In this document: positions 1 to 64,000 of the stretch, in pieces
Position numbering within the stretch: the stretch's first letter is position 1
Layout of the letters: each line of letters starts with the position of its first letter
Source: Candidatus Zhuqueibacterota bacterium
GTDB lineage: Bacteria; Zhuqueibacterota; Zhuqueibacteria; Thermofontimicrobiales; Thermofontimicrobiaceae
Direction: 5' to 3'
Length of the DNA: 64,000 nucleotides
Assembly (NCBI GenBank): GCA_049322915.1
Contig: JBMOPW010000003.1
Span: 21,801 to 85,800, forward strand
The notes under the pieces: model-generated
What the model was told of the DNA's origin: nothing
Seen by the model: only the letters and a program-made list of their open reading frames with translations
Database searches by the model: none
Program-made: the position numbers and the translations under genes

Positions 1-2091
1 GGTGACGATTTTATACTCGCCGGGATTGATGGGATAGTCGGTCCCTGTCCCCGGAAATTGCCAGATTGAAGAAATTCCATCGATATCCGAAGTCAATCGG
101 CAGACAATTTTACCATCGAGGTATTCTGTGGTTGCGCCAGCATTGTACAACTCGATGTATTGGCATTCCAATTCGGTCATGGCGTAAGCGTTATAGAAAA
201 TTTCATTCATCTTCACCATGCTTGTCGTGACATAGGCGTCGTCCACATATTTCAGGATTCTCCCACCATAGGCCGCAGCCCAGAGAACATAATTGTTTTT
301 GGGAGCGATGCCTTTGATGAAATCACCGTACAAACCGACAGCCTGCAACGTCCAGTTCGTTCCACCGTCCGTCGTGGTGAGAATTGCGCCGTCATCGCCG
401 ACGATCCAGCCTTCCAATGGATTTTTGAAATAGACAGCTTCCAATTCTTCGGTTGTTGGAGAAGTTTGAAGCGTCCAGGTGGCGCCGCCATCGCCGGAGA
501 ATTGAATGACGCCATTTTCACCAACAGCCCAGCCATGAGTTGCGTCCAGGAAATATGCGCCATTGATGTCCCTCTCGCCACTCACTGTGAATGTGGATAA
601 ATTCCATGTTGCGCCGCCATTGGTGGTGTAATACAATGTATTGTCGGCGCCGCCGATGAAGCCGTTGTTTTCGTCCAGCATGAAAATTGTGTACAGCGTC
701 TCATTGGGCAGGCCAGTCTGCGCAGTCCAGTTGAGACCGGCATCGGTGGTTTTAAAAACTATCCCTTTTGCTGCTATGATCCAGCCAGTGGTATCATTGA
801 CAAAATCCACTTTGCGCAACCATTCGCCGGTCAGACCCTTACCCTGCAAATGCCAGGTAGCGCCGGCATCCTCAGTCCTGGCAATGAACCCGCCGGTTCC
901 GACAGTCCAGCCTGTGTCAGAGTTCACGAAATCCATACCCCACAATTGCGTGGCAATGGTGTTGTCCGCGACGAGGTATCGCGATTTCCAGGTGTATCCG
1001 CCGTCTGTGGTTTCCATCAGCGAGCTGTTATAACCCATGGCAATGGTGTGGCCTTCGTCGATGGTATAAATATAATACAGATTATGACCAAAAATATCGA
1101 CCAGTAATTCCCAGGTTTGGCCCAGGTTGTTGCTGTAGGCAATCGTCTCGTACTCGGCGACCCATGCTTGTTGGCCCACCAGAGCGACGCAGTTGGGACC
1201 GATGCCCAAGGCTACAGGTTGTTGAATCCAGGTACTGCCATCGGTCGTGGAAAACACTGTCCCATCATCGCCAACAGCGATGCCCGTGGTGTCATTAGAA
1301 AAGTCGATATCCCACATATTTTCATAGGTCTCTTCGGTTGGCGTGTACAGTGTCCAGGTATCGCCGCCGTTTTCAGTCCAGGCGAAGACGCTTTTCAGGA
1401 GGGATGTGGGGAAACCATCGCCGACCAACCAGGCTTTCGTGGCAGAGACCATTTTTACCGCATTATAATCTTTTGCCTGAATCTCGGCCACGGTCGTTGC
1501 CGGGGTCCAGGTAGTTCCCCAGTCGGAACTGTGGATAATGGTTTGCGCCTTTCCAACGGCAATGACTTTATCCATGCCAAAGTTGGAAGCGCCGTACAGG
1601 TCGTTGGCAGTGCCGCTTGTCTGCGTCACCCAGGTCTGGCCGTCGGTGGTTGCGCCAATTTTGCCGCCGTCAGCGACAGCGATGGCATGCATTTCATCGG
1701 CGACCACGATGTCGTTCATATCGGCTGTGGCGTCAAACGGCGTTTGGGTGACCCATGTTTCGCCGCCATCCGTGGATTTCAAAATCGTTCCATTTTCTCC
1801 AACGATCCATCCGGTCGTCTCATTAATGAAAACAACTTTGTTCAGGGTTTGGGATGTTCCGGACAGTCCCAATTCCCGCGTGATACCGCCATCCAGTGTT
1901 TTGAGGACCATACCATTCAGTCCTACAAACCAGCCGGTTTTTCCATCGGGCAGGAAAAATACATCGGTCACGGTACTGGGGACATCCGTCCGCGTCTCGA
2001 TTGTCCATGTCCCACCGGCAAAAGAAATTTCCGCGGAAATCAATAATGCTAAACAACTCAAGAGAACAAAAAACGTTAGCCCTCTCTTCAT
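1..2091 (-). CDS. Secreted BNR/Asp-box (Ycf48-like) beta-propeller repeat protein with C-terminal lamin-tail-like segment; partial, 3' end beyond window
   Basis: Manual minus-strand translation from ATG at 2091-2089: MKRGLTFFVLLSCLALLISAEISFAGG (signal peptide), then repeated xxDGGxTW units (KSTDGGETW, TTDGQTW, SSDWGTTW, TENGGDTW, STTDGSTW). Frame stays open to position 1; last codons read ECQYIELYNAGATTEYLDGKIVCRLTSD. Absent from ORF track because there is no stop codon in the window. Confidence 0.7.
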   Translation of the reverse strand, partial: MKRGLTFFVLLSCLALLISAEISFAGGTWTIETRTDVPSTVTDVFFLPDGKTGWFVGLNGMVLKTLDGGITRELGLSGTSQTLNKVVFINETTGWIVGENGTILKSTDGGETWVTQTPFDATADMNDIVVADEMHAIAVADGGKIGATTDGQTWVTQTSGTANDLYGASNFGMDKVIAVGKAQTIIHSSDWGTTWTPATTVAEIQAKDYNAVKMVSATKAWLVGDGFPTSLLKSVFAWTENGGDTWTLYTPTEETYENMWDIDFSNDTTGIAVGDDGTVFSTTDGSTWIQQPVALGIGPNCVALVGQQAWVAEYETIAYSNNLGQTWELLVDIFGHNLYYIYTIDEGHTIAMGYNSSLMETTDGGYTWKSRYLVADNTIATQLWGMDFVNSDTGWTVGTGGFIARTEDAGATWHLQGKGLTGEWLRKVDFVNDTTGWIIAAKGIVFKTTDAGLNWTAQTGLPNETLYTIFMLDENNGFIGGADNTLYYTTNGGATWNLSTFTVSGERDINGAYFLDATHGWAVGENGVIQFSGDGGATWTLQTSPTTEELEAVYFKNPLEGWIVGDDGAILTTTDGGTNWTLQAVGLYGDFIKGIAPKNNYVLWAAAYGGRILKYVDDAYVTTSMVKMNEIFYNAYAMTELECQYIELYNAGATTEYLDGKIVCRLTSDIDGISSIWQFPGTGTDYPINPGEYKIVT

Positions 2092-2129
2092 AAAAACCTC
2101 CGTTTGTATTGAGTTAAACATAAAAAAAA

Positions 2130-2159
2130 TGAATATATGAGAGTCGCTTCATATATTCA
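2130..2159. promoter_or_regulatory. Perfect 11-bp inverted repeat (tgaatatatga-N8-tcatatattca) about 40 bp upstream of the BNR gene start; candidate operator or 5' stem-loop
   Basis: Arms are exact reverse complements, read directly from sequence. Confidence 0.3.
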
Positions 2160-2652
2160 GGTCAAAGTTTAGCTACATAATTAGACAGATAAATGATTTT
2201 TGATAACCGTGATTCACGTTTTGATTTGTCTGAGAGTGGAAGTCATTAAATTTATGTTGAAAAGGAAGCATTAATAATATAAAAATATTATTCATTATGT
2301 CAAGAAGTATTTTTAATCAGGAACAGGCTTACACCAAAAGTGGACGCTCATACGTCGGATAAAATAGGCAATTTGAGCATGAAAGGGAAGCTCTGCCCCG
2401 GTGTGCATCAATGTCGGCGATAGATTGTATCAGAATTCGATGCGTGATCCGATCTCCTTTTGTCCGTCCGCCGATGTCATTAAGTGCAGCTGTACCAGCG
2501 ACGTTTTCGAGCGCCAGCCTCAGATCAATGCGCGTACCGGTTGTGGGCTCGATTTGTGCGAACACGTGATTGCGCCTGGTGTTGAGTTTAGCATTTAGCC
2601 TGAATTTCTAAGATGAAATGTCAAATGAGCGTACAGCATATTATTTTAGTAT

Positions 2653-2681
2653 GGAGTGAATTGACACAATCAATTCACTCC
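2653..2681. other. 12-bp perfect palindrome (ggagtgaattga-N5-tcaattcactcc) followed by a T-rich run; terminator-like hairpin of unknown role
   Basis: Read directly from sequence. Confidence 0.3.
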
Positions 2682-2997
2682 ATATATTTTTAGAAATTAA
2701 ATAGAGTCTGTCCGAAAACTGCTATTATTGACCTCACCCGAACCCTCTCCGAAAAGGCTTACCCTTACCCATATCTTTTCTAACGCAGAGACCGCAGAGG
2801 TACGCAAAGTTTTGGTATTGAAAAAAAGCTGTTTGCAAATTTATGAAACCATGTATTTTCCTGGTTATTCTGGTCTTCTGTGACTATGGGTGAACATGAT
2901 TTTCAATGTTTGATTGAAAATTTTAAAATCACTCTGGCCAATTCAACGCGGATCTTTTCTCTGCGCCCTTCGCGACCTCTGCGTTTCATTTGATGTG

Positions 2998-3105
2998 TTA
3001 ACCCTACTACGTCACATAGATTTTTTATCGTTGTATATTGTATTTTTGATAGATGAAAAACTCAACATAGTGTGATAAATTTACTAAATGACGTTGTAGG
3101 GTTAA
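2998..3105 (+). mobile_element. MITE family B copy 1 (108 bp, 17-bp terminal inverted repeats ttaaccctac[t/a]acgtca)
   Basis: 107/108 identical to the reverse complement of 40419-40526; ends are mutual reverse complements; no ORF. Confidence 0.7.
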
Positions 3106-3248
3106 TATCCCCCAACTTATGGGCAAGGGTAAGCCCAAAAGGCGAGGGAGAACAGATGGTCCCCTTCTTGCCCGCAGGGTAAGAAGGGGTTTTGGGGATG
3201 AGCTCTGACGTAGTGAAGTTTGAAAATATCACCCCCATAGCTAATTCA

Positions 3249-3410
3249 GCCTGCATTATTCATAGTATTTTTAGAGGAGGCTGGCTAACCTGAATGGTGC
3301 TCTTTTTAGAATAAACGTATAAAAACTGAGTTTCAAAATAGCTTAGCCTTTAGCTAATTGAAAATCTCAATGTTGACTCAAATTCTGAGCAAGTTCATGA
3401 ATAATTCAGG
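3249..3410 (-). mobile_element. MITE family A copy 1 (about 160 bp, terminal inverted repeat gcctg[a/c]attattcat), inverted relative to the other two copies
   Basis: Near-full-length reverse-complement match to 53139-53298 with a few mismatches; TIRs present. Confidence 0.7.
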
Positions 3411-3494
3411 TTAGGTGTTTTCGGACAGACTCTATTGAGCTAAACTTGATTATAAAAATCCATTTTAAAAATTTAGGTTTAGTAAAAAATAAAC

Positions 3495-4880
3495 TTATCT
3501 TCGTGCCGAATTGGCTACAGCGGCGAACATCTCTTTTGTGAACGCCACTTCTTTTTTGTGGTCAACAAGGCATGCCGGGTAGTCGGACAGCCCTTTCCCC
3601 GACTCCAGGCCGTGAATGGTCGCCGGGGTAAAATCTGACAATTCAGAGACCCATTTTCGAATGTAGCGGCATTCCCCGTCAAATTTTTTTTGCTGATTCC
3701 AGGGATTGAAAATGCGGAAATAGGGCTGAGCGTCGCAGCCAATGGATGCTGCCCATTGCCAGTTTCCGTTGTTGACGCAAGGATCATAATCCAGCAGGTG
3801 ACGCGCAAAATAGGCCTCGCCCCAGCGCCAGTCAATGCGCAAATCCTTCACCAGAAAGGACGCGACAATCATGCGCAGGCGATTGTGCATGAATCCGGTT
3901 TCATTCAACTCGCGCATGCCGGCATCCACAATGGGATAGCCGGTTTGCCCCTGACACCACGCCTGGAATTTATCAGCGTTGTTTTCCCAGACCAGCCCGT
4001 CGTATTTTCGTTTGAACGCATGCCCGAAGACATGGGGGAAGAAGTACCCGATCAGCGTGAAAAAATCCCGCCAGTAAAATTGCCTGATGAGCGGATGGTG
4101 TTCGCCCAACTGCTGAAAGACGCTGTAGTAGGCTTCCCGGATGGAACAGGCGCCAAATTTGAAATGCACTGAAAGTCGTGTGGTGGCGTCCAGTTCAGGC
4201 ACATCGCGCTCTGTCTCATACTGCCGGAACCGCTCAAGGCCGGATAGAATTTCCATTGCGCGGGATCGCCCTGCCGGAACCGAAGCAAGCTCGCTGTCCG
4301 GGGGTAAAACTTTCCCGAATATTTCGTCGTGAGACTGTCCCGGGCGCTTTGCTGATAAATTGGTAGGCACAGAAGAATTGGGCAACGGCACGGCCAGTTT
4401 CGAGGCATGATTGAAAAATGGCGTGAAGACTGTGTACGGGAAACCATCTTTTTTTAACGCAGCGCCGGGATCTGTCAGCAACGCATCGTGCAAGCCGATG
4501 AAAGGGGTATTTAACTTTTCACAGGCGGCGTTCAACTGCGCGTCGCGCTGCCGGCTGAATGGGGTGTAATCGTGATTGAAAAACACGGCATCGATGGCAT
4601 GCCCGGCCAGAATCTGCTCCAGCACACGGGCCGGGTCGCCGAAGAACAGAGATAAGCCACTGTCCATGTGAGTCAATTGAACATGAAGGTCTTGCAGCGC
4701 TTTCACCATGAAAAGCAGGCCCGGTCTGCTCCGATAGGGATGCGGTTCAACCTGTCGCGGATCAAAAATAAAACAGGGAATCACTTCCCGCGATCGCAGG
4801 AGCGCCTCGCGCAACCCGGAATTGTCTTCGAGCCGGAGGTCGCGTCGGAAAATAAACAGGGAGGTGTTGAATTTTTTCAT
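3495..4880 (-). CDS. phr: Deoxyribodipyrimidine photolyase / cryptochrome family protein
   Basis: 461-aa ORF; N-terminus FIFRRDLRLEDNSGL and C-terminal FAD-binding region (WRWGEAYFARHLLDYDPCVNNGNWQWAAS) typical of the photolyase family; ATG with GGAG upstream. Confidence 0.9.
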   Translation of the reverse strand: MKKFNTSLFIFRRDLRLEDNSGLREALLRSREVIPCFIFDPRQVEPHPYRSRPGLLFMVKALQDLHVQLTHMDSGLSLFFGDPARVLEQILAGHAIDAVFFNHDYTPFSRQRDAQLNAACEKLNTPFIGLHDALLTDPGAALKKDGFPYTVFTPFFNHASKLAVPLPNSSVPTNLSAKRPGQSHDEIFGKVLPPDSELASVPAGRSRAMEILSGLERFRQYETERDVPELDATTRLSVHFKFGACSIREAYYSVFQQLGEHHPLIRQFYWRDFFTLIGYFFPHVFGHAFKRKYDGLVWENNADKFQAWCQGQTGYPIVDAGMRELNETGFMHNRLRMIVASFLVKDLRIDWRWGEAYFARHLLDYDPCVNNGNWQWAASIGCDAQPYFRIFNPWNQQKKFDGECRYIRKWVSELSDFTPATIHGLESGKGLSDYPACLVDHKKEVAFTKEMFAAVANSARR

Positions 4881-4982
4881 AGTCAGGTCGTACTCCTGTC
4901 GAATCGAGTGGATACTATGACTTGAAATGCAGCATGGATGGGTTCGAAGGAACCATAGCGACGATTGATCGACTCAATGGCA

Positions 4983-5198
4983 TTAAATTTTGTTGCGAAT
5001 GAACCAGGAGATGATCAAATAGCCCAGCCAGAGAATCACAAACAGCCGCATGCCCAGCCAGAGCTGCTGGCCGATGTCTTTGAGGATGCCTTTGAACGCA
5101 CCGGGCTTGAACAATTGGCCTTTTATGGCCAACGAGAGCGCGCGATCGCCAATGACGAACAGGAAAAAGAAGAGAAGCAGGTAAGTCAGAAATTTCAT
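4983..5198 (-). CDS. Small hypothetical membrane protein (two predicted hydrophobic helices)
   Basis: 71-aa ORF, co-directional between photolyase and acyltransferase; hydrophobic helix pattern; no family recognised. Confidence 0.4.
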   Translation of the reverse strand: MKFLTYLLLFFFLFVIGDRALSLAIKGQLFKPGAFKGILKDIGQQLWLGMRLFVILWLGYLIISWFIRNKI

Positions 5199-5248
5199 AG
5201 TCCGGTCGATTCAACCTTTTCATTGTTGTGAAGTGACGGGATTTCAAT

Positions 5249-6373
5249 TCAAAACGCCATGCGCACCTGATAGACATTATCTTTCGAAAGGATGGCGGCT
5301 GCATTTTTCTCGATGGTCAATGGAAATATCAGGTCCGGCGTGCCTGCGCCGAAATTCAATGTATCAGCGGGCATTCGGGATAAATTGGTCACCAGACAGC
5401 CGGTGTCAGGATCAAAAGGTCGCAAGTCTTGAAATTCCCTGTTTTGTATGACCGCTTCAATCCTCTCCAAAAAGAACAGATAGCTCTCTCTGGTGATGGT
5501 CGGCCTGGCTTCGCGGATGGCAATGGCCAATTCTGCCACGGTTGCCGTCTCAACCGTCTGTTTCCTGAATGTGGCTGTGTGAAACATGATGCCGTTGCCC
5601 AAAAATTTTGGCCCATAGTGCGGAATCTGTTTTCTCACATCGATGGGCATGGTGAGCGAAACCCTGTCTGAAAAGTGTCCGGCTCGAACCTGTACGGCTT
5701 TTTTCAGGAAAACGGCTGAGAGAAAATCATTGGCGGAAATTTGTTGGCCGGCGTCAGCATTGATGGCATGCACCGCGTTACGCACTTCCTCTCCGGGAAT
5801 TTCCTGGCACTGAACTGTCGCATCATTTTGTGATGGAGGAGTTGGCAAATTCGTTTCCGGGAAATGAAATTTTTTGAGAATCGTACGGTGATAATTCGGC
5901 TTATAAAATGGGCGGATGAGATGCACCTTCAGCGGCATCAAATGGCTGCGGGACAGTGCTGCCCAGGTGGCCAGAAAATAAAAATAGCTGTAGCCGTCCC
6001 CGGCGAGGTGGCGCAACGAAGGGATGATAACCGTGCCATTGGTGAATTGGATGACCGTCACCCGAAACAATCGCGTCATAGCCGAGGAATGGATGTCTTT
6101 GTACTCATTCAAAATTGTTTCAATGGCAGCGCTGGCATCGAATGCTTCCGGGACGATCCTCTCTTCGAAGCAGGCAGCTTCCTCAAATTCAGCGCTGTGG
6201 ATTTTGCCAGCCTGATATGTTCCGAACAATGGCCAGAAGTCCGCTGCGACTTTCGCCAGAGCGGACAGGACTCGCTTCGTTGGGATTGTGTTTTTGAAGT
6301 ACAATAAAAACTCAATGGTATAGCTGCCGTTTGCAAAGACAGCATCGACCTGAGAAATAGATAGCGATTTCAT
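5249..6373 (-). CDS. HxxxD-motif acyltransferase (condensation/CAT-like superfamily)
   Basis: 374-aa ORF with SLRHLAGDGYS matching the HxxxDG catalytic motif of CAT/condensation/BAHD-type acyltransferases; ATG start. Confidence 0.55.
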   Translation of the reverse strand: MKSLSISQVDAVFANGSYTIEFLLYFKNTIPTKRVLSALAKVAADFWPLFGTYQAGKIHSAEFEEAACFEERIVPEAFDASAAIETILNEYKDIHSSAMTRLFRVTVIQFTNGTVIIPSLRHLAGDGYSYFYFLATWAALSRSHLMPLKVHLIRPFYKPNYHRTILKKFHFPETNLPTPPSQNDATVQCQEIPGEEVRNAVHAINADAGQQISANDFLSAVFLKKAVQVRAGHFSDRVSLTMPIDVRKQIPHYGPKFLGNGIMFHTATFRKQTVETATVAELAIAIREARPTITRESYLFFLERIEAVIQNREFQDLRPFDPDTGCLVTNLSRMPADTLNFGAGTPDLIFPLTIEKNAAAILSKDNVYQVRMAF

Positions 6374-6642
6374 CTCTCTTTCAAATTTTGTTTGGAGTCC
6401 ATGCGGCGCGCACCTGGCGAGCCGTCAATGACTGTAATAAGAAAAATGCAAGCCCTGCGTTGTGTCCGTGATTCATCTTTATCAGAAAAAGCGTACGAGC
6501 CATGCCATGAATATCCAGTGATTGCCGATGAAAAAGATGATCCGACAGCGTCATTCCTGGCGCAGGAGGAACAAAGCCCCGGATACTGGCATTTGTCCGG
6601 ATGGGTTGCGTCCTTCAAGTTGCAACGGGTGCAATTTAACAT
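6370..6642 (-). CDS. Small Cys-rich hypothetical protein (90 aa), translationally coupled to the acyltransferase
   Basis: ATG at 6642-6640; stop TGA overlaps the acyltransferase ATG (ATGA on minus strand at 6373-6370); motif NCTRC...CQYPGLCSSC; no SD seen, so real expression is uncertain. Confidence 0.35.
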   Translation of the reverse strand: MLNCTRCNLKDATHPDKCQYPGLCSSCARNDAVGSSFSSAITGYSWHGSYAFSDKDESRTQRRACIFLITVIDGSPGARRMDSKQNLKER

Positions 6643-6912
6643 AAATTTATTTTTGAAGCAAGAAGATTATTGCCAGAATTTGGATGCATCTTTCCGCCAG
6701 CCGGGATGTGTGACTTGATTTACGGCTCCCCTTCTCCGCAGCGCAATGGCCGGAGAGACCCAAAGGCCGAATCATCGCGAGGGATCATTCCGGTCGACCT
6801 GTTGAGCGCGGATTTTCCCGGGTCGAAAAGCTCCTGCAGCGGACACAGTCGGATTGTTCGCGCACACTGCGTCCGGGATTTTCAGGACGAACGAACGGAT
6901 TGTGTTCTGTTT

Positions 6913-7275
6913 TTATTTGAAAGAGTCCCTGTTGCGAAAGAGGATGAGCGAATAGACGCCAATGCCAATCCACACGGCATTGACAAACGCTGAAGGGAGG
7001 GCGTGGTAATAGCCGGCATTCAAAACCAGAAACGAGCTCCCGACAATGTTCATCACCTGGTACAGGGTGGATGTCGCTTCGATCCGCTTTGACGAGACCA
7101 GAAAATAGGCGGCCAGCAGCAGCACTGCGCCAAGCCAGCCGAGAATATCAATGAGAAGTTTGAGGTGCAATATCAATTTCCAATTTTGGGATTTAAAAAT
7201 TCTGTCACTGACGGCATGTGATCCGCGAAGCGGCAGGTATCGGCGCAGCCACACGGAGAGCGAATCCCGGATCAA
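6913..7275 (-). CDS. Small hypothetical membrane protein; start uncertain (TTG in track)
   Basis: C-terminal two-thirds strongly hydrophobic (LGWLGAVLLLAAYFLV...NAVWIGIGVYSLILF); true start may be internal. Confidence 0.4.
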   Translation of the reverse strand: MIRDSLSVWLRRYLPLRGSHAVSDRIFKSQNWKLILHLKLLIDILGWLGAVLLLAAYFLVSSKRIEATSTLYQVMNIVGSSFLVLNAGYYHALPSAFVNAVWIGIGVYSLILFRNRDSFK

Positions 7276-7468
7276 CGTTCGTCTTCAAATTTCGGGGAAT
7301 CATCGGCAACGGCGATGCGTCTCAAGGTTATCTACATTTGGGAAGAACTCCATTCCGGGCATGGATCAATTCGAACGCTGCGCCCAGTGAAAGGAAGAAC
7401 CACGCGCTGTTCAGGTCGTGCTGTCGCTGACTTACTTATTTTCATCAGAACTATGGCCGGGTGCGTTG

Positions 7469-10180
7469 TTAATTTGCATGGGAGTCATGGACTCCAATTT
7501 TTTTTCGAAGTTCAATCGCTGCAAAGATGATGACGCCAATTCCGACGGCAATCCCCAAATCCATGAGCGACAACGGAGTGGTTTTAAAGAACGCCTGCAT
7601 CGGACCAAGGTACATCACCAGCAGTTGCAGCCCGGCCACCACAATCACCAGCACCATCATCAGCGGATTGGAGCGCAACCCAATGGTGAAGAGAGAAGCA
7701 TGGCTCGAACGGGCGGCGAGCGCCTGGCCGATCTGGGCAAACGCCAGAGAAGTGAAGACCATCGTTTGCCACGTGGCGCGACCATTGAAATAATACAGGG
7801 CCCCGACGATCAAAACAAGCGCACCGATGAGAGCGCCAATCCAGGCGGTCTGCTTGCCGGCGCCCCGGCTGAAAACTCCCTCCCGCGGTGAGTAGGGCGG
7901 CCGTCGCATAGTATCTTTTTCAGCGGGTTCGACGCACATGCCGAGTCCCAGCAAGCCGTCCGTGAGCAGGTTCAACCATAAAAGCTGAAGTGGCAGAAGT
8001 GGGATGGGCTTGCCCAGAAACGGCGCGAGCACCATGACCAGCACTTTGCCGATGTTGCCGGCGACAGAGAACTGCACGAATTTTCGAATATTGTCGTAGA
8101 TAGTGCGGCCTTCCTGCACGGCCTCCACAATCGTAGCGAAGTTGTCATCGAGCACCACCAGATCCGAGGCCTCTTTGGCCACATCCGTCCCGGTGATGCC
8201 CATGGCCACACCAATATCGGCCTGACGCAGGGCCGGCGCATCATTGACCCCGTCGCCGGTCATGGAAACAATGTCCCCGTTTTCCTGGAACGCCTGAATG
8301 ATGCGAAGCTTATGCTCCGGAGCCACGCGCGCGAAGATATTCACATCGCTCAGTTCTTTGCGCAATTCATCGTCACTGAGTTTTTCGAGATCAGCGCCGG
8401 TCAGCGCCCGACCGTTGTCGGAAATTCCCAGTTGCCGTGCGATTTCGACCGCGGTCAGCGGGTGATCGCCGGTGATCATTACCGTGCGGATCCCGGCGGT
8501 TTTCGTGAGGCGCACCGCATCGCGCACCTCCGGCCGGGGTGGGTCGATCATTCCGAACAGCCCGACAAAGATGAGGTCGCTTTCTTCGTCAGTGCCCGGG
8601 CTATCAGGGAGCCGACTCAGGGTCCGATAGGCCACACCCAGGACGCGCATTCCTTTTCGCGCAAAGCCTTCATTGGTATCCAAAATACGCTTCCGCCACG
8701 TGTCGTTCATGGTTTCAATTTGATCACCTGTCTGAACGCGGTTGGCAATATTCAACAAACCATCGGCGCTGCCTTTGGTGAAAGCGATGTAATGATCGCG
8801 ATGAACATTCACGCCGACCAGATTTTGGAGCCGATCGTGATTCAATTGGTGAATGGTAGTCATCCGCTTGCGCGAAGAGTCGAAAGGCAATTCAGCGATT
8901 CGGGGGAATTCGGCGTCGAGCGATGATTTCCAGTAGCCCATCTGAGCCGCAGCAGCCACCAGCGCGCCCTCGGTGGGGTCGCCGATCGTGTGGTAACTGG
9001 AGTCATTTTTCTCTATCAGACGGGCATCGTTGCAAAGCGCGCCGCCCAACACCAGCAATGAGAGAGGCGACTGGACCGGAATGCCCTGGCTGCGGGAAGT
9101 TTGAACCGAATCGCCTTTCATTTCTTCGGTCAGGTCCAATTCATGGCCGGCGACGTCCAACACGACGACGGTCATTCTGTTCTCCGTCAGCGTGCCTGTT
9201 TTGTCGGAGCAGATGACAGTGACAGAGCCCAGGGTTTCGACGGCCGGCAGTTTGCGGATCAGCGCATTGCGATGCAGCATGCGTTGCGCGCCCAATGCCA
9301 GCGTAATGGTGACGACTGCCGGCAGGCCTTCCGGCACAATGGCAACAGCGACCGAGACGGCCGTCAGCAGCATGTGCTGAATTTGGTCGCCGCGCCAAAT
9401 TCCCAGGATAAAAACAAACGCAGCGATGGCGGCTCCCACGCCAGCCAGCATTTTGCCCAATTGATCGAGACGCCGCTGAAGGGGCGTCTGCTCTTTGCCA
9501 GCCTGCTGAATGAGATTGGCGATTTTCCCCAATTCGGTCTGCATGCCGGTGGCCACCACGAGCGCGCGGCCGCGTCCCTGAGTGACCACGGTGCCCATGT
9601 AGCCCAGATTGCGACGATCGCCAAGGGGAAGGCCATTGCCAATCATCACCTGGGTCTGCTTTTCAACCGGTTCGGACTCCCCGGTCAGCGTGGCTTCCTG
9701 AATTCTGAGATTCACTGCCTCGATCAATCGAACATCGGCCGGGACGACGTTGCCGGTTTCGAGTTGTAACACGTCGCCGGGGACGAGTTCGCGCGCGGAG
9801 ATTTCCAGCAGTGCGCCGTCCCGAGTCACCCTCACTGTGGGCGTGGACATGCGTTTGAGTGAAGCGATCGCTTTTTCAGCCCGATATTCCTGAATGAATC
9901 CGAGAATCGAATACAGCACGACAATGGCGAAAATGGCGATGGCATTTTTAGAATCACCGAGAATAGTGGCGGCGACAGCCGCGGCGATGAGAATCAGCAC
10001 CATAGTGGCCGTGAGTTGTTCCCAGAGAATCCCGAGCGGAGTTCGGCCGCCTTTTTCAATGAGTTCGTTATGACCAAGTTGTGCCAGGCGGGATTGCGCC
10101 TCAGCGGCGCTCAGGCCATTGCGCTCGTGCGAATGTAGTTCGTGGATTGCGTGTCCGATTTCAGTGAGATGCCAATTCAT
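7469..10180 (-). CDS. Cation-transporting P-type ATPase (P2-type, Ca2+/Mg2+-like)
   Basis: 903-aa ORF with phosphorylation motif DKTGTLT and hinge motif [11 protein letters not shown]; N-terminal cation-ATPase region; ATG with GGAG upstream. Confidence 0.9.
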
Positions 10181-10333
10181 TGTGACTCCGGATTTTGTGA
10201 GAATTATCGTGGTCGCTTATATCAGTAACAGGTTGAGGGAGAAAGCGCCCGCGGCTATAGCCCGGGTTCTCTTCGCCAAATCGACTCACCACTCTGAACA
10301 GCGCGCTATTCAGATTATAGCCGAGACAGAAAA

Positions 10334-12220
10334 TCATTTTATGACTGTCAGTTTATACCACTGAGCACCCCTGCAAGTTTCGATGCGATACAGGTAAACG
10401 CCGGAAGCGACAGATTGACCTGCGTTATTTTGCCCGTTCCAGAGCACGCGGTTCCAGCCGGGATTCGCGATGAGATTGGGCCAGGATTTTATCAGTTGGC
10501 CCAGCGGATTGAAAATCTGCACGTTTGCCGGGCCCGGTCGTTCAGCATAAAACTGAATGGTCGTGGCGTTGTTGAGCGGATTGGGATAGTTGAAGCTGGT
10601 CTCATATTTTTCAGGCAAGGCATCAGGAACAATTTCCACGGCCGTTGAATTGGGCAACCATTCCATCAGTTTTTCCCGCTCCATCTCGCCGCCGCTGGAG
10701 CTATTGGCGACATTGTACGTCCACCACATCCCGGTGACGCCGCCGCCGCTGATGGTGGTTGAAAACGCCTGGTTGGACATGGCGCCGAAATAACGCGCCT
10801 GGTTGCCGGGATATTCTTTATCATCCCAGGTGCAGTCAATCGGAACCCATCCGTAATTGGGAAAATAGACCTGCTGCCAGCGATGAAAGATGCGGTCTTC
10901 GTACGGGAGGTCGTCGCGAAGATGCCCGCCAGCTTCCATTCGCGCCGGGATGCCGGCGGCGCGGCACAGCGCCACAAACAAAAACGTGTATTCAGAACAG
11001 GAGCCGGTGCCGCGGCTGAGCACTATCGGAGCGGTGTCCCAACTGCTGTCGTTGATGTATTCGATGTGCGAAATCACGTAATCGTGGATATTGCGCACCT
11101 GCCAGTACAGATTGCTTTCATCGCCAATGGCCTCTTGCGCTGCATTACGAATGACAGGATGGGTTATGTCGTAATACTCGCCGTCCGGCGTGTACATGGT
11201 GATGATGGATTGCGGAATGTCCGTCAATTCGCCAACACTGTCAGGGTGAAGGAAATAGCGGATGTTGTACAGCGTGGCCGGCACAGACCACTGGTACAAT
11301 TTTTCTTCGCCCGCCGGAACGGACTCTTCGTAATAGGCAATTTGTTGACCGAAGTAGTCAGTATAAAAAGTGTGCGGTTCATCCCTGAACTGAAGCGTAT
11401 CTTCCAATTGCTGGTAGACGGCTTCGAACGGGCAGGCTAAGTAGGTCTGCAAATTCATCACGCTGGAGCCGACATTTTTGATGGTGACAGTGTACCTGAT
11501 TTTCACCAGAAATGGATCGGTGATTTGATATTTTTCTGTTCCGGCGATGGAGATTTTATAAATCCGGTCGTGCTCGTAATCGGCATTCCAGAGGAAATGG
11601 CCGTCGAAAGCCAGTCCGTAGGAATAGGTACCCGGCGCATTCAGGATAGTGAAAATCCTGCCGCGATCTGTTTCCAGCCGGTAGATTTCATCTTTATCGT
11701 AATCCGCGCACCATAGATATTCGCCGTCCCAGGCTAATCCGCGATTGTAGCCGCCGGGCGAAATGAGCGTGTCGGCGTAGCTGCCGGTTTCCGGGTTTAG
11801 TTTGAAGATGCGCTTCGCCTGGCTGTCCACGTACCAGAGAAACTCGCCGTCCCAAGTTAGCCCGCGGGGATTTTCGGTTCCCACCGGAACAATTTTGGTG
11901 ATGGAACTATCTTCGACGTCGATTTGGCAGAGCTGGTCGTGCCCGTTATCCGAGCACCAGAGGAACTGGCCGTCCCAGGCCAGGCCGTTTATCGTGGCGT
12001 TTGCCGGGCTGGGCAGGGAATAGAGTACCTGTCCGGTCTGCGGATCGATCTTGTAAATTTGGTTTGTGCCAATATCCGCATTCCACAAAAATTCGCCGTC
12101 CCAGGCTAACCCGGTGGGGCGACTCCCGGGCGAAGGGAAAAAATCCAGGACAGCACCCATCTGGGCGTGACCAGTTGAAAAGAGAAAAAGAATAATCCCG
12201 ATGAGCTTCATTGGTTTCAT
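10334..12220 (-). CDS. Secreted beta-propeller repeat / transglutaminase-like cysteine protease-fold protein with T9SS C-terminal sorting domain
   Basis: Signal peptide; 5-6 repeats of GLAWDG(E/Q)FLW; transglutaminase-like core GSCSEYTFLFVALCRAAGIPAR with downstream H and D (HRWQQVYFPNYGWVPID); C-terminus NYPNPLNNATTIQF...GVYLYRI. Confidence 0.75.
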   Translation of the reverse strand: MKPMKLIGIILFLFSTGHAQMGAVLDFFPSPGSRPTGLAWDGEFLWNADIGTNQIYKIDPQTGQVLYSLPSPANATINGLAWDGQFLWCSDNGHDQLCQIDVEDSSITKIVPVGTENPRGLTWDGEFLWYVDSQAKRIFKLNPETGSYADTLISPGGYNRGLAWDGEYLWCADYDKDEIYRLETDRGRIFTILNAPGTYSYGLAFDGHFLWNADYEHDRIYKISIAGTEKYQITDPFLVKIRYTVTIKNVGSSVMNLQTYLACPFEAVYQQLEDTLQFRDEPHTFYTDYFGQQIAYYEESVPAGEEKLYQWSVPATLYNIRYFLHPDSVGELTDIPQSIITMYTPDGEYYDITHPVIRNAAQEAIGDESNLYWQVRNIHDYVISHIEYINDSSWDTAPIVLSRGTGSCSEYTFLFVALCRAAGIPARMEAGGHLRDDLPYEDRIFHRWQQVYFPNYGWVPIDCTWDDKEYPGNQARYFGAMSNQAFSTTISGGGVTGMWWTYNVANSSSGGEMEREKLMEWLPNSTAVEIVPDALPEKYETSFNYPNPLNNATTIQFYAERPGPANVQIFNPLGQLIKSWPNLIANPGWNRVLWNGQNNAGQSVASGVYLYRIETCRGAQWYKLTVIK

Positions 12221-12504
12221 GGTGATATCTCAGTTTTAAGCCCACGGAACACACGAAAGAGCACGAAAAAATTGACATCAATGGGTTCAATTTAAAAAGG
12301 GGCTAAAGTCCAAAATAACGGAAGAATTCTATTCCCCGACTTAAAAGTCGGGGCTATTCAAATTGTCCAACATTTAAATATTCAATAGAATAGCCACGTC
12401 ATTTATGACATGGAAGCCTTTTAATGCTTTTTAAAGTAGACGCGTAAATCTTCAGCGTTCTTTCGCGTGTTCAGCGGGCAATAATTTTGACTTTAAATTA
12501 AAAT

Positions 12505-12553
12505 CGCCAATTACACACGGTGTGAAAAAGGCTTTGTGCAATTGGCGAATGCG
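12505..12553 (-). terminator. Candidate intrinsic terminator downstream of the BNR T9SS gene
   Basis: Stem cgccaatt(12505-12512)/aattggcg(12540-12547) with structured interior, followed on the minus strand by an A/T-rich tract. Confidence 0.35.
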
Positions 12554-12579
12554 TATTTAGCGTAATACATTCCGGCAAA

Positions 12580-14280
12580 TTACTTCATCAACACCATCCG
12601 CTTGGACTGCGTCATGCTGCCGGCGGTGAGTTGATAGAAATAAACACCGGACGGCAGATTGGCTGCGTTCCAGGTAACGCCTTTGAATCCTGCGTCCATG
12701 GGTTTATCGATCACAGTAGCCACTTCCTGTCCCATTTCATTGAACACCTTCAGCGTCACATGCGCGCGCTCAGTCAGGTCGAATGTTATGCTTGTTGTCG
12801 GATTGAACGGATTGGGGTAGTTCTGATGCAACTGGAAGCTCTCCGGCGTCAGAGTGGTGACGTTCTCTTTCACACGGGTAGCGCGGGCTTTGACGGTGTC
12901 GGTCGGAACGCCAAGATACATTCCCATATCTGCATCCTCTGTATGATGGCGGTAAAGAATGTGCAGTTTATCCGTTGCATATTTTGCCATACCGTTGGGT
13001 GCATGTCCGGACCATTGATCCAATACAGAAACCGGGCCGTGCCAGGTCGATCCGTTATCATCGGAATAGATGACCATGATGTTATAATTGAAATTGGCTT
13101 CGTCGCCCATGGCGCCTGTGGTATCTACTACATCGAAATAAGCGTAGTAGAGCGTCCCGTCCGGGCCGATGGCAGGTTCATTCATTTCATACTCTTCCAC
13201 GTCTGAAGGCCAATCACCCCAGGCTGCTATTCCATTGGGTAGCAATGTTGGAATTGCGATTTTGGTAACATCCCAGGTACTGCCATCGAAACGGAAGTCG
13301 TAGCCATAATAAGGAACCGGGAATGTGCCATCGCTCTCCAATGTATCGTAAGAGACGGCAAAGATGTGCCAGTTACCGGCCCCATCGACCATAGGTGAAC
13401 TGAAATTGCGATAGTTATCGGCATCGGAATTGTATAGAGTTTCTGCTCCGGGGATAACCGCCGGGGCTGTCCAGGTCTGGCCCAGGTCGTCGGAGAAGCA
13501 GTAAATATTGGTCCAAATATCTGTTTCCAATAATTTCGCGCCGGCAGAGACCATCACTGTGTTGTTGGGTCCCATTCCAACTCCTAAACCACGGGAAGAG
13601 AAATCAAAAACATAATTTGATTTGCCCACATCGTCCGTATCTTCGGAAATGGGCACTTTGGGCCGGGACCATGTCATACCGGCATCCTTGGTGACGTAAT
13701 AATACAATCCATCCCCTGGCTCGCCGGTATGCCATCCGCCAACTCCCCAGATATTTTCGTCTTCTGGCGAAACCGCAATGGACAGATAGCTTGAGTGAAG
13801 TACAGTATCTGCCGTGCCAACATCGTCAATAAAATAATTGACGAATGCACCGCCACCCCAACCGGCGACGTCTGTTGCCACCACAGGTATACGAGTTTTG
13901 TTAACAGAGGCATTTCGATCCTCGTAAGCAACAATTGGCGTAGTTGAGATACCACACACCGAAGCGTAACGGGCGTCCATAATAGGACCAACCCCGAAGT
14001 TAAGCATTTCGTGAATCTGCCAAGTGGCTCCGCCATCGATCGAAGTTGCGGCTGTTATTTTTCGTGGATCCGGATCGGTGCTATTATAACGATACCACGC
14101 AACAACCAGGTTTCCTGTTGTCGGATCACAGTAAATCTGATTCTGAACACCCCTGTAAATACCGTTATAGAGTGTAGTGTCCACCCGAACCGGTTCAACG
14201 ATGGGCACAGGTTGTGCCATCACAAAGCCCACGCAGAGCACGCTTAAAACAAAACTGAGGATTGTAACTTTTTTAATCAT
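12580..14280 (-). CDS. Secreted BNR-repeat (sialidase/exo-alpha-sialidase-fold-like) protein with T9SS C-terminal sorting domain
   Basis: 566-aa ORF; signal peptide; Asp-box repeats SIDGGATW, SDDLGQTW, SDDNGSTW; C-terminus QNYPNPFNPTTSITFDL...GVYFYQL; AGGAGA RBS. Confidence 0.75.
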   Translation of the reverse strand: MIKKVTILSFVLSVLCVGFVMAQPVPIVEPVRVDTTLYNGIYRGVQNQIYCDPTTGNLVVAWYRYNSTDPDPRKITAATSIDGGATWQIHEMLNFGVGPIMDARYASVCGISTTPIVAYEDRNASVNKTRIPVVATDVAGWGGGAFVNYFIDDVGTADTVLHSSYLSIAVSPEDENIWGVGGWHTGEPGDGLYYYVTKDAGMTWSRPKVPISEDTDDVGKSNYVFDFSSRGLGVGMGPNNTVMVSAGAKLLETDIWTNIYCFSDDLGQTWTAPAVIPGAETLYNSDADNYRNFSSPMVDGAGNWHIFAVSYDTLESDGTFPVPYYGYDFRFDGSTWDVTKIAIPTLLPNGIAAWGDWPSDVEEYEMNEPAIGPDGTLYYAYFDVVDTTGAMGDEANFNYNIMVIYSDDNGSTWHGPVSVLDQWSGHAPNGMAKYATDKLHILYRHHTEDADMGMYLGVPTDTVKARATRVKENVTTLTPESFQLHQNYPNPFNPTTSITFDLTERAHVTLKVFNEMGQEVATVIDKPMDAGFKGVTWNAANLPSGVYFYQLTAGSMTQSKRMVLMK

Positions 14281-14571
14281 GTCGCTCTCCTTTCAAAAAA
14301 GAATTGTTGCTACCCGGGCCAGATCCGGTTCGACAGTTTGCTGAAACGTCATTCGATGGAATTCGGGATGGATGGCATAATCAAGCTGTTCGAAAATCGG
14401 GCGTGCCGCAATTTTGTTTGACCCGAGAATCAATTTCTTCAATGAACAGAAATTGAAGAAATCCGAATTTACAGTTCGGGCAGCCTGTTTTGAATCCGTT
14501 CTTTGCGTCGATCTGATTTGACCTGGTAGTATGAATTTAAGTGAATTGTTTATCTAAAAAAAATAGACATC

Positions 14572-15984
14572 TCAACTGCCGGCGATGGTTTCATCATCTC
14601 GGATTTTAGGTGCAATAGCAAAGCCGGTGAATCCATAAATCAATGCGAAGATCAGTCCCAGATAACACATAATCGCCCAGGGCGCATAGGCAGTGGTTGG
14701 CACGTCCAGTGTCCCGGCCATAAAAACGCCGGCCATGCTCCAGGGAATGAGCGGCACAACGACGGTGCCGGAATCCTCCGTGGTTCGGGATAAATTTTTA
14801 GCCGCCAATCCTCGCGCCCTGAACGCCGGTGCGAATAATTCACCCGGTATGAGAATTGAGAGGAACGAACTTCCGGTCATCAGAGCGACTGCAATACATG
14901 AACTGACAACAGCAGCGATGAGCGCGCCGGTGCTTCTGGCCACTTTCAACAGGCGATCTAAAATCACATCCAGCATGCCGGCTTTCTGGACGATGCCGGC
15001 GAAAGAAAAAGCGCAGAATGCAATGAGCGTCACATGCATCATCCCGGCCATACCACCTCGGCTGAAAAGATTGTCCACGGATTCCACGCCAGTCCGGGAT
15101 TCATAGCCAATCGTGATGGCCGTTGCGACCTGTTTCAAAGTGATGTCCTGAAAAATGAGGGCCAGGATCGTCGCCAGCAGTGTGACGATGAGCATTCCGG
15201 GGATGGTCGGTTTTTTTCGAATCGCAAAATAGAGAATCCCTATCGGAGGCAACAACAATAGCCAATGAAAATGGAAATGAGTCTGAATGGTATTTGAAAT
15301 CAGATCCATTTGATCGGATTTCAAAATGCCGCTATCGAAAGATCTGCCCAAAAAATAATACACAACGAGACCGATAATCCATGCTGGCGTTGTTGTCCAC
15401 AGCATGTGTTTAATATGATCGAACAGATTGCTCTTCGCGGCAATGGGCGCTAAATTGGTCGTATCAGAAAAAGGCGAAATTTTATCTCCGAAATAGGACC
15501 CGGCGACGATGGCGCCGGCAGCCTGAGCCAAGGGAATGCCCATCCCCTGAGCTATGCCCATGAATGCCACCCCCATGGTCCCGACTGTTCCCCATGATGT
15601 CCCGGTAAGTGCAGAGATAACGCTGCACACGAAACAGGCTGTCACCAGAAATAATTTCGGAGAGATCGTTTTCAACCCGTAATAGACGAGCATGGGAATG
15701 GTGCCGCAGGCGATCCACGAGCCGATGAGCAATCCCACACAAATGACGATTAACATAGCAGGCATGGCTTTGGAAATGCTGACCACGATTCCTTCTTCCA
15801 ATTCTCGCCAGGTATATCCCAGCCGAAGCGCGATCAGTCCCGAGACAAACGCAGCGGCAATGAGGAGTATCTCCGCATTGAGCCTGAATATTCCATACCC
15901 GATTCCTAAAAAAAGTGCTATGAAGTTAAGCGGAAGCAGCGCTTCAAAAAAAGTAGGTTTCCGTTTGGTGCTCGTGGATGTCAT
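14572..15984 (-). CDS. nhaC: Na+/H+ antiporter, NhaC family
   Basis: 470-aa polytopic membrane protein with length and helix pattern characteristic of NhaC-family antiporters. Confidence 0.75.
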   Translation of the reverse strand: MTSTSTKRKPTFFEALLPLNFIALFLGIGYGIFRLNAEILLIAAAFVSGLIALRLGYTWRELEEGIVVSISKAMPAMLIVICVGLLIGSWIACGTIPMLVYYGLKTISPKLFLVTACFVCSVISALTGTSWGTVGTMGVAFMGIAQGMGIPLAQAAGAIVAGSYFGDKISPFSDTTNLAPIAAKSNLFDHIKHMLWTTTPAWIIGLVVYYFLGRSFDSGILKSDQMDLISNTIQTHFHFHWLLLLPPIGILYFAIRKKPTIPGMLIVTLLATILALIFQDITLKQVATAITIGYESRTGVESVDNLFSRGGMAGMMHVTLIAFCAFSFAGIVQKAGMLDVILDRLLKVARSTGALIAAVVSSCIAVALMTGSSFLSILIPGELFAPAFRARGLAAKNLSRTTEDSGTVVVPLIPWSMAGVFMAGTLDVPTTAYAPWAIMCYLGLIFALIYGFTGFAIAPKIRDDETIAGS

Positions 15985-16015
15985 GAAAATTCCATTTCAT
16001 CTTTGTGAAAGATAC

Positions 16016-17629
16016 TCATTCGAGCGGTGACCATTCACCGTATTGTTCGATGTAAATGCGACATTTATCTTTGGATGTCCATCGATTATTGAAGTTGTAT
16101 GTCCAGTCGAGATAATCGGAGCCCCCGCCGCCAGTGGTAGTAATGATATAGCGGCAGGCGATATTGCCAATGCCGGCTGCCTGTTCGCCGGGTCTGGCTT
16201 TGTCGCCTTTGTTGGCGTCGAAGGGGATCCAGCCGTAATTTGGCAGATACACCTCGCACCATCGATGATAGACTTCGTCGAGGCTGGCGTCGTCGCCCCG
16301 TTGCGATACAGCGCCGACATAACGGGCAGGAAGCCCTGCGGCGCGGCACAGCGCGATGAATGAAAATGAATATTCGGAACAGGATGCCGTGCCTCGTTTC
16401 AAGACGGTCGTTGCAGTGTTCCACCCGCCGACTGGCTTTAAATTGTACGTGAGATTTTCGATGAGATAATTAAAAATCTTCCGCGCCATCCAGTAGGGAT
16501 TCTGCTCGTCCCCAACGATTTTTTTTGCCAGGTTCTGAATGAAGGGTTCGTGGACGTTGAGTTTCTTTCCATCAGCAAGATACGTTTTCAATATTTCAAC
16601 CGGCACACTTTCGAGTGCGCCCACTTTAACCGGATCAATGAAATATTCGGCCGCCCAGATCGTGGCATCAATGGTCATCGTCGCCCGAAAAAATTCCCCG
16701 CTTTTAAGATTTTTCACATTGAAATAAGCGACCTTTTGGCCCCATTGGTCAGTCAGGATTTTTTCCGGTTCAGGGACAAATGTGACGGGGCGAGACAGTT
16801 GCTGGTTATCCCTGTTTTCCGGGATGGCGAGATACACATCTGCCGAGATGACGGTGCCTGGTCCGTAATTTCTGAAATCGATGGTATTCTCCAGCCGTTG
16901 TTTCTTGGGGGACAACTTTGTCAGAAACACCGGATCATCGATTTTTATCCTATAAATTTTGTCCGCTTGATAATCCACATTCCAGAGAAAAGCGCCATCC
17001 CAGGCGAGTCCGCGGGCGTATTGGTCCGGTGCGTGAATGGACCCGATGACCATGCCGCTGTTCCGATCCATGCGATAAATAGCATTCTCGCCCCGATCGG
17101 CGATCCACAAACAGTGCCCGTCAAAAGCCAATCCGTCAGGATCGTCGGCTGGCGATGGGAAATTGTGAATCATCATGCCGTCCTCAGGGTCAAGACTGAG
17201 CACCAGATCCAGTTTGTCATCGACGACCCAGAGCAATGTACCATCCCAGCAAATGTCTTTGGGATTATCGGTGCAGGCTTCGATCACGCGTTCAGCGATT
17301 CCGGTTTCAATATTCATTCTGTAAAGAAATCGCTCCTTATCATCCATCGCCCAGAGATGCGTGCCATCCCAGGCCAAACCCGTCGGACTGAAACCGGGCG
17401 CGGGAAAAGTGTGAATGACGAGGCCATTATTCGGATCGATCTGATACAGATTATCAGTTTTTCGGTCAGCAACCCAGAGGTATTTTCCGTCAAACGCAAG
17501 CCCCGTCGGATGGTCTCCGGGTGAATTCATTGTGTATACGATTTCACCAACAAAAGCAAAACTCACCTGTGAGCAAAGGCTCATCCAACTGAGGAAGCCA
17601 AGCATAAACCATATTCTCAAGGTTTTCAT
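16016..17629 (-). CDS. Beta-propeller repeat / transglutaminase-like protein, paralogue of 10334-12220 lacking the T9SS C-terminal domain
   Basis: 537-aa ORF; signal peptide; GLAFDGKYLW/GLAWDGTHLW repeats; core GTASCSEYSFSFIALCRAAGLPAR plus HRWCEVYLPNYGWIPFD; GAGGAG RBS. Confidence 0.75.
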   Translation of the reverse strand: MKTLRIWFMLGFLSWMSLCSQVSFAFVGEIVYTMNSPGDHPTGLAFDGKYLWVADRKTDNLYQIDPNNGLVIHTFPAPGFSPTGLAWDGTHLWAMDDKERFLYRMNIETGIAERVIEACTDNPKDICWDGTLLWVVDDKLDLVLSLDPEDGMMIHNFPSPADDPDGLAFDGHCLWIADRGENAIYRMDRNSGMVIGSIHAPDQYARGLAWDGAFLWNVDYQADKIYRIKIDDPVFLTKLSPKKQRLENTIDFRNYGPGTVISADVYLAIPENRDNQQLSRPVTFVPEPEKILTDQWGQKVAYFNVKNLKSGEFFRATMTIDATIWAAEYFIDPVKVGALESVPVEILKTYLADGKKLNVHEPFIQNLAKKIVGDEQNPYWMARKIFNYLIENLTYNLKPVGGWNTATTVLKRGTASCSEYSFSFIALCRAAGLPARYVGAVSQRGDDASLDEVYHRWCEVYLPNYGWIPFDANKGDKARPGEQAAGIGNIACRYIITTTGGGGSDYLDWTYNFNNRWTSKDKCRIYIEQYGEWSPLE

Positions 17630-18166
17630 CCTTCTCTCCTCAAAAAATGAAAATCAAAGCGATTCTTATAACAGGTATTGGGCCATGCGCGTTGCAAAGA
17701 AAGTAGTGAATGAATTATATGTAAATCGAGTTGGTTCACACTCAAAATACAAGTCAATCATCGTATGCGTTTTCAATGATGATGCCAAAATGTATGGCTG
17801 GGTAAAACAAAAAAATATCCAGGGGAAGAAGTCGCTTCGCTAACCGGGAGCTATTAGCGACAACCTGAATCCCATCTCATCCGGATAGTCGAGGTCGAAT
17901 AGTCCAGGTCGGAAATTGGCTGCCTGTATTTAAAATCCAAAGAGCATCATTTCATTCAAAAACGATTCGTATCATTCAAAGGAACGAAAATTTTCAGGTT
18001 TCCCCGGTAAAATAATATTGAAGTGAAAAGTTACCTGGTTGTTGAGATTTTATGCAGGCATTATCAAAAAAAAATAATGCTAAACAAATTGAAATATAAG
18101 CCGATTAATTAATAGTAATACTATATACTTAAATTGGCCCACGATGCGTGCGAAGAAAGGTATTGT

Positions 18167-19042
18167 CTATCTAAAGTAATCGGTGTGCACATCGAAATCA
18201 AAATTTGTCTTGATCCCTTCGAGTGAAGATAAGACTTCGAGAGAATGGGACCGATCTTTTAATCCAATCCCCGTTGCCAATGCGCACACAAATGTTAGAA
18301 TAGCGCTGGCAGTATTGATGAAGACAATATTTTCAGACGAAACTGGAAACACAACATCCGAGAATTCTGCGATGGGTGCGACCAATTTATCTGTAATCGA
18401 AATGACCCTAACGCCTTTTGAATGGGCCATTTCAGCAGCTTCGATCGTGGCTAACGTGTATGGCACCAGGCTGATAGCAATGATGGTATCTTCCTTTTTG
18501 ATGGCGAGAATTTGTTCATGAAAGCTGAATCCACAAGAAGTAAACGCTGCCGCTTTCAAGGTGATCCGATTCAGAAAATAAGCAGTCAGTTGTGATAGAT
18601 GCATGGAAATCCCGGCGCCTATAGTATAAATTTTGGAAGCGGAAACGCACAGATCAACTGCCTTATCAAAAGAGGCTCGGTCGAGTTTATCAAACGTAAG
18701 ACGTATATTTTCTATTTCATTGTTGGCAATGACGGACACAAAATCTGATTTAAGGGGTGCATTATCCAACACGTCCTTGAATTTTTTGGTTGCAGTAAGA
18801 TTATCGCGAAGCCTATCTGAAAGTTCTGCTTTTAATTCAAGGAATCCTTTGTAGCCTAATGCCTGTGCCAAACGAACAATTGTCGCTTTACCAACTTTCA
18901 ATTTATCGGCTATTGTATCGATCGATGAAAAGGCAATTTCTTCAGGATGGTCAATAAGGAACTGGGCGATTTTTTTTTGATTCTTTGTGAGTTGCGAAAT
19001 ATTATTTAGGATGAGTTGCTTATAGGCAGAAATTTCAGGCAT
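18167..19042 (-). CDS. RpiR/MurR-family transcriptional regulator (HTH_6 + SIS domain)
   Basis: 291-aa ORF; N-terminal HTH (IDTIADKLKVGKATIVRLAQALGYKGFLELK) and C-terminal SIS sugar-phosphate binding domain. Confidence 0.85.
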   Translation of the reverse strand: MPEISAYKQLILNNISQLTKNQKKIAQFLIDHPEEIAFSSIDTIADKLKVGKATIVRLAQALGYKGFLELKAELSDRLRDNLTATKKFKDVLDNAPLKSDFVSVIANNEIENIRLTFDKLDRASFDKAVDLCVSASKIYTIGAGISMHLSQLTAYFLNRITLKAAAFTSCGFSFHEQILAIKKEDTIIAISLVPYTLATIEAAEMAHSKGVRVISITDKLVAPIAEFSDVVFPVSSENIVFINTASAILTFVCALATGIGLKDRSHSLEVLSSLEGIKTNFDFDVHTDYFR

Positions 19043-19450
19043 TTAATTCTCTTGAGCTAAACAATTATTTCATTACAAAATTATAATGAAACTATTTTCT
19101 CAAAAATGTATTAAATATTTTTTAAAATGTCAAGGTATATTTTTATATTAACAAGAATTTGGCAGTTAACGATCTCGACATGATTGTGAAGTTGTATGAA
19201 TAGGCTTCGTTAGTCTCGTCAAGAATTAAAGAATGAAATAGTTTTAATTATAATTGGAGGAACGTAAGTATTTCAGAAGTGACTATCTGTATTAGATTGC
19301 AAAAAAGTAATCTAAGATTTTGCCATTGAATAAAATTAAGATAATTAAAATTAATTTTTTAGATAATAAACCACCAATGTATTTCAATGAAAAAATGAAT
19401 TCAAAATTCAATATGAGTCTCGGAGGTGAAATAGCCAGCAGACATTTCTC

Positions 19451-19479
19451 TTGACATAGACAAAAAAAATATTTATATT
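19451..19479 (+). promoter_or_regulatory. Consensus sigma70-type promoter (TTGACA-N17-TATATT), distal copy upstream of the M23 peptidase gene
   Basis: Exact -35 at 19451-19456, 17-nt spacer, -10 at 19474-19479. Confidence 0.5.
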
Positions 19480-19579
19480 TATCCTTCATCAAATCAGCTG
19501 AATGTGAATGTTTTTTTTAAAGTAAGCTGATAATGCAGGAAGAAATAGTGATGACTTTTACAAAAAATTAATTTTTCTC

Positions 19580-19608
19580 TTGACAAACGGTGATTTAGTT
19601 TGTATATT
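19580..19608 (+). promoter_or_regulatory. Consensus sigma70-type promoter (TTGACA-N17-TATATT), proximal copy about 110 nt upstream of the M23 peptidase ATG
   Basis: Exact -35 at 19580-19585, 17-nt spacer, -10 at 19603-19608; shares the preceding tctcttgaca context with the distal copy. Confidence 0.55.
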
Positions 19609-19725
19609 TCTCGTTGCCCAATTTTTAACTCACCAAAATAATTATGTTTCCCTGCCCGGTATGAGGTAATTTATGCTGCTCCCTTTGGTAAAGTCACCAC
19701 TATTAATCAAAACGAGGAGATTGAT

Positions 19726-20649
19726 ATGCGTGACAAGCGTGTAAAGCTGATCTATTTCTCTCTAAGGGGGTCAGAGGTTAAGGACATTGATCTTGGTTGG
19801 AAGAAAGTCTTTCTTTATTTTTCAATGTTATCGGCAATATTGATCATTCTTGTTGCCTTAGCGATTTCACTTTTCACAGATATTTATCATGATACTCGTT
19901 TATCTTCACTCAAAAAGACGAACGAAGTATTGAAATCGCAATTGGGAGAAATGCGTCAGTCGATCGACGTTATCGAAAATAAGGTAAAAAAATTAGAGGC
20001 GAATGCTGACGAAGAGAGAATGATTGCCGGTCTTGACCAAATCGATAAAGAGACGCGGAATTTAGGGGTTGGTGGTCCAAAGGCTGCAATTTTGGATTAC
20101 GAATCGGATGTCCTTCCGCGCGATTTAAGAAAGGATGTTTCTGAAACCCGATCCCTGATTGAGCAGATTGAGAGAAAAATTCAGCTAGTAGAAGAGAATA
20201 AAGAGGAAGTTGAGCATACGCTCGAAACGAAATCTGAAGGCGTCAAACGTCTTCCAACGATCAGACCTGTGCAGGGAGGGAGGATAACTGATCGGTTTGG
20301 AACTCGTATTGATCCTTTTACAGAAAAACCAAGACCCCATAGGGGAATTGATATCGCTGCAAAAATAGGTACTCCAGTTCTTGCAACAGCATATGGGGTT
20401 GTTACAAAAACAGTGCATAGCTATTTACCCAATAAGAATTTTGGGAAATATGTTGAAATTGATCACGGCAATGGTTATATAACGATGTACGCACACCTTG
20501 ACGAGATTTATGTCCGAGTGGGTCAGAAAGTAAAAAGGTGGGAAGAAATTGGAGCAGTCGGTAATACCGGTCGATCGACGGGGCCTCATTTGCATTATGA
20601 AGTAAGAATAAATGATGTTGCGGTTAATCCGTTGAATCACATTTATTAA
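19726..20649 (+). CDS. M23-family metallopeptidase with N-terminal membrane anchor and coiled-coil (EnvC/NlpD-like)
   Basis: 307-aa ORF; LytM motifs HRGIDIAAKIGTPV, VEIDHGNGYITMYAHL, GNTGRSTGPHLHYEV; GAGGAG RBS. Confidence 0.9.
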   Translation: MRDKRVKLIYFSLRGSEVKDIDLGWKKVFLYFSMLSAILIILVALAISLFTDIYHDTRLSSLKKTNEVLKSQLGEMRQSIDVIENKVKKLEANADEERMIAGLDQIDKETRNLGVGGPKAAILDYESDVLPRDLRKDVSETRSLIEQIERKIQLVEENKEEVEHTLETKSEGVKRLPTIRPVQGGRITDRFGTRIDPFTEKPRPHRGIDIAAKIGTPVLATAYGVVTKTVHSYLPNKNFGKYVEIDHGNGYITMYAHLDEIYVRVGQKVKRWEEIGAVGNTGRSTGPHLHYEVRINDVAVNPLNHIY

Positions 20650-20723
20650 TTCATCATCAGATCAGGCTCTTGACCTTTTTCAACGCCTTTTACCTGGCAA
20701 AAAAAATTTTTGGTGATTCGAAA

Positions 20724-20751
20724 ACCCTCTGAATTTTCAGGGGGTTTTTCA
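20724..20751 (+). terminator. Rho-independent terminator after the M23 peptidase gene
   Basis: GC-rich stem ccctctg/caggggg with short loop, followed by ttttt. Confidence 0.6.
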
Positions 20752-20905
20752 TTGAATGTTATTAATAACAAGGCTAACTTGAGATTTGCGTTCCGGGTAG
20801 CGGTGCATTCCAGACAATAATCAATGACAGCCTTGCCGGACGATTCGCCAAAGAGAAATATCTGCTTCAATCACAAAAAAAACTATGTTATCCTGATTCG
20901 AGGAA

Positions 20906-23089
20906 ATGATGAAATTGTCAATCTATTCGATCTTTGTAACGTTGACAGTATTACTCGTATTACCAGATGCGAAGGGGAGTTCTATCGATAGTCATGTTAC
21001 AAGGCCTGTTGGCCCGGGGATCTTTTATCATGAAATCTATCAAAATGAAGGCCCATGGAGCATACGGGTTTTGGAGATTGATCTGACAAATCAATTCGTT
21101 TCTTTAGAGACAATTAAAGCGAATAGCATTGTGGCGGGTAGGGAGAAATTATCCCGAATGGCGAAGTCGGCCAGTTCGGATGGGCATTGGGTCGTCGGTG
21201 GTATAAACGCCGATTTTTTCTCGTCTTCAGGGATCCCACATGGCATCCAGGTCATTGACGGGAAACTACTTACCGATCCGTCAGGATGGTCGGTATTTGG
21301 ATTAACCAGGAATAGAAAACCATTCATCGATAAAATGTCATTACAAGCGAGCGTCGTTGCAGATGAAGGCGTATCCCATCCGATCCATCATATCAATAAA
21401 ACGGGTGCCATAAATGAAATGACGTTATTTTCGAGTCACGTGGGGCCGCATCGTGTAGCCGCTGAAAATTCCATCGAACTTATCCTGCGCTCCACCAATG
21501 GGCAGTTGCACTTGTGCAATACCCTTATTGTCGTGGTGGATAGTATCCTGTCCACGTCGAATGGCTTCGCAGTTCCCGAATCCGGATTTATCCTTGCTGC
21601 GGATGGCAGAGCTCAAAAATTTATTGAGAGCTATGCCGCAGTGGGTGACACCTGGAAAATCTTCATTGCCTTTCAGCCTTCGTACGACATCCTTGAAGCG
21701 ATCAGTGGAGGACCACGGATCATCCGGAACGGAGGCATTTCCGTGGAGAACGCGGATGAAGGGATTTCCGATGCGTTTGCAACTGCACGTCATCCTCGAA
21801 GCGCCATTGGTTTTAACAAGGAGGGCACGCATATCTATTTTATCGCAGTGGATGGCCGTCAGCCGGGATATAGCGTAGGAATGTCGCTGTATGAATTGTC
21901 GGATCTTATGATACAGTTTGGAATTACGGAAGCAGTGAATTTGGATGGTGGTGGTTCTACGACCCTGGTCGTGCGCGATTCTGTTGTCAATCGGCCTTCT
22001 GATGATTCAGGCGAAAGGACGGTTGCAAATGCAATACTCGCTGTGAGCACTGCTCCCCTGGGTCCGCTCAGCACGATTGAAATCGAACCGGAACGGGCTA
22101 AGATCGTTGCCAATTCAGAGTTCGATTTTCGCGTGCATGGTTACGATCAATATTTCAATCCAATCCCAGTCGATCAGAAATCAATTGTGTGGGAGGTCAA
22201 GCCTGGCTCATTTGAATCGAGTAAAAACGGGCTTATTTCTTTTAACTCCAATATTGGACCGCACATTATTATTGCCCATAATAATGACTTGGTTGATACA
22301 GCCTACGTCGACCTTGTGAATATCTCAGCGATTGAATTGCAACCGAACCCCATTGTTTTAGAATTGGGAGGGTGCCAGCAAATGCTGATAAACATTTATG
22401 ATAATGAAGGCTTTAAAATTAACCAGAAGTTAAGTTATAACGCGATCGTTTCAAATGCGATCGGGACGCTGGATTCAAATTTTGTTTTTCAGGCTCAGCG
22501 ACCCGGACGAGGCCAACTCAAAGTAACGAAGGGCGACGTGAGCGGCAGTGCGAGCATTATTGTCGGTGACAAATCCACAACTATCATCGAAGATTTTGAG
22601 GACATTTCGGACTGGACAGTGAGCACATTGCGGGCAACTCCAGAAGCCTGCCAGTTTGTTCTGTCAGACTCTTTCTTTTATATTGGAAGTCATTCGGGAG
22701 AGCTTCAATACCATCTGGAATCAGGAGGAACGAGCGCTGTTTATTGTCAAACGTCGATTCCCGTGTTTGGAGAGCCGTATGCAATAAGCCTCAGCGTTTT
22801 GGGTGATGCTAAAAGTCATTGGCTGCGCGGTGAATTTGAAGATAGAAACGGTCATTTGTTTATCATGGATTTTACTGAAAAAATTCATGGCATCCACTGG
22901 AAAAATGAATGGAAGCATCTTCAGGCAACATTATCTTCATCGCAACCAAGTTGGACGAATCCCTCCGCAACGATAAAATTTCCTATCACCTGGAAAAAAT
23001 TATATATCGCTGAAACAGATGAGAAAGCTAAAAATAGCGGTATTATTTATTTCGATAATCTGCAGGCGGAATATATCCAGACGCCATGA
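20906..23089 (+). CDS. Secreted phosphodiester glycosidase-family protein with bacterial Ig-like (Big_2-like) domains
   Basis: 727-aa ORF; signal peptide; segment AIGFNKEGTHIYFIAVDGRQPGYSVGMSLYEL...AVNLDGGGSTTLVV typical of the phosphodiester glycosidase (NAGPA-like) family; Ig-like repeats in the middle. Confidence 0.65.
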   Translation: MMKLSIYSIFVTLTVLLVLPDAKGSSIDSHVTRPVGPGIFYHEIYQNEGPWSIRVLEIDLTNQFVSLETIKANSIVAGREKLSRMAKSASSDGHWVVGGINADFFSSSGIPHGIQVIDGKLLTDPSGWSVFGLTRNRKPFIDKMSLQASVVADEGVSHPIHHINKTGAINEMTLFSSHVGPHRVAAENSIELILRSTNGQLHLCNTLIVVVDSILSTSNGFAVPESGFILAADGRAQKFIESYAAVGDTWKIFIAFQPSYDILEAISGGPRIIRNGGISVENADEGISDAFATARHPRSAIGFNKEGTHIYFIAVDGRQPGYSVGMSLYELSDLMIQFGITEAVNLDGGGSTTLVVRDSVVNRPSDDSGERTVANAILAVSTAPLGPLSTIEIEPERAKIVANSEFDFRVHGYDQYFNPIPVDQKSIVWEVKPGSFESSKNGLISFNSNIGPHIIIAHNNDLVDTAYVDLVNISAIELQPNPIVLELGGCQQMLINIYDNEGFKINQKLSYNAIVSNAIGTLDSNFVFQAQRPGRGQLKVTKGDVSGSASIIVGDKSTTIIEDFEDISDWTVSTLRATPEACQFVLSDSFFYIGSHSGELQYHLESGGTSAVYCQTSIPVFGEPYAISLSVLGDAKSHWLRGEFEDRNGHLFIMDFTEKIHGIHWKNEWKHLQATLSSSQPSWTNPSATIKFPITWKKLYIAETDEKAKNSGIIYFDNLQAEYIQTP

Positions 23090-23247
23090 GAAACACTTTG
23101 TCCATTTAACGCTTGATTGAAAATCCTTGTGTAAGCCCATTCTCTTCTTCTTCGGATACAAAATTCCTGTTGCATTTTAAAATCGATTTTTTTAACATTA
23201 GGTGTTTCTTGGCAGGCAATCATGATGATAAAAACGGAGGTCAAGCA

Positions 23248-23607
23248 ATGCCAATTTATGAATATATTTGTGAGGACTGTGGGAAAAGGATAAATTTTTT
23301 AGTCCTGAACAGGGACACTTTTTTTCCCCAATGCAATCGTTGCAACAGCAAGAACCTTCGGAGGATCATGTCTCGTTTCGCTGCTATCCGGTCCGAAGAA
23401 AGCCGGATGGAAAGTTTAGCCGATCCCGGGAAATGGGGATATCTGAATGAGAACGACCCCAAAAGTATGCTGAACTTTGTCAAAAAGATGGGCAAGGAAA
23501 TGGGCGATGAGCTTGGTGAAAATTATGATGATCTTGTCGCCGAGGCGGAGTCCGAAATCGAGAATAGTGAGTCAAAGAAAAAAAATCAAGATGATGACCT
23601 GGTTTGA
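23248..23607 (+). CDS. FmdB-family zinc-ribbon protein
   Basis: Starts MPIYEYICEDCGK...PQCNRCNS (paired CxxC motifs); GGAGG RBS upstream of ATG at 23248; the track ORF begins earlier with TTG. Confidence 0.8.
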   Translation: MPIYEYICEDCGKRINFLVLNRDTFFPQCNRCNSKNLRRIMSRFAAIRSEESRMESLADPGKWGYLNENDPKSMLNFVKKMGKEMGDELGENYDDLVAEAESEIENSESKKKNQDDDLV

Positions 23608-23972
23608 GCCAGAGACTTTCAAGCAAAGTTCCGTTGAAGCGGTTTGAATTTAATGTTAGGCGGCGGCGCCAGCCATTCCTGGTGCAGAATAGATGGACGA
23701 GTACATTGAGTCGAGTCAATAGTGCCGAAAATGCAGGGACGCGCTGGGAGTGGCTCTGTAGAATCAGCGGAGTGGCCGCCCTGACGTTGGGAATACTGTT
23801 CTTGGTCGCAATACTGAGTCTACTCACGGCAAGTCTTCGACCTCGAGCCATAAATGGCTGGTGGTCACTACTTCAGAACAACTAGCTCGTCATACTCTTC
23901 AAACTGAATGCCGGAGACGACAGGGTTCAATTCGATCAATTGTACGGGCCGAATCTCCTCGATCTTGCTATC

Positions 23973-24356
23973 ATGGCGCTCGTGGCTATCATGTACTTCG
24001 GCCTCTACGTTGTGCTCAAGAGAACCAGTAGAATCTGGTCCATCGTTGCTGCGGTCATACCCTTTCTGGGGATGGCGCTCTTCATTGTCACCAAACTGGC
24101 AGGCCGCAGCGGGGTAATGGGTGCGGGAGTAGTAATCTCATTCGTCATGCTGCAGAGCAACATCTTTGGCAAAGTCATTGCCTTTGTGGGGGTTCTGGGA
24201 AGCGTGCTCCTGTTGGTAGGTGACTTTGGCACGACAGCAAACTCTCCCTCGACTGTCGTTGCCATCCTCGTAGGTATTGGGTACGTACTTATGATGACGT
24301 GGTTCTTCTTGATTGCTCGAAGGCTCTTCCAATTGAGGCAGAACACATCTAAGTAG
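23973..24356 (+). CDS. Hypothetical small integral membrane protein; start uncertain
   Basis: Three to four hydrophobic helices; no family recognised; no clear RBS. Confidence 0.4.
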   Translation: MALVAIMYFGLYVVLKRTSRIWSIVAAVIPFLGMALFIVTKLAGRSGVMGAGVVISFVMLQSNIFGKVIAFVGVLGSVLLLVGDFGTTANSPSTVVAILVGIGYVLMMTWFFLIARRLFQLRQNTSK

Positions 24357-24425
24357 GATATGCAATCTAACTATCGTGGAAAGGAACGCCGCCCAATACA
24401 AGAATTATCTGTCTGAAGAGTAGGT

Positions 24426-25043
24426 ATGGGATTTACCGAGAAACTGATGGAACAGGGGCGCAAGCCTTACGGTGTGCCGGGCAGAATCATTGGATATTTA
24501 ATGAATCTCAGTCACAGAAGTGTCTACAAATGGGGTCTTGGTTGTATTTCACCCGGGAACAAAGCCATCGTCCTCGATATTGGCTGCGGTGGTGGAGAAG
24601 TAGTCAAATCATTAGCGATGAACACACCAGAAGGGAAAATATATGGGCTTGATCATTCTTCGGAAATGGTAGGTCTGGCGCGGAGAGTGAATCAGACATT
24701 TGTAGACAGCGGCCGGGTTGAAATCAATCACGGTATAGTGTCATCTTTACCATACTCGGATAATAAGTTTGATATTGTTACCGCGTTTGAGACAATACAG
24801 TTTTGGCCGAACCTGGATGCGGATTTAAGGGAAGTGAAACGGGTACTAAAGCCGTTGGGGGAGTTATTGATAGTAAACAGGTATCCTGATTTGGAAGGAC
24901 GGAATGCGGACTGGGCAGAGTTTTTGCAGATACGCTCATCAAAAGAATATCAAGAACGCTTGAATAATGCAGGGTATAGAGATATTTCAATTGATGATGG
25001 TTCGAAAGCGGGATGGATTATGGTGTCAGCGAAAAAGCCTTAA
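24426..25043 (+). CDS. Class I SAM-dependent methyltransferase
   Basis: 205-aa ORF with SAM-binding motif VLDIGCGGGE and downstream acidic-loop region. Confidence 0.85.
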   Translation: MGFTEKLMEQGRKPYGVPGRIIGYLMNLSHRSVYKWGLGCISPGNKAIVLDIGCGGGEVVKSLAMNTPEGKIYGLDHSSEMVGLARRVNQTFVDSGRVEINHGIVSSLPYSDNKFDIVTAFETIQFWPNLDADLREVKRVLKPLGELLIVNRYPDLEGRNADWAEFLQIRSSKEYQERLNNAGYRDISIDDGSKAGWIMVSAKKP

Positions 25044-25646
25044 ATGCCGTTTATCGCTGGTATGCATTCTGGTCAGGCCAGGGCGCTGTCTCCCCTCAAG
25101 GCCGCCCAACAAGCGTATGCACCCGCCTGCCTGCCGCCAGATTTATTAAAGGTTCTGCGCCGGCGAAGAAGCTTGTAAGTGAAGGAAGTCTTGCTGGCCT
25201 TGCAACGGAAGCTGCTCACCATGTTGAAATGGGAGCCGCTGAAGCGGCTCAATTCTTGATCGCGTATCTAAAATCACCAAACTGAAGCATGGTTTTGGTT
25301 CAAAATTGTACTAACACCACGATGTATCGTGATGTTTAAAAATCAACCAGATAGCTAACCAGCCGCTTCAGCGGATTCGGGAATACATGAGCTGATTCGT
25401 TATCATTTTTCCTCAAAAAATTGTGAACAAAATTCATGGTTTTTGAAAGTTAGGCTCTTATATTCATGACACACAAAGGCGGCGGTTTTACGACCCGGAT
25501 CACGCGGGAAGGGCATTGGCCTTCAAATTTAAAACGTTTGTACTCTGACATCGCGCTATCTTTTTTCTTCTCTCAGATAAAAAATTCATTCTCAGACCCG
25601 GATGTATTGTTTCTTTGATGGATTACCGCACCATCCCCACTCCCGA

Positions 25647-26801
25647 TCATTTAATTTTAAACTGCATCCCGGCCATGATAAAATAGTTATCAAACTGATA
25701 GTAGCTGGCATTGGATTCATTCACCAGGTAACCGCCTTCAAGGGACAGGCCGATGTTTTTAACGCCCCAGTTGATGGCAAAGCTTCGGCTCAACCCGCTC
25801 CAGAAAAGAGCTCGCTGGTCTTTGCGCAGGTCGCCGGATACATCCAAATTTCCTTCCAGATCATAAATCTGGCGGCTGTGATAATTTTTCCAATAATAGT
25901 AGGAGCCTATCTCCCATTTAATATAGGCTGGTAAAAAGTGCGTGAAACTTAAAGAAACCTCATGGCCGCTGTAACCGTACCGATCGTCGAACAATTCATC
26001 TTCAGTGAAAAGGTCTTCGCTGTCCATCACCGTCGCGGAGCCGCTCACCAATCCCGGCTTAAATCGGTTCACATAATTGAAACTGATTGATGTTTTCATG
26101 CCCAGGGATTGCGCCAGTTTCACGTTACTCACCAATTGATCCACCGCGGGCATTCTCGAATAATCCACCACCAGGTTTCTTCCTCTCCCCTGCATCGATT
26201 GCAGCGGGATATAATCTTTCAGGCCGTAGTTTACGGACATCGTGATGGACGTTCCTGTTTGAAAAAACGTATTCATCTGAAAATAGACCAGATGCTCCCA
26301 ATAATTGAATTCCGGTAAATTCGAATAACTCCGGTTATTGATGACGTAACCAACGCGTCCGATCAAATTATGATACATGTAAAATTTTGCATTGACGTAC
26401 GCCTGAATTTTGAAATAATCGAACACATCATAATCATCGCGGCCATCGTGCCAATACCAGTTACCGCCAAAAAAATAGGTCGTTCTATGATTCGAAGAAG
26501 CAGCAATGCCATCGTATCCCAGCGATTGGGTATGGTAGAACCGATCCAAATACTTTTTGAATACGTTTAAATCACCCTGGTAATACAACTGGGATTGCAC
26601 TTTTTCACCCTCGATGACATGGCTCAGGGATAATCCCACATTGTCATTCAAATCCGGCAGTTGTTTGTAGTTATAGAATGAATTTGAATAATAGGACATC
26701 TGCTGTGAAACAGTCACCGATGTCTGAGAATGGGCTGTGACACTGAACAGGGCCACTGTGAATAACATCATTAAATAGGAAAGATACCATTGCCGTTTCA
26801 T
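25647..26801 (-). CDS. Putative outer-membrane beta-barrel protein
   Basis: 384-aa ORF; signal peptide MMLFTVALFSVTAHSQ; alternating aromatic/hydrophobic pattern rich in Y/F/W/N; no specific family assigned. Confidence 0.45.
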   Translation of the reverse strand: MKRQWYLSYLMMLFTVALFSVTAHSQTSVTVSQQMSYYSNSFYNYKQLPDLNDNVGLSLSHVIEGEKVQSQLYYQGDLNVFKKYLDRFYHTQSLGYDGIAASSNHRTTYFFGGNWYWHDGRDDYDVFDYFKIQAYVNAKFYMYHNLIGRVGYVINNRSYSNLPEFNYWEHLVYFQMNTFFQTGTSITMSVNYGLKDYIPLQSMQGRGRNLVVDYSRMPAVDQLVSNVKLAQSLGMKTSISFNYVNRFKPGLVSGSATVMDSEDLFTEDELFDDRYGYSGHEVSLSFTHFLPAYIKWEIGSYYYWKNYHSRQIYDLEGNLDVSGDLRKDQRALFWSGLSRSFAINWGVKNIGLSLEGGYLVNESNASYYQFDNYFIMAGMQFKIK

Positions 26802-26830
26802 TTTATCACCTCTATGCTATTTCTAACCGG

Positions 26831-26889
26831 GGAAAAAACAAAAGCAGTGACACATTTTATTGGAATCAGGATGTAGTGCCACTGCTTTT
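26831..26889 (-). terminator. Candidate intrinsic terminator after the Ca-binding repeat gene
   Basis: 10-bp stem aaaagcagtg(26840-26849)/cactgctttt(26880-26889), followed on the minus strand by gttttttcc. Confidence 0.45.
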
Positions 26890-26916
26890 GCAACACGTGA
26901 TTTGCTACAAAGAGAA

Positions 26917-27408
26917 TTACTTACCGGAAGCTTTCAGTTGTTTCTGTGCACCTTTGGGGCCTGTTCCGTCGCATACGCCGGTTCCACCATCAACGCCCAG
27001 CTTGCTTCCTCCGAAGCCCAGTTTTTGGCTGTTGAGTCGGTTCAATGCTTTCTGACCATATTTGTTGCCGGTACCATCCTGGGGTTTCACATAATCGGGA
27101 TCCTGGCAATTTGGGATACCATCGCCATCCGCATCCTGCATGCGATCATTGATGCCATCGCCATCTTCATCGATGAAGCCAAAGCGTTTGCCCTGGTCCG
27201 GGTTGACCGGAACATAGTCAGGATCCTGACCATTGGGGATACCGTCGCCATCGCTGTCCGGGGCGTTGTCATTATAGCCGTCCCCGTTTTCATCGACAAA
27301 ACCGATTCCGTGATTCACGGTTTGAGCATAGGTGTTGCCGCTGTAGAACGCGAATGTGAGTACTGCAACCGCGAAGGCTGCGATCGAGAGTTTCAATAAG
27401 TGTTTCAT
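26917..27408 (-). CDS. Secreted calcium-binding protein with thrombospondin type-3-like Asp-rich repeats
   Basis: Start MKHLLKLSIAAFAVAVLTFA (signal peptide) with GGAGG RBS; two copies of DxDGDGIPN(G/C)QDPDYV; upstream extension in the track is discounted. Confidence 0.7.
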   Translation of the reverse strand: MKHLLKLSIAAFAVAVLTFAFYSGNTYAQTVNHGIGFVDENGDGYNDNAPDSDGDGIPNGQDPDYVPVNPDQGKRFGFIDEDGDGINDRMQDADGDGIPNCQDPDYVKPQDGTGNKYGQKALNRLNSQKLGFGGSKLGVDGGTGVCDGTGPKGAQKQLKASGK

Positions 27409-27738
27409 GGTAAACCTCCAAAAAAGTGTAGTGAATGATGATGATGATTTAGTTACTTTATTTTCAATTTCACATCTGTTCAAGCAACTGACGTGCCACT
27501 TTTTATTACACCTACTTAACTTAATGTAATTTCAAATAGCTAAATTAAATTTCGATTTTTTAACTTTGCTCCGTTCCACAAGTTAATTCGACCTGATAGT
27601 CGAATTTGTCGACCATTTTGTTTTGTCGGACAATGGAAACGATGTGAATTTGGGATATTCTGATTTCGGAAGAGATAGAAACATCCTCGAAGGAATGAGC
27701 GCAGGGTGAATATTTAATTCGATATTCATAAAAATAGA

Positions 27739-27767
27739 TTGACACTTTCAGAATTCTTTGCTATATT
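27739..27767 (+). promoter_or_regulatory. Consensus sigma70-type promoter (TTGACA-N17-TATATT) for the ArsR-family operon
   Basis: -35 at 27739-27744, -10 at 27762-27767, about 40 nt upstream of ATG 27809. Confidence 0.55.
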
Positions 27768-27808
27768 TGCTTCGACAATTATCGAACCAATTCACGGAGA
27801 ATCATTAT

Positions 27809-28483
27809 ATGAACGTCGATGAGAGCATACAAATCATGAAAGCCCTGGCGGACAGTTCGCGATTGATGATTGTGAACTCTCTCATGGAGAAGGCGCAATG
27901 CGTTGAGGAGTTAGCCGAGCGATTCAATCTGGCAGCGTCCACTGTGTCGTTCCATCTCAAAAAGCTCGAGAATGCGCGCTTGCTCCACAAAGAGAAAAGG
28001 CAGTACTATGTTTTTTTCTCGCTCAATCCTGAAATTTTTACATCCACCCTGCAACAGCTCATTTCATTCGAGAACATCGGGAAGTACGTGCAAGAAGAAC
28101 GCATTCTAAAATATAAGGAGAAAGTGATTCATACGTTTTTTGAAAAAGGCAAACTGCGTCGATTGCCTTCTCAGCACAAGAAGCGCTGGATTGTACTGGA
28201 GCAGATCGCACAGAGATTCGAGACAGGAAAAGAATACAGTGAGGCCGACGTCAACGCGACGATTTCCACGGTGTTTGATGATTACTGCTCCATCCGCAGG
28301 GAACTGGTTGACGAAGGAATCATGGAGCGCGACGGGCAGCGCTACCGACTCTCCGAGCGAAAATTTGATGAATCGCCAAAACTTCGTCCCAATAGCCTGC
28401 AACATAGTTATCAGCAAAGTATAAGTCACCGTTCCCGACCGGGCAAAACGACGAAAGGAGTTGAGTCGAATGATAGATCGTAA
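27809..28483 (+). CDS. ArsR/SmtB-family HTH regulator fused to a DUF2087-type C-terminal domain
   Basis: N-terminal winged helix (ALADSSRLMIVNSLMEKAQCVEELAERFNLAASTVSFHLKKLENARLL); GGAG RBS; start taken at ATG 27809 rather than the track TTG. Confidence 0.8.
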   Translation: MNVDESIQIMKALADSSRLMIVNSLMEKAQCVEELAERFNLAASTVSFHLKKLENARLLHKEKRQYYVFFSLNPEIFTSTLQQLISFENIGKYVQEERILKYKEKVIHTFFEKGKLRRLPSQHKKRWIVLEQIAQRFETGKEYSEADVNATISTVFDDYCSIRRELVDEGIMERDGQRYRLSERKFDESPKLRPNSLQHSYQQSISHRSRPGKTTKGVESNDRS

Positions 28484-28823
28484 ACAGGCCAGGCAGCATT
28501 ACAAGCAAACGCCCCGACCCGCCGGGGTTATTCTGATCAAAAATTTAGTCAATGGAAAAATGTTCATCGACAGCAGTCCCAATCTGAACGTCGCTTTTAA
28601 CAAGCACAAAGCCCAACTCAAATTCGGTTCGCACCGGAATCAACGGTTGCAGCAGGATTGGAACCAGTTCGGTCCGGACAATTTTTCATTCGAAATTCTG
28701 GAACAATTGAAACTGCAGGAAGACGTCAATTACAATTACACCGATGATCTTAAAATTTTGCGCCAGATCTGGCTGGATAAATTGCAGCCCTTTGACGACA
28801 GGGGATACAATAAAAAAACATGA
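28470..28823 (+). CDS. Small GIY-YIG nuclease-like domain protein with degenerate catalytic motifs
   Basis: Aligns by eye to the I-TevI/Seg-type GIY-YIG core (GVILIKNLVNGKMFIDSS...NKH...FEILEQ...GYN) but has GVI for GIY, FID for YVG, and A at the conserved Arg position; overlaps ArsR gene end by 14 nt; AAAGGAG RBS. Confidence 0.5.
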   Translation: MIDRKQARQHYKQTPRPAGVILIKNLVNGKMFIDSSPNLNVAFNKHKAQLKFGSHRNQRLQQDWNQFGPDNFSFEILEQLKLQEDVNYNYTDDLKILRQIWLDKLQPFDDRGYNKKT

Positions 28824-29005
28824 TTGAACCATTGCAGACCGAATGGCTGGCCCGACAAATGCCGATCCAGCCATCTCAATATCCCCGATGTCTTCCACCA
28901 CGCTTTTACTGAAATAATCTGCACCGCTGCGGACTGATGCATACATGCCCCTCATTTTCCCGCCGGCCTGACCGCTGTATTTTTTTAATCAGAAAAAAAA
29001 TTCCC

Positions 29006-29033
29006 TTGACTTTTTGAAATATTCTTATATATT
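29006..29033 (+). promoter_or_regulatory. Sigma70-like promoter (TTGACT-N16-TATATT) upstream of the GntR gene
   Basis: Read from sequence about 70 nt upstream of ATG 29102. Confidence 0.45.
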
Positions 29034-29101
29034 ATTATTGTACTATTCAAATAGTACAATAATCATCTAACACAAAAATCGTCTTTTGAGAGGGATCTAT
29101 T

Positions 29102-29482
29102 ATGATTGATTTTAAATTGGATCCGAAAAGCGGCGTTCCTTTTTATCGCCAGATCATCGACCAGATTCGCTTTGGGATTGCCACCGGCAGTCTCACCGTG
29201 GGCGAGCAGTTGCCCACCTCGCGGGCGCTGGCAGTGCAATTGAAAGTGAATTTGAACACAGTGACAAAGGCATACAAGGAACTGGAAATCCAGAAGATTT
29301 TGGAGACGCAACAGGGCACAGGCACATTCATTGGCTCTGTCAAAATTCAAATCGCCGCCAAAGAGCGCCAGGGAAAATTGGAAAGTATCTGCGCCGAATT
29401 TTCAAATATAGCATCCAGCTATGGTTTCAGCATCGATGAGCTAATTGACCAATTAAATAAAAGTAAAGGAGTGCAAAAATGA
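29102..29482 (+). CDS. GntR-family transcriptional regulator (short YtrA-like subfamily)
   Basis: 126-aa ORF; HTH PFYRQIIDQIRFGIATGSLTVGEQLPTSRALAVQLKVNLNTVTKAYKELE with short C-terminal helix. Confidence 0.85.
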   Translation: MIDFKLDPKSGVPFYRQIIDQIRFGIATGSLTVGEQLPTSRALAVQLKVNLNTVTKAYKELEIQKILETQQGTGTFIGSVKIQIAAKERQGKLESICAEFSNIASSYGFSIDELIDQLNKSKGVQK

Positions 29483-30363
29483 ATCTCAGTATTCAGCAAA
29501 AAAACATGTTCAATCCAATCGCATTGACCATTTTTAGCCTCGTCATTCTGATCGATGCCCTTCTCGTTGTGTTCGATATCATCTCGCTCCCGGTCAGCTT
29601 TGCCGGGGTTGTGTTAGCCTCTTTTTTAGCAGCAACCATTAAAATCGCTGACCAATGGGAAAAGGCCGTGGTGTTGCGCATGGGTAAGTTCATTGGTTTG
29701 AGGGGGCCCGGGCCGTTTTTCATCATCCCAATTCTCGACCGCGTGGATAATTACATTGACCAGCGCGTGCGAGTCACCGATTTTAAAGCAGAGGAGACGC
29801 TGACCAAAGATACCGTGCCGGTGAATGTTGATGCTGTTGTTTACTGGATGGTTTGGGATGTGGAAAAGGCGGCGCTGGAAGTTCAGGAATATACCAGCGC
29901 AGTGGCCTACATTGCTCTGACAGGCTTGCGCGACATTATCGGCAAACATGAATTGGCGGACTTGCTGCAGAATCGGGAAAAGATAGCCGAGGCATTGCAG
30001 ACCACACTCGATGAGCACACCAATCCGTGGGGAATTACCTGCCAGAATGTGGGCATCAAAGACATTGTCATCCCTGCGGCATTGGCCGATGCCATGAGTA
30101 AACAGGCTCAGGCTGAGCGGGAGCGGCAGGCCAGAATTATTCTGGGAACCGCTGAGACCGAAATCTCAGAAAAATTCAAAATCGCCAGCCAGAACTATCA
30201 GAACAATCCTGTGGCGCTTCAACTGCGCGGCATGAACATGCTCTTCGAAGGATTGAAGGAAAAAGGCTCACTGATTATCGTCCCTAGTTCGGCGCTGGAG
30301 TCCATGAATTTAGGCGCTATTGGCGGACTTTCCGCGCTGGCGAGGACAGAAGCTGAGAAGTAA
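29479..30363 (+). CDS. SPFH/band-7 (stomatin/prohibitin-like) membrane protein
   Basis: 294-aa ORF; N-terminal TM helices then band-7 core (VVLRMGKFIGLRGPGPFFIIPILDRV...); AAGGAG RBS; ATGA overlap with GntR stop. Confidence 0.85.
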   Translation: MNLSIQQKNMFNPIALTIFSLVILIDALLVVFDIISLPVSFAGVVLASFLAATIKIADQWEKAVVLRMGKFIGLRGPGPFFIIPILDRVDNYIDQRVRVTDFKAEETLTKDTVPVNVDAVVYWMVWDVEKAALEVQEYTSAVAYIALTGLRDIIGKHELADLLQNREKIAEALQTTLDEHTNPWGITCQNVGIKDIVIPAALADAMSKQAQAERERQARIILGTAETEISEKFKIASQNYQNNPVALQLRGMNMLFEGLKEKGSLIIVPSSALESMNLGAIGGLSALARTEAEK

Positions 30364-30583
30364 CGAGCGGCTTTCCGAGTCAATTCAGTTCTTCAATATA
30401 TGGATAATCCTTGCGAAGGCCCGAAACCTTCGCAGGGATCATTATGTCTCATTTGGAAAACGATTCGGTTCGAGAATATCAATGGACTCGTGCTTTCGGG
30501 CGCGGGCGTTTTTCAAAAACATCTTGCTTTTCTACTAAAAAGGATTTATCATTTATTGATTCAATACAAAGGGGAAGGGACCC

Positions 30584-30811
30584 ATGGATTCATCGAAAAT
30601 TACAGTACATTTGCCGGAAGAATTGAACCGCTTGCTCACAACCTACAGCAACGACATCGGGTGTTCCAAAGCGCGTCTCATTCACAAAATTATTTCAGCC
30701 TATTTCGCAGACATGAAAAATGTTGAGATCAGTTTTTCACCAAAGCTCGATTCATCGGATAGAAATAGCATTCTGAATAATTTCAAGAGGAAAATCGTTC
30801 ATCTGGTATGA
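30584..30811 (+). CDS. Small ribbon-helix-helix-like (CopG/Arc-like) protein, tentative
   Basis: 75-aa ORF; N-terminal ITVHLPEELNRLLTTYSNDIGCSKARLIHKIISAYF resembles an RHH beta-strand plus helix; GGGGAAGGGA RBS. Confidence 0.4.
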   Translation: MDSSKITVHLPEELNRLLTTYSNDIGCSKARLIHKIISAYFADMKNVEISFSPKLDSSDRNSILNNFKRKIVHLV

Positions 30812-30871
30812 TTCCTTAAAATTCCCCCTTGCCACTATTTTGCTCAGGAGTAATTGCGAAGGGATTGTCAA

Positions 30872-32764
30872 ATGATTAAAACGCTAAGACTCGCGCTGCT
30901 GTTCTCTTTGTTAATGGTTCCAGTGTCGCTGGCTCAACTCTCCTCCAGGTATTTCATTGATTATTCAGAAAGTGGAGAACACCTTTTCTTTCACGATGCC
31001 GGCGCCAACCATATTTTCATCGATGTGAATCCGGCGTCGCGGGACAGAGAGTCCATCTTTTTTATCTCGCGGTACGCAGATGTTGATACCGTGCACTTTT
31101 CCGTCTCAACACCATGGCCCCAGCCGCTGTATTCCTATGATAAAATCCACTGGTATCCAATCGACACCGGAAAGAACGCGGACGGGCGTTTTCATTTCCA
31201 ATTCAAATTCAGGAAAGATCATGTCTACGTCGCTCTGAACCCGCCGCCCGGTTACGAGCGTCCCGGCGCGCCGCTCGTCCAGAACCTCCCTACATTTCCT
31301 CCGTACTACACCTACGACAAGATTGTCAATTACGTGAACTCGATTGCCGGCCATCCATTCATCGAGCGGGTGATAGTGGGACAGAGCATTCAGGGTCGCG
31401 ATATTTTTATGCTCACAGTTACGGATCCCTCCATCCCGGACTCGCTGAAGAAATCGGTCTGGCTGCAATTTCGGGTACACGGCGATGAAATGGCGCAGAG
31501 TTATATTTTCGAAGGGCTGGTGAATTACCTGCTATCCGGGGATTCGGCTTCGGTTGCGCCGCAGGCATTGCAGCGCATTGTGTTCAAACTCATCCCGGTC
31601 ATCAACCCGGATGGCGTCGTGAATCGAACCCGCGGCAATTCCAATGGCGTGGACATGAATCGGATCTGGGTGGATTCCACCAATCACGAAGCTGAGGAGC
31701 CGGAAGTGCGTCTCGTGCACGACGTCCTGGACGACTGGATTTTGAATCACGGGCATAAGGTTAATTTTGCGCTCGACAAGCATGGCTGGGGCAGCGGCCA
31801 CGACGGAGGGTACCGCACTCTGGCCAGCGTGGCCGGCAATCCCTACGTTTTCGATCAAGTCACATTTCTCCGGCATTTGATCAATTACGATCCCTGGCAG
31901 CGATGGAACGATTGGACGTTCAGCGAAGGCGCCTGGGGGATGTTTCGGCTGGCCCTGTTCCGGCAGCATGGGCTGAACATCCTCACGTGGGAGACAACCA
32001 GCGGCCTTCGTTACGATGGCTCGGAGACCACCATCGACGATTTGAAGGAAGAAGGCGCGGCGTTCATCGACGCGCTGTATCGGTATTTGTTCCATGTCTA
32101 TTTCATCGATGGGAAGAAAAATGACGTCAGCGTTTACTCGCCGGGGGACTCGGTCTTCATCCGTCTCGAAGAAGCAGACGCCGCCAATCAGATCGAAAAA
32201 GACAAATGCCGCGTCATCCTCACCAGCTCGCTGAATGACACCGAGACGGTCGCGCTCAGTTTTGATCCCGGTGCACCCGGCGTGTATTACAGCCCTTCGG
32301 GGCTTCCGTTGAGCCCGACAACGCCTGTCCCGGAAGACGGCCTGTTGCAGATCGAACCGGAGAAACCCATTCGTGTCACGTACCAGGATGTGGATTTTCC
32401 CGGCGATTCGTGCAGCCAGGATATTCTCGTTTCTGCCTATTCCAGCGTCGCTCCGCGCCATGATTCGCCACTGCCCCAAGCGTTCGCGCTCTTCCAGAAT
32501 TACCCCAATCCATTCAACGGCGGAACGACGATTCAGTGTTACATTCCGGCATGGGCGCAACCCTCTCCGTTCACGCTGGCCATTTTCAATGTGCTGGGAA
32601 AAGAAGTGACGCGGCTTGCTGACCAAACCCTGGCGCCGGGGTATCACACTTTTCGCTGGGACGGCCGCGATGCCAATGGGATCAATGTCGCCAGCGGCCT
32701 CTATTTCTATTCGCTGAGCCACGCGTCCCAAACGTCGGTCAGGAAGCTGCTGCTCATCCGGTAA
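30872..32764 (+). CDS. Secreted M14-like zinc carboxypeptidase with T9SS C-terminal sorting domain
   Basis: Signal peptide MIKTLRLALLFSLLMVPVSLAQ; zinc-site motif RVHGDEMAQSYIFEG (HxxE); C-terminus FQNYPNPFNGGTTIQ...GLYFYSL; the 442-aa antisense ORF is discounted. Confidence 0.65.
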   Translation: MIKTLRLALLFSLLMVPVSLAQLSSRYFIDYSESGEHLFFHDAGANHIFIDVNPASRDRESIFFISRYADVDTVHFSVSTPWPQPLYSYDKIHWYPIDTGKNADGRFHFQFKFRKDHVYVALNPPPGYERPGAPLVQNLPTFPPYYTYDKIVNYVNSIAGHPFIERVIVGQSIQGRDIFMLTVTDPSIPDSLKKSVWLQFRVHGDEMAQSYIFEGLVNYLLSGDSASVAPQALQRIVFKLIPVINPDGVVNRTRGNSNGVDMNRIWVDSTNHEAEEPEVRLVHDVLDDWILNHGHKVNFALDKHGWGSGHDGGYRTLASVAGNPYVFDQVTFLRHLINYDPWQRWNDWTFSEGAWGMFRLALFRQHGLNILTWETTSGLRYDGSETTIDDLKEEGAAFIDALYRYLFHVYFIDGKKNDVSVYSPGDSVFIRLEEADAANQIEKDKCRVILTSSLNDTETVALSFDPGAPGVYYSPSGLPLSPTTPVPEDGLLQIEPEKPIRVTYQDVDFPGDSCSQDILVSAYSSVAPRHDSPLPQAFALFQNYPNPFNGGTTIQCYIPAWAQPSPFTLAIFNVLGKEVTRLADQTLAPGYHTFRWDGRDANGINVASGLYFYSLSHASQTSVRKLLLIR

Positions 32765-32878
32765 TTCAGGGACTCGGTATTCGGCTGAAGTTCGGAGCGC
32801 TTCATTCATTCGAAATCCGATCCGCTGCACAACCGCGGCAGCAGAAATTTTCATGCCCAAAACAAGCGAGGTGGCTTC

Positions 32879-34858
32879 ATGAATTCAATTCGCTCCCGAC
32901 GAACCGTCTGCGCGGCGATGGTGATTGGTTTTTTTCTCATCCATGCCGGAATCGCCCAGGAAAAACGCTCCCTGCTCAGCAGCGCCTATCCACCGTCTGC
33001 ATTGCCCAATCTGCTGCTTCAGAAATCCGATTGGCTACCATTCCCCACTGCGGCGCAGCGCGATGTCTGGCTCAACTTGCCGGACACGTTGCGCGCGGAT
33101 TTGCTGAAGCGGGGAGAGCGGTTGTTAAATTACCAGTGGCAGGCGCTTCCGGCCACCGTCTTTTTGGAATTCTCCCGAAATGGCAATCGAAGCCATTATC
33201 AGAATTTGCGCGATCAGCGGCGTCATGCGCTGGCCGATCTGGTGCTTGCTGAATGCATCGAACGTGACGGCCGATTTTTGGACGATCTGGTGAATGGCAT
33301 CTGGACAATTTGCGAGGAAACCTACTGGGGTGTGCCAGCCCATCTCAGCATGCAGCGACGCGGCTATGGGCTGCCGGATCCCAACGAGCCAACCGTTGAT
33401 CTGTTTGTAAGCGAGACCGCAGGTCTGCTGGCCTGGACCTATTACCTGCTTCACGAGCCACTCGGGGACTATTCGCCGCTCATTCAGGAGCGGATTGAAT
33501 CAGAAATTCAGCGGAGAATTCTCACACCGTGTCTGGAGCGCGATGACTTCTGGTGGATGGGATTCAAACCGCAGCATGCTGTCAACAACTGGAATCCCTG
33601 GATCAATTCAAACTGGCTGACGTGCGCGCTCATCATCGAAAAAGATGAGCAGAGAAGGCAGCAATCCGTTGCCAAAATCATGCGGAGCCTTGATGTCTTT
33701 ATCGACAGCTACCCGGAGGATGGCGGCTGCGATGAAGGGCCGGCGTACTGGAACCGCGCAGGGGCGTCCCTGTTCGACTGCCTGGAACTCCTCCATTCCG
33801 GCAGCGCAGGCCGAATCGATATTTACGATCAACCGCTCATTCGGGCCATGGCGCGATACATCGTTCACGCGCACATCGCTGAAAATTATTTCATCAATTT
33901 CGCCGATGCCCCGGCGATTGTGAATCTTGAGGCAGACCTCACGTATCGTTTTGGCCGCCGCATTCACGACGACCAGCTTGCCGATTTCGGCGGCTATATC
34001 GCTGACTTGCAGCGAAAGCGCGGGCATGGTATTTCAGGGAGTTTGGGTCGGCAATTGCCGGCCATTTTCAATGATGAAACGCTCGCCAATGCGCTGGCAA
34101 AGCCACCGCTATTGCGGGATGTCTGGATGGAAGGCAATCAGGTGATGGCAGCGCGATCCGAGGCAGGGTCAGCTCGCGGATTGTACGTGGCGGCCCAGGG
34201 CGGGCATAACCAGGAGAGTCATAATCACAACGATGTCGGAAATTTTATTGTCTATCTCAATGGCAAACCCATGATCATCGATGTCGGCGTGGAAACATAT
34301 ACCCGGAAGACATTCAGCGACGAGCGGTATGAAATATGGACCATGCAATCCGGCTATCACAATCTGCCAACGGTCAATGGCGTCATGCAAAAAGATGGTC
34401 GCCAGTTCGCTGCCCGGGATGTCGTTTACGATGCCAATGACGACTTTGCTCAACTGACGCTGGATATTGCCGGAGCGTATCCGGAAGAAGCGGGCGTCAC
34501 GTCATGGATTCGCTCCATCCGTTTGAACCGCGGCGATAATGTCGAGATTACCGAACGCATTGAACTGAACGCGCCGTCCGCCGATGTCGTCCTGAATTTG
34601 ATGACTGTTTGCCGCGTGGAGAACAAGTCCGACGGCGCTTTGGTGTTGTGTCATCCTGATTCGCAGCCACCGAATCACAAGCTTCAGCTCCATCTTGTAT
34701 TCGATGCGGAAAAATGGACAGCCAGTTCCGAGACGATTTCCATAACAGATTCTCAGTTGCAGGCGTTCTGGGGTGACACAATTTCCCGGATTCAATTGAA
34801 GGCGAACCATGCCATCAGCCGGGAAACCGCCGTCTATCGGCTGCGGCCTGTGAATTAG
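32879..34858 (+). CDS. Heparinase II/III-like (polysaccharide lyase-like) protein
   Basis: 659-aa ORF; signal peptide; C-terminal segment GGHNQESHNHNDVGNFIVYLNGKPMIIDVGVETYT resembles the heparinase II/III family; GAGGTGG RBS. Confidence 0.7.
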   Translation: MNSIRSRRTVCAAMVIGFFLIHAGIAQEKRSLLSSAYPPSALPNLLLQKSDWLPFPTAAQRDVWLNLPDTLRADLLKRGERLLNYQWQALPATVFLEFSRNGNRSHYQNLRDQRRHALADLVLAECIERDGRFLDDLVNGIWTICEETYWGVPAHLSMQRRGYGLPDPNEPTVDLFVSETAGLLAWTYYLLHEPLGDYSPLIQERIESEIQRRILTPCLERDDFWWMGFKPQHAVNNWNPWINSNWLTCALIIEKDEQRRQQSVAKIMRSLDVFIDSYPEDGGCDEGPAYWNRAGASLFDCLELLHSGSAGRIDIYDQPLIRAMARYIVHAHIAENYFINFADAPAIVNLEADLTYRFGRRIHDDQLADFGGYIADLQRKRGHGISGSLGRQLPAIFNDETLANALAKPPLLRDVWMEGNQVMAARSEAGSARGLYVAAQGGHNQESHNHNDVGNFIVYLNGKPMIIDVGVETYTRKTFSDERYEIWTMQSGYHNLPTVNGVMQKDGRQFAARDVVYDANDDFAQLTLDIAGAYPEEAGVTSWIRSIRLNRGDNVEITERIELNAPSADVVLNLMTVCRVENKSDGALVLCHPDSQPPNHKLQLHLVFDAEKWTASSETISITDSQLQAFWGDTISRIQLKANHAISRETAVYRLRPVN

Positions 34859-34876
34859 CCGGACGGGAGAGGCGGT

Positions 34877-36661
34877 TCATCGCGGCCGGGAAGGCTGTTT
34901 TTGTTTCAGGCAAAAATCTTCCAGACCGTTGAAAATTGCCAGCGCCAGTTTATCGAGAAACGCATCGTTCATCAGCAGCATTTCATCTTCCGGATGAGAG
35001 AGAAATGCGCCTTCCACCAAAACGATGAGCATATCGGTCTGACGGGTGACATAATAATCCGATTGGATTCTGCCAAATGGCTTCAGCCCGATTTTCAACA
35101 GACGGGGATAGATGGTCCAGGCGAGGTCCTGATTCTGGGGAATGGTGAAATAGGTGCTTGTGCCGCGCACTGCCAGCGGATCGGACGCGGCGCCGATCGA
35201 ATTGTTGTGCAGCCAACAAAAAATGTGAGCATTGCCTTGCCTGGCAATTTCCATTCGTTTGGCCAGCGTCATAGTCGTATCGACCTGCCGGGTGAGAATA
35301 ACCCGCGCTCCGGCAGAGTCCAGCAACGCCGCCAGTTTCTTTGTGTAGCGCAGGTTTACATCCTTCTCCATCAATCCGGTTGGGCCAATGGCGCCCTCTT
35401 CTTCGCCGCCGTGACCGGCGTCCAGAGCGAATGTCAAACCGGCTACAGGGCTTGCTGGCGGATCTGCTATCTTCGGCGCTTTCCGAATTTCAAGTATCAA
35501 ACGGCCCTGCTCCAGCGAAACGCGATGTCCCCATTGCTGTCTTTGTTTTAAGTCGACCCACAATTTGAACACGCCGGCGGTTGGCTGTGCCCATCGGATC
35601 ATTTTAATTGTCGTATCAAATTCCGGATATGTGATCCACTGGGAGAGCAGATACGCGCCGTAAACGGTCAATTCCAATCCGGGCGGCTCGACGGTCTGCT
35701 GCACCTGAAACGGGCATGCTGTCCGGATCTGCATGGTCAGCCGAATCCAGTCGCCAGCATAGCTTATGGATGGCAGACTGATGCTCGTGTGGGGGATCGG
35801 CGTTCCCTCCGGCAGCACTGTGACAGCGTCGCTCGGGATGTACGCATAATCGCTTTGTGACAGCCGGACTTTATAATGATTCCCGCGCGCGCTGATGATA
35901 TTGACCCGAACTCCTGCCGGCAAAAGGGACATCACGCCCAATCCAAACGGCGATGTTTTCAAATACGTGGGAATTTTTGTTTCCCCAATCATGGGGATAT
36001 TGCCGGTCATCACTGTCACCTTGGCTGTGGAAATTGCTTTCACATGGCTCCCGTCTTTGCCGCGCAATTCAAATTTGACCGGCTTGCTCAGGATTTTTTT
36101 ATCGGGTTCCAATCGAATGATGCCGCCATAAATTCCCTGCATTCCCGATGCATCTTCCGGCGGAAGTTCTATCATCGGGATATTTTTGCACAGCTTATCG
36201 ATGCTGAATTTCGCGGCGCCGCCGGGGCTTCCTTTGAAGCGCACCTCCAGCACTTCGCCTGAAAACAACGTGATGTCCTCGTCCGGCCACATCAGCTGTG
36301 TATCAATTTCCAGAGGCGTTTCCGGACTCACCGCCAACGGCGGGATTCGGTAAATGGTCACTACTTTTTCCTCGGTCCGCGATGTGTCCTTCCCCGCAAT
36401 GAGGATGGAATTCATTCCCGGCGATAAGGCGACACGCCCGACAAACGCGCCGGAAGGGAACACACGGGTGCTGTCCCCGTTAATAGTGACTCGCGCGCCG
36501 GGCTGGGTGCTGCCGGCGATTCGAATTCGGGTCACAGTGACAGAATCTCCATCGACAGGGAAAACGAGTTTAATGAGAGGTTGATTGTTCACATCCGGTT
36601 GCGCAACGATTTGTCCAATGCAAATCAGGACGGCAGCGAAGACAGTTCGCCCGTGTATCAT
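34877..36661 (-). CDS. N-acetylmuramoyl-L-alanine amidase (Amidase_3 family) with N-terminal Ig-like domains
   Basis: 594-aa ORF; signal peptide; Amidase_3 core LTFALDAGHGGEEEGAIGPTGLMEKDVNLRYTKKLAALLDSAGARVILTR; GAGGAA RBS. Confidence 0.85.
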   Translation of the reverse strand: MIHGRTVFAAVLICIGQIVAQPDVNNQPLIKLVFPVDGDSVTVTRIRIAGSTQPGARVTINGDSTRVFPSGAFVGRVALSPGMNSILIAGKDTSRTEEKVVTIYRIPPLAVSPETPLEIDTQLMWPDEDITLFSGEVLEVRFKGSPGGAAKFSIDKLCKNIPMIELPPEDASGMQGIYGGIIRLEPDKKILSKPVKFELRGKDGSHVKAISTAKVTVMTGNIPMIGETKIPTYLKTSPFGLGVMSLLPAGVRVNIISARGNHYKVRLSQSDYAYIPSDAVTVLPEGTPIPHTSISLPSISYAGDWIRLTMQIRTACPFQVQQTVEPPGLELTVYGAYLLSQWITYPEFDTTIKMIRWAQPTAGVFKLWVDLKQRQQWGHRVSLEQGRLILEIRKAPKIADPPASPVAGLTFALDAGHGGEEEGAIGPTGLMEKDVNLRYTKKLAALLDSAGARVILTRQVDTTMTLAKRMEIARQGNAHIFCWLHNNSIGAASDPLAVRGTSTYFTIPQNQDLAWTIYPRLLKIGLKPFGRIQSDYYVTRQTDMLIVLVEGAFLSHPEDEMLLMNDAFLDKLALAIFNGLEDFCLKQKQPSRPR

Positions 36662-36927
36662 CTTTTTCCTCGATGGATAAAGTGAAAGTCAGGTAATTGA
36701 ATTTGTAAAGAAGATGTCTTGCAGATAGATTTCCGGTTCACATGGAAATTTCGAGTCACATGTACCCCAACCGAAAAAGAGGGAGTTTGAAATCAATGTG
36801 CCGGCGCTGAAGGCAGTCGTGTCAAAGCAGGAAAATCTCTGTTGCCTTTGAAATAAAAACTGGATGAATCAGGATAAGGCAACAGTCACCGCGCCGGCAT
36901 TTTTTATTCAGCAATAAATCAGCTATG

Positions 36928-37266
36928 TTACGCCAACCAGTATAAAATTCGACCGCATCCTTCGCAGTAGAAGACAGTGCTGTCGGTGCGACCCACGGTC
37001 GATATGGACGTCGGAAGTTTGATAAAACAGCCCAGGCAGATATTATCTTCCTGAACCGGAACGATGGCTCGTTTGTAACGTTTTTTCAGTTTCTCGTAAC
37101 TGTACAACAAGGGTTTACTGATTTTAGAGGCCAATTCATCACGAGCCTTCACGAGCTCTTCTTCGCGTTCCGCTACAAACCCAAGACGTTTCACTTCCGA
37201 AATTTCTTCGATCATCATGTCCAGGTCCTGCAACGCAACCAGCTTTTCTATATCTTTTTTTTCCAA
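36928..37266 (-). CDS. Small zinc-ribbon protein with N-terminal coiled-coil segment
   Basis: 112-aa ORF (TTG start, AAAGGA RBS); CxxC...CxxC at C-terminus (CLGCFIKL...YCEGCG). Confidence 0.5.
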   Translation of the reverse strand: MEKKDIEKLVALQDLDMMIEEISEVKRLGFVAEREEELVKARDELASKISKPLLYSYEKLKKRYKRAIVPVQEDNICLGCFIKLPTSISTVGRTDSTVFYCEGCGRILYWLA

Positions 37267-37270
37267 CGTT

Positions 37271-37732
37271 CTATCCTTTCAAAAGAGTCTCGATGAACTC
37301 AGAATATGAATCCGTTGACATTAGTTTACTTCGGACTTTGGACTTGCTGAGTATTTCCACCATCTTTCCCAGAATAGGCAGATACATATTATTTTCATCC
37401 TGCGGCGGGGCGATGATCATGAAAATGAGGTGCACCGGTTTTCCATCAATGGCATCGTATTCAATGCCGGCCTCGGAACGTCCGAAGGCAATAATGATAT
37501 CTGACGCCGATGTAGTGCGACCGTGAGGGATAGCGATTCCCTTGCCGATGCCAGTGCTACCCAGCCGTTCGCGCTGATAGAGCATTTCAAGCACGATATC
37601 TTTATTTTTAAGATACTTCACATCAACAAAATGCTCGACGATTTCTTCTAACAGTTTATCCTTTGTCTTCGCTTTTAAGTTTGGCAAAAATAGGTGTTCG
37701 TCAAAATAAATCAATAAATCATCCTTATCCAT
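37271..37732 (-). CDS. ptsN: PTS EIIA-Ntr-type nitrogen regulatory protein PtsN
   Basis: Start MDKDDLLIYFDE with AAGGTGG RBS; PTS_EIIA_2 active-site region GSTGIGKGIAIPHGR. Confidence 0.8.
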   Translation of the reverse strand: MDKDDLLIYFDEHLFLPNLKAKTKDKLLEEIVEHFVDVKYLKNKDIVLEMLYQRERLGSTGIGKGIAIPHGRTTSASDIIIAFGRSEAGIEYDAIDGKPVHLIFMIIAPPQDENNMYLPILGKMVEILSKSKVRSKLMSTDSYSEFIETLLKG

Positions 37733-37754
37733 TTCACCCACCTTAGTTGTACTT

Positions 37755-38009
37755 TTATACGATACTCCCGTCCTCAATTATTTTTCTCAACACAGGACGG
37801 ATATAGATATGGTTTAATTCCATTTGTCTCAGTTCGGCAGCAATGACCTTAATCTTGTTTTCCGTCGGTAGCTTCGCATTGATGATCATGATATTTTTGC
37901 CGGGCATTCGACACAGCCCGCCGGCGAAGTCGCCCTTCTCGTAGCGCAAATCAATCGAGAGGTGCTCAATCAGGTTTTCAAAACCCTCTAAAATGTTTTG
38001 TGGTTTCAT
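37755..38009 (-). CDS. Hypothetical 84-aa protein upstream of ptsN
   Basis: ATG start; no recognisable motif; co-directional and tightly spaced with ptsN. Confidence 0.4.
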   Translation of the reverse strand: MKPQNILEGFENLIEHLSIDLRYEKGDFAGGLCRMPGKNIMIINAKLPTENKIKVIAAELRQMELNHIYIRPVLRKIIEDGSIV

Positions 38010-38185
38010 ACGGTATGACCTGTATTATACAAATGAAATTTTCTTGTGATCTCACTTCAGGAATTGATAGCAAAACATCCGGCCGCACACCGTTCGTCCG
38101 GAGTTCAGATTGGGATTTTCTGAACTCATGAAAAAAATCGCCGTACCCATTTTTCGATCACCGGCAGCACGCCAGCAATCAAACG

Positions 38186-39256
38186 CTACAAATAATCTTC
38201 CATCTGTTTTCGTTTCATGGCATCGACGAGATCTTTTACCTTCTGCGCCATATCTTTCCTGCAGATCAACAAGGCATCCCCGGCGTCCACGATGAGCAAA
38301 TCCTCCACACCGAGCGTGGCGATCATCCGGTAGGGCGAATCGATCAAACAATTGCGCGTGTCCTTGGGGAAATGATCGCCAATGATCACATTGTTGTCTT
38401 TGTCCTTGGGCGAAATTTTGTACACTTCCTCCCAGCTTCCGACATCGTTCCAGTCAAATTCGCCCTTTAATACGCACACATTATTGGAATTTTCCATCAC
38501 CCCGTAATCAATGGAGATGCTTTTAATTTGGCAGTACACTTGATTTATCACTTCTTCCTGCCGATTTGTTCCCGCGTATTTCCCAATCTCCATCAGTCCT
38601 TCATACAATTCAGGGATGGATATTTCGATTTCATTCAATATCGACTCCGCCTTCCACACGAACATCCCGCTGTTCCACAGAAAATCCCCGCTTCGGATGA
38701 AGCCGCTCGCTGTTTCGAGATCCGGTTTCTCGGCAAATGTTTTGACTTTGTAGACCGGAATGGAGTTGACCTCGTCAATCATGCCGTTATATTGGATATA
38801 ACCATAGCCGGTGGATGGATATGTGGGAATGATACCGATCGTCACCAGGCAGCCCCTGTCCTGCGCTACCAGAGAAGCAGCCGCCAGTATTTTTTGGAAT
38901 TCAGCTTCATTCTTGATCCGATGATCCGCCGGTAACACCGCCATCACCGCCTCCGGGTCGCGTTTCTGCAGAATCACTGCGGCCAGACCGATGCACGGCG
39001 CTGTATTTTTCCCCTTGGGCTCAATGATAAAATTTTCCGCTTTCAGAGCCGGCAGTTGCTTCGCCAGTTCTTCCCGCTGCGGCTCTGTTGTTACAATATA
39101 TATTTGATCGTCCGTCACCAATTTTTTCAATCGGCCAACGGTCGCCTGTATCATCGTTTGATCATCCAAAATGGACAGCATCTGTTTGGGACGTTTAAAA
39201 CGACTTCTCGGCCAAAATCTTGTTCCAACACCACCTGCCATTATTACAGCATACAT
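38186..39256 (-). CDS. Mannose-1-phosphate guanylyltransferase (GDP-mannose pyrophosphorylase-type nucleotidyltransferase)
   Basis: 356-aa ORF; N-terminus MYAVIMAGGVGTRFWPRSR; GGAGGA RBS. Confidence 0.85.
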   Translation of the reverse strand: MYAVIMAGGVGTRFWPRSRFKRPKQMLSILDDQTMIQATVGRLKKLVTDDQIYIVTTEPQREELAKQLPALKAENFIIEPKGKNTAPCIGLAAVILQKRDPEAVMAVLPADHRIKNEAEFQKILAAASLVAQDRGCLVTIGIIPTYPSTGYGYIQYNGMIDEVNSIPVYKVKTFAEKPDLETASGFIRSGDFLWNSGMFVWKAESILNEIEISIPELYEGLMEIGKYAGTNRQEEVINQVYCQIKSISIDYGVMENSNNVCVLKGEFDWNDVGSWEEVYKISPKDKDNNVIIGDHFPKDTRNCLIDSPYRMIATLGVEDLLIVDAGDALLICRKDMAQKVKDLVDAMKRKQMEDYL

Positions 39257-39738
39257 TCACGTTCCTCCACTATTAACCTCAGGCGAAAACTCGTTTTAAT
39301 TAGAATACCGCCGGTCACAAATCTTTGCATAAAAAAAGCCCCTGGCACCTCACAAATGGTCTGCCAACGGCTCTACAATTTCTCGGAAAATTTTAATCAT
39401 AAAGGTATCTAATGACATACGCCTTGTTTGTCTCAGATAGTTAATTTTTCCCTCCCAGGTCATTCTGCTCATCTCAAAATTTAATATGGACAAAAATATA
39501 GAAAATTTAAATTTAAAAATCAAGTAGATTCTTAAAAAATAATTGTAATTTTCTCTGCGCTGCATGGTCTGCCTGACGCACTTATTCCAAACTTGCCCAT
39601 TCGTCACTGCCGGCATTTTTTCATTCCTGACCATCATAACTATTGCAATTTTATTTTAATTTTTTTATCTTTACCTGCAATCTCGCAACGCGTCTGGGTT
39701 CAGCGAATGATACAGGAATTTGGGTAAAGGGTCAAGCT

Positions 39739-40161
39739 ATGTCTTCGCAAAAATTCATTCAGTTAGACCATACCGGCGATTTAAGGGTGATGGTTTTTGG
39801 AAAATCATTAAAAGAACTGTTTGAAAATTCTGCCATCGCATTGTTCAGCCAGATTACGGACATCTCCCGGGTCAATCACGATTCCACGGACTCACTCCAC
39901 GTCACCGGTATCGATAAAGAAGAACTGCTGGTGAGCTGGCTTTCGGAATTGAATTATATGCATATAACCGAAGGAAAGTTGTTCAGTAAATTCGATATCT
40001 CCCATATCAGCGACACAAAGCTCACAGCCATCGCCTTTGGTGAAAAATATAATCCCTTCCGGCATTCGTCAGGTTTTGAAATCAAGGCGGTGACTTTTCA
40101 CGACCTGCAAATTGAGAAAAAAGACGATCTGTGGCAGACCAGGATCGTATTTGATATTTAA
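39739..40161 (+). CDS. Archease (RtcB activator)
   Basis: Start MSSQKFIQLDHTGDLRVMVFGKSLKELFENSAIALF (archease DHT(A/G)D N-terminal motif); 140 aa; immediately upstream of rtcB; the track ORF begins earlier with TTG. Confidence 0.75.
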   Translation: MSSQKFIQLDHTGDLRVMVFGKSLKELFENSAIALFSQITDISRVNHDSTDSLHVTGIDKEELLVSWLSELNYMHITEGKLFSKFDISHISDTKLTAIAFGEKYNPFRHSSGFEIKAVTFHDLQIEKKDDLWQTRIVFDI

Positions 40162-40418
40162 GCATTCACCGATTCATCGCGATGTGTTTCTGATCTGAAG
40201 GAAATGTCAGTAATGGGCGGGTCCGCGGCTCGGATATCGCAGCGCGTTCACGGCGCGCCGACTTGAATGCCACAGGCGCTCTTCAGTCGTGCCATCGGCA
40301 GATTGAGCAGCAGGATTGTAAATTTTTCGGCGCCAAGCCCGGTTCGATGGAATCCATCGAAGCAATATACATGCTGGCGCCTGGCGCAAACTAAACTGTG
40401 TGATATTAGAACTGAAAA

Positions 40419-40526
40419 TTAACCCTACAACGTCATTTAGTAAATTTATCACAATATGTTGAGTTTTTCATCTATCAAAAATACAATATACAACGATAAA
40501 AAATCTATGTGACGTAGTAGGGTTAA
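40419..40526 (-). mobile_element. MITE family B copy 2 (108 bp), inverted relative to copy 1, 18 bp upstream of the rtcB ATG
   Basis: Reverse complement of 2998-3105 with a single mismatch. Confidence 0.7.
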
Positions 40527-40544
40527 TGTAACAGGGCATACTCC

Positions 40545-41987
40545 ATGTCAGACGTGAAATTGAAAAAGATCAACGATTATCTCTGGGAAATTCCCAAGGA
40601 AGATAAAATGCATGTCCCCGGCCGGATTTACGCGACGCAAAAAATGCTGTCCCATATTCAGGAGGAGGATGCGCCGAAGCAGGTGCAAAATGTCGCGCAT
40701 TTGCCGGGCATTGTGGATTGGTCCATGGCCATGCCGGACATCCATTGGGGCTATGGTTTTCCCATCGGCGGCGTGGCTGCGTTCGATGTCGACGAGGGCG
40801 TGATTTCGCCCGGCGGCGTTGGTTATGACATTAACTGCGGGGTACGGCTGCTCAAAACACAATTGGTACGGAGCGACATTCAATCCAAAATCCAGTTGCT
40901 GGTCGCCAGCATGTTCAAATATATCCCGAGCGGCGTCGGTTCTTCCGGCCCATTGAAAACCAGCGATAGCGAATTGAAAAAGGTCATGGTGAAAGGAGCG
41001 CGCTGGGCGGTTCAGAACGGTTATGGCGACGAGGACGATCTCGATAAAATCGAGGAAAATGGAGAGATGCCGGGAGCTGACCCATCGACTGTCAGCCAGA
41101 AAGCCATCACGCGGGGCCGGCCGCAATTGGGCACTCTGGGCTCTGGCAACCATTTTGTTGAAATTCAATACATCGATAAAATTTTCGACGCGGAGCTGGG
41201 CCAGCGCCTGGGACTTTTCGAAGGCCAGATTACGGTGTCCATCCATACCGGATCGCGCGGATTTGGCTATCAAATCTGCGATGATTCCATTCACAAGATG
41301 ATTCTCGCTTCTCAGAAATACGGCATTGAACTGCCGGATCGGCAACTCTGCGCTGCGCCCATCACGTCGCCGGAGGGCAAAGAGTATTTTGCTGCCATGG
41401 TCTGCGCCGTCAACTACGCATTTGCCAATCGCCAGATCATCTCGCACTGGGTGGAAGAAGCATTCATCCGCTCGTTGAAATCAACTCCCAACCAGGTTAA
41501 ATTCAGCACGGTTTACGAAGTCGCCCACAATATTGCCAAATTCGAAACGCATATCGTGCATGGGAAAAAGCGAATGCTGTGCGTCCATCGAAAAGGCGCC
41601 ACCCGCGCATTTGGACCGGGCCGGGTTGAACTGCCGGAAATGTACCGCGACATCGGCCAGCCGGTGTTGATCCCCGGGGACATGGGCCGCAGTTCCTACG
41701 TGCTGATCGGCACCGAAGCAGCGATGGAACAGACGTTTGGTTCCACCTGTCACGGCGCCGGCCGGCTGATGAGTCGCAATAAAGCCATTCAACTGGCGCG
41801 CGGCCGATCGATCCAGAATGAACTGGCGCAGCAGGGAATTGAAGTGATGGCAGCGAGCCGGGCGACCCTGGCGGAAGAAATGCCCGAAGCCTACAAAGAT
41901 GTTTCCGATGTCGTCGAGGCTGTTGTCGGCGCCGGAATCTCGAAAAAGGTGGCCAGATTGCGCCCTATGGGCGTGATCAAAGGCTGA
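40545..41987 (+). CDS. rtcB: RNA-splicing ligase RtcB (long, archaeal/eukaryal-type, 480 aa)
   Basis: Motifs HWGYGFPIGGVAAFD, GYDINCGVRLL, GSGNHFVEIQ, CHGAGR; ATG start. Confidence 0.95.
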   Translation: MSDVKLKKINDYLWEIPKEDKMHVPGRIYATQKMLSHIQEEDAPKQVQNVAHLPGIVDWSMAMPDIHWGYGFPIGGVAAFDVDEGVISPGGVGYDINCGVRLLKTQLVRSDIQSKIQLLVASMFKYIPSGVGSSGPLKTSDSELKKVMVKGARWAVQNGYGDEDDLDKIEENGEMPGADPSTVSQKAITRGRPQLGTLGSGNHFVEIQYIDKIFDAELGQRLGLFEGQITVSIHTGSRGFGYQICDDSIHKMILASQKYGIELPDRQLCAAPITSPEGKEYFAAMVCAVNYAFANRQIISHWVEEAFIRSLKSTPNQVKFSTVYEVAHNIAKFETHIVHGKKRMLCVHRKGATRAFGPGRVELPEMYRDIGQPVLIPGDMGRSSYVLIGTEAAMEQTFGSTCHGAGRLMSRNKAIQLARGRSIQNELAQQGIEVMAASRATLAEEMPEAYKDVSDVVEAVVGAGISKKVARLRPMGVIKG

Positions 41988-44141
<2,154 letters not shown>

Positions 44142-44332
44142 CGGATTGGAACGGCGCTCATCGGAAACGTCGGCAGATCTGCATTTTTTAAAATCCGAAA
44201 TGGACGGGGAAAGCGCCCGGCGGGAGGCGCTGCTTCAATCCGATCCGGGATTCAAATGAAATCGCCGGACTGTGCTGAACAGGCCAATTACGATTCACGT
44301 CAATTCACAACTCGGAGAGAGAGAATATCGCC

Positions 44333-45190
44333 TTGGAATCAGTGCTGAACTATGTCGTGCAGGTTGGTTTAATCTCCAGCAAACTTCTGCTGGGTCTCTT
44401 TTTCCCCATTGTTTTTTCATGCTTCATCTTAAATCTATTAGCCAAAGAACAGAACCGGCGGCTCTATTACATTGGCGGCTGGAAAGCACTGCTGGCAACG
44501 GCATGGATCGGCACGCCCATCCACGAACTGAGCCATTACCTGGCCGCCGTCGTGGCCAGTCACAAAGTCGTTGAAATTCAGCTATTCAAACCGGACAAGC
44601 ACACCGGGTCCATGGGTTACGTCACGCACAGTTTTCAGTCGGACAATTTTTATCAGGCGGTCATTGGCAACACGTTCATCGCCATTGCTCCGTTCTTCGG
44701 CGGCGCAGGCGTCATTTATCTCATCAGCACGCTGGTCTTTCCTGATTTTTCGCTGTTCACCCGGGACGTGCCTCAAATTTACTACCTCACTCTGGACAAC
44801 GCGTTGCAGTGGAAAAGTTACCTGATGTTCGGGCAATCCGCCTATTACTTTTTCGACCACCTGTTCGATACGATGTTTGCCCCGGCCATGCTGGGCGATT
44901 GGAAGCTTTACGTTTTTCTATTTTTAATGCTGGGCATCGCCAACCATTTATCCCCCTCAGGCTCTGATTTCAAATATTTCTGGACGCCTCTCCTCATCTT
45001 CGTGTTCACAATTTTTCTGCTCAACCTCATCATCTACCCGCTCGTCAGGGAGCCGGAAGCCATCATCACCACGGCGTCGAGATACGTGTTCGTCTTTTTG
45101 CCAATTCTGTATCTTTCAATTTTCATCAGCGCCCTGGGACTGCTGGTCACGTTCATCCTGTCCATGATTGTGTGGGTGTTCAAACGATAG
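44333..45190 (+). CDS. Hypothetical polytopic membrane protein with HExxH motif (possible M50-like intramembrane metallopeptidase)
   Basis: 285-aa ORF, TTG start in track; HELSH embedded in a hydrophobic segment; multiple TM helices. Confidence 0.4.
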   Translation: MESVLNYVVQVGLISSKLLLGLFFPIVFSCFILNLLAKEQNRRLYYIGGWKALLATAWIGTPIHELSHYLAAVVASHKVVEIQLFKPDKHTGSMGYVTHSFQSDNFYQAVIGNTFIAIAPFFGGAGVIYLISTLVFPDFSLFTRDVPQIYYLTLDNALQWKSYLMFGQSAYYFFDHLFDTMFAPAMLGDWKLYVFLFLMLGIANHLSPSGSDFKYFWTPLLIFVFTIFLLNLIIYPLVREPEAIITTASRYVFVFLPILYLSIFISALGLLVTFILSMIVWVFKR

Positions 45191-45199
45191 ACCGTTCTG

Positions 45200-46234
45200 C
45201 TATCCGAACAATTGCGCCAGCGCTTTTTTTGTCATTTCGATATCGTCGCGTCCCACTTCCAGGCTGGTCACCGCCCGCACCAGCTTTTCTCCGAATCCAA
45301 TCATGAGAATACCGCGCTCCGCCAGCTTGCTCAGTACTTGCGGCACTGTCAGCCCGGATTCAGCCACATCGAACACGATGATATTGGTCTCCACATGATT
45401 CGGATGGATGCGGAATCCTTTGATTTCCCCGATGGCCTGGGCCAGCATTTTCGCATGGGCATGGTCGTCGGCCAGGCGCTCCACGTTGTTTTCCAGCGCG
45501 TACAATGCGGCAGCGGCCAGAATACCCACCTGTCGCATTCCGCCTCCCAGCATTTTGCGGAATCGATGCGCCCGCCGGATGAACTCGGTCGAACCAGCCA
45601 GGATCGATCCCACCGGCGCGCCCAATCCTTTTGAAAAACAGAACATCAGCGAATCGAAATGCCGGGCATAGGTCGCGGCGCTGACGCCGGTGGCGACGCA
45701 CGCATTGAACAATCGGGCGCCATCCAGGTGCATGCGGATGGAATGTTGCAGCGTCAACTGCCGAATGGCCGCGATGTCATCGAGTGGGTAAATTGCGCCG
45801 CTGCCGCGGTTGTGAGTGTTTTCCAGACAAAGCAGCCGCGTTGCCGGAATGTGCACGTTGGGCTCGCGGATAGCCTGTTTAATCTGCGCCGCAGATAAAA
45901 TGCCGCGATTGCCGGGAATGGGATTCAATTGCACGCCGGCCAGAGCGCCGGCGCCACCGACTTCGTAATTGTAGGTATGGGACTCGCGCTCAACGATCAC
46001 CTCGTCCCCTGGCTGCGTGTGAGTTAAAATCGCGATGAGATTGGCCATAGTCCCGGACGGCGTGAACAGGGCAGCTTCCTTGCCCAGCAGGTCCGCCACT
46101 TTCGCCTGTAATTTATTCATCGTGGGATCATCGCCAAACACGTCGTCTCCCACTTCAGCTTCGGCCATGGCGCGCCGCATGGCCGGGGATGGTTTGGTCA
46201 CGGTATCGCTTCGGAGATCAATAATTCGTTTCAT
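45200..46234 (-). CDS. ltaE: Low-specificity L-threonine aldolase
   Basis: 344-aa ORF; N-terminus [38 protein letters not shown]...[11 protein letters not shown] characteristic of LtaE-type PLP enzymes. Confidence 0.9.
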
Positions 46235-46405
46235 GGGCTTCCCTCATAAAAGTGTTTTTTAACTCTGCTCTTCTGCGGCGGTCTCTGCCACAGGACTTTT
46301 TCACTATCATTCGCACCGTTCAATTCACGACGCGGCCGGCAATTCCCCGTCGACTGGCGAGTTGTCCCAACAATGCGCCTTTGCTGCTATCGGATTTCAA
46401 CCCGG

Positions 46406-49400
46406 CTAAATCGGCCGTTCCAGGATCATCATTTTGAACTCATCCCGAAAGCCCGCTTGTTTGAGATAGCCGGCGATCTCGGATTTGCGAACCGGCGCGC
46501 CGTTCCATTCTTCAACCCGAATTCCCCGAATGCGACGCCAGTTGCCGGGGTCGAACAAAATATCCGGCAGGAGTGAAATTGCGCTCTGCTTTTCTTCGTG
46601 CGACAAGTCGCGCAGCGGGGTCAGCCGTTCGCCTCTGGCTTCGATGGCCAGGATGGGAACGCCGTTCTGCAGCACCAGAAAATTATTGGGATGCCGCAGC
46701 AGCCGCCAGTCCGGAAAGAACGGATGCAGCACCGGCAATGGCGAAGCGGCTCCGTACAGATTGGCCGGATCGCAGGTATTGATCAACGCCATGTGTCCGT
46801 TCGATTCCCTGCGACCGTCGGACCGAAGCAGATCAGCCGCCTCCGGCAGGGCGAATTGCATGCCGGAAAATCCCCGCACAAAATAGCCGCGCCGGATTTC
46901 GCCGCGCCACTCCAGTTGCACCAGCTTCTCGTACAGCGAACGCCACGGCACAGGCCAGTTTTCCAATTGAAAGATCTCCCGACTCACCATCCCGTATCGC
47001 AGCAGGATCTGCCGGGCGAGCGCCTCCAACATCGCGGACGACCCAATCGCGGCGGCATCGCGTCCCGGCAGCAATGCCCAGCGGCCGGAACCGGCCACCG
47101 GCCGATACCGATGTGTGCGGCCGTAGCGTTTTCTGGAAGCCTGGTCTCGGGCAGGGTCATCCGCGCGCTCCGCCGGCTGGGCCGGTTTCCCGGCCCGAAC
47201 CGCGGCCAGGGTGTCGTTGTTCACTTCTCCGCGCCAGATCAATTCCCACAGCGAGGAGCTGACCAGCGACGGCGGCAGCCCGGTTTCGGAGGCAATATCG
47301 CTGACGAAACAGGCGCCCAGTTTCCGCATCGCAGTTTTGATTTTCGCGTGGATGGGCGCGTCCTCCGTGGTTTCCGGGTTGAACTGAAAAATCGGGAAAT
47401 CCTCGCGGAACAGAAACGACAGGTTGCCGAAATCGCCGGTTGCGCTTGCCGTTCCCTGCCATACCACTTCTCCCCGGCGACAAAGATCGTCGATCCATTC
47501 CGGGCGGTAGTCTTCCACGCGCCGGCCGAAAATTTCACTCTCCCACAGATACGCCGGCAGCGATATGCCCTGGAATTGCTCCAGAATCGCGATCAGTCCA
47601 TCGGCGCCGGCGAGCCGCGACGCCCGCGACCGATGCTGCCATTTCAGCAGAAATTCGACGAACTGCGCTGTGTCGCATGTCTGAATTTCGTTCCGCTGCT
47701 GCCGGATGGTGATGCGCCGGATCCGCTCCAACGTCTCCCTGAACGCCCAATGCTCCGGGCGATCCGGCGTTTGCGATGGTACCCGGACGAGATTCTCCTC
47801 TCCCTGAGCGCGATTGAGGAATTCCAGTACGGCCGTCTCTTCAAATCCATAGCGCTGCTGAAGGTGCGCCACAGTCACCAGGGCCTGATGGCGGACGAAG
47901 CGCAGCATAATTTTCCAGCGCGCCTCCTCGGGAGTTACGTCTGTTGGGCCCGGCTCGCTCCAATCGATCCCTTCAAATGCAGCGCGGAATTCCGGCAAGA
48001 GGTCCGCAGCGATCCATCGCTCCGGATCCGTGGCGTTCGGAATTTGGAACTGCACGACGCGCTGCTGCCCGGTCAGTTCCCTGAGCATCGCCTCCCCATC
48101 GCTGCTGATGCACTGCGAAATTTCCGCCGGAGTGAGGTCGCCCATTCGCAGCAGCAGCTCCGCCAATTCGCTGGGAGTCCGCGCCTGATAGCCGGCCAGG
48201 CGATGCTGCAATCGCGCCTCCAGCTCTTCAATGGCCGTTTCGTCCAGCAGATGCTGCACGTTGTCCGGGTGCAGCAGCTCAGCCAGACTGTCTTTGTCCA
48301 GCGAATCAGGGCTTCGATCCTCGGCTTTGGGCGCATCGTATTCGTACATGTACCCGGTCATGAATTCGAACATCATGGACGCTGCGAATGGCGAAGGCGA
48401 TGAACTGCGGCGGATCACCAGGCTCACGTCGCCCCGCTCCAGACGGCCGAGGAATTGTTTCAGTTCATCCAGGGCCAGGAAATCCTGCAACGATTCGCGA
48501 TACGTCTCCATGACAATGGGGAATGACGGGTACTTGCGCGCCACTTCCAGCAGGTCCCGGGAGCGAATCCGTTGTAACCATAACGGCGCGCGCTTCCCGG
48601 GTTGCGGCCGCGGCAGCAGCATGGCGCGATTGGCATTCTGCCGAAACCGCAGGCCAAAGAACGCTGAGTTCGCCAATTCCTCGATGGCCAGCGCTTCCAC
48701 ATTTTCCGAGGTGACGCTCCGAATGACGCGGACGATGGTCTCGAATTTCTCCACCGGGTAGCGAAATACCAGGCCGGCGTCCGAATGCAGCGATTCCGGT
48801 TCAATGCCGAGCTGTCGCCGGAACTGGGCCAGAATGGCTAACTTCCACGGCAGATGCAGCCGTCCTCCGAATGGCGTGAGCAGCGTGACCCGCAAATCGC
48901 CCATTTCATCGGTGAATCCTTCGATGAGCACGGTGCGGTCATCCGGGATGACGCCGGCTTCCCGTTTCTGATCGTTCAAAAATTGAGATAAATTCCGGGC
49001 GGCTGTCTCGTCCAGACTGAATTCGTTTTGAAGCCACGCCAGGAAACCGGGCTGTTCCATTTTATCAGCCACCACGCGGCAGAATTCGCCGTGAAGCTGG
49101 CCCAGATGATAACTGCGACCGAGCATTTCGCCCTTCCAGAACGGCATTCGCGCCGGCTCCCCCGGCGCCGGCGTGACAATCACCCGGTCGTGCGTGATTT
49201 CTTTGATGCGCCAGTTATTCGTACCGAGGATGATGACCTCGCCCAACCGACGCTCGAAAATAAATTCCTCCTCCAGTTCACCGATTTTGGTGGCATTGTC
49301 CTCCAGATAACAGCCGTACTGGCCGGTGTCCGGGATGGCGCCGGCGCTCATCAGCGCCAGCCGTTGACTGCCCGGCAGCGCGTGCATCACCTGATTGACG

Positions 49401-50875
49401 CGATCCCACGAGATCCGCGGCCGCAACTCGCGGAACGTCTCTGCCGGATACCGGCCGGAAATCATTTCAACCACGCCGTAGAAATGCGCTCTGGGCAGAT
49501 TTTGGAACGGATAGGCCTGACGCACCAGATGATACAACGCATCGACCGACCACGGTTGCAGCGCGACCATGGCAATGATTTGCTGAGCCAGAATATCCAG
49601 ACAGTTGCGGGGAATTTTTATGGGCGACACATCGCCGCGGCGCATGGCCCGCGTGACCACCGCCATTTCCAGCAGGTCGGAGCGCATCTTGGGCAGCAGT
49701 CGGCCTTTGCTGGCGGTTTTGTACAAGTGGCCGGCGCGACCCACTCGCTGCAAACCGCGCGCGATGTCCTTGGGCGATTCCACCTGACACACAAGATCGA
49801 TGGCCCCCATATCAATGCCCAACTCCAGTGTGGCCGTGGCGACCAACGCTGTCAATTCGCCCCGCTTCAACTGCGCCTCGATGTCCCGACGCGCTTCTTT
49901 GGACACGCTGCCGTGATGCGCTTTGGCCAGTTCATAGCCGGCGCGCTCGTTGATCTCAGCGGTGATCCGCTCCGCTGCCGCGCGGCTGTTGGTGAAAATC
50001 AACGTGGACCGATGCTGCTGAATGAGTTCCAGTAGTTTTTGGTAAATGTCCGGCCAGACCGTATCTTCCGGCAAATCCCGGAAATCGTCCACCGGGGAAA
50101 CGATGCGGAGATCCAGTTCCTTGCGAATGCCGGCGTCCACGATGGTCACCGGCCGCGCCTTGAACTGCGTTTCACCATCCGTCTCAATCCGATCGCACCC
50201 GGCCAGGAATTTGGCGATTTCTTCCAACGGCTTTTGCGTAGCCGATAAGCCGATGCGCACCAGCCTCTGCGCCGCGATCTGCTGGAGACGCTCCAGCAGA
50301 ATGCTGAGAAAAGTACCCCGCTTGTTGTCGGACAGGGCGTGGATTTCATCGACGATGACGAACTTCACCGTCCTCAGAATTTCGCGGGCGCGCTGCGAGG
50401 TGAGCAGCAGATGAAGCGATTCCGGCGTGGTGATTAAAATATGCGGCGGCCGACGCAACATGCGCTGGCGTTCCTTTTGAGGCGTGTCCCCGGTGCGAAC
50501 GGCCACTTCAATCCGGGGGATGGTCATTTCCAATTCGGTGAGTTTTTGCCAGATGCCGGCCAGCGGCTGCCGGAGGTTTCGTTCGATATCGTAGTTCAGC
50601 GCCTTGAGAGGAGAAATGTACAGCGTGTGAACGCCGGCGTCCAGTGCCTGTGGATTTTCCGCGAGCTGTTTCAGAATGTCATCCATGCAGACTAAAAACG
50701 CGGCCAGCGTTTTCCCTGAGCCGGTCGGCGCCAGGATGAGCGTGTTTTCACCCTGCGCAATGGCAGGCCAACCGTTCACCTGGGGCGGCGTCGGCTGCTC
50801 GAATTCAGATTTGAACCACTGCTGGATGGCCGGGTGGAAGGAGTCGAGGGGGTTGATTTTCTCATCTATTGCCAT
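46406..50875 (-). CDS. lhr: Lhr-family ATP-dependent DEAD/DEAH-box helicase (large helicase-related protein)
   Basis: 1489-aa ORF; Walker A ILAPTGSGKTLAAFL, motif II VIVDEIHAL; long C-terminal extension as in Lhr proteins; several long antisense ORFs are discounted as GC-rich artefacts. Confidence 0.9.
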   Translation of the reverse strand: MAIDEKINPLDSFHPAIQQWFKSEFEQPTPPQVNGWPAIAQGENTLILAPTGSGKTLAAFLVCMDDILKQLAENPQALDAGVHTLYISPLKALNYDIERNLRQPLAGIWQKLTELEMTIPRIEVAVRTGDTPQKERQRMLRRPPHILITTPESLHLLLTSQRAREILRTVKFVIVDEIHALSDNKRGTFLSILLERLQQIAAQRLVRIGLSATQKPLEEIAKFLAGCDRIETDGETQFKARPVTIVDAGIRKELDLRIVSPVDDFRDLPEDTVWPDIYQKLLELIQQHRSTLIFTNSRAAAERITAEINERAGYELAKAHHGSVSKEARRDIEAQLKRGELTALVATATLELGIDMGAIDLVCQVESPKDIARGLQRVGRAGHLYKTASKGRLLPKMRSDLLEMAVVTRAMRRGDVSPIKIPRNCLDILAQQIIAMVALQPWSVDALYHLVRQAYPFQNLPRAHFYGVVEMISGRYPAETFRELRPRISWDRVNQVMHALPGSQRLALMSAGAIPDTGQYGCYLEDNATKIGELEEEFIFERRLGEVIILGTNNWRIKEITHDRVIVTPAPGEPARMPFWKGEMLGRSYHLGQLHGEFCRVVADKMEQPGFLAWLQNEFSLDETAARNLSQFLNDQKREAGVIPDDRTVLIEGFTDEMGDLRVTLLTPFGGRLHLPWKLAILAQFRRQLGIEPESLHSDAGLVFRYPVEKFETIVRVIRSVTSENVEALAIEELANSAFFGLRFRQNANRAMLLPRPQPGKRAPLWLQRIRSRDLLEVARKYPSFPIVMETYRESLQDFLALDELKQFLGRLERGDVSLVIRRSSSPSPFAASMMFEFMTGYMYEYDAPKAEDRSPDSLDKDSLAELLHPDNVQHLLDETAIEELEARLQHRLAGYQARTPSELAELLLRMGDLTPAEISQCISSDGEAMLRELTGQQRVVQFQIPNATDPERWIAADLLPEFRAAFEGIDWSEPGPTDVTPEEARWKIMLRFVRHQALVTVAHLQQRYGFEETAVLEFLNRAQGEENLVRVPSQTPDRPEHWAFRETLERIRRITIRQQRNEIQTCDTAQFVEFLLKWQHRSRASRLAGADGLIAILEQFQGISLPAYLWESEIFGRRVEDYRPEWIDDLCRRGEVVWQGTASATGDFGNLSFLFREDFPIFQFNPETTEDAPIHAKIKTAMRKLGACFVSDIASETGLPPSLVSSSLWELIWRGEVNNDTLAAVRAGKPAQPAERADDPARDQASRKRYGRTHRYRPVAGSGRWALLPGRDAAAIGSSAMLEALARQILLRYGMVSREIFQLENWPVPWRSLYEKLVQLEWRGEIRRGYFVRGFSGMQFALPEAADLLRSDGRRESNGHMALINTCDPANLYGAASPLPVLHPFFPDWRLLRHPNNFLVLQNGVPILAIEARGERLTPLRDLSHEEKQSAISLLPDILFDPGNWRRIRGIRVEEWNGAPVRKSEIAGYLKQAGFRDEFKMMILERPI

Positions 50876-51054
50876 GCGCCACTGCTAGAAAAATATATGC
50901 GTTTGTGATTAGAACACAATGGATTATTTCTGAGGAAGCGCGGCCCGGTCGCAGCAGCAGACAGGAGATATCGCATCTCCCCGGTTATCTCCATCGGGAC
51001 GAACCTGATCGCGCTGGAAATGTATCCAGCGCAGAGACGGGACTTGAACCAGCC

Positions 51055-52419
51055 TTACTCTAATTTCGCAATGACATTTTCCAGCGTGGTTGTCGTCTGC
51101 TCCCCTGAAATCATGTTTTTCAGCATGACCTCATTTCTCGCCACTTCATCCGGCCCGAGAATGATGACGTAAGGGATTCCCTTTTTATCCGCATATTTGA
51201 ACTGCTTTTTCAGTCCGCCGGTCTCGAAAAAAACTTCAGTATTGATGCCTGCGTCGCGCAGCCGCCGGGTAATTTGCAGGCTCAGCTTTTTCGTGTCCTC
51301 GTCGAACATGGTCACCAAAACCTGGGTGGTCGTTTTGGTCTCCGGCAGCATATTCAGCTCGGTCATCACGTCTATGATGCGCTCGATGCCGATGGTGGTT
51401 CCTGTGGCCGGGATATTCCTTCCCAAAAACATGCCGACCAGTTCGTCGTACCGGCCGCCGCCGGTGAGACTGCCAATTTTTGGCCTTTCCACCACGGATT
51501 CGTAGATCGGGCCGGTGTAATAATTCAGCCCGCGCGCCAGGTACAGATCCAGCGTGTAATTATCTTCGGACACGCCCAGATCGTGAATGAGCGGAATCAA
51601 CTCTTCGAGTTCCAGAACGCCGGCCATGCCGATCTCCGAAACTTGCAGCAATTGGGTGATGTCGGAGAGAATCGTGTCCATTTCCCCGCTAATTTCCAAT
51701 ATGGGCAAAATCTTATCGATGCTCGGCTGAGGGATTTCCCGTTTCACAAGCTCTTCTTTCACACCATCCAGCCCGATTTTCTCCAGCTTGTCGATGGCGA
51801 TGCACACCTCCGTTCCCCGATCTGCCTGGACCCCGGCATATTCGACAATGCCGGAAAGGACTTTCCGATTGTTGATCCGGATTTTAAATTGCTCAAAGCC
51901 CAATGTCGACAGGATTTCATTGATGAGCGAAATGATCTCCGCATCGGCCATCATGGATGCGCTGCCTACGGTGTCGGCGTCGCACTGAAAGAATTCCCGG
52001 TAGCGGCCTTTTTGCGGTCGCTCGGCGCGCCATACCGGCTGGATCTGGTAGCGCTTGAACGGCAGGGTGATTTCGTTCTGATACATGGCAATGACGCGGC
52101 TGAGAGGCACAGTCAAATCGTAGCGCAGCGCATAATCGACGATGTCTTTGTAATCCCGAAATGTGAACTCGCTGATCTCCCGACCCACCTTCTCAATGTC
52201 CGTGCCCCGTTTCAGAATTTTGAAAATGAGTTGGTCGCCTTCATCGCCGTATTTGCCGGACAGAACCTCCAATTTCTCAATCGCCGGCGTTTCCAGCGGT
52301 TCATAGCCATGCTTCTCGAAAACGCGCTGAATGGTCTCCATCACCAATCTCCGCTTCAGCATTTTCTCCGGCAAAATATCGCGCATGCCTCTCGGCGTGC
52401 TCGGTTTGATAATTTCCAT
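51055..52419 (-). CDS. hisS: Histidine--tRNA ligase
   Basis: Class II aaRS motifs; N-terminus MEIIKPSTPRGMRDILPEKMLKRRLVMETIQRVFEKHGYEPLETP; start taken at ATG 52419 (GGAG RBS), though the track ORF starts with GTG at 52434. Confidence 0.9.
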   Translation of the reverse strand: MEIIKPSTPRGMRDILPEKMLKRRLVMETIQRVFEKHGYEPLETPAIEKLEVLSGKYGDEGDQLIFKILKRGTDIEKVGREISEFTFRDYKDIVDYALRYDLTVPLSRVIAMYQNEITLPFKRYQIQPVWRAERPQKGRYREFFQCDADTVGSASMMADAEIISLINEILSTLGFEQFKIRINNRKVLSGIVEYAGVQADRGTEVCIAIDKLEKIGLDGVKEELVKREIPQPSIDKILPILEISGEMDTILSDITQLLQVSEIGMAGVLELEELIPLIHDLGVSEDNYTLDLYLARGLNYYTGPIYESVVERPKIGSLTGGGRYDELVGMFLGRNIPATGTTIGIERIIDVMTELNMLPETKTTTQVLVTMFDEDTKKLSLQITRRLRDAGINTEVFFETGGLKKQFKYADKKGIPYVIILGPDEVARNEVMLKNMISGEQTTTTLENVIAKLE

Positions 52420-52879
52420 ACCTGATGTCTCCACAGTTGATTTTCAATCGCGAAAAAACCCCATCATCCACTGACAACAGGGTGTGGCGCTGCGTTTTTC
52501 AGCCAACACCGTGACTCATGACTGCGTCCCATCGACTCGGGCGTCTCCATAATTCCGCCCATCAATCGGTTTTTTTGCTGGTTAAAGTAAATATTTTTTT
52601 CTTATGATGCAAGAGATTTTTCCGGCAGGTTCCCCTTCTTTCAAAACCATGTTGCGGGAACATCAGCGCGCCGTCAGTGAAGCGCCCGTTGTCCCGGCTG
52701 CTGACCGGACATTCACCCGATACCTTCGGAAAAGTTATCAGGAATTTCATCTTCTCACAAATCCGGTCTTGCTTTTTTCAAGAAAATTATTATCTTATTT
52801 GGTGCGTTTTTCAAATGCGCAATCCCGAAGCTCCGTACGAGCTGCGAAGATAGTCACCCTCAATCCAGGGAGCTATTCC

Positions 52880-53602
52880 ATGAGAGCAACTATCCTTTTC
52901 CTGACGGTCGCCATCTTGCTGGCCGGTGCTCTGTCAACTTCGAACGGACAGGAAGCAGGGGAGATGAAGCGATCGGACTATGGCGTCTTCAGCTTCTGGC
53001 AGAGCGTGACGCTGCCCGGCGCGCCGGGGATCATCTACGATGCCATCACCGGGGATATCAGCGGATGGTGGGATCACACCTTCTCCGGAAAGCCGGCGCG
53101 TTTTTTCATCGAGCCCAAACCCGGCGGCGGCTTCTATCCTGAATTATTCATGAACTTGCTCAGAATTTGAGTCAACATTCAGATTTTCAATTAGCTAAAA
53201 GCTAAGCTATTTTGAAACTAAGTTTTTGTACGTTTATTCTAAAAAGAGCACCATTCAGGTTAGCCAGCCTCCTTTAAAAATACTATGAATAATGCAGGCT
53301 ATGAAATTTTTGATGAAAGCGGCGATGGCGTGTTACACGCCACGGTCATTTATGCCCAGCGCGGCAAACTGCTGCGGTTCGAGGGCCCGCTCGGCCTTTC
53401 CGGCAGAGCCGTGACGCTCGTGTGCAGCTATTCTTTCGCTGCGGTCGGCGCCGATTCCACAAAACTGATATTGGACGTCCATATAGCCGGTGAAATCGAT
53501 GCCGCCACAGCGCAGATCGTGAAAAGCGTCTGGCATCATTTCATCATCGAACAATTTAAACCCTACATCGAATTGGGCAAGCACCTGAAGAAAAAGGACT
53601 GA
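52880..53602 (+). pseudogene. Secreted SRPBCC (AHSA1/CalC-like) protein gene interrupted in-frame by a MITE insertion
   Basis: ORF 52880-53170 (MRATILFLTVAILLAGAL... IIYDAITGDISGWWDH ... KPGGGFY) and ORF 53285-53602 (EIFDESGDGVLHATVIYAQRGKLLRFEGPLG...) share one frame; removing 53139-53300 joins them into a single SRPBCC-like reading frame. Confidence 0.7.
53139..53298 (+). mobile_element. MITE family A copy 2, flanked by TA dinucleotides (candidate target-site duplication)
   Basis: TIR tcctgaattattcat / atgaataatgcaggc; TA at 53137-53138 and 53299-53300; matches 3249-3410 (inverted) and 56464-56616. Confidence 0.7.
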
Positions 53603-53605
53603 GTC

Positions 53606-56299
53606 ATGGTAAAGAAGCAGGTTCATGTCATCTCCCACACCCATTGGGATCGCGAATGGTACATGACGTTTCAGCAGTATCGTCTGAAACTGGTCGACCT
53701 CATCGACACCCTCCTCGATCTGCTGGAGAAAAATTCCGACTATCGCTATTTTCATCTGGACGGTCAGACGGTTGTGCTGGACGATTATTTTGAAATTCGG
53801 CCGGAGAACAGGCCGCGACTGGAAAGCCTTGTGCGGCAGGGGCGCGTTTTAATCGGTCCCTGGTATGTCCTGTGCGACGAATTCCTGGTCAGCGGCGAAT
53901 CCATTGTTCGTAATTTGCTATTGGGACATGCCATGGCCGGCGCCCTGGGAAAGGTCATGAAAGTCGGGTATGTCATCGATGCCTTCGGGCATATTTCGCA
54001 GATGCCCCAGATTTTTGCCAACTTCGAAATCGACAATGCCATCATGTGGCGCGGCGTGGGCGGCCCGGATTTCAAATCTGAATTTTACTGGCGTTCCCCG
54101 GATGGCTCCACTGTCCTCACTTACAAGGTGCAGGATGTGGGCGGCTATTGTTACGGCGTGTTTCTACCTTCAGAACCGGAGGCGTTGCAGCAGCGACTTG
54201 CCGCCATTTTGCAGGAGCGGCAGCGCCACGCCACCACCGACCATCTCGTGGTGATGAACGGCTGCGACCATATCGAACCCCAGCCCAATTTGCCGGCCAT
54301 CATCGAATTGGCCAACCAGATCGAACCGGACGCGAATATTTTTCACAGCACCATTCCGGAGCTGTTCGCCCGCCTGAAAGAGGACGTGAAAGGAATTCCC
54401 ATGTTGAAAGGCGAGCTGCGGGACAATCAGCATGTCAATCTCCTGGCTGGCACGATTTCCTCGCGCATGTATTTGAAAAAAGCGAACAACGACTCCCAGA
54501 CGCTGTTGGAGCGATTTGTCGAGCCGCTCGCCGCAATTGCCTGGACGCTGAGCGGCCGCTATCCTCAGGCGCAAATCTGGCAGTCATGGAAATATCTCAT
54601 GCAAAATCAACCTCACGACGACATCTGCGGTTGCAGCGTGGATGCGGTCCACGAACAGATGCAGACGCGATTTGCCTGGTCCCGGGAAATTGCCCATGAT
54701 CTCATCGACCGCAGTTTCTACACCATTTTTAATACGCCGGATCTGAACGCGCTTGATGCCCGGCAGGCGGATATCATCCTGTTCAACCCGTTAGGCTGGA
54801 AGCGGAGTGAAGTGGTGACCGGCCGCGCAGATTTCCCGGCCGACACGGAAATCTTCTCCATCGCTGTATCGTCTGCCGATGCAGCAACTGTTCCCTGTCA
54901 GGTGGAGAGCATCCGCGTCGTCGAAAAATTGCAGGTCGACCCGCGTTTCGGGCCGATGTCGGTGATGGTGAAGCAGGTGACTTTCTCTTTTCTGGCTGAA
55001 AATATTCCATCGTGCGGGTATAAATTGTACCATGTCATTCCGGCGGCGGACCTGGCCGAACCAGCCACGGATCTGGTCGTTGAAAATTTCTCCGCGGAAA
55101 ATACATTCCTCAAAATACGATTCCGCCCGGAGGGGACATTTGATGTGCTCAATAAAACGACGTCCCAGACCTATTCCAATTGCAATCTGTTCGAAGATGG
55201 TGGCGACAGCGGGGATGAGTACACCTATTCGTTTCCGATGAAAGATCGGCTCATTTATGGATTTGAAACACCGCCGCAAATTTCCATCGAGCAGCAGGGG
55301 CCGGTGAAGGCTGTCTTCATGATCAAGGGAAATTTGAAACTGCCGGAGTCGCTCAATCCGGATTTTCAGTCCCGAAGCGATGCAGAAGTTACCTGCCCGG
55401 TCATCAGTCGAGTCGCGATCCATTCCAAAACCCGATACATACAAATTTCCACGGAGATCGATAATCGCGCAAAAGATCACCGGCTGCGGGTCCTGTTTCC
55501 CAGCCAGATTCGCGCGGAATTCTCATTCGCCGGCGGCAACTTCGATGTGATCAGCCGGAAAATTGCGCTGCCGCCCAGGAAGGGGTGGATGGAAGACCCC
55601 ATTCCCACGCATCCATTCCAGCATTTTGTTTCCATCAACGACGCCGGCCGCGGTCTGACCATTGCCAGCCCGGATGTGACGGAGTTCGAGGTGAAGCGGA
55701 CGCCGGAAAGTCCCATAGCCCTCACTCTGTTGCGCTGCGTTGGGTCTCTGGCCAGGTTCGATCTCATGACGCGCAAAGGCCGGGATGGCTGGCGTTTCAA
55801 AACGCCCGGCGGGCAATGCCCCGGCGTCCATCAATTTTCATACGCCATCATTCCCCATGCCGGCAACTGGCTCAGCGACGAAAGCCACACCCTGGCGTTC
55901 AACAACTCCACGCCGATGCTCACGAAACAGATTCGGAAGAAGCCGGAGCAATTGCCGGAGACTGGGGCCTTTCTCACTGTTCAGCCGGCGGAACTGGTGC
56001 TGTCCTGCCTGAAACGCAGCGAACACAACGATGCCATCATCATTCGCATGTACAATATTTCCAACCGGGATGTGGCCGGACGAATACACTTCTTCCAGCG
56101 GATTTCCACCGCGCGAATCGTGACCATGGCCGAAGAGCCGGTGAGCCATGGGGAACTGGTGATTGACAACAACCACACCCTGTCGGTGAATTTCCCGGGA
56201 AACAAAATTTTGACAATTGAGCTGTTCATTGCTGAAACCGAATTGCGCAAGGAAGAGTTTTTCCCGCCCATTCATAAAATTATGGAGATGCAGGGATAG
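53606..56299 (+). CDS. Glycoside hydrolase family 38 alpha-mannosidase-like protein
   Basis: 897-aa ORF; N-terminal GH38 signature VHVISHTHWDREW; AAGGA RBS. Confidence 0.9.
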   Translation: MVKKQVHVISHTHWDREWYMTFQQYRLKLVDLIDTLLDLLEKNSDYRYFHLDGQTVVLDDYFEIRPENRPRLESLVRQGRVLIGPWYVLCDEFLVSGESIVRNLLLGHAMAGALGKVMKVGYVIDAFGHISQMPQIFANFEIDNAIMWRGVGGPDFKSEFYWRSPDGSTVLTYKVQDVGGYCYGVFLPSEPEALQQRLAAILQERQRHATTDHLVVMNGCDHIEPQPNLPAIIELANQIEPDANIFHSTIPELFARLKEDVKGIPMLKGELRDNQHVNLLAGTISSRMYLKKANNDSQTLLERFVEPLAAIAWTLSGRYPQAQIWQSWKYLMQNQPHDDICGCSVDAVHEQMQTRFAWSREIAHDLIDRSFYTIFNTPDLNALDARQADIILFNPLGWKRSEVVTGRADFPADTEIFSIAVSSADAATVPCQVESIRVVEKLQVDPRFGPMSVMVKQVTFSFLAENIPSCGYKLYHVIPAADLAEPATDLVVENFSAENTFLKIRFRPEGTFDVLNKTTSQTYSNCNLFEDGGDSGDEYTYSFPMKDRLIYGFETPPQISIEQQGPVKAVFMIKGNLKLPESLNPDFQSRSDAEVTCPVISRVAIHSKTRYIQISTEIDNRAKDHRLRVLFPSQIRAEFSFAGGNFDVISRKIALPPRKGWMEDPIPTHPFQHFVSINDAGRGLTIASPDVTEFEVKRTPESPIALTLLRCVGSLARFDLMTRKGRDGWRFKTPGGQCPGVHQFSYAIIPHAGNWLSDESHTLAFNNSTPMLTKQIRKKPEQLPETGAFLTVQPAELVLSCLKRSEHNDAIIIRMYNISNRDVAGRIHFFQRISTARIVTMAEEPVSHGELVIDNNHTLSVNFPGNKILTIELFIAETELRKEEFFPPIHKIMEMQG

Positions 56300-56463
56300 C
56301 TCCGCGTTTTGACCTGTTGAACCGGTGATCCGTATCGTGTCTGTGGCTGTTTTGGCCTGATTTTTTAATCTCAAATAAAGCAATAGAAATTTGAAGAATT
56401 ACCACCAGGACTCGAAGTCGCTACGTATCACTAATGAAAACAGAAGCTGTTTAGCCTGAATTA

Positions 56464-56616
56464 TTCATGAATTCTCCAATAGGCCAACTTAACATTATGT
56501 TTTCATAATGTGTGAATGTATATGCAAAATCAAACTCAGTTTTATATTCAAATTTTAAATTTATGCACCATTCAGGTTATCCCGCTTCCTTTAAAAATAC
56601 AATGAATAATGCGGGT
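56464..56616 (+). mobile_element. MITE family A copy 3 (diverged interior), about 140 bp upstream of the ABC ATPase gene
   Basis: Both termini match copy 2 (gcctgaattattcatgaa ... caccattcaggtta.cc.gc.tcctttaaaaatac.atgaataatgc.gg); TA flanks at 56462-56463 and 56617-56618. Confidence 0.55.
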
Positions 56617-56756
56617 TAGAAATTTTTAGACAAAAAAATGAAAAAGTTTTCTCATAAAGTTGATAATAACATTTTGTAAATTCATTCTTTGAGTCTTAGC
56701 GCCTTTGTGGCTATTGCATTATCCGGGTTGATAACCTATTCATCCGAAAAGCGACC

Positions 56757-57734
<978 letters not shown>

Positions 57735-57946
57735 ACGATTGGTTGGGCCGATTCCTGACCTGATCTTTCACCACCTTTTCTCCTGTCGATGGACGCTGAA
57801 ATGCTGCGCGTTCGCGGAAATCAGCTCCGCCACAGCATCGCCGGCCCAAGATATTCGCGCGTTGTGAGGACTAAAATTTGAACAGGAACCGATAACTAAA
57901 ACGCCCTGGTTTGGGAGTAATGTTAAATGAAAAAGATGAACGTGTT

Positions 57947-58741
57947 ATGACCGAAAAACAAACTGCAATTCATGCAGCGACCGAAGCTGCAAAGTACTTC
58001 AAACAACATCTGGGCAAGATTTCCAGCCTGGATATTTCGAATAAAAGCCCCTTTGATTTCGTGACTGAGATCGACAAGCAGTGCGAGCAACGCATCATCG
58101 AAATCATTTCGCGGGAATTTCCGGAGCATGAAATTCTTGCAGAAGAGACCGGCGCGTCCGTCCAGAAAAATTCGCATCGGTGGATTATCGATCCGCTGGA
58201 TGGCACGACCAATTTCATTCACGGCTTGCCCCACAGCGCGGTGTCCATTGCTCATGAAATTGACGGCAGCGTCGTGCTGGGCGTTGTCTACGATCCCTAT
58301 CGGGATGAGCTTTTTTTTGCAGAAAAAGGCTGTGGCGCGTATTGTAACAATGCTCGTCTGCACGTATCTGCCCGGAATGATTTAACTCAATGTCTCATTG
58401 CCACTGGCTTTCCATTTCGCAACAAACATCTGCTGACAAGCTACTGGGAGGCGCTATCGAAAATTTTCCTCGCAGTCAGCGGCATCCGCCGGACCGGTTC
58501 GGCGACGCTGGATTTAGCCTATGTCGCCTTTGGCCGATTCGATGGATTCTGGGAATTGAGGCTGAGCCCGTGGGATATCGCTGCCGGCCATCTCATCATC
58601 AAAGAGGCGGGAGGGATGATCAGCGATTTTAACGGGGATCAAAATCACATCCGCGAAGGAAATGTGGTGGCGGGCAATGCATGCGCCCATGCATTCATCC
58701 TTGAGACGGTGCAATCCGTATTTGGCGACAGCCGAATTTAG
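57947..58741 (+). CDS. Inositol monophosphatase family protein (SuhB-like)
   Basis: Motifs WIIDPLDGTTNF and metal-binding region; start placed at ATG 57947, but ATG 57921 or the track TTG 57911 are possible. Confidence 0.85.
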   Translation: MTEKQTAIHAATEAAKYFKQHLGKISSLDISNKSPFDFVTEIDKQCEQRIIEIISREFPEHEILAEETGASVQKNSHRWIIDPLDGTTNFIHGLPHSAVSIAHEIDGSVVLGVVYDPYRDELFFAEKGCGAYCNNARLHVSARNDLTQCLIATGFPFRNKHLLTSYWEALSKIFLAVSGIRRTGSATLDLAYVAFGRFDGFWELRLSPWDIAAGHLIIKEAGGMISDFNGDQNHIREGNVVAGNACAHAFILETVQSVFGDSRI

Positions 58742-58780
58742 TGACAAAATGCTCGGGACCTGAACCAATGCAGATTATTC

Positions 58781-60148
58781 ATGCGTGAAAAACCAATTCT
58801 TCTGATTATCGATGACGACTCTGTGTCGCTACGCTTTTTCTCTGATCTCTTCACGGCCTCCGGTTACGATGTGTTGTCAGCCGATTCCGGTGAAAAAGGG
58901 CTGAATCTGTTTCGCGAGAGAACGATCGATGTCATCATTCTCGATCTGAACATACTGGATTATCACGGTCTTGACGTCGTCGATTCAATCCTGCAGTTGA
59001 ACCCGAGGCAGCCGATCATCATCATTGCCGGACATGGCGCCATTGAAAATGTCGTCCAGGCGACCAAATCCGGGGTTTTTGATTTATTGGAAAAACCGGT
59101 GGAGCCGGAGCGGATTTTATTGTCTATAAAAAACGCAATTGAAAAGACGCGGCTGCTGCACGAGCGGAATCAGCTCATCCGACAGCCGGAGAGACGCTAC
59201 AAAATGGTGGGCGTCAGCGCGGCCATGCAGCACATTTTTCAGATCATCGACAGAGTTGCGCCCACGGATACCAGGGTCCTGATCTCCGGCGAGAGTGGGA
59301 CAGGCAAGGATCTGGTGGCGCAGGCCATTCACCTGAACAGCCTCCGCGCCGATAAAAATTTTCAGCCTGTGAATTGCGCATCGATACCGAATGAACTGGT
59401 CGAGAGCGAGTTATTCGGGCACACAAAAGGCTCGTTCACCGACGCCCGGAATGAAAAAATGGGCACCTTTCAGTTAGCTGATAAAGGCACCCTGTTCCTG
59501 GATGAAATCGGTGATTTGAGCCTCATGGCCCAGGCAAAGGTGCTGCGGGCGATCGAACACGGTGAATTCTCCCCAATCGGCGGCACTTCAACCATCATTG
59601 TGGACGTACGAATTATCTGCGCTACCAATAAAAATCTCGATGACATGATCAAGGCGCATTCGTTCCGGGACGATCTTTTCCATCGGATCAACGGCATGGC
59701 CATTCACATCCCTCCGTTACGAGAACGGCGGGAGGATATCGCTCCGCTTTGCGCTCACTTTTTGGACCAGATTTTGAAAAAAAACAATCTGCCGCCGAAG
59801 CGCTTCACGCATGATGCTATCGAACTGATCAGCGACCAGCCGTGGAACGGTAATGTCCGGCAATTGAGAAATTTCATGGAGCAGATTTGCGTGCTGTCCG
59901 ACGCCGAAGTGATCACAGCCCAGATAGTTGCGAAACTGCTGAATATAAAAAATCTCTATTCCGAGACTATGGAAATAGAAAATTTTCAGGAAGCCCGGGC
60001 GAATTTTGAAAAAAATTATCTGCTCAAAAATTTGATAAAATTCAATTGGAATGTGACGGTAACAGCGGAGAAAATCGGGCTGGAACGGACATCGTTGCAT
60101 CGAAAAATGAGACGATACGGGATAAACGATCGAGGCGAATCCCGCTGA
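58781..60148 (+). CDS. Sigma-54-dependent response regulator (NtrC family: receiver + AAA+ + Fis-type HTH)
   Basis: Receiver LLIIDDD...VIILDLNI; AAA+ Walker A GESGTGKDL; sigma54-contact region ESELFGHTKGSFTDA (GAFTGA variant); C-terminal HTH. Confidence 0.9.
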   Translation: MREKPILLIIDDDSVSLRFFSDLFTASGYDVLSADSGEKGLNLFRERTIDVIILDLNILDYHGLDVVDSILQLNPRQPIIIIAGHGAIENVVQATKSGVFDLLEKPVEPERILLSIKNAIEKTRLLHERNQLIRQPERRYKMVGVSAAMQHIFQIIDRVAPTDTRVLISGESGTGKDLVAQAIHLNSLRADKNFQPVNCASIPNELVESELFGHTKGSFTDARNEKMGTFQLADKGTLFLDEIGDLSLMAQAKVLRAIEHGEFSPIGGTSTIIVDVRIICATNKNLDDMIKAHSFRDDLFHRINGMAIHIPPLRERREDIAPLCAHFLDQILKKNNLPPKRFTHDAIELISDQPWNGNVRQLRNFMEQICVLSDAEVITAQIVAKLLNIKNLYSETMEIENFQEARANFEKNYLLKNLIKFNWNVTVTAEKIGLERTSLHRKMRRYGINDRGESR

Positions 60149-60270
60149 GCATTGTCCAGCCGAAACGCCTTCCCTGATCCGATGAAGCAATTTTACGAAT
60201 GCCCGGCGCAGGCGCACGAGAACTGCCCAAATGGGATGATTTTCATTTATCACAAATCAAGGAGTGACCC

Positions 60271-61542
60271 ATGAATCGATTAGCCACAATCGAGCACACC
60301 TATCAAATCGCAAAAGAACTCTATGCCGAAAATGGCGTTGATACCGACGCTGCTCTGGACAAACTCAATCGCATCGCCATTTCGCTGCATTGCTGGCAGA
60401 CCGATGATGTCGTTGGACTGGAATCGCCCGAAGCGCAATTGACCGGCGGCGGCATTCAGGTGACCGGGAACTATCCCGGCAAGGCCAGAAATATCGACGA
60501 AATACGGATGGATCTGAAAAAAGTAGTGTCGCTGCTCCCCGGGACATTTCGGTTGAACCTCCATGCGATCTATGGTGAATTCGGCGGGAAGAGAGTCGAC
60601 CGCGACGCCGTTGTGCCGGAGCACTTTCAGGGGTGGATCGATTGGGCGCGGCAGAATGACTTCAAACTGGATTTTAACGCCTCCTGTTTTTCTCATCCGA
60701 AATCGAATGATGGCTTCACATTGAGCAGCAAAAATGACGCATACCGGCGATTCTGGATTGAGCATGTGAAACACTGCCGCGAAATCAGCGCGGTGATGGG
60801 CCGCCAGCAGAACTCACCGTGCGTCCATAACCTGTGGATCCCCGACGGCTCCAAAGACAACACTGTGGATCGTTGGACGCATCGGAGCCTGTTGAAAGAA
60901 TCGCTGGATGATATCTTCGAAACGCGCTACATGCCGACCGAAATGAAAGACTCGCTGGAGAGCAAATTGTTCGGCATTGGCAGCGAGTCCTTCGTGGTCG
61001 GCTCATTTGATTTTTACCTGGGATACGCCATGTCCCGCGGTCACATGATGTGTCTGGACATGGGGCACTTTCATCCTACTGAATCCATCGGCGATAAAAT
61101 TTCCTCGATTATGCAATTCTCGGACGAGATGCTTTTCCATGTCAGCCGCGGCGTGCGCTGGGATAGCGATCATGTCCCGACGCTCTCCGATGAGCTGCGC
61201 TGCGTTGCCGAAGAAATTGTGCGGGCCGATGTGCTGCATCGGGTTAACTTTGCGACTGACTTTTTCGATGGGAGCATCAATCGGATCGGCGCGTATGTCA
61301 CCGGCGTGCGGTCGTTGCTCAAAGCGCTGCTCATCGCCCTGCTGGAGCCGCGAGCCGCTCTGCTGACCGCAGAAAATAATCAGAACCATTTTGTCCGGCT
61401 GGCTTTGCTGGAAGAAGCGAAGGCATTGCCATTCGGCGCGGTGTGGGATTTTTACTGTCTGAAAAAAGATGTCGCCCCGGGCAATACATGGATCAACGAC
61501 GTGCTTCAGTATGAGAATGAAGTCCTGTCAAAGCGATCCTGA
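60271..61542 (+). CDS. rhaA: L-rhamnose isomerase
   Basis: 423-aa ORF collinear by eye with E. coli RhaA (SLHCWQ, TGNYPGKARN, RLNLHAIY, CLDMGHFHPTE, VRWDSDHV); AAGGAG RBS. Confidence 0.95.
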   Translation: MNRLATIEHTYQIAKELYAENGVDTDAALDKLNRIAISLHCWQTDDVVGLESPEAQLTGGGIQVTGNYPGKARNIDEIRMDLKKVVSLLPGTFRLNLHAIYGEFGGKRVDRDAVVPEHFQGWIDWARQNDFKLDFNASCFSHPKSNDGFTLSSKNDAYRRFWIEHVKHCREISAVMGRQQNSPCVHNLWIPDGSKDNTVDRWTHRSLLKESLDDIFETRYMPTEMKDSLESKLFGIGSESFVVGSFDFYLGYAMSRGHMMCLDMGHFHPTESIGDKISSIMQFSDEMLFHVSRGVRWDSDHVPTLSDELRCVAEEIVRADVLHRVNFATDFFDGSINRIGAYVTGVRSLLKALLIALLEPRAALLTAENNQNHFVRLALLEEAKALPFGAVWDFYCLKKDVAPGNTWINDVLQYENEVLSKRS

Positions 61543-61917
61543 AATTTCAGTCGGACCATTTTGTGATACGAACAGGCTGGCAGAGCCCAACGCGGCGCTG
61601 TGTTCTGTCGGCCACTGTTCATGAAACGCAATACGGCCGGCGCGGTCTGAGCACAATTTTATACGCGCGCGATTGCCCGACTCCATCGCATTTACCGCGC
61701 TCGATTTGCCGTATCGAACTTTCTTTTCCCTCAAACCTGCTGCACTATCAAGTCCGCACTCTGAACAAACGGACAGTTGTATTCCACCATCAGGTTTCGA
61801 CTGAAATGAAATTTAAATTTTTCCAATTTTTGTGAAACTTTCAAACTGTGTCGGGCGTAAGAGTAGCATTGTTTTTTCATGAAAGGATATACCGACCGGT
61901 AAGTAAATAAAAATATT

Positions 61918-62517
61918 ATGAGTGATCTGAAAAAAAATTTAAATAGCAATACGCGGAAGAAAATATTCCAGGTCTCGGCCAGGCTATTCGCCGAAAAAGG
62001 ATACAATGGCGTATCCATGCGGGAAATATCCGAGCATTCGGGCGTTACCAAACCCACGATTTATTATTATTTTGAGAATAAAGAGGGAATATACAAAGCC
62101 CTGGTCGAACGAGGTTTATTCGAAGCCGTGCGCGCAATGGAAAAAGTCGATCGGTTGGAAATCCCGGCCAAACAAAAATTGATTGAATTGACCAAATTGC
62201 GGTTTCGCTCGGTTTTAAAACATCCCGAGTTTTCCAAGTTTTTCATGTCGCTGATTTTCACAGTCGAGCAGTTGCCTTTTCTGGAGCGATATACATTTCT
62301 CGTTGAGCAACACAGACAGCGGTTTCTCAACATCATTCAGGATGGCATCAACTCCAATGAGTTCGGCGCAAGCGCCAAACCGGAGCTTGCTGTGGAAATC
62401 ATTGGCGGCGTTATTTTCTACTATGTCATTCAGCAATTGAAGAGCGAAAAAAAAATCCTGACCGATCAACTGGCCGAGGATATCATCGATTTAATTTTCA
62501 AAGGTTTGAACGAATAG
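61918..62517 (+). CDS. TetR/AcrR-family transcriptional regulator
   Basis: N-terminal HTH KKIFQVSARLFAEKGYNGVSMREISEHSGVTKPTIYYYFENKEGIY. Confidence 0.9.
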   Translation: MSDLKKNLNSNTRKKIFQVSARLFAEKGYNGVSMREISEHSGVTKPTIYYYFENKEGIYKALVERGLFEAVRAMEKVDRLEIPAKQKLIELTKLRFRSVLKHPEFSKFFMSLIFTVEQLPFLERYTFLVEQHRQRFLNIIQDGINSNEFGASAKPELAVEIIGGVIFYYVIQQLKSEKKILTDQLAEDIIDLIFKGLNE

Positions 62518-62603
62518 GATCACGAGAAAATCTTGCTCAGTTTTAATTATACTCTTTACAGAACTTATACTCAATGACGAGGATTTTAATAATGGAGGCT
62601 GCG

Positions 62604-64000
62604 ATGCATATTTTGAAAAAGATTCATGTCGCCGTAATCACAATATTTTTGATTGTCCCGGTTTCAATGTTTGGTCAGGAGAAGATGACCTTGACTCTCG
62701 ACAGGAGCATTGACCTGGCTCAAAAAAATAATCCCGAAATCAAGATGGCGGAAAAGGAATTGTCAAAAGCCAAAGCCAGTATCTGGGAGGCTTATTCCAA
62801 TATTCTGCCCCAGTTAGACGCTTCGGCTTCGTTCCAGCATTCATGGGAAATCCAGACCAGCATCATTCCCAACTTCATCAAGCCGATGATTGAGCCGTTA
62901 GCGTCCTACATTCCTGAACTTGCCGATGCCCCGGATTTTATCCCTATTTCATTCGGGCTGGAAAATACATTTGTCTATGGCGCCACTGTCTCGCAGCCGC
63001 TGTTTCTTGGCGGAGCCGGTATTGCCGGGATTCAGACGGCCTATTCAGTGAAAACCGCCGCCAAAGAAAATCTGGAGGAGAAAAAGCAAGAGCTCATTTA
63101 TCGCACCACCAACGCTTTTTACCTGTGCCTCCTCACGAAAGAGTTGATCAACGTACAGGAAGAAGCCTTTGAGCAGGCTAAAGCGAATTTCGAAAACGTC
63201 GCCAAGAAGTTCGAAGTCGGCAACGCTTCAGGATTTGATAAAATGCGGGCCGAAGTGGAAGTCGCCAACATGCGGCCGGAAGTCATCACCGCGCAGAATA
63301 ATTATAAGTCAGCCCTGACTCAATTGAAAACGATTCTGGGTCTGAATCGGGATACGGCCGTGGAAATCGAAGGTAGATTTCAATTCACTGAGGACAATTT
63401 TGGCAGCATGACGCTGGAAGAGATCCAAAAGATGGCGCTGACCAACCGCCCCATCATTTTGGCGATTGAGGCGCAAAAGAACATTTCCCGGAAGGGCATC
63501 GCGTTAGCGAGGAGCAATTTCATGCCCAAGTTATTCTTCCAAACGGATCTTTCATACATGTCCATGAAAAATGATTATGAACTGGCTCAGGATGACTTCA
63601 GCAAAGGTCTCACCTCTGCGTTCAGCCTGCAGGTACCGCTTTTCCATGGATTCCGTTCCGCCAAGCAATACCAGAAAGCCAGATTGGACTACAAGATCAT
63701 GCTGGATACTGAGAAACAGGTCTTCGACGGGGTGTCCGCCGAAGCCGAAGTGAGTTACAATAAATTTAAAGAAGCCAGACAGAAATATCTATCCGCCAGT
63801 CAAACGGTGGATCTGGCAACAGAGGCGCTTCGATTGGCCAATTTGATGTACGAAGAAGGCGCGAACACCCAACTGGATGTGCTGAATTCCCAGTTGGCGC
63901 TGACGCGGGCCAAACTGAGTCACGTCAATTCGCTGTATGAATACGAAGTCGCCCGATATCAACTGAGAAAAGTGACTGGAAAATTAAAGGGAATTCTGAA
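62604..64000 (+). CDS. TolC-family outer-membrane efflux protein; partial, 3' end beyond window
   Basis: Manual translation from ATG 62604 (GGAGG RBS): MHILKKIHVAVITIFLIVPVSMFGQE then OEP-family coiled-coil/beta-barrel repeat pattern; immediately downstream of the TetR gene. Confidence 0.8.
   Translation, partial: MHILKKIHVAVITIFLIVPVSMFGQEKMTLTLDRSIDLAQKNNPEIKMAEKELSKAKASIWEAYSNILPQLDASASFQHSWEIQTSIIPNFIKPMIEPLASYIPELADAPDFIPISFGLENTFVYGATVSQPLFLGGAGIAGIQTAYSVKTAAKENLEEKKQELIYRTTNAFYLCLLTKELINVQEEAFEQAKANFENVAKKFEVGNASGFDKMRAEVEVANMRPEVITAQNNYKSALTQLKTILGLNRDTAVEIEGRFQFTEDNFGSMTLEEIQKMALTNRPIILAIEAQKNISRKGIALARSNFMPKLFFQTDLSYMSMKNDYELAQDDFSKGLTSAFSLQVPLFHGFRSAKQYQKARLDYKIMLDTEKQVFDGVSAEAEVSYNKFKEARQKYLSASQTVDLATEALRLANLMYEEGANTQLDVLNSQLALTRAKLSHVNSLYEYEVARYQLRKVTGKLKGIL

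Follow-up and report, generated by a model that had tools for sequence, protein, structure and literature searches.

A MITE with a 4-bp target-site duplication very probably splits a leader-bearing SRPBCC gene in Candidatus Zhuqueibacterota

In a genome of Candidatus Zhuqueibacterota (FCB group), a MITE has very probably inserted at the sequence CTAT into a single leader-bearing SRPBCC gene of 185 codons, splitting it in two. The locus lies in a 64,000-nucleotide stretch of DNA, analysed as a whole and referred to here as the window; its features are collected in Table 1. Ordinary insertional gene disruption is a known type of event, and the MITE family responsible is apparently undescribed. 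The case is chiefly of value for annotation and touches no open biological question: the NCBI record lists the two open reading frames (ORFs) at the locus as separate hypothetical proteins (ACOY90_01615 and ACOY90_01620), which together represent one disrupted SRPBCC gene and are due a pseudogene label. A first reading of this DNA, made from the letters alone (the sequence-only reading), had placed the ORFs 52880-53170 (96 aa) and 53285-53602 (105 aa) in the same frame and regarded them as halves of one SRPBCC-type protein. Both statements hold, the first on inspection of the frame and the second on the evidence of homologues and of the fold of a close relative. The inserted element, e53, sits between the native parts of these two ORFs.

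Table 1. Coordinates of the disrupted SRPBCC gene, the inserted MITE, its copies in the window and the neighbouring GH38 gene (positions are those of the window).
Feature	Position	Strand	Remark
5' part of SRPBCC gene	52880..53137	+	codons 1-86: leader, first strand, helix, to the middle of strand 84-88
Left target-site copy CTAT	53134..53137	+	single CTAT in L050
MITE copy e53	53138..53298	+	161 bp, no open frame
5' terminal inverted repeat	53138..53151	+	CCTGAATTATTCAT
TGA ending first ORF	53168..53170	+	within e53
Sigma-70-like motif TTGAAA-N17-TATTCT	53212..53240	+	9/12; overlaps central palindrome 53215-53225
3' terminal inverted repeat	53285..53298	+	ATGAATAATGCAGG; ATG 53285-53287 within
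Right target-site copy CTAT	53299..53302	+	single CTAT in L050
3' part of SRPBCC gene	53303..53602	+	codons 87-185 and stop
GH38 alpha-mannosidase-type gene	53606..56299	+	3 nt past SRPBCC stop; spacing same in L050
Near-identical copy e3	3250..3410	-	156/161 vs e53; flanks CTAA/CTGA
Diverged copy e56	56455..56615	+	103/161 vs e53; target-site duplication TTAG/TTAG

Removal of positions 53138-53302 restores a protein of 185 aa that aligns along all 185 residues, without a gap and with 81% identity, to P0123 (JGI, 185 aa), a protein found in the 90%-identity cluster of the second ORF. The 5' part alone aligns gap-free to residues 1-86 of P0123 and of other homologues, and the restored junction PGGGFY|EIFDESGDG likewise fits the homologue consensus without a gap. 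Homologues of the restored protein number 1659, and the best 120 of these 1659 are single proteins of 144-204 aa; a look-up of the 96-aa product of the first ORF returned no record. The sequence-only reading had itself named orthologues that are naturally two genes as telling against it; the homologues listed are single genes.

The uninterrupted form of the locus is preserved in L050, the contig that encodes P0123, which was reached via the neighbouring GH38 orthologue. Gene order in L050 is that of the window (Lhr-hisS-SRPBCC-GH38-ABC-IMPase-sigma54 regulator-RhaA-TetR), and the gene at the SRPBCC locus is intact, encoding the 185 aa of P0123; comparison of orthologous loci, a check proposed with the sequence-only reading, thus finds one uninterrupted gene. 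Alignment of the window to L050 at the DNA level opens a single gap of exactly 165 bp (161 + 4): L050 reads ...GGCGGCTT-CTAT-GAAATTTTTGAT..., and the window reads ...GGCGGCTT-CTAT-[161 bp]-CTAT-GAAATTTTTGAT.... No MITE copy is present in L050 at the site of e53 or at that of e56. Two differences elsewhere in L050 were noted: its GH38 orthologue (10001-12523) is without window residues 391-447, a deletion of 57 aa, and the interval from Lhr to hisS holds an additional YARHG-domain gene (6023-7303) that is absent from the window.

It is very improbable that the locus instead comprises two naturally separate genes, or that an assembly artefact joined a repeat into a gene. NCBI does annotate two hypothetical proteins, but the listed homologues are single, and in L050 the nearest orthologue is undivided and has the same neighbours. 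The sequence does come from a metagenome-assembled genome, but a mis-join would not yield exact junctions, a perfect 4-bp duplication and a preserved frame. The right-hand junction is moreover supported by independent reads: a contig of the Logan assembly SRR32167788 has its start 26 nt into e53 and its end in e56. Both of its ends fall in copies of the element, indicating that the repeat breaks short-read assemblies. Part of the cell population may still carry the empty site.

Element e53 has the features of a MITE: it is short and non-coding, has terminal inverted repeats (TIRs) and a target-site duplication demonstrable against an empty site, and belongs to a set of many dispersed copies. 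Its GC content is 32%, against 50% for the window, and each of the six frames checked contains at least three stops, so that coding capacity is nil. The TIR pair CCTGAATTATTCAT / CCTGCATTATTCAT is complementary at 13 of 14 positions, in keeping with the terminal inverted repeats of about 14 bp described earlier, and each TIR carries, 14 nt from its tip, an ATG that reads outward (ATGAATAAT[G/T]CAGG). The repeat itself had been correctly recognized, though as an element of 160 bp at 53139-53298; it starts one position earlier and is 161 bp long. A scan of the whole window against Rfam detected no family. RNA folding gives modest departures from shuffled sequences (z = -2.2 for e53, z = -2.9 for e56), which is no evidence of a structured RNA; the main stem consists of the paired TIRs in e53 only, not in e56.

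Two further copies in the window, formerly placed at 3249-3410 and 56464-56616, are both real, with the corrected limits given in Table 1. Copy e3 differs from e53 at 5 of 161 positions (96.9% identity) and is intergenic, downstream of a photolyase gene. Copy e56, also intergenic, has the GH38 gene on one side and an ABC ATPase gene on the other; it shares with e53 the conserved first 18 nt and last ~50 nt. Recurrence of these ends in the window exceeds expectation from shuffled sequence, both for a 24-nt end probe (2 sites vs 0.00 expected) and for a 15-nt TIR pattern (7 sites vs 0.55 expected). In one metagenome scan, a 3' end probe recovered 20 loci, 14 of which hold complete copies (160-201 bp); with the three copies of the window these form the set of 17 complete copies considered below. 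The TIRs are conserved in all 17, and the family is defined by 14-bp TIRs, CCTG(A/C)ATTATTCAT. When its members are aligned, conservation is seen at the ends, in a 3' subterminal block (CCATTCAGGTTAKCCNGCYTCC...) and in a central palindrome, AAACTnAGTTT (53215-53225 in e53). All other complete copies (16/16) are intergenic, and e53 is the only one whose excision in silico restores an ORF, as would be expected if such insertions were usually selected against.

Family members occur in contigs of 28-45% GC in addition to the 50% GC host, and the family is thus not limited to one genome. It appears to have moved recently within the candidate phylum Zhuqueibacterota and is present also in lower-GC genomes from other metagenomes. 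Searches of other sources were negative. With the 24-nt end probe, species-representative genome contigs yielded a single chance match, within a LacI-type coding sequence from a Treponemataceae MAG, the host evidently not being represented in that set. The first of two scans of viral contigs gave 24 chance matches that lacked a partner end and the second gave none, and blastn of the element against plasmids found no match. A full-text literature search with the terminal sequences located no relevant paper, the sole match being an unrelated paper on coconut SSRs. An apparently undescribed MITE family with CCTG(A/C)ATTATTCAT ends and an NTAN duplication is hereby placed on record.

Two structural peculiarities of the family were observed. 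The 3' subterminal block (53248-53270 and equivalents in all copies) includes a second, inward-facing copy of the tip, in which CCATTCAGG, the reverse complement of CCTGAATGG, is followed by TTAK; this copy may represent an additional site for transposase binding or the remnant of a nested insertion. Relative to the 160-bp form (L005), a 201-bp subfamily (L003, L006, L011-L014, L018-L020 and L022) contains one extra 41-bp block near the 3' end, which has palindromic ends (CATTGTATAG...ATACAATACTATG) and resembles a small nested insertion.

The duplication made by the family is 4 bp long, of the form NTAN. Apart from the empty site, this is evident from the flanks of the 17 complete copies: the 4-bp flanks are identical in 10 (ATAA, TTAA, CTAA, TTAG, GTAA, CTAT) and differ by one mismatch in 6, and the outermost flank base matches in 13 of 17, compared with ~30% by chance. 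The sequence-only reading had proposed a TA duplication of Tc1/IS630 type and a unit of element plus TA amounting to 162 bp; neither survives comparison with the empty site and the 17 sets of flanks, the net insertion being 165 bp. Its conclusion that the frame is preserved stands regardless, 162 and 165 both being multiples of 3. Such a duplication rules out the Tc1/IS630 type and is in keeping with families that duplicate 4 bp. That the element nonetheless belongs to the Tc1/mariner-IS630 group, with TA duplicated and 162 bp inserted, is extremely unlikely. The TA at the centre of nearly every flank is what such an element would show, but alignment to the empty site opens a gap of 165 bp, L050 having only one CTAT, and the frequencies of full 4-bp and outer-base matches argue against it. 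So does the deletion of 53139-53300 suggested with the sequence-only reading, which leaves ...FYHEIF..., with an extra His codon missing from homologues; only the 165-bp deletion (53138-53302) restores the orthologous sequence, ...GGGFY|EIFDE.... The family resembles Tc1/mariner-IS630 MITEs in its short TIRs and in the TA of its target, but differs in duplicating 4 bp rather than TA.

Candidate parents are insertion sequences of the IS5 group and the IS1380 family. Both generate duplications of 4 bp or 4-5 bp; IS5 prefers YTAR targets, and the ends of IS1380 elements start with CC. The present family shares with both the 4-bp duplication with central TA (ATAA, TTAA, CTAA, TTAG, CTAT), with IS5 the YTAR-like targets and with IS1380 the ends that start with CC. 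Against the ends of ISEcp1, CCTAGATTCTACGT and CCTAAATTCCACGT (plasmid pC15-1a), 8-9 of 14 positions agree, a weak resemblance from a comparison chosen post hoc; ISEcp1 makes 5-bp duplications. The likeness to IS1380 and IS5 is a lead on the parent element, not a test. The window, 54 loci, viral contigs and plasmids yielded no transposase gene with these ends. A transposase-like ORF pair in L020 was considered as parent and rejected for having unrelated 25-nt inverted repeats of its own. It forms part of an IS-like unit (911-3629), ~220 nt from a MITE copy, with inverted repeats that are 88% complementary (ATGTATTACCGCCAAATTCAGATAT) and two overlapping ORFs (223 and 602 aa) whose MULE/ISL3/Mutator matches are below threshold. 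Bacterial MITEs such as the Correia elements, the RPEs of Rickettsia and the cyanobacterial Nezha elements are likewise small, AT-rich and non-coding, with TIRs and target-site duplications, and also occur in many, mostly intergenic copies that break short-read assemblies. In the Rfam and plasmid searches and the literature search with the terminal sequences, however, the family shows no relation to a described one, and unlike Rickettsia RPEs, e53 cannot be read through in any frame.

The 3' half of the SRPBCC gene, together with GH38, is bracketed by two MITE copies in direct orientation, e53 and e56 (53138-56615, 3478 bp). A composite transposon that imported GH38 was rejected as an explanation of this arrangement: each copy has its own duplication (CTAT and TTAG), and L050, which is free of the MITE, has GH38 in the identical position. 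In principle, the pair would now be able to mobilize the enclosed GH38 gene.

Assignment of the host protein depends on the structural model of a homologue and on AHSA1 matches in some homologues. The restored frame matches no SRPBCC model at the sequence level, an outcome that the sequence-only reading had named as telling against it, whereas at the fold level the model of a homologue is SRPBCC. Neither the restored protein nor either half matched Pfam (E <= 1) or NCBIfam (E <= 10), and a profile search of PDB sequences returned chance matches only. Among 16 close homologues, six match PF08327 (best E 5.8e-6) and ten are missed by the Pfam model. The AlphaFold model of P0001, a homologue with 64% identity (pLDDT 89.5), served as a stand-in for the restored window protein; it comprises a strand, a helix, six strands and a long C-terminal helix. 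Foldseek comparison of this model with the PDB places 1z94, 3put, 3q64, 1xfs and 1x53 on top (AHSA1/START/Bet v 1; E ~1e-6, probability 1.0), and 233 PDB chains match at E <= 0.001, the best of them AHSA1/START/PR-10 proteins. Modelling on P0001 thereby settles the predicted fold of the host protein as an SRPBCC (AHSA1/START-like) helix-grip fold. Some homologues are named 'SRPBCC domain-containing' or 'YndB with AHSA1/START domain' at NCBI/JGI. The family shares the modelled helix-grip fold with the AHSA1/YndB-like branch of SRPBCC (PF08327), but diverges from that branch and has an N-terminal leader.

The window protein begins with MR, a 16-residue hydrophobic stretch and STS; the P0001 model has a low-confidence helix at 3-19. 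Most homologues have a lipobox-like Cys (SC or AC). In the leader (52880-52960), the window has LLAG where P0123 has a lipobox-like LLAC, and in most homologues the Cys lies a few residues later. On this comparison, the window protein may no longer be lipid-anchored, a loss that would predate the insertion or be independent of it.

The course of events would be as follows. A non-autonomous MITE, mobilized in trans by a transposase presumably of DDE type, would have inserted at CTAT across codons 85 and 86, duplicating these 4 bp. The duplicated bases correspond to the last base of codon 85 and the whole of codon 86, so that the break falls between residues 86 and 87 and, in the P0001 model, inside the β-strand 84-88. 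Translation would now stop ten codons into the element, the first ORF consisting of 86 native residues followed by the element-encoded PELFMNLLRI. With every frame of e53 closed, a protein is cut short wherever the element enters its coding region. An ATG intrinsic to the 3' TIR happens to be in frame with the remainder of the gene, on account of which a gene caller reports two 'hypothetical proteins'; the second ORF starts with MNNAG from the TIR, followed by Y from the duplicated TAT. Both the TGA stop and the ATG start had been attributed to the element, and both lie inside 53138-53298.

The ATG was earlier taken for a new start codon. It is indeed in the element, but it is improbable as a functional start: upstream of it are CCTCCTTTAAAAATACT and CCTCC with no Shine-Dalgarno motif, and its product would be missing the leader and half the fold. 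The native start at 52880 is preceded by GGGAG, and similar motifs stand before many window genes. On the evidence of the P0001 model, neither fragment is predicted to be able to form a helix-grip domain alone, and both are most likely non-functional. With the break inside a β-strand and the second fragment without a leader, the gene is most likely a recent pseudogene. Neither half shows any other lesion. The dN/dS values against L050 are 0.20 for the restored gene, 0.10 for the C-terminal half and 0.09 for GH38. The want of further lesions, the low dN/dS and the near-identity of e53 and e3 suggest that the insertion is young compared with the divergence from the L050 lineage.

The spacing of 3 nt between the SRPBCC stop and GH38, the same in L050, indicates that the two genes are probably co-transcribed. 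Their pairing is not conserved around the distant SRPBCC homologues P0017 and P0003 or the GH38 homologues P0127 and P0128. After insertion, GH38 would still be read from the native upstream promoter, possibly with some polarity from the untranslated stretch; no terminator-like site was found on the + strand of e53.

The sequence-only reading had further assigned e53 a promoter pointing toward the downstream half and GH38. The motif is present as described, but a promoter role is not supported. Promoter-like sites in the 1.4 kb from 52400 to 53800 number three, against 1.2 +/- 0.9 in shuffles, which is not above chance. Conservation of the hexamers does not extend to e56 or to the 163-201-bp subfamilies, and in e3 the same motif is aimed into a gene-less convergent spacer. 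Neither Bacteroidota-type (TAnnTTTG) nor sigma-70-type enrichment upstream of 32 window genes gave a usable signal.

These findings bear on whether e53 has been co-opted, its outward sigma-70-type promoter and new start driving the half-gene and GH38. This is unlikely. It would accord with the downstream aim of the motif, with the outward ATG in both TIRs and with the placement of e56, which has the orientation of e53 and precedes the ABC ATPase gene by 141 nt. Promoter-bearing MITEs are also known elsewhere, the Correia elements of Neisseria being MITEs that carry promoters. Against co-option stand a motif of 9/12 that occurs at chance level, its lack of conservation, its presence in e3 with no gene ahead, an ATG without the Shine-Dalgarno motif that many window genes have, and a C-terminal fragment without the leader and half the fold. 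Read-through to GH38 would also be possible from the native promoter, a terminator-like site being absent. Plain disruption of the SRPBCC gene by the MITE is preferred. It is decidedly unlikely that the family as a whole is built for tolerance inside operons, as a mobile 'restart cassette' with outward ATGs and a promoter-like motif; if it were, insertions into coding regions would restart translation, and possibly transcription, and thus lessen polarity on downstream genes such as GH38.

Other repeats were observed in the window. A second, unrelated MITE of 100 bp occurs at 3002-3101 and 40423-40522 in opposite orientation (99% identity over 109 nt with flanks), with TIRs CCCTAC(T/A)ACGTCA and TTAA on both sides at both sites. 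The copy at 3002-3101 adjoins e3 in the 2140-3495 spacer; that at 40423-40522 separates rtcB from an archease gene and, with its TTAA included, stands 18 nt before the rtcB start. Repeats with a period of 123 nt (41 codons) at 11558-12113 and 16952-17374 fall within the long minus-strand ORFs 10334-12220 and 16016-17629 and presumably encode the repeat units of a propeller-type domain.
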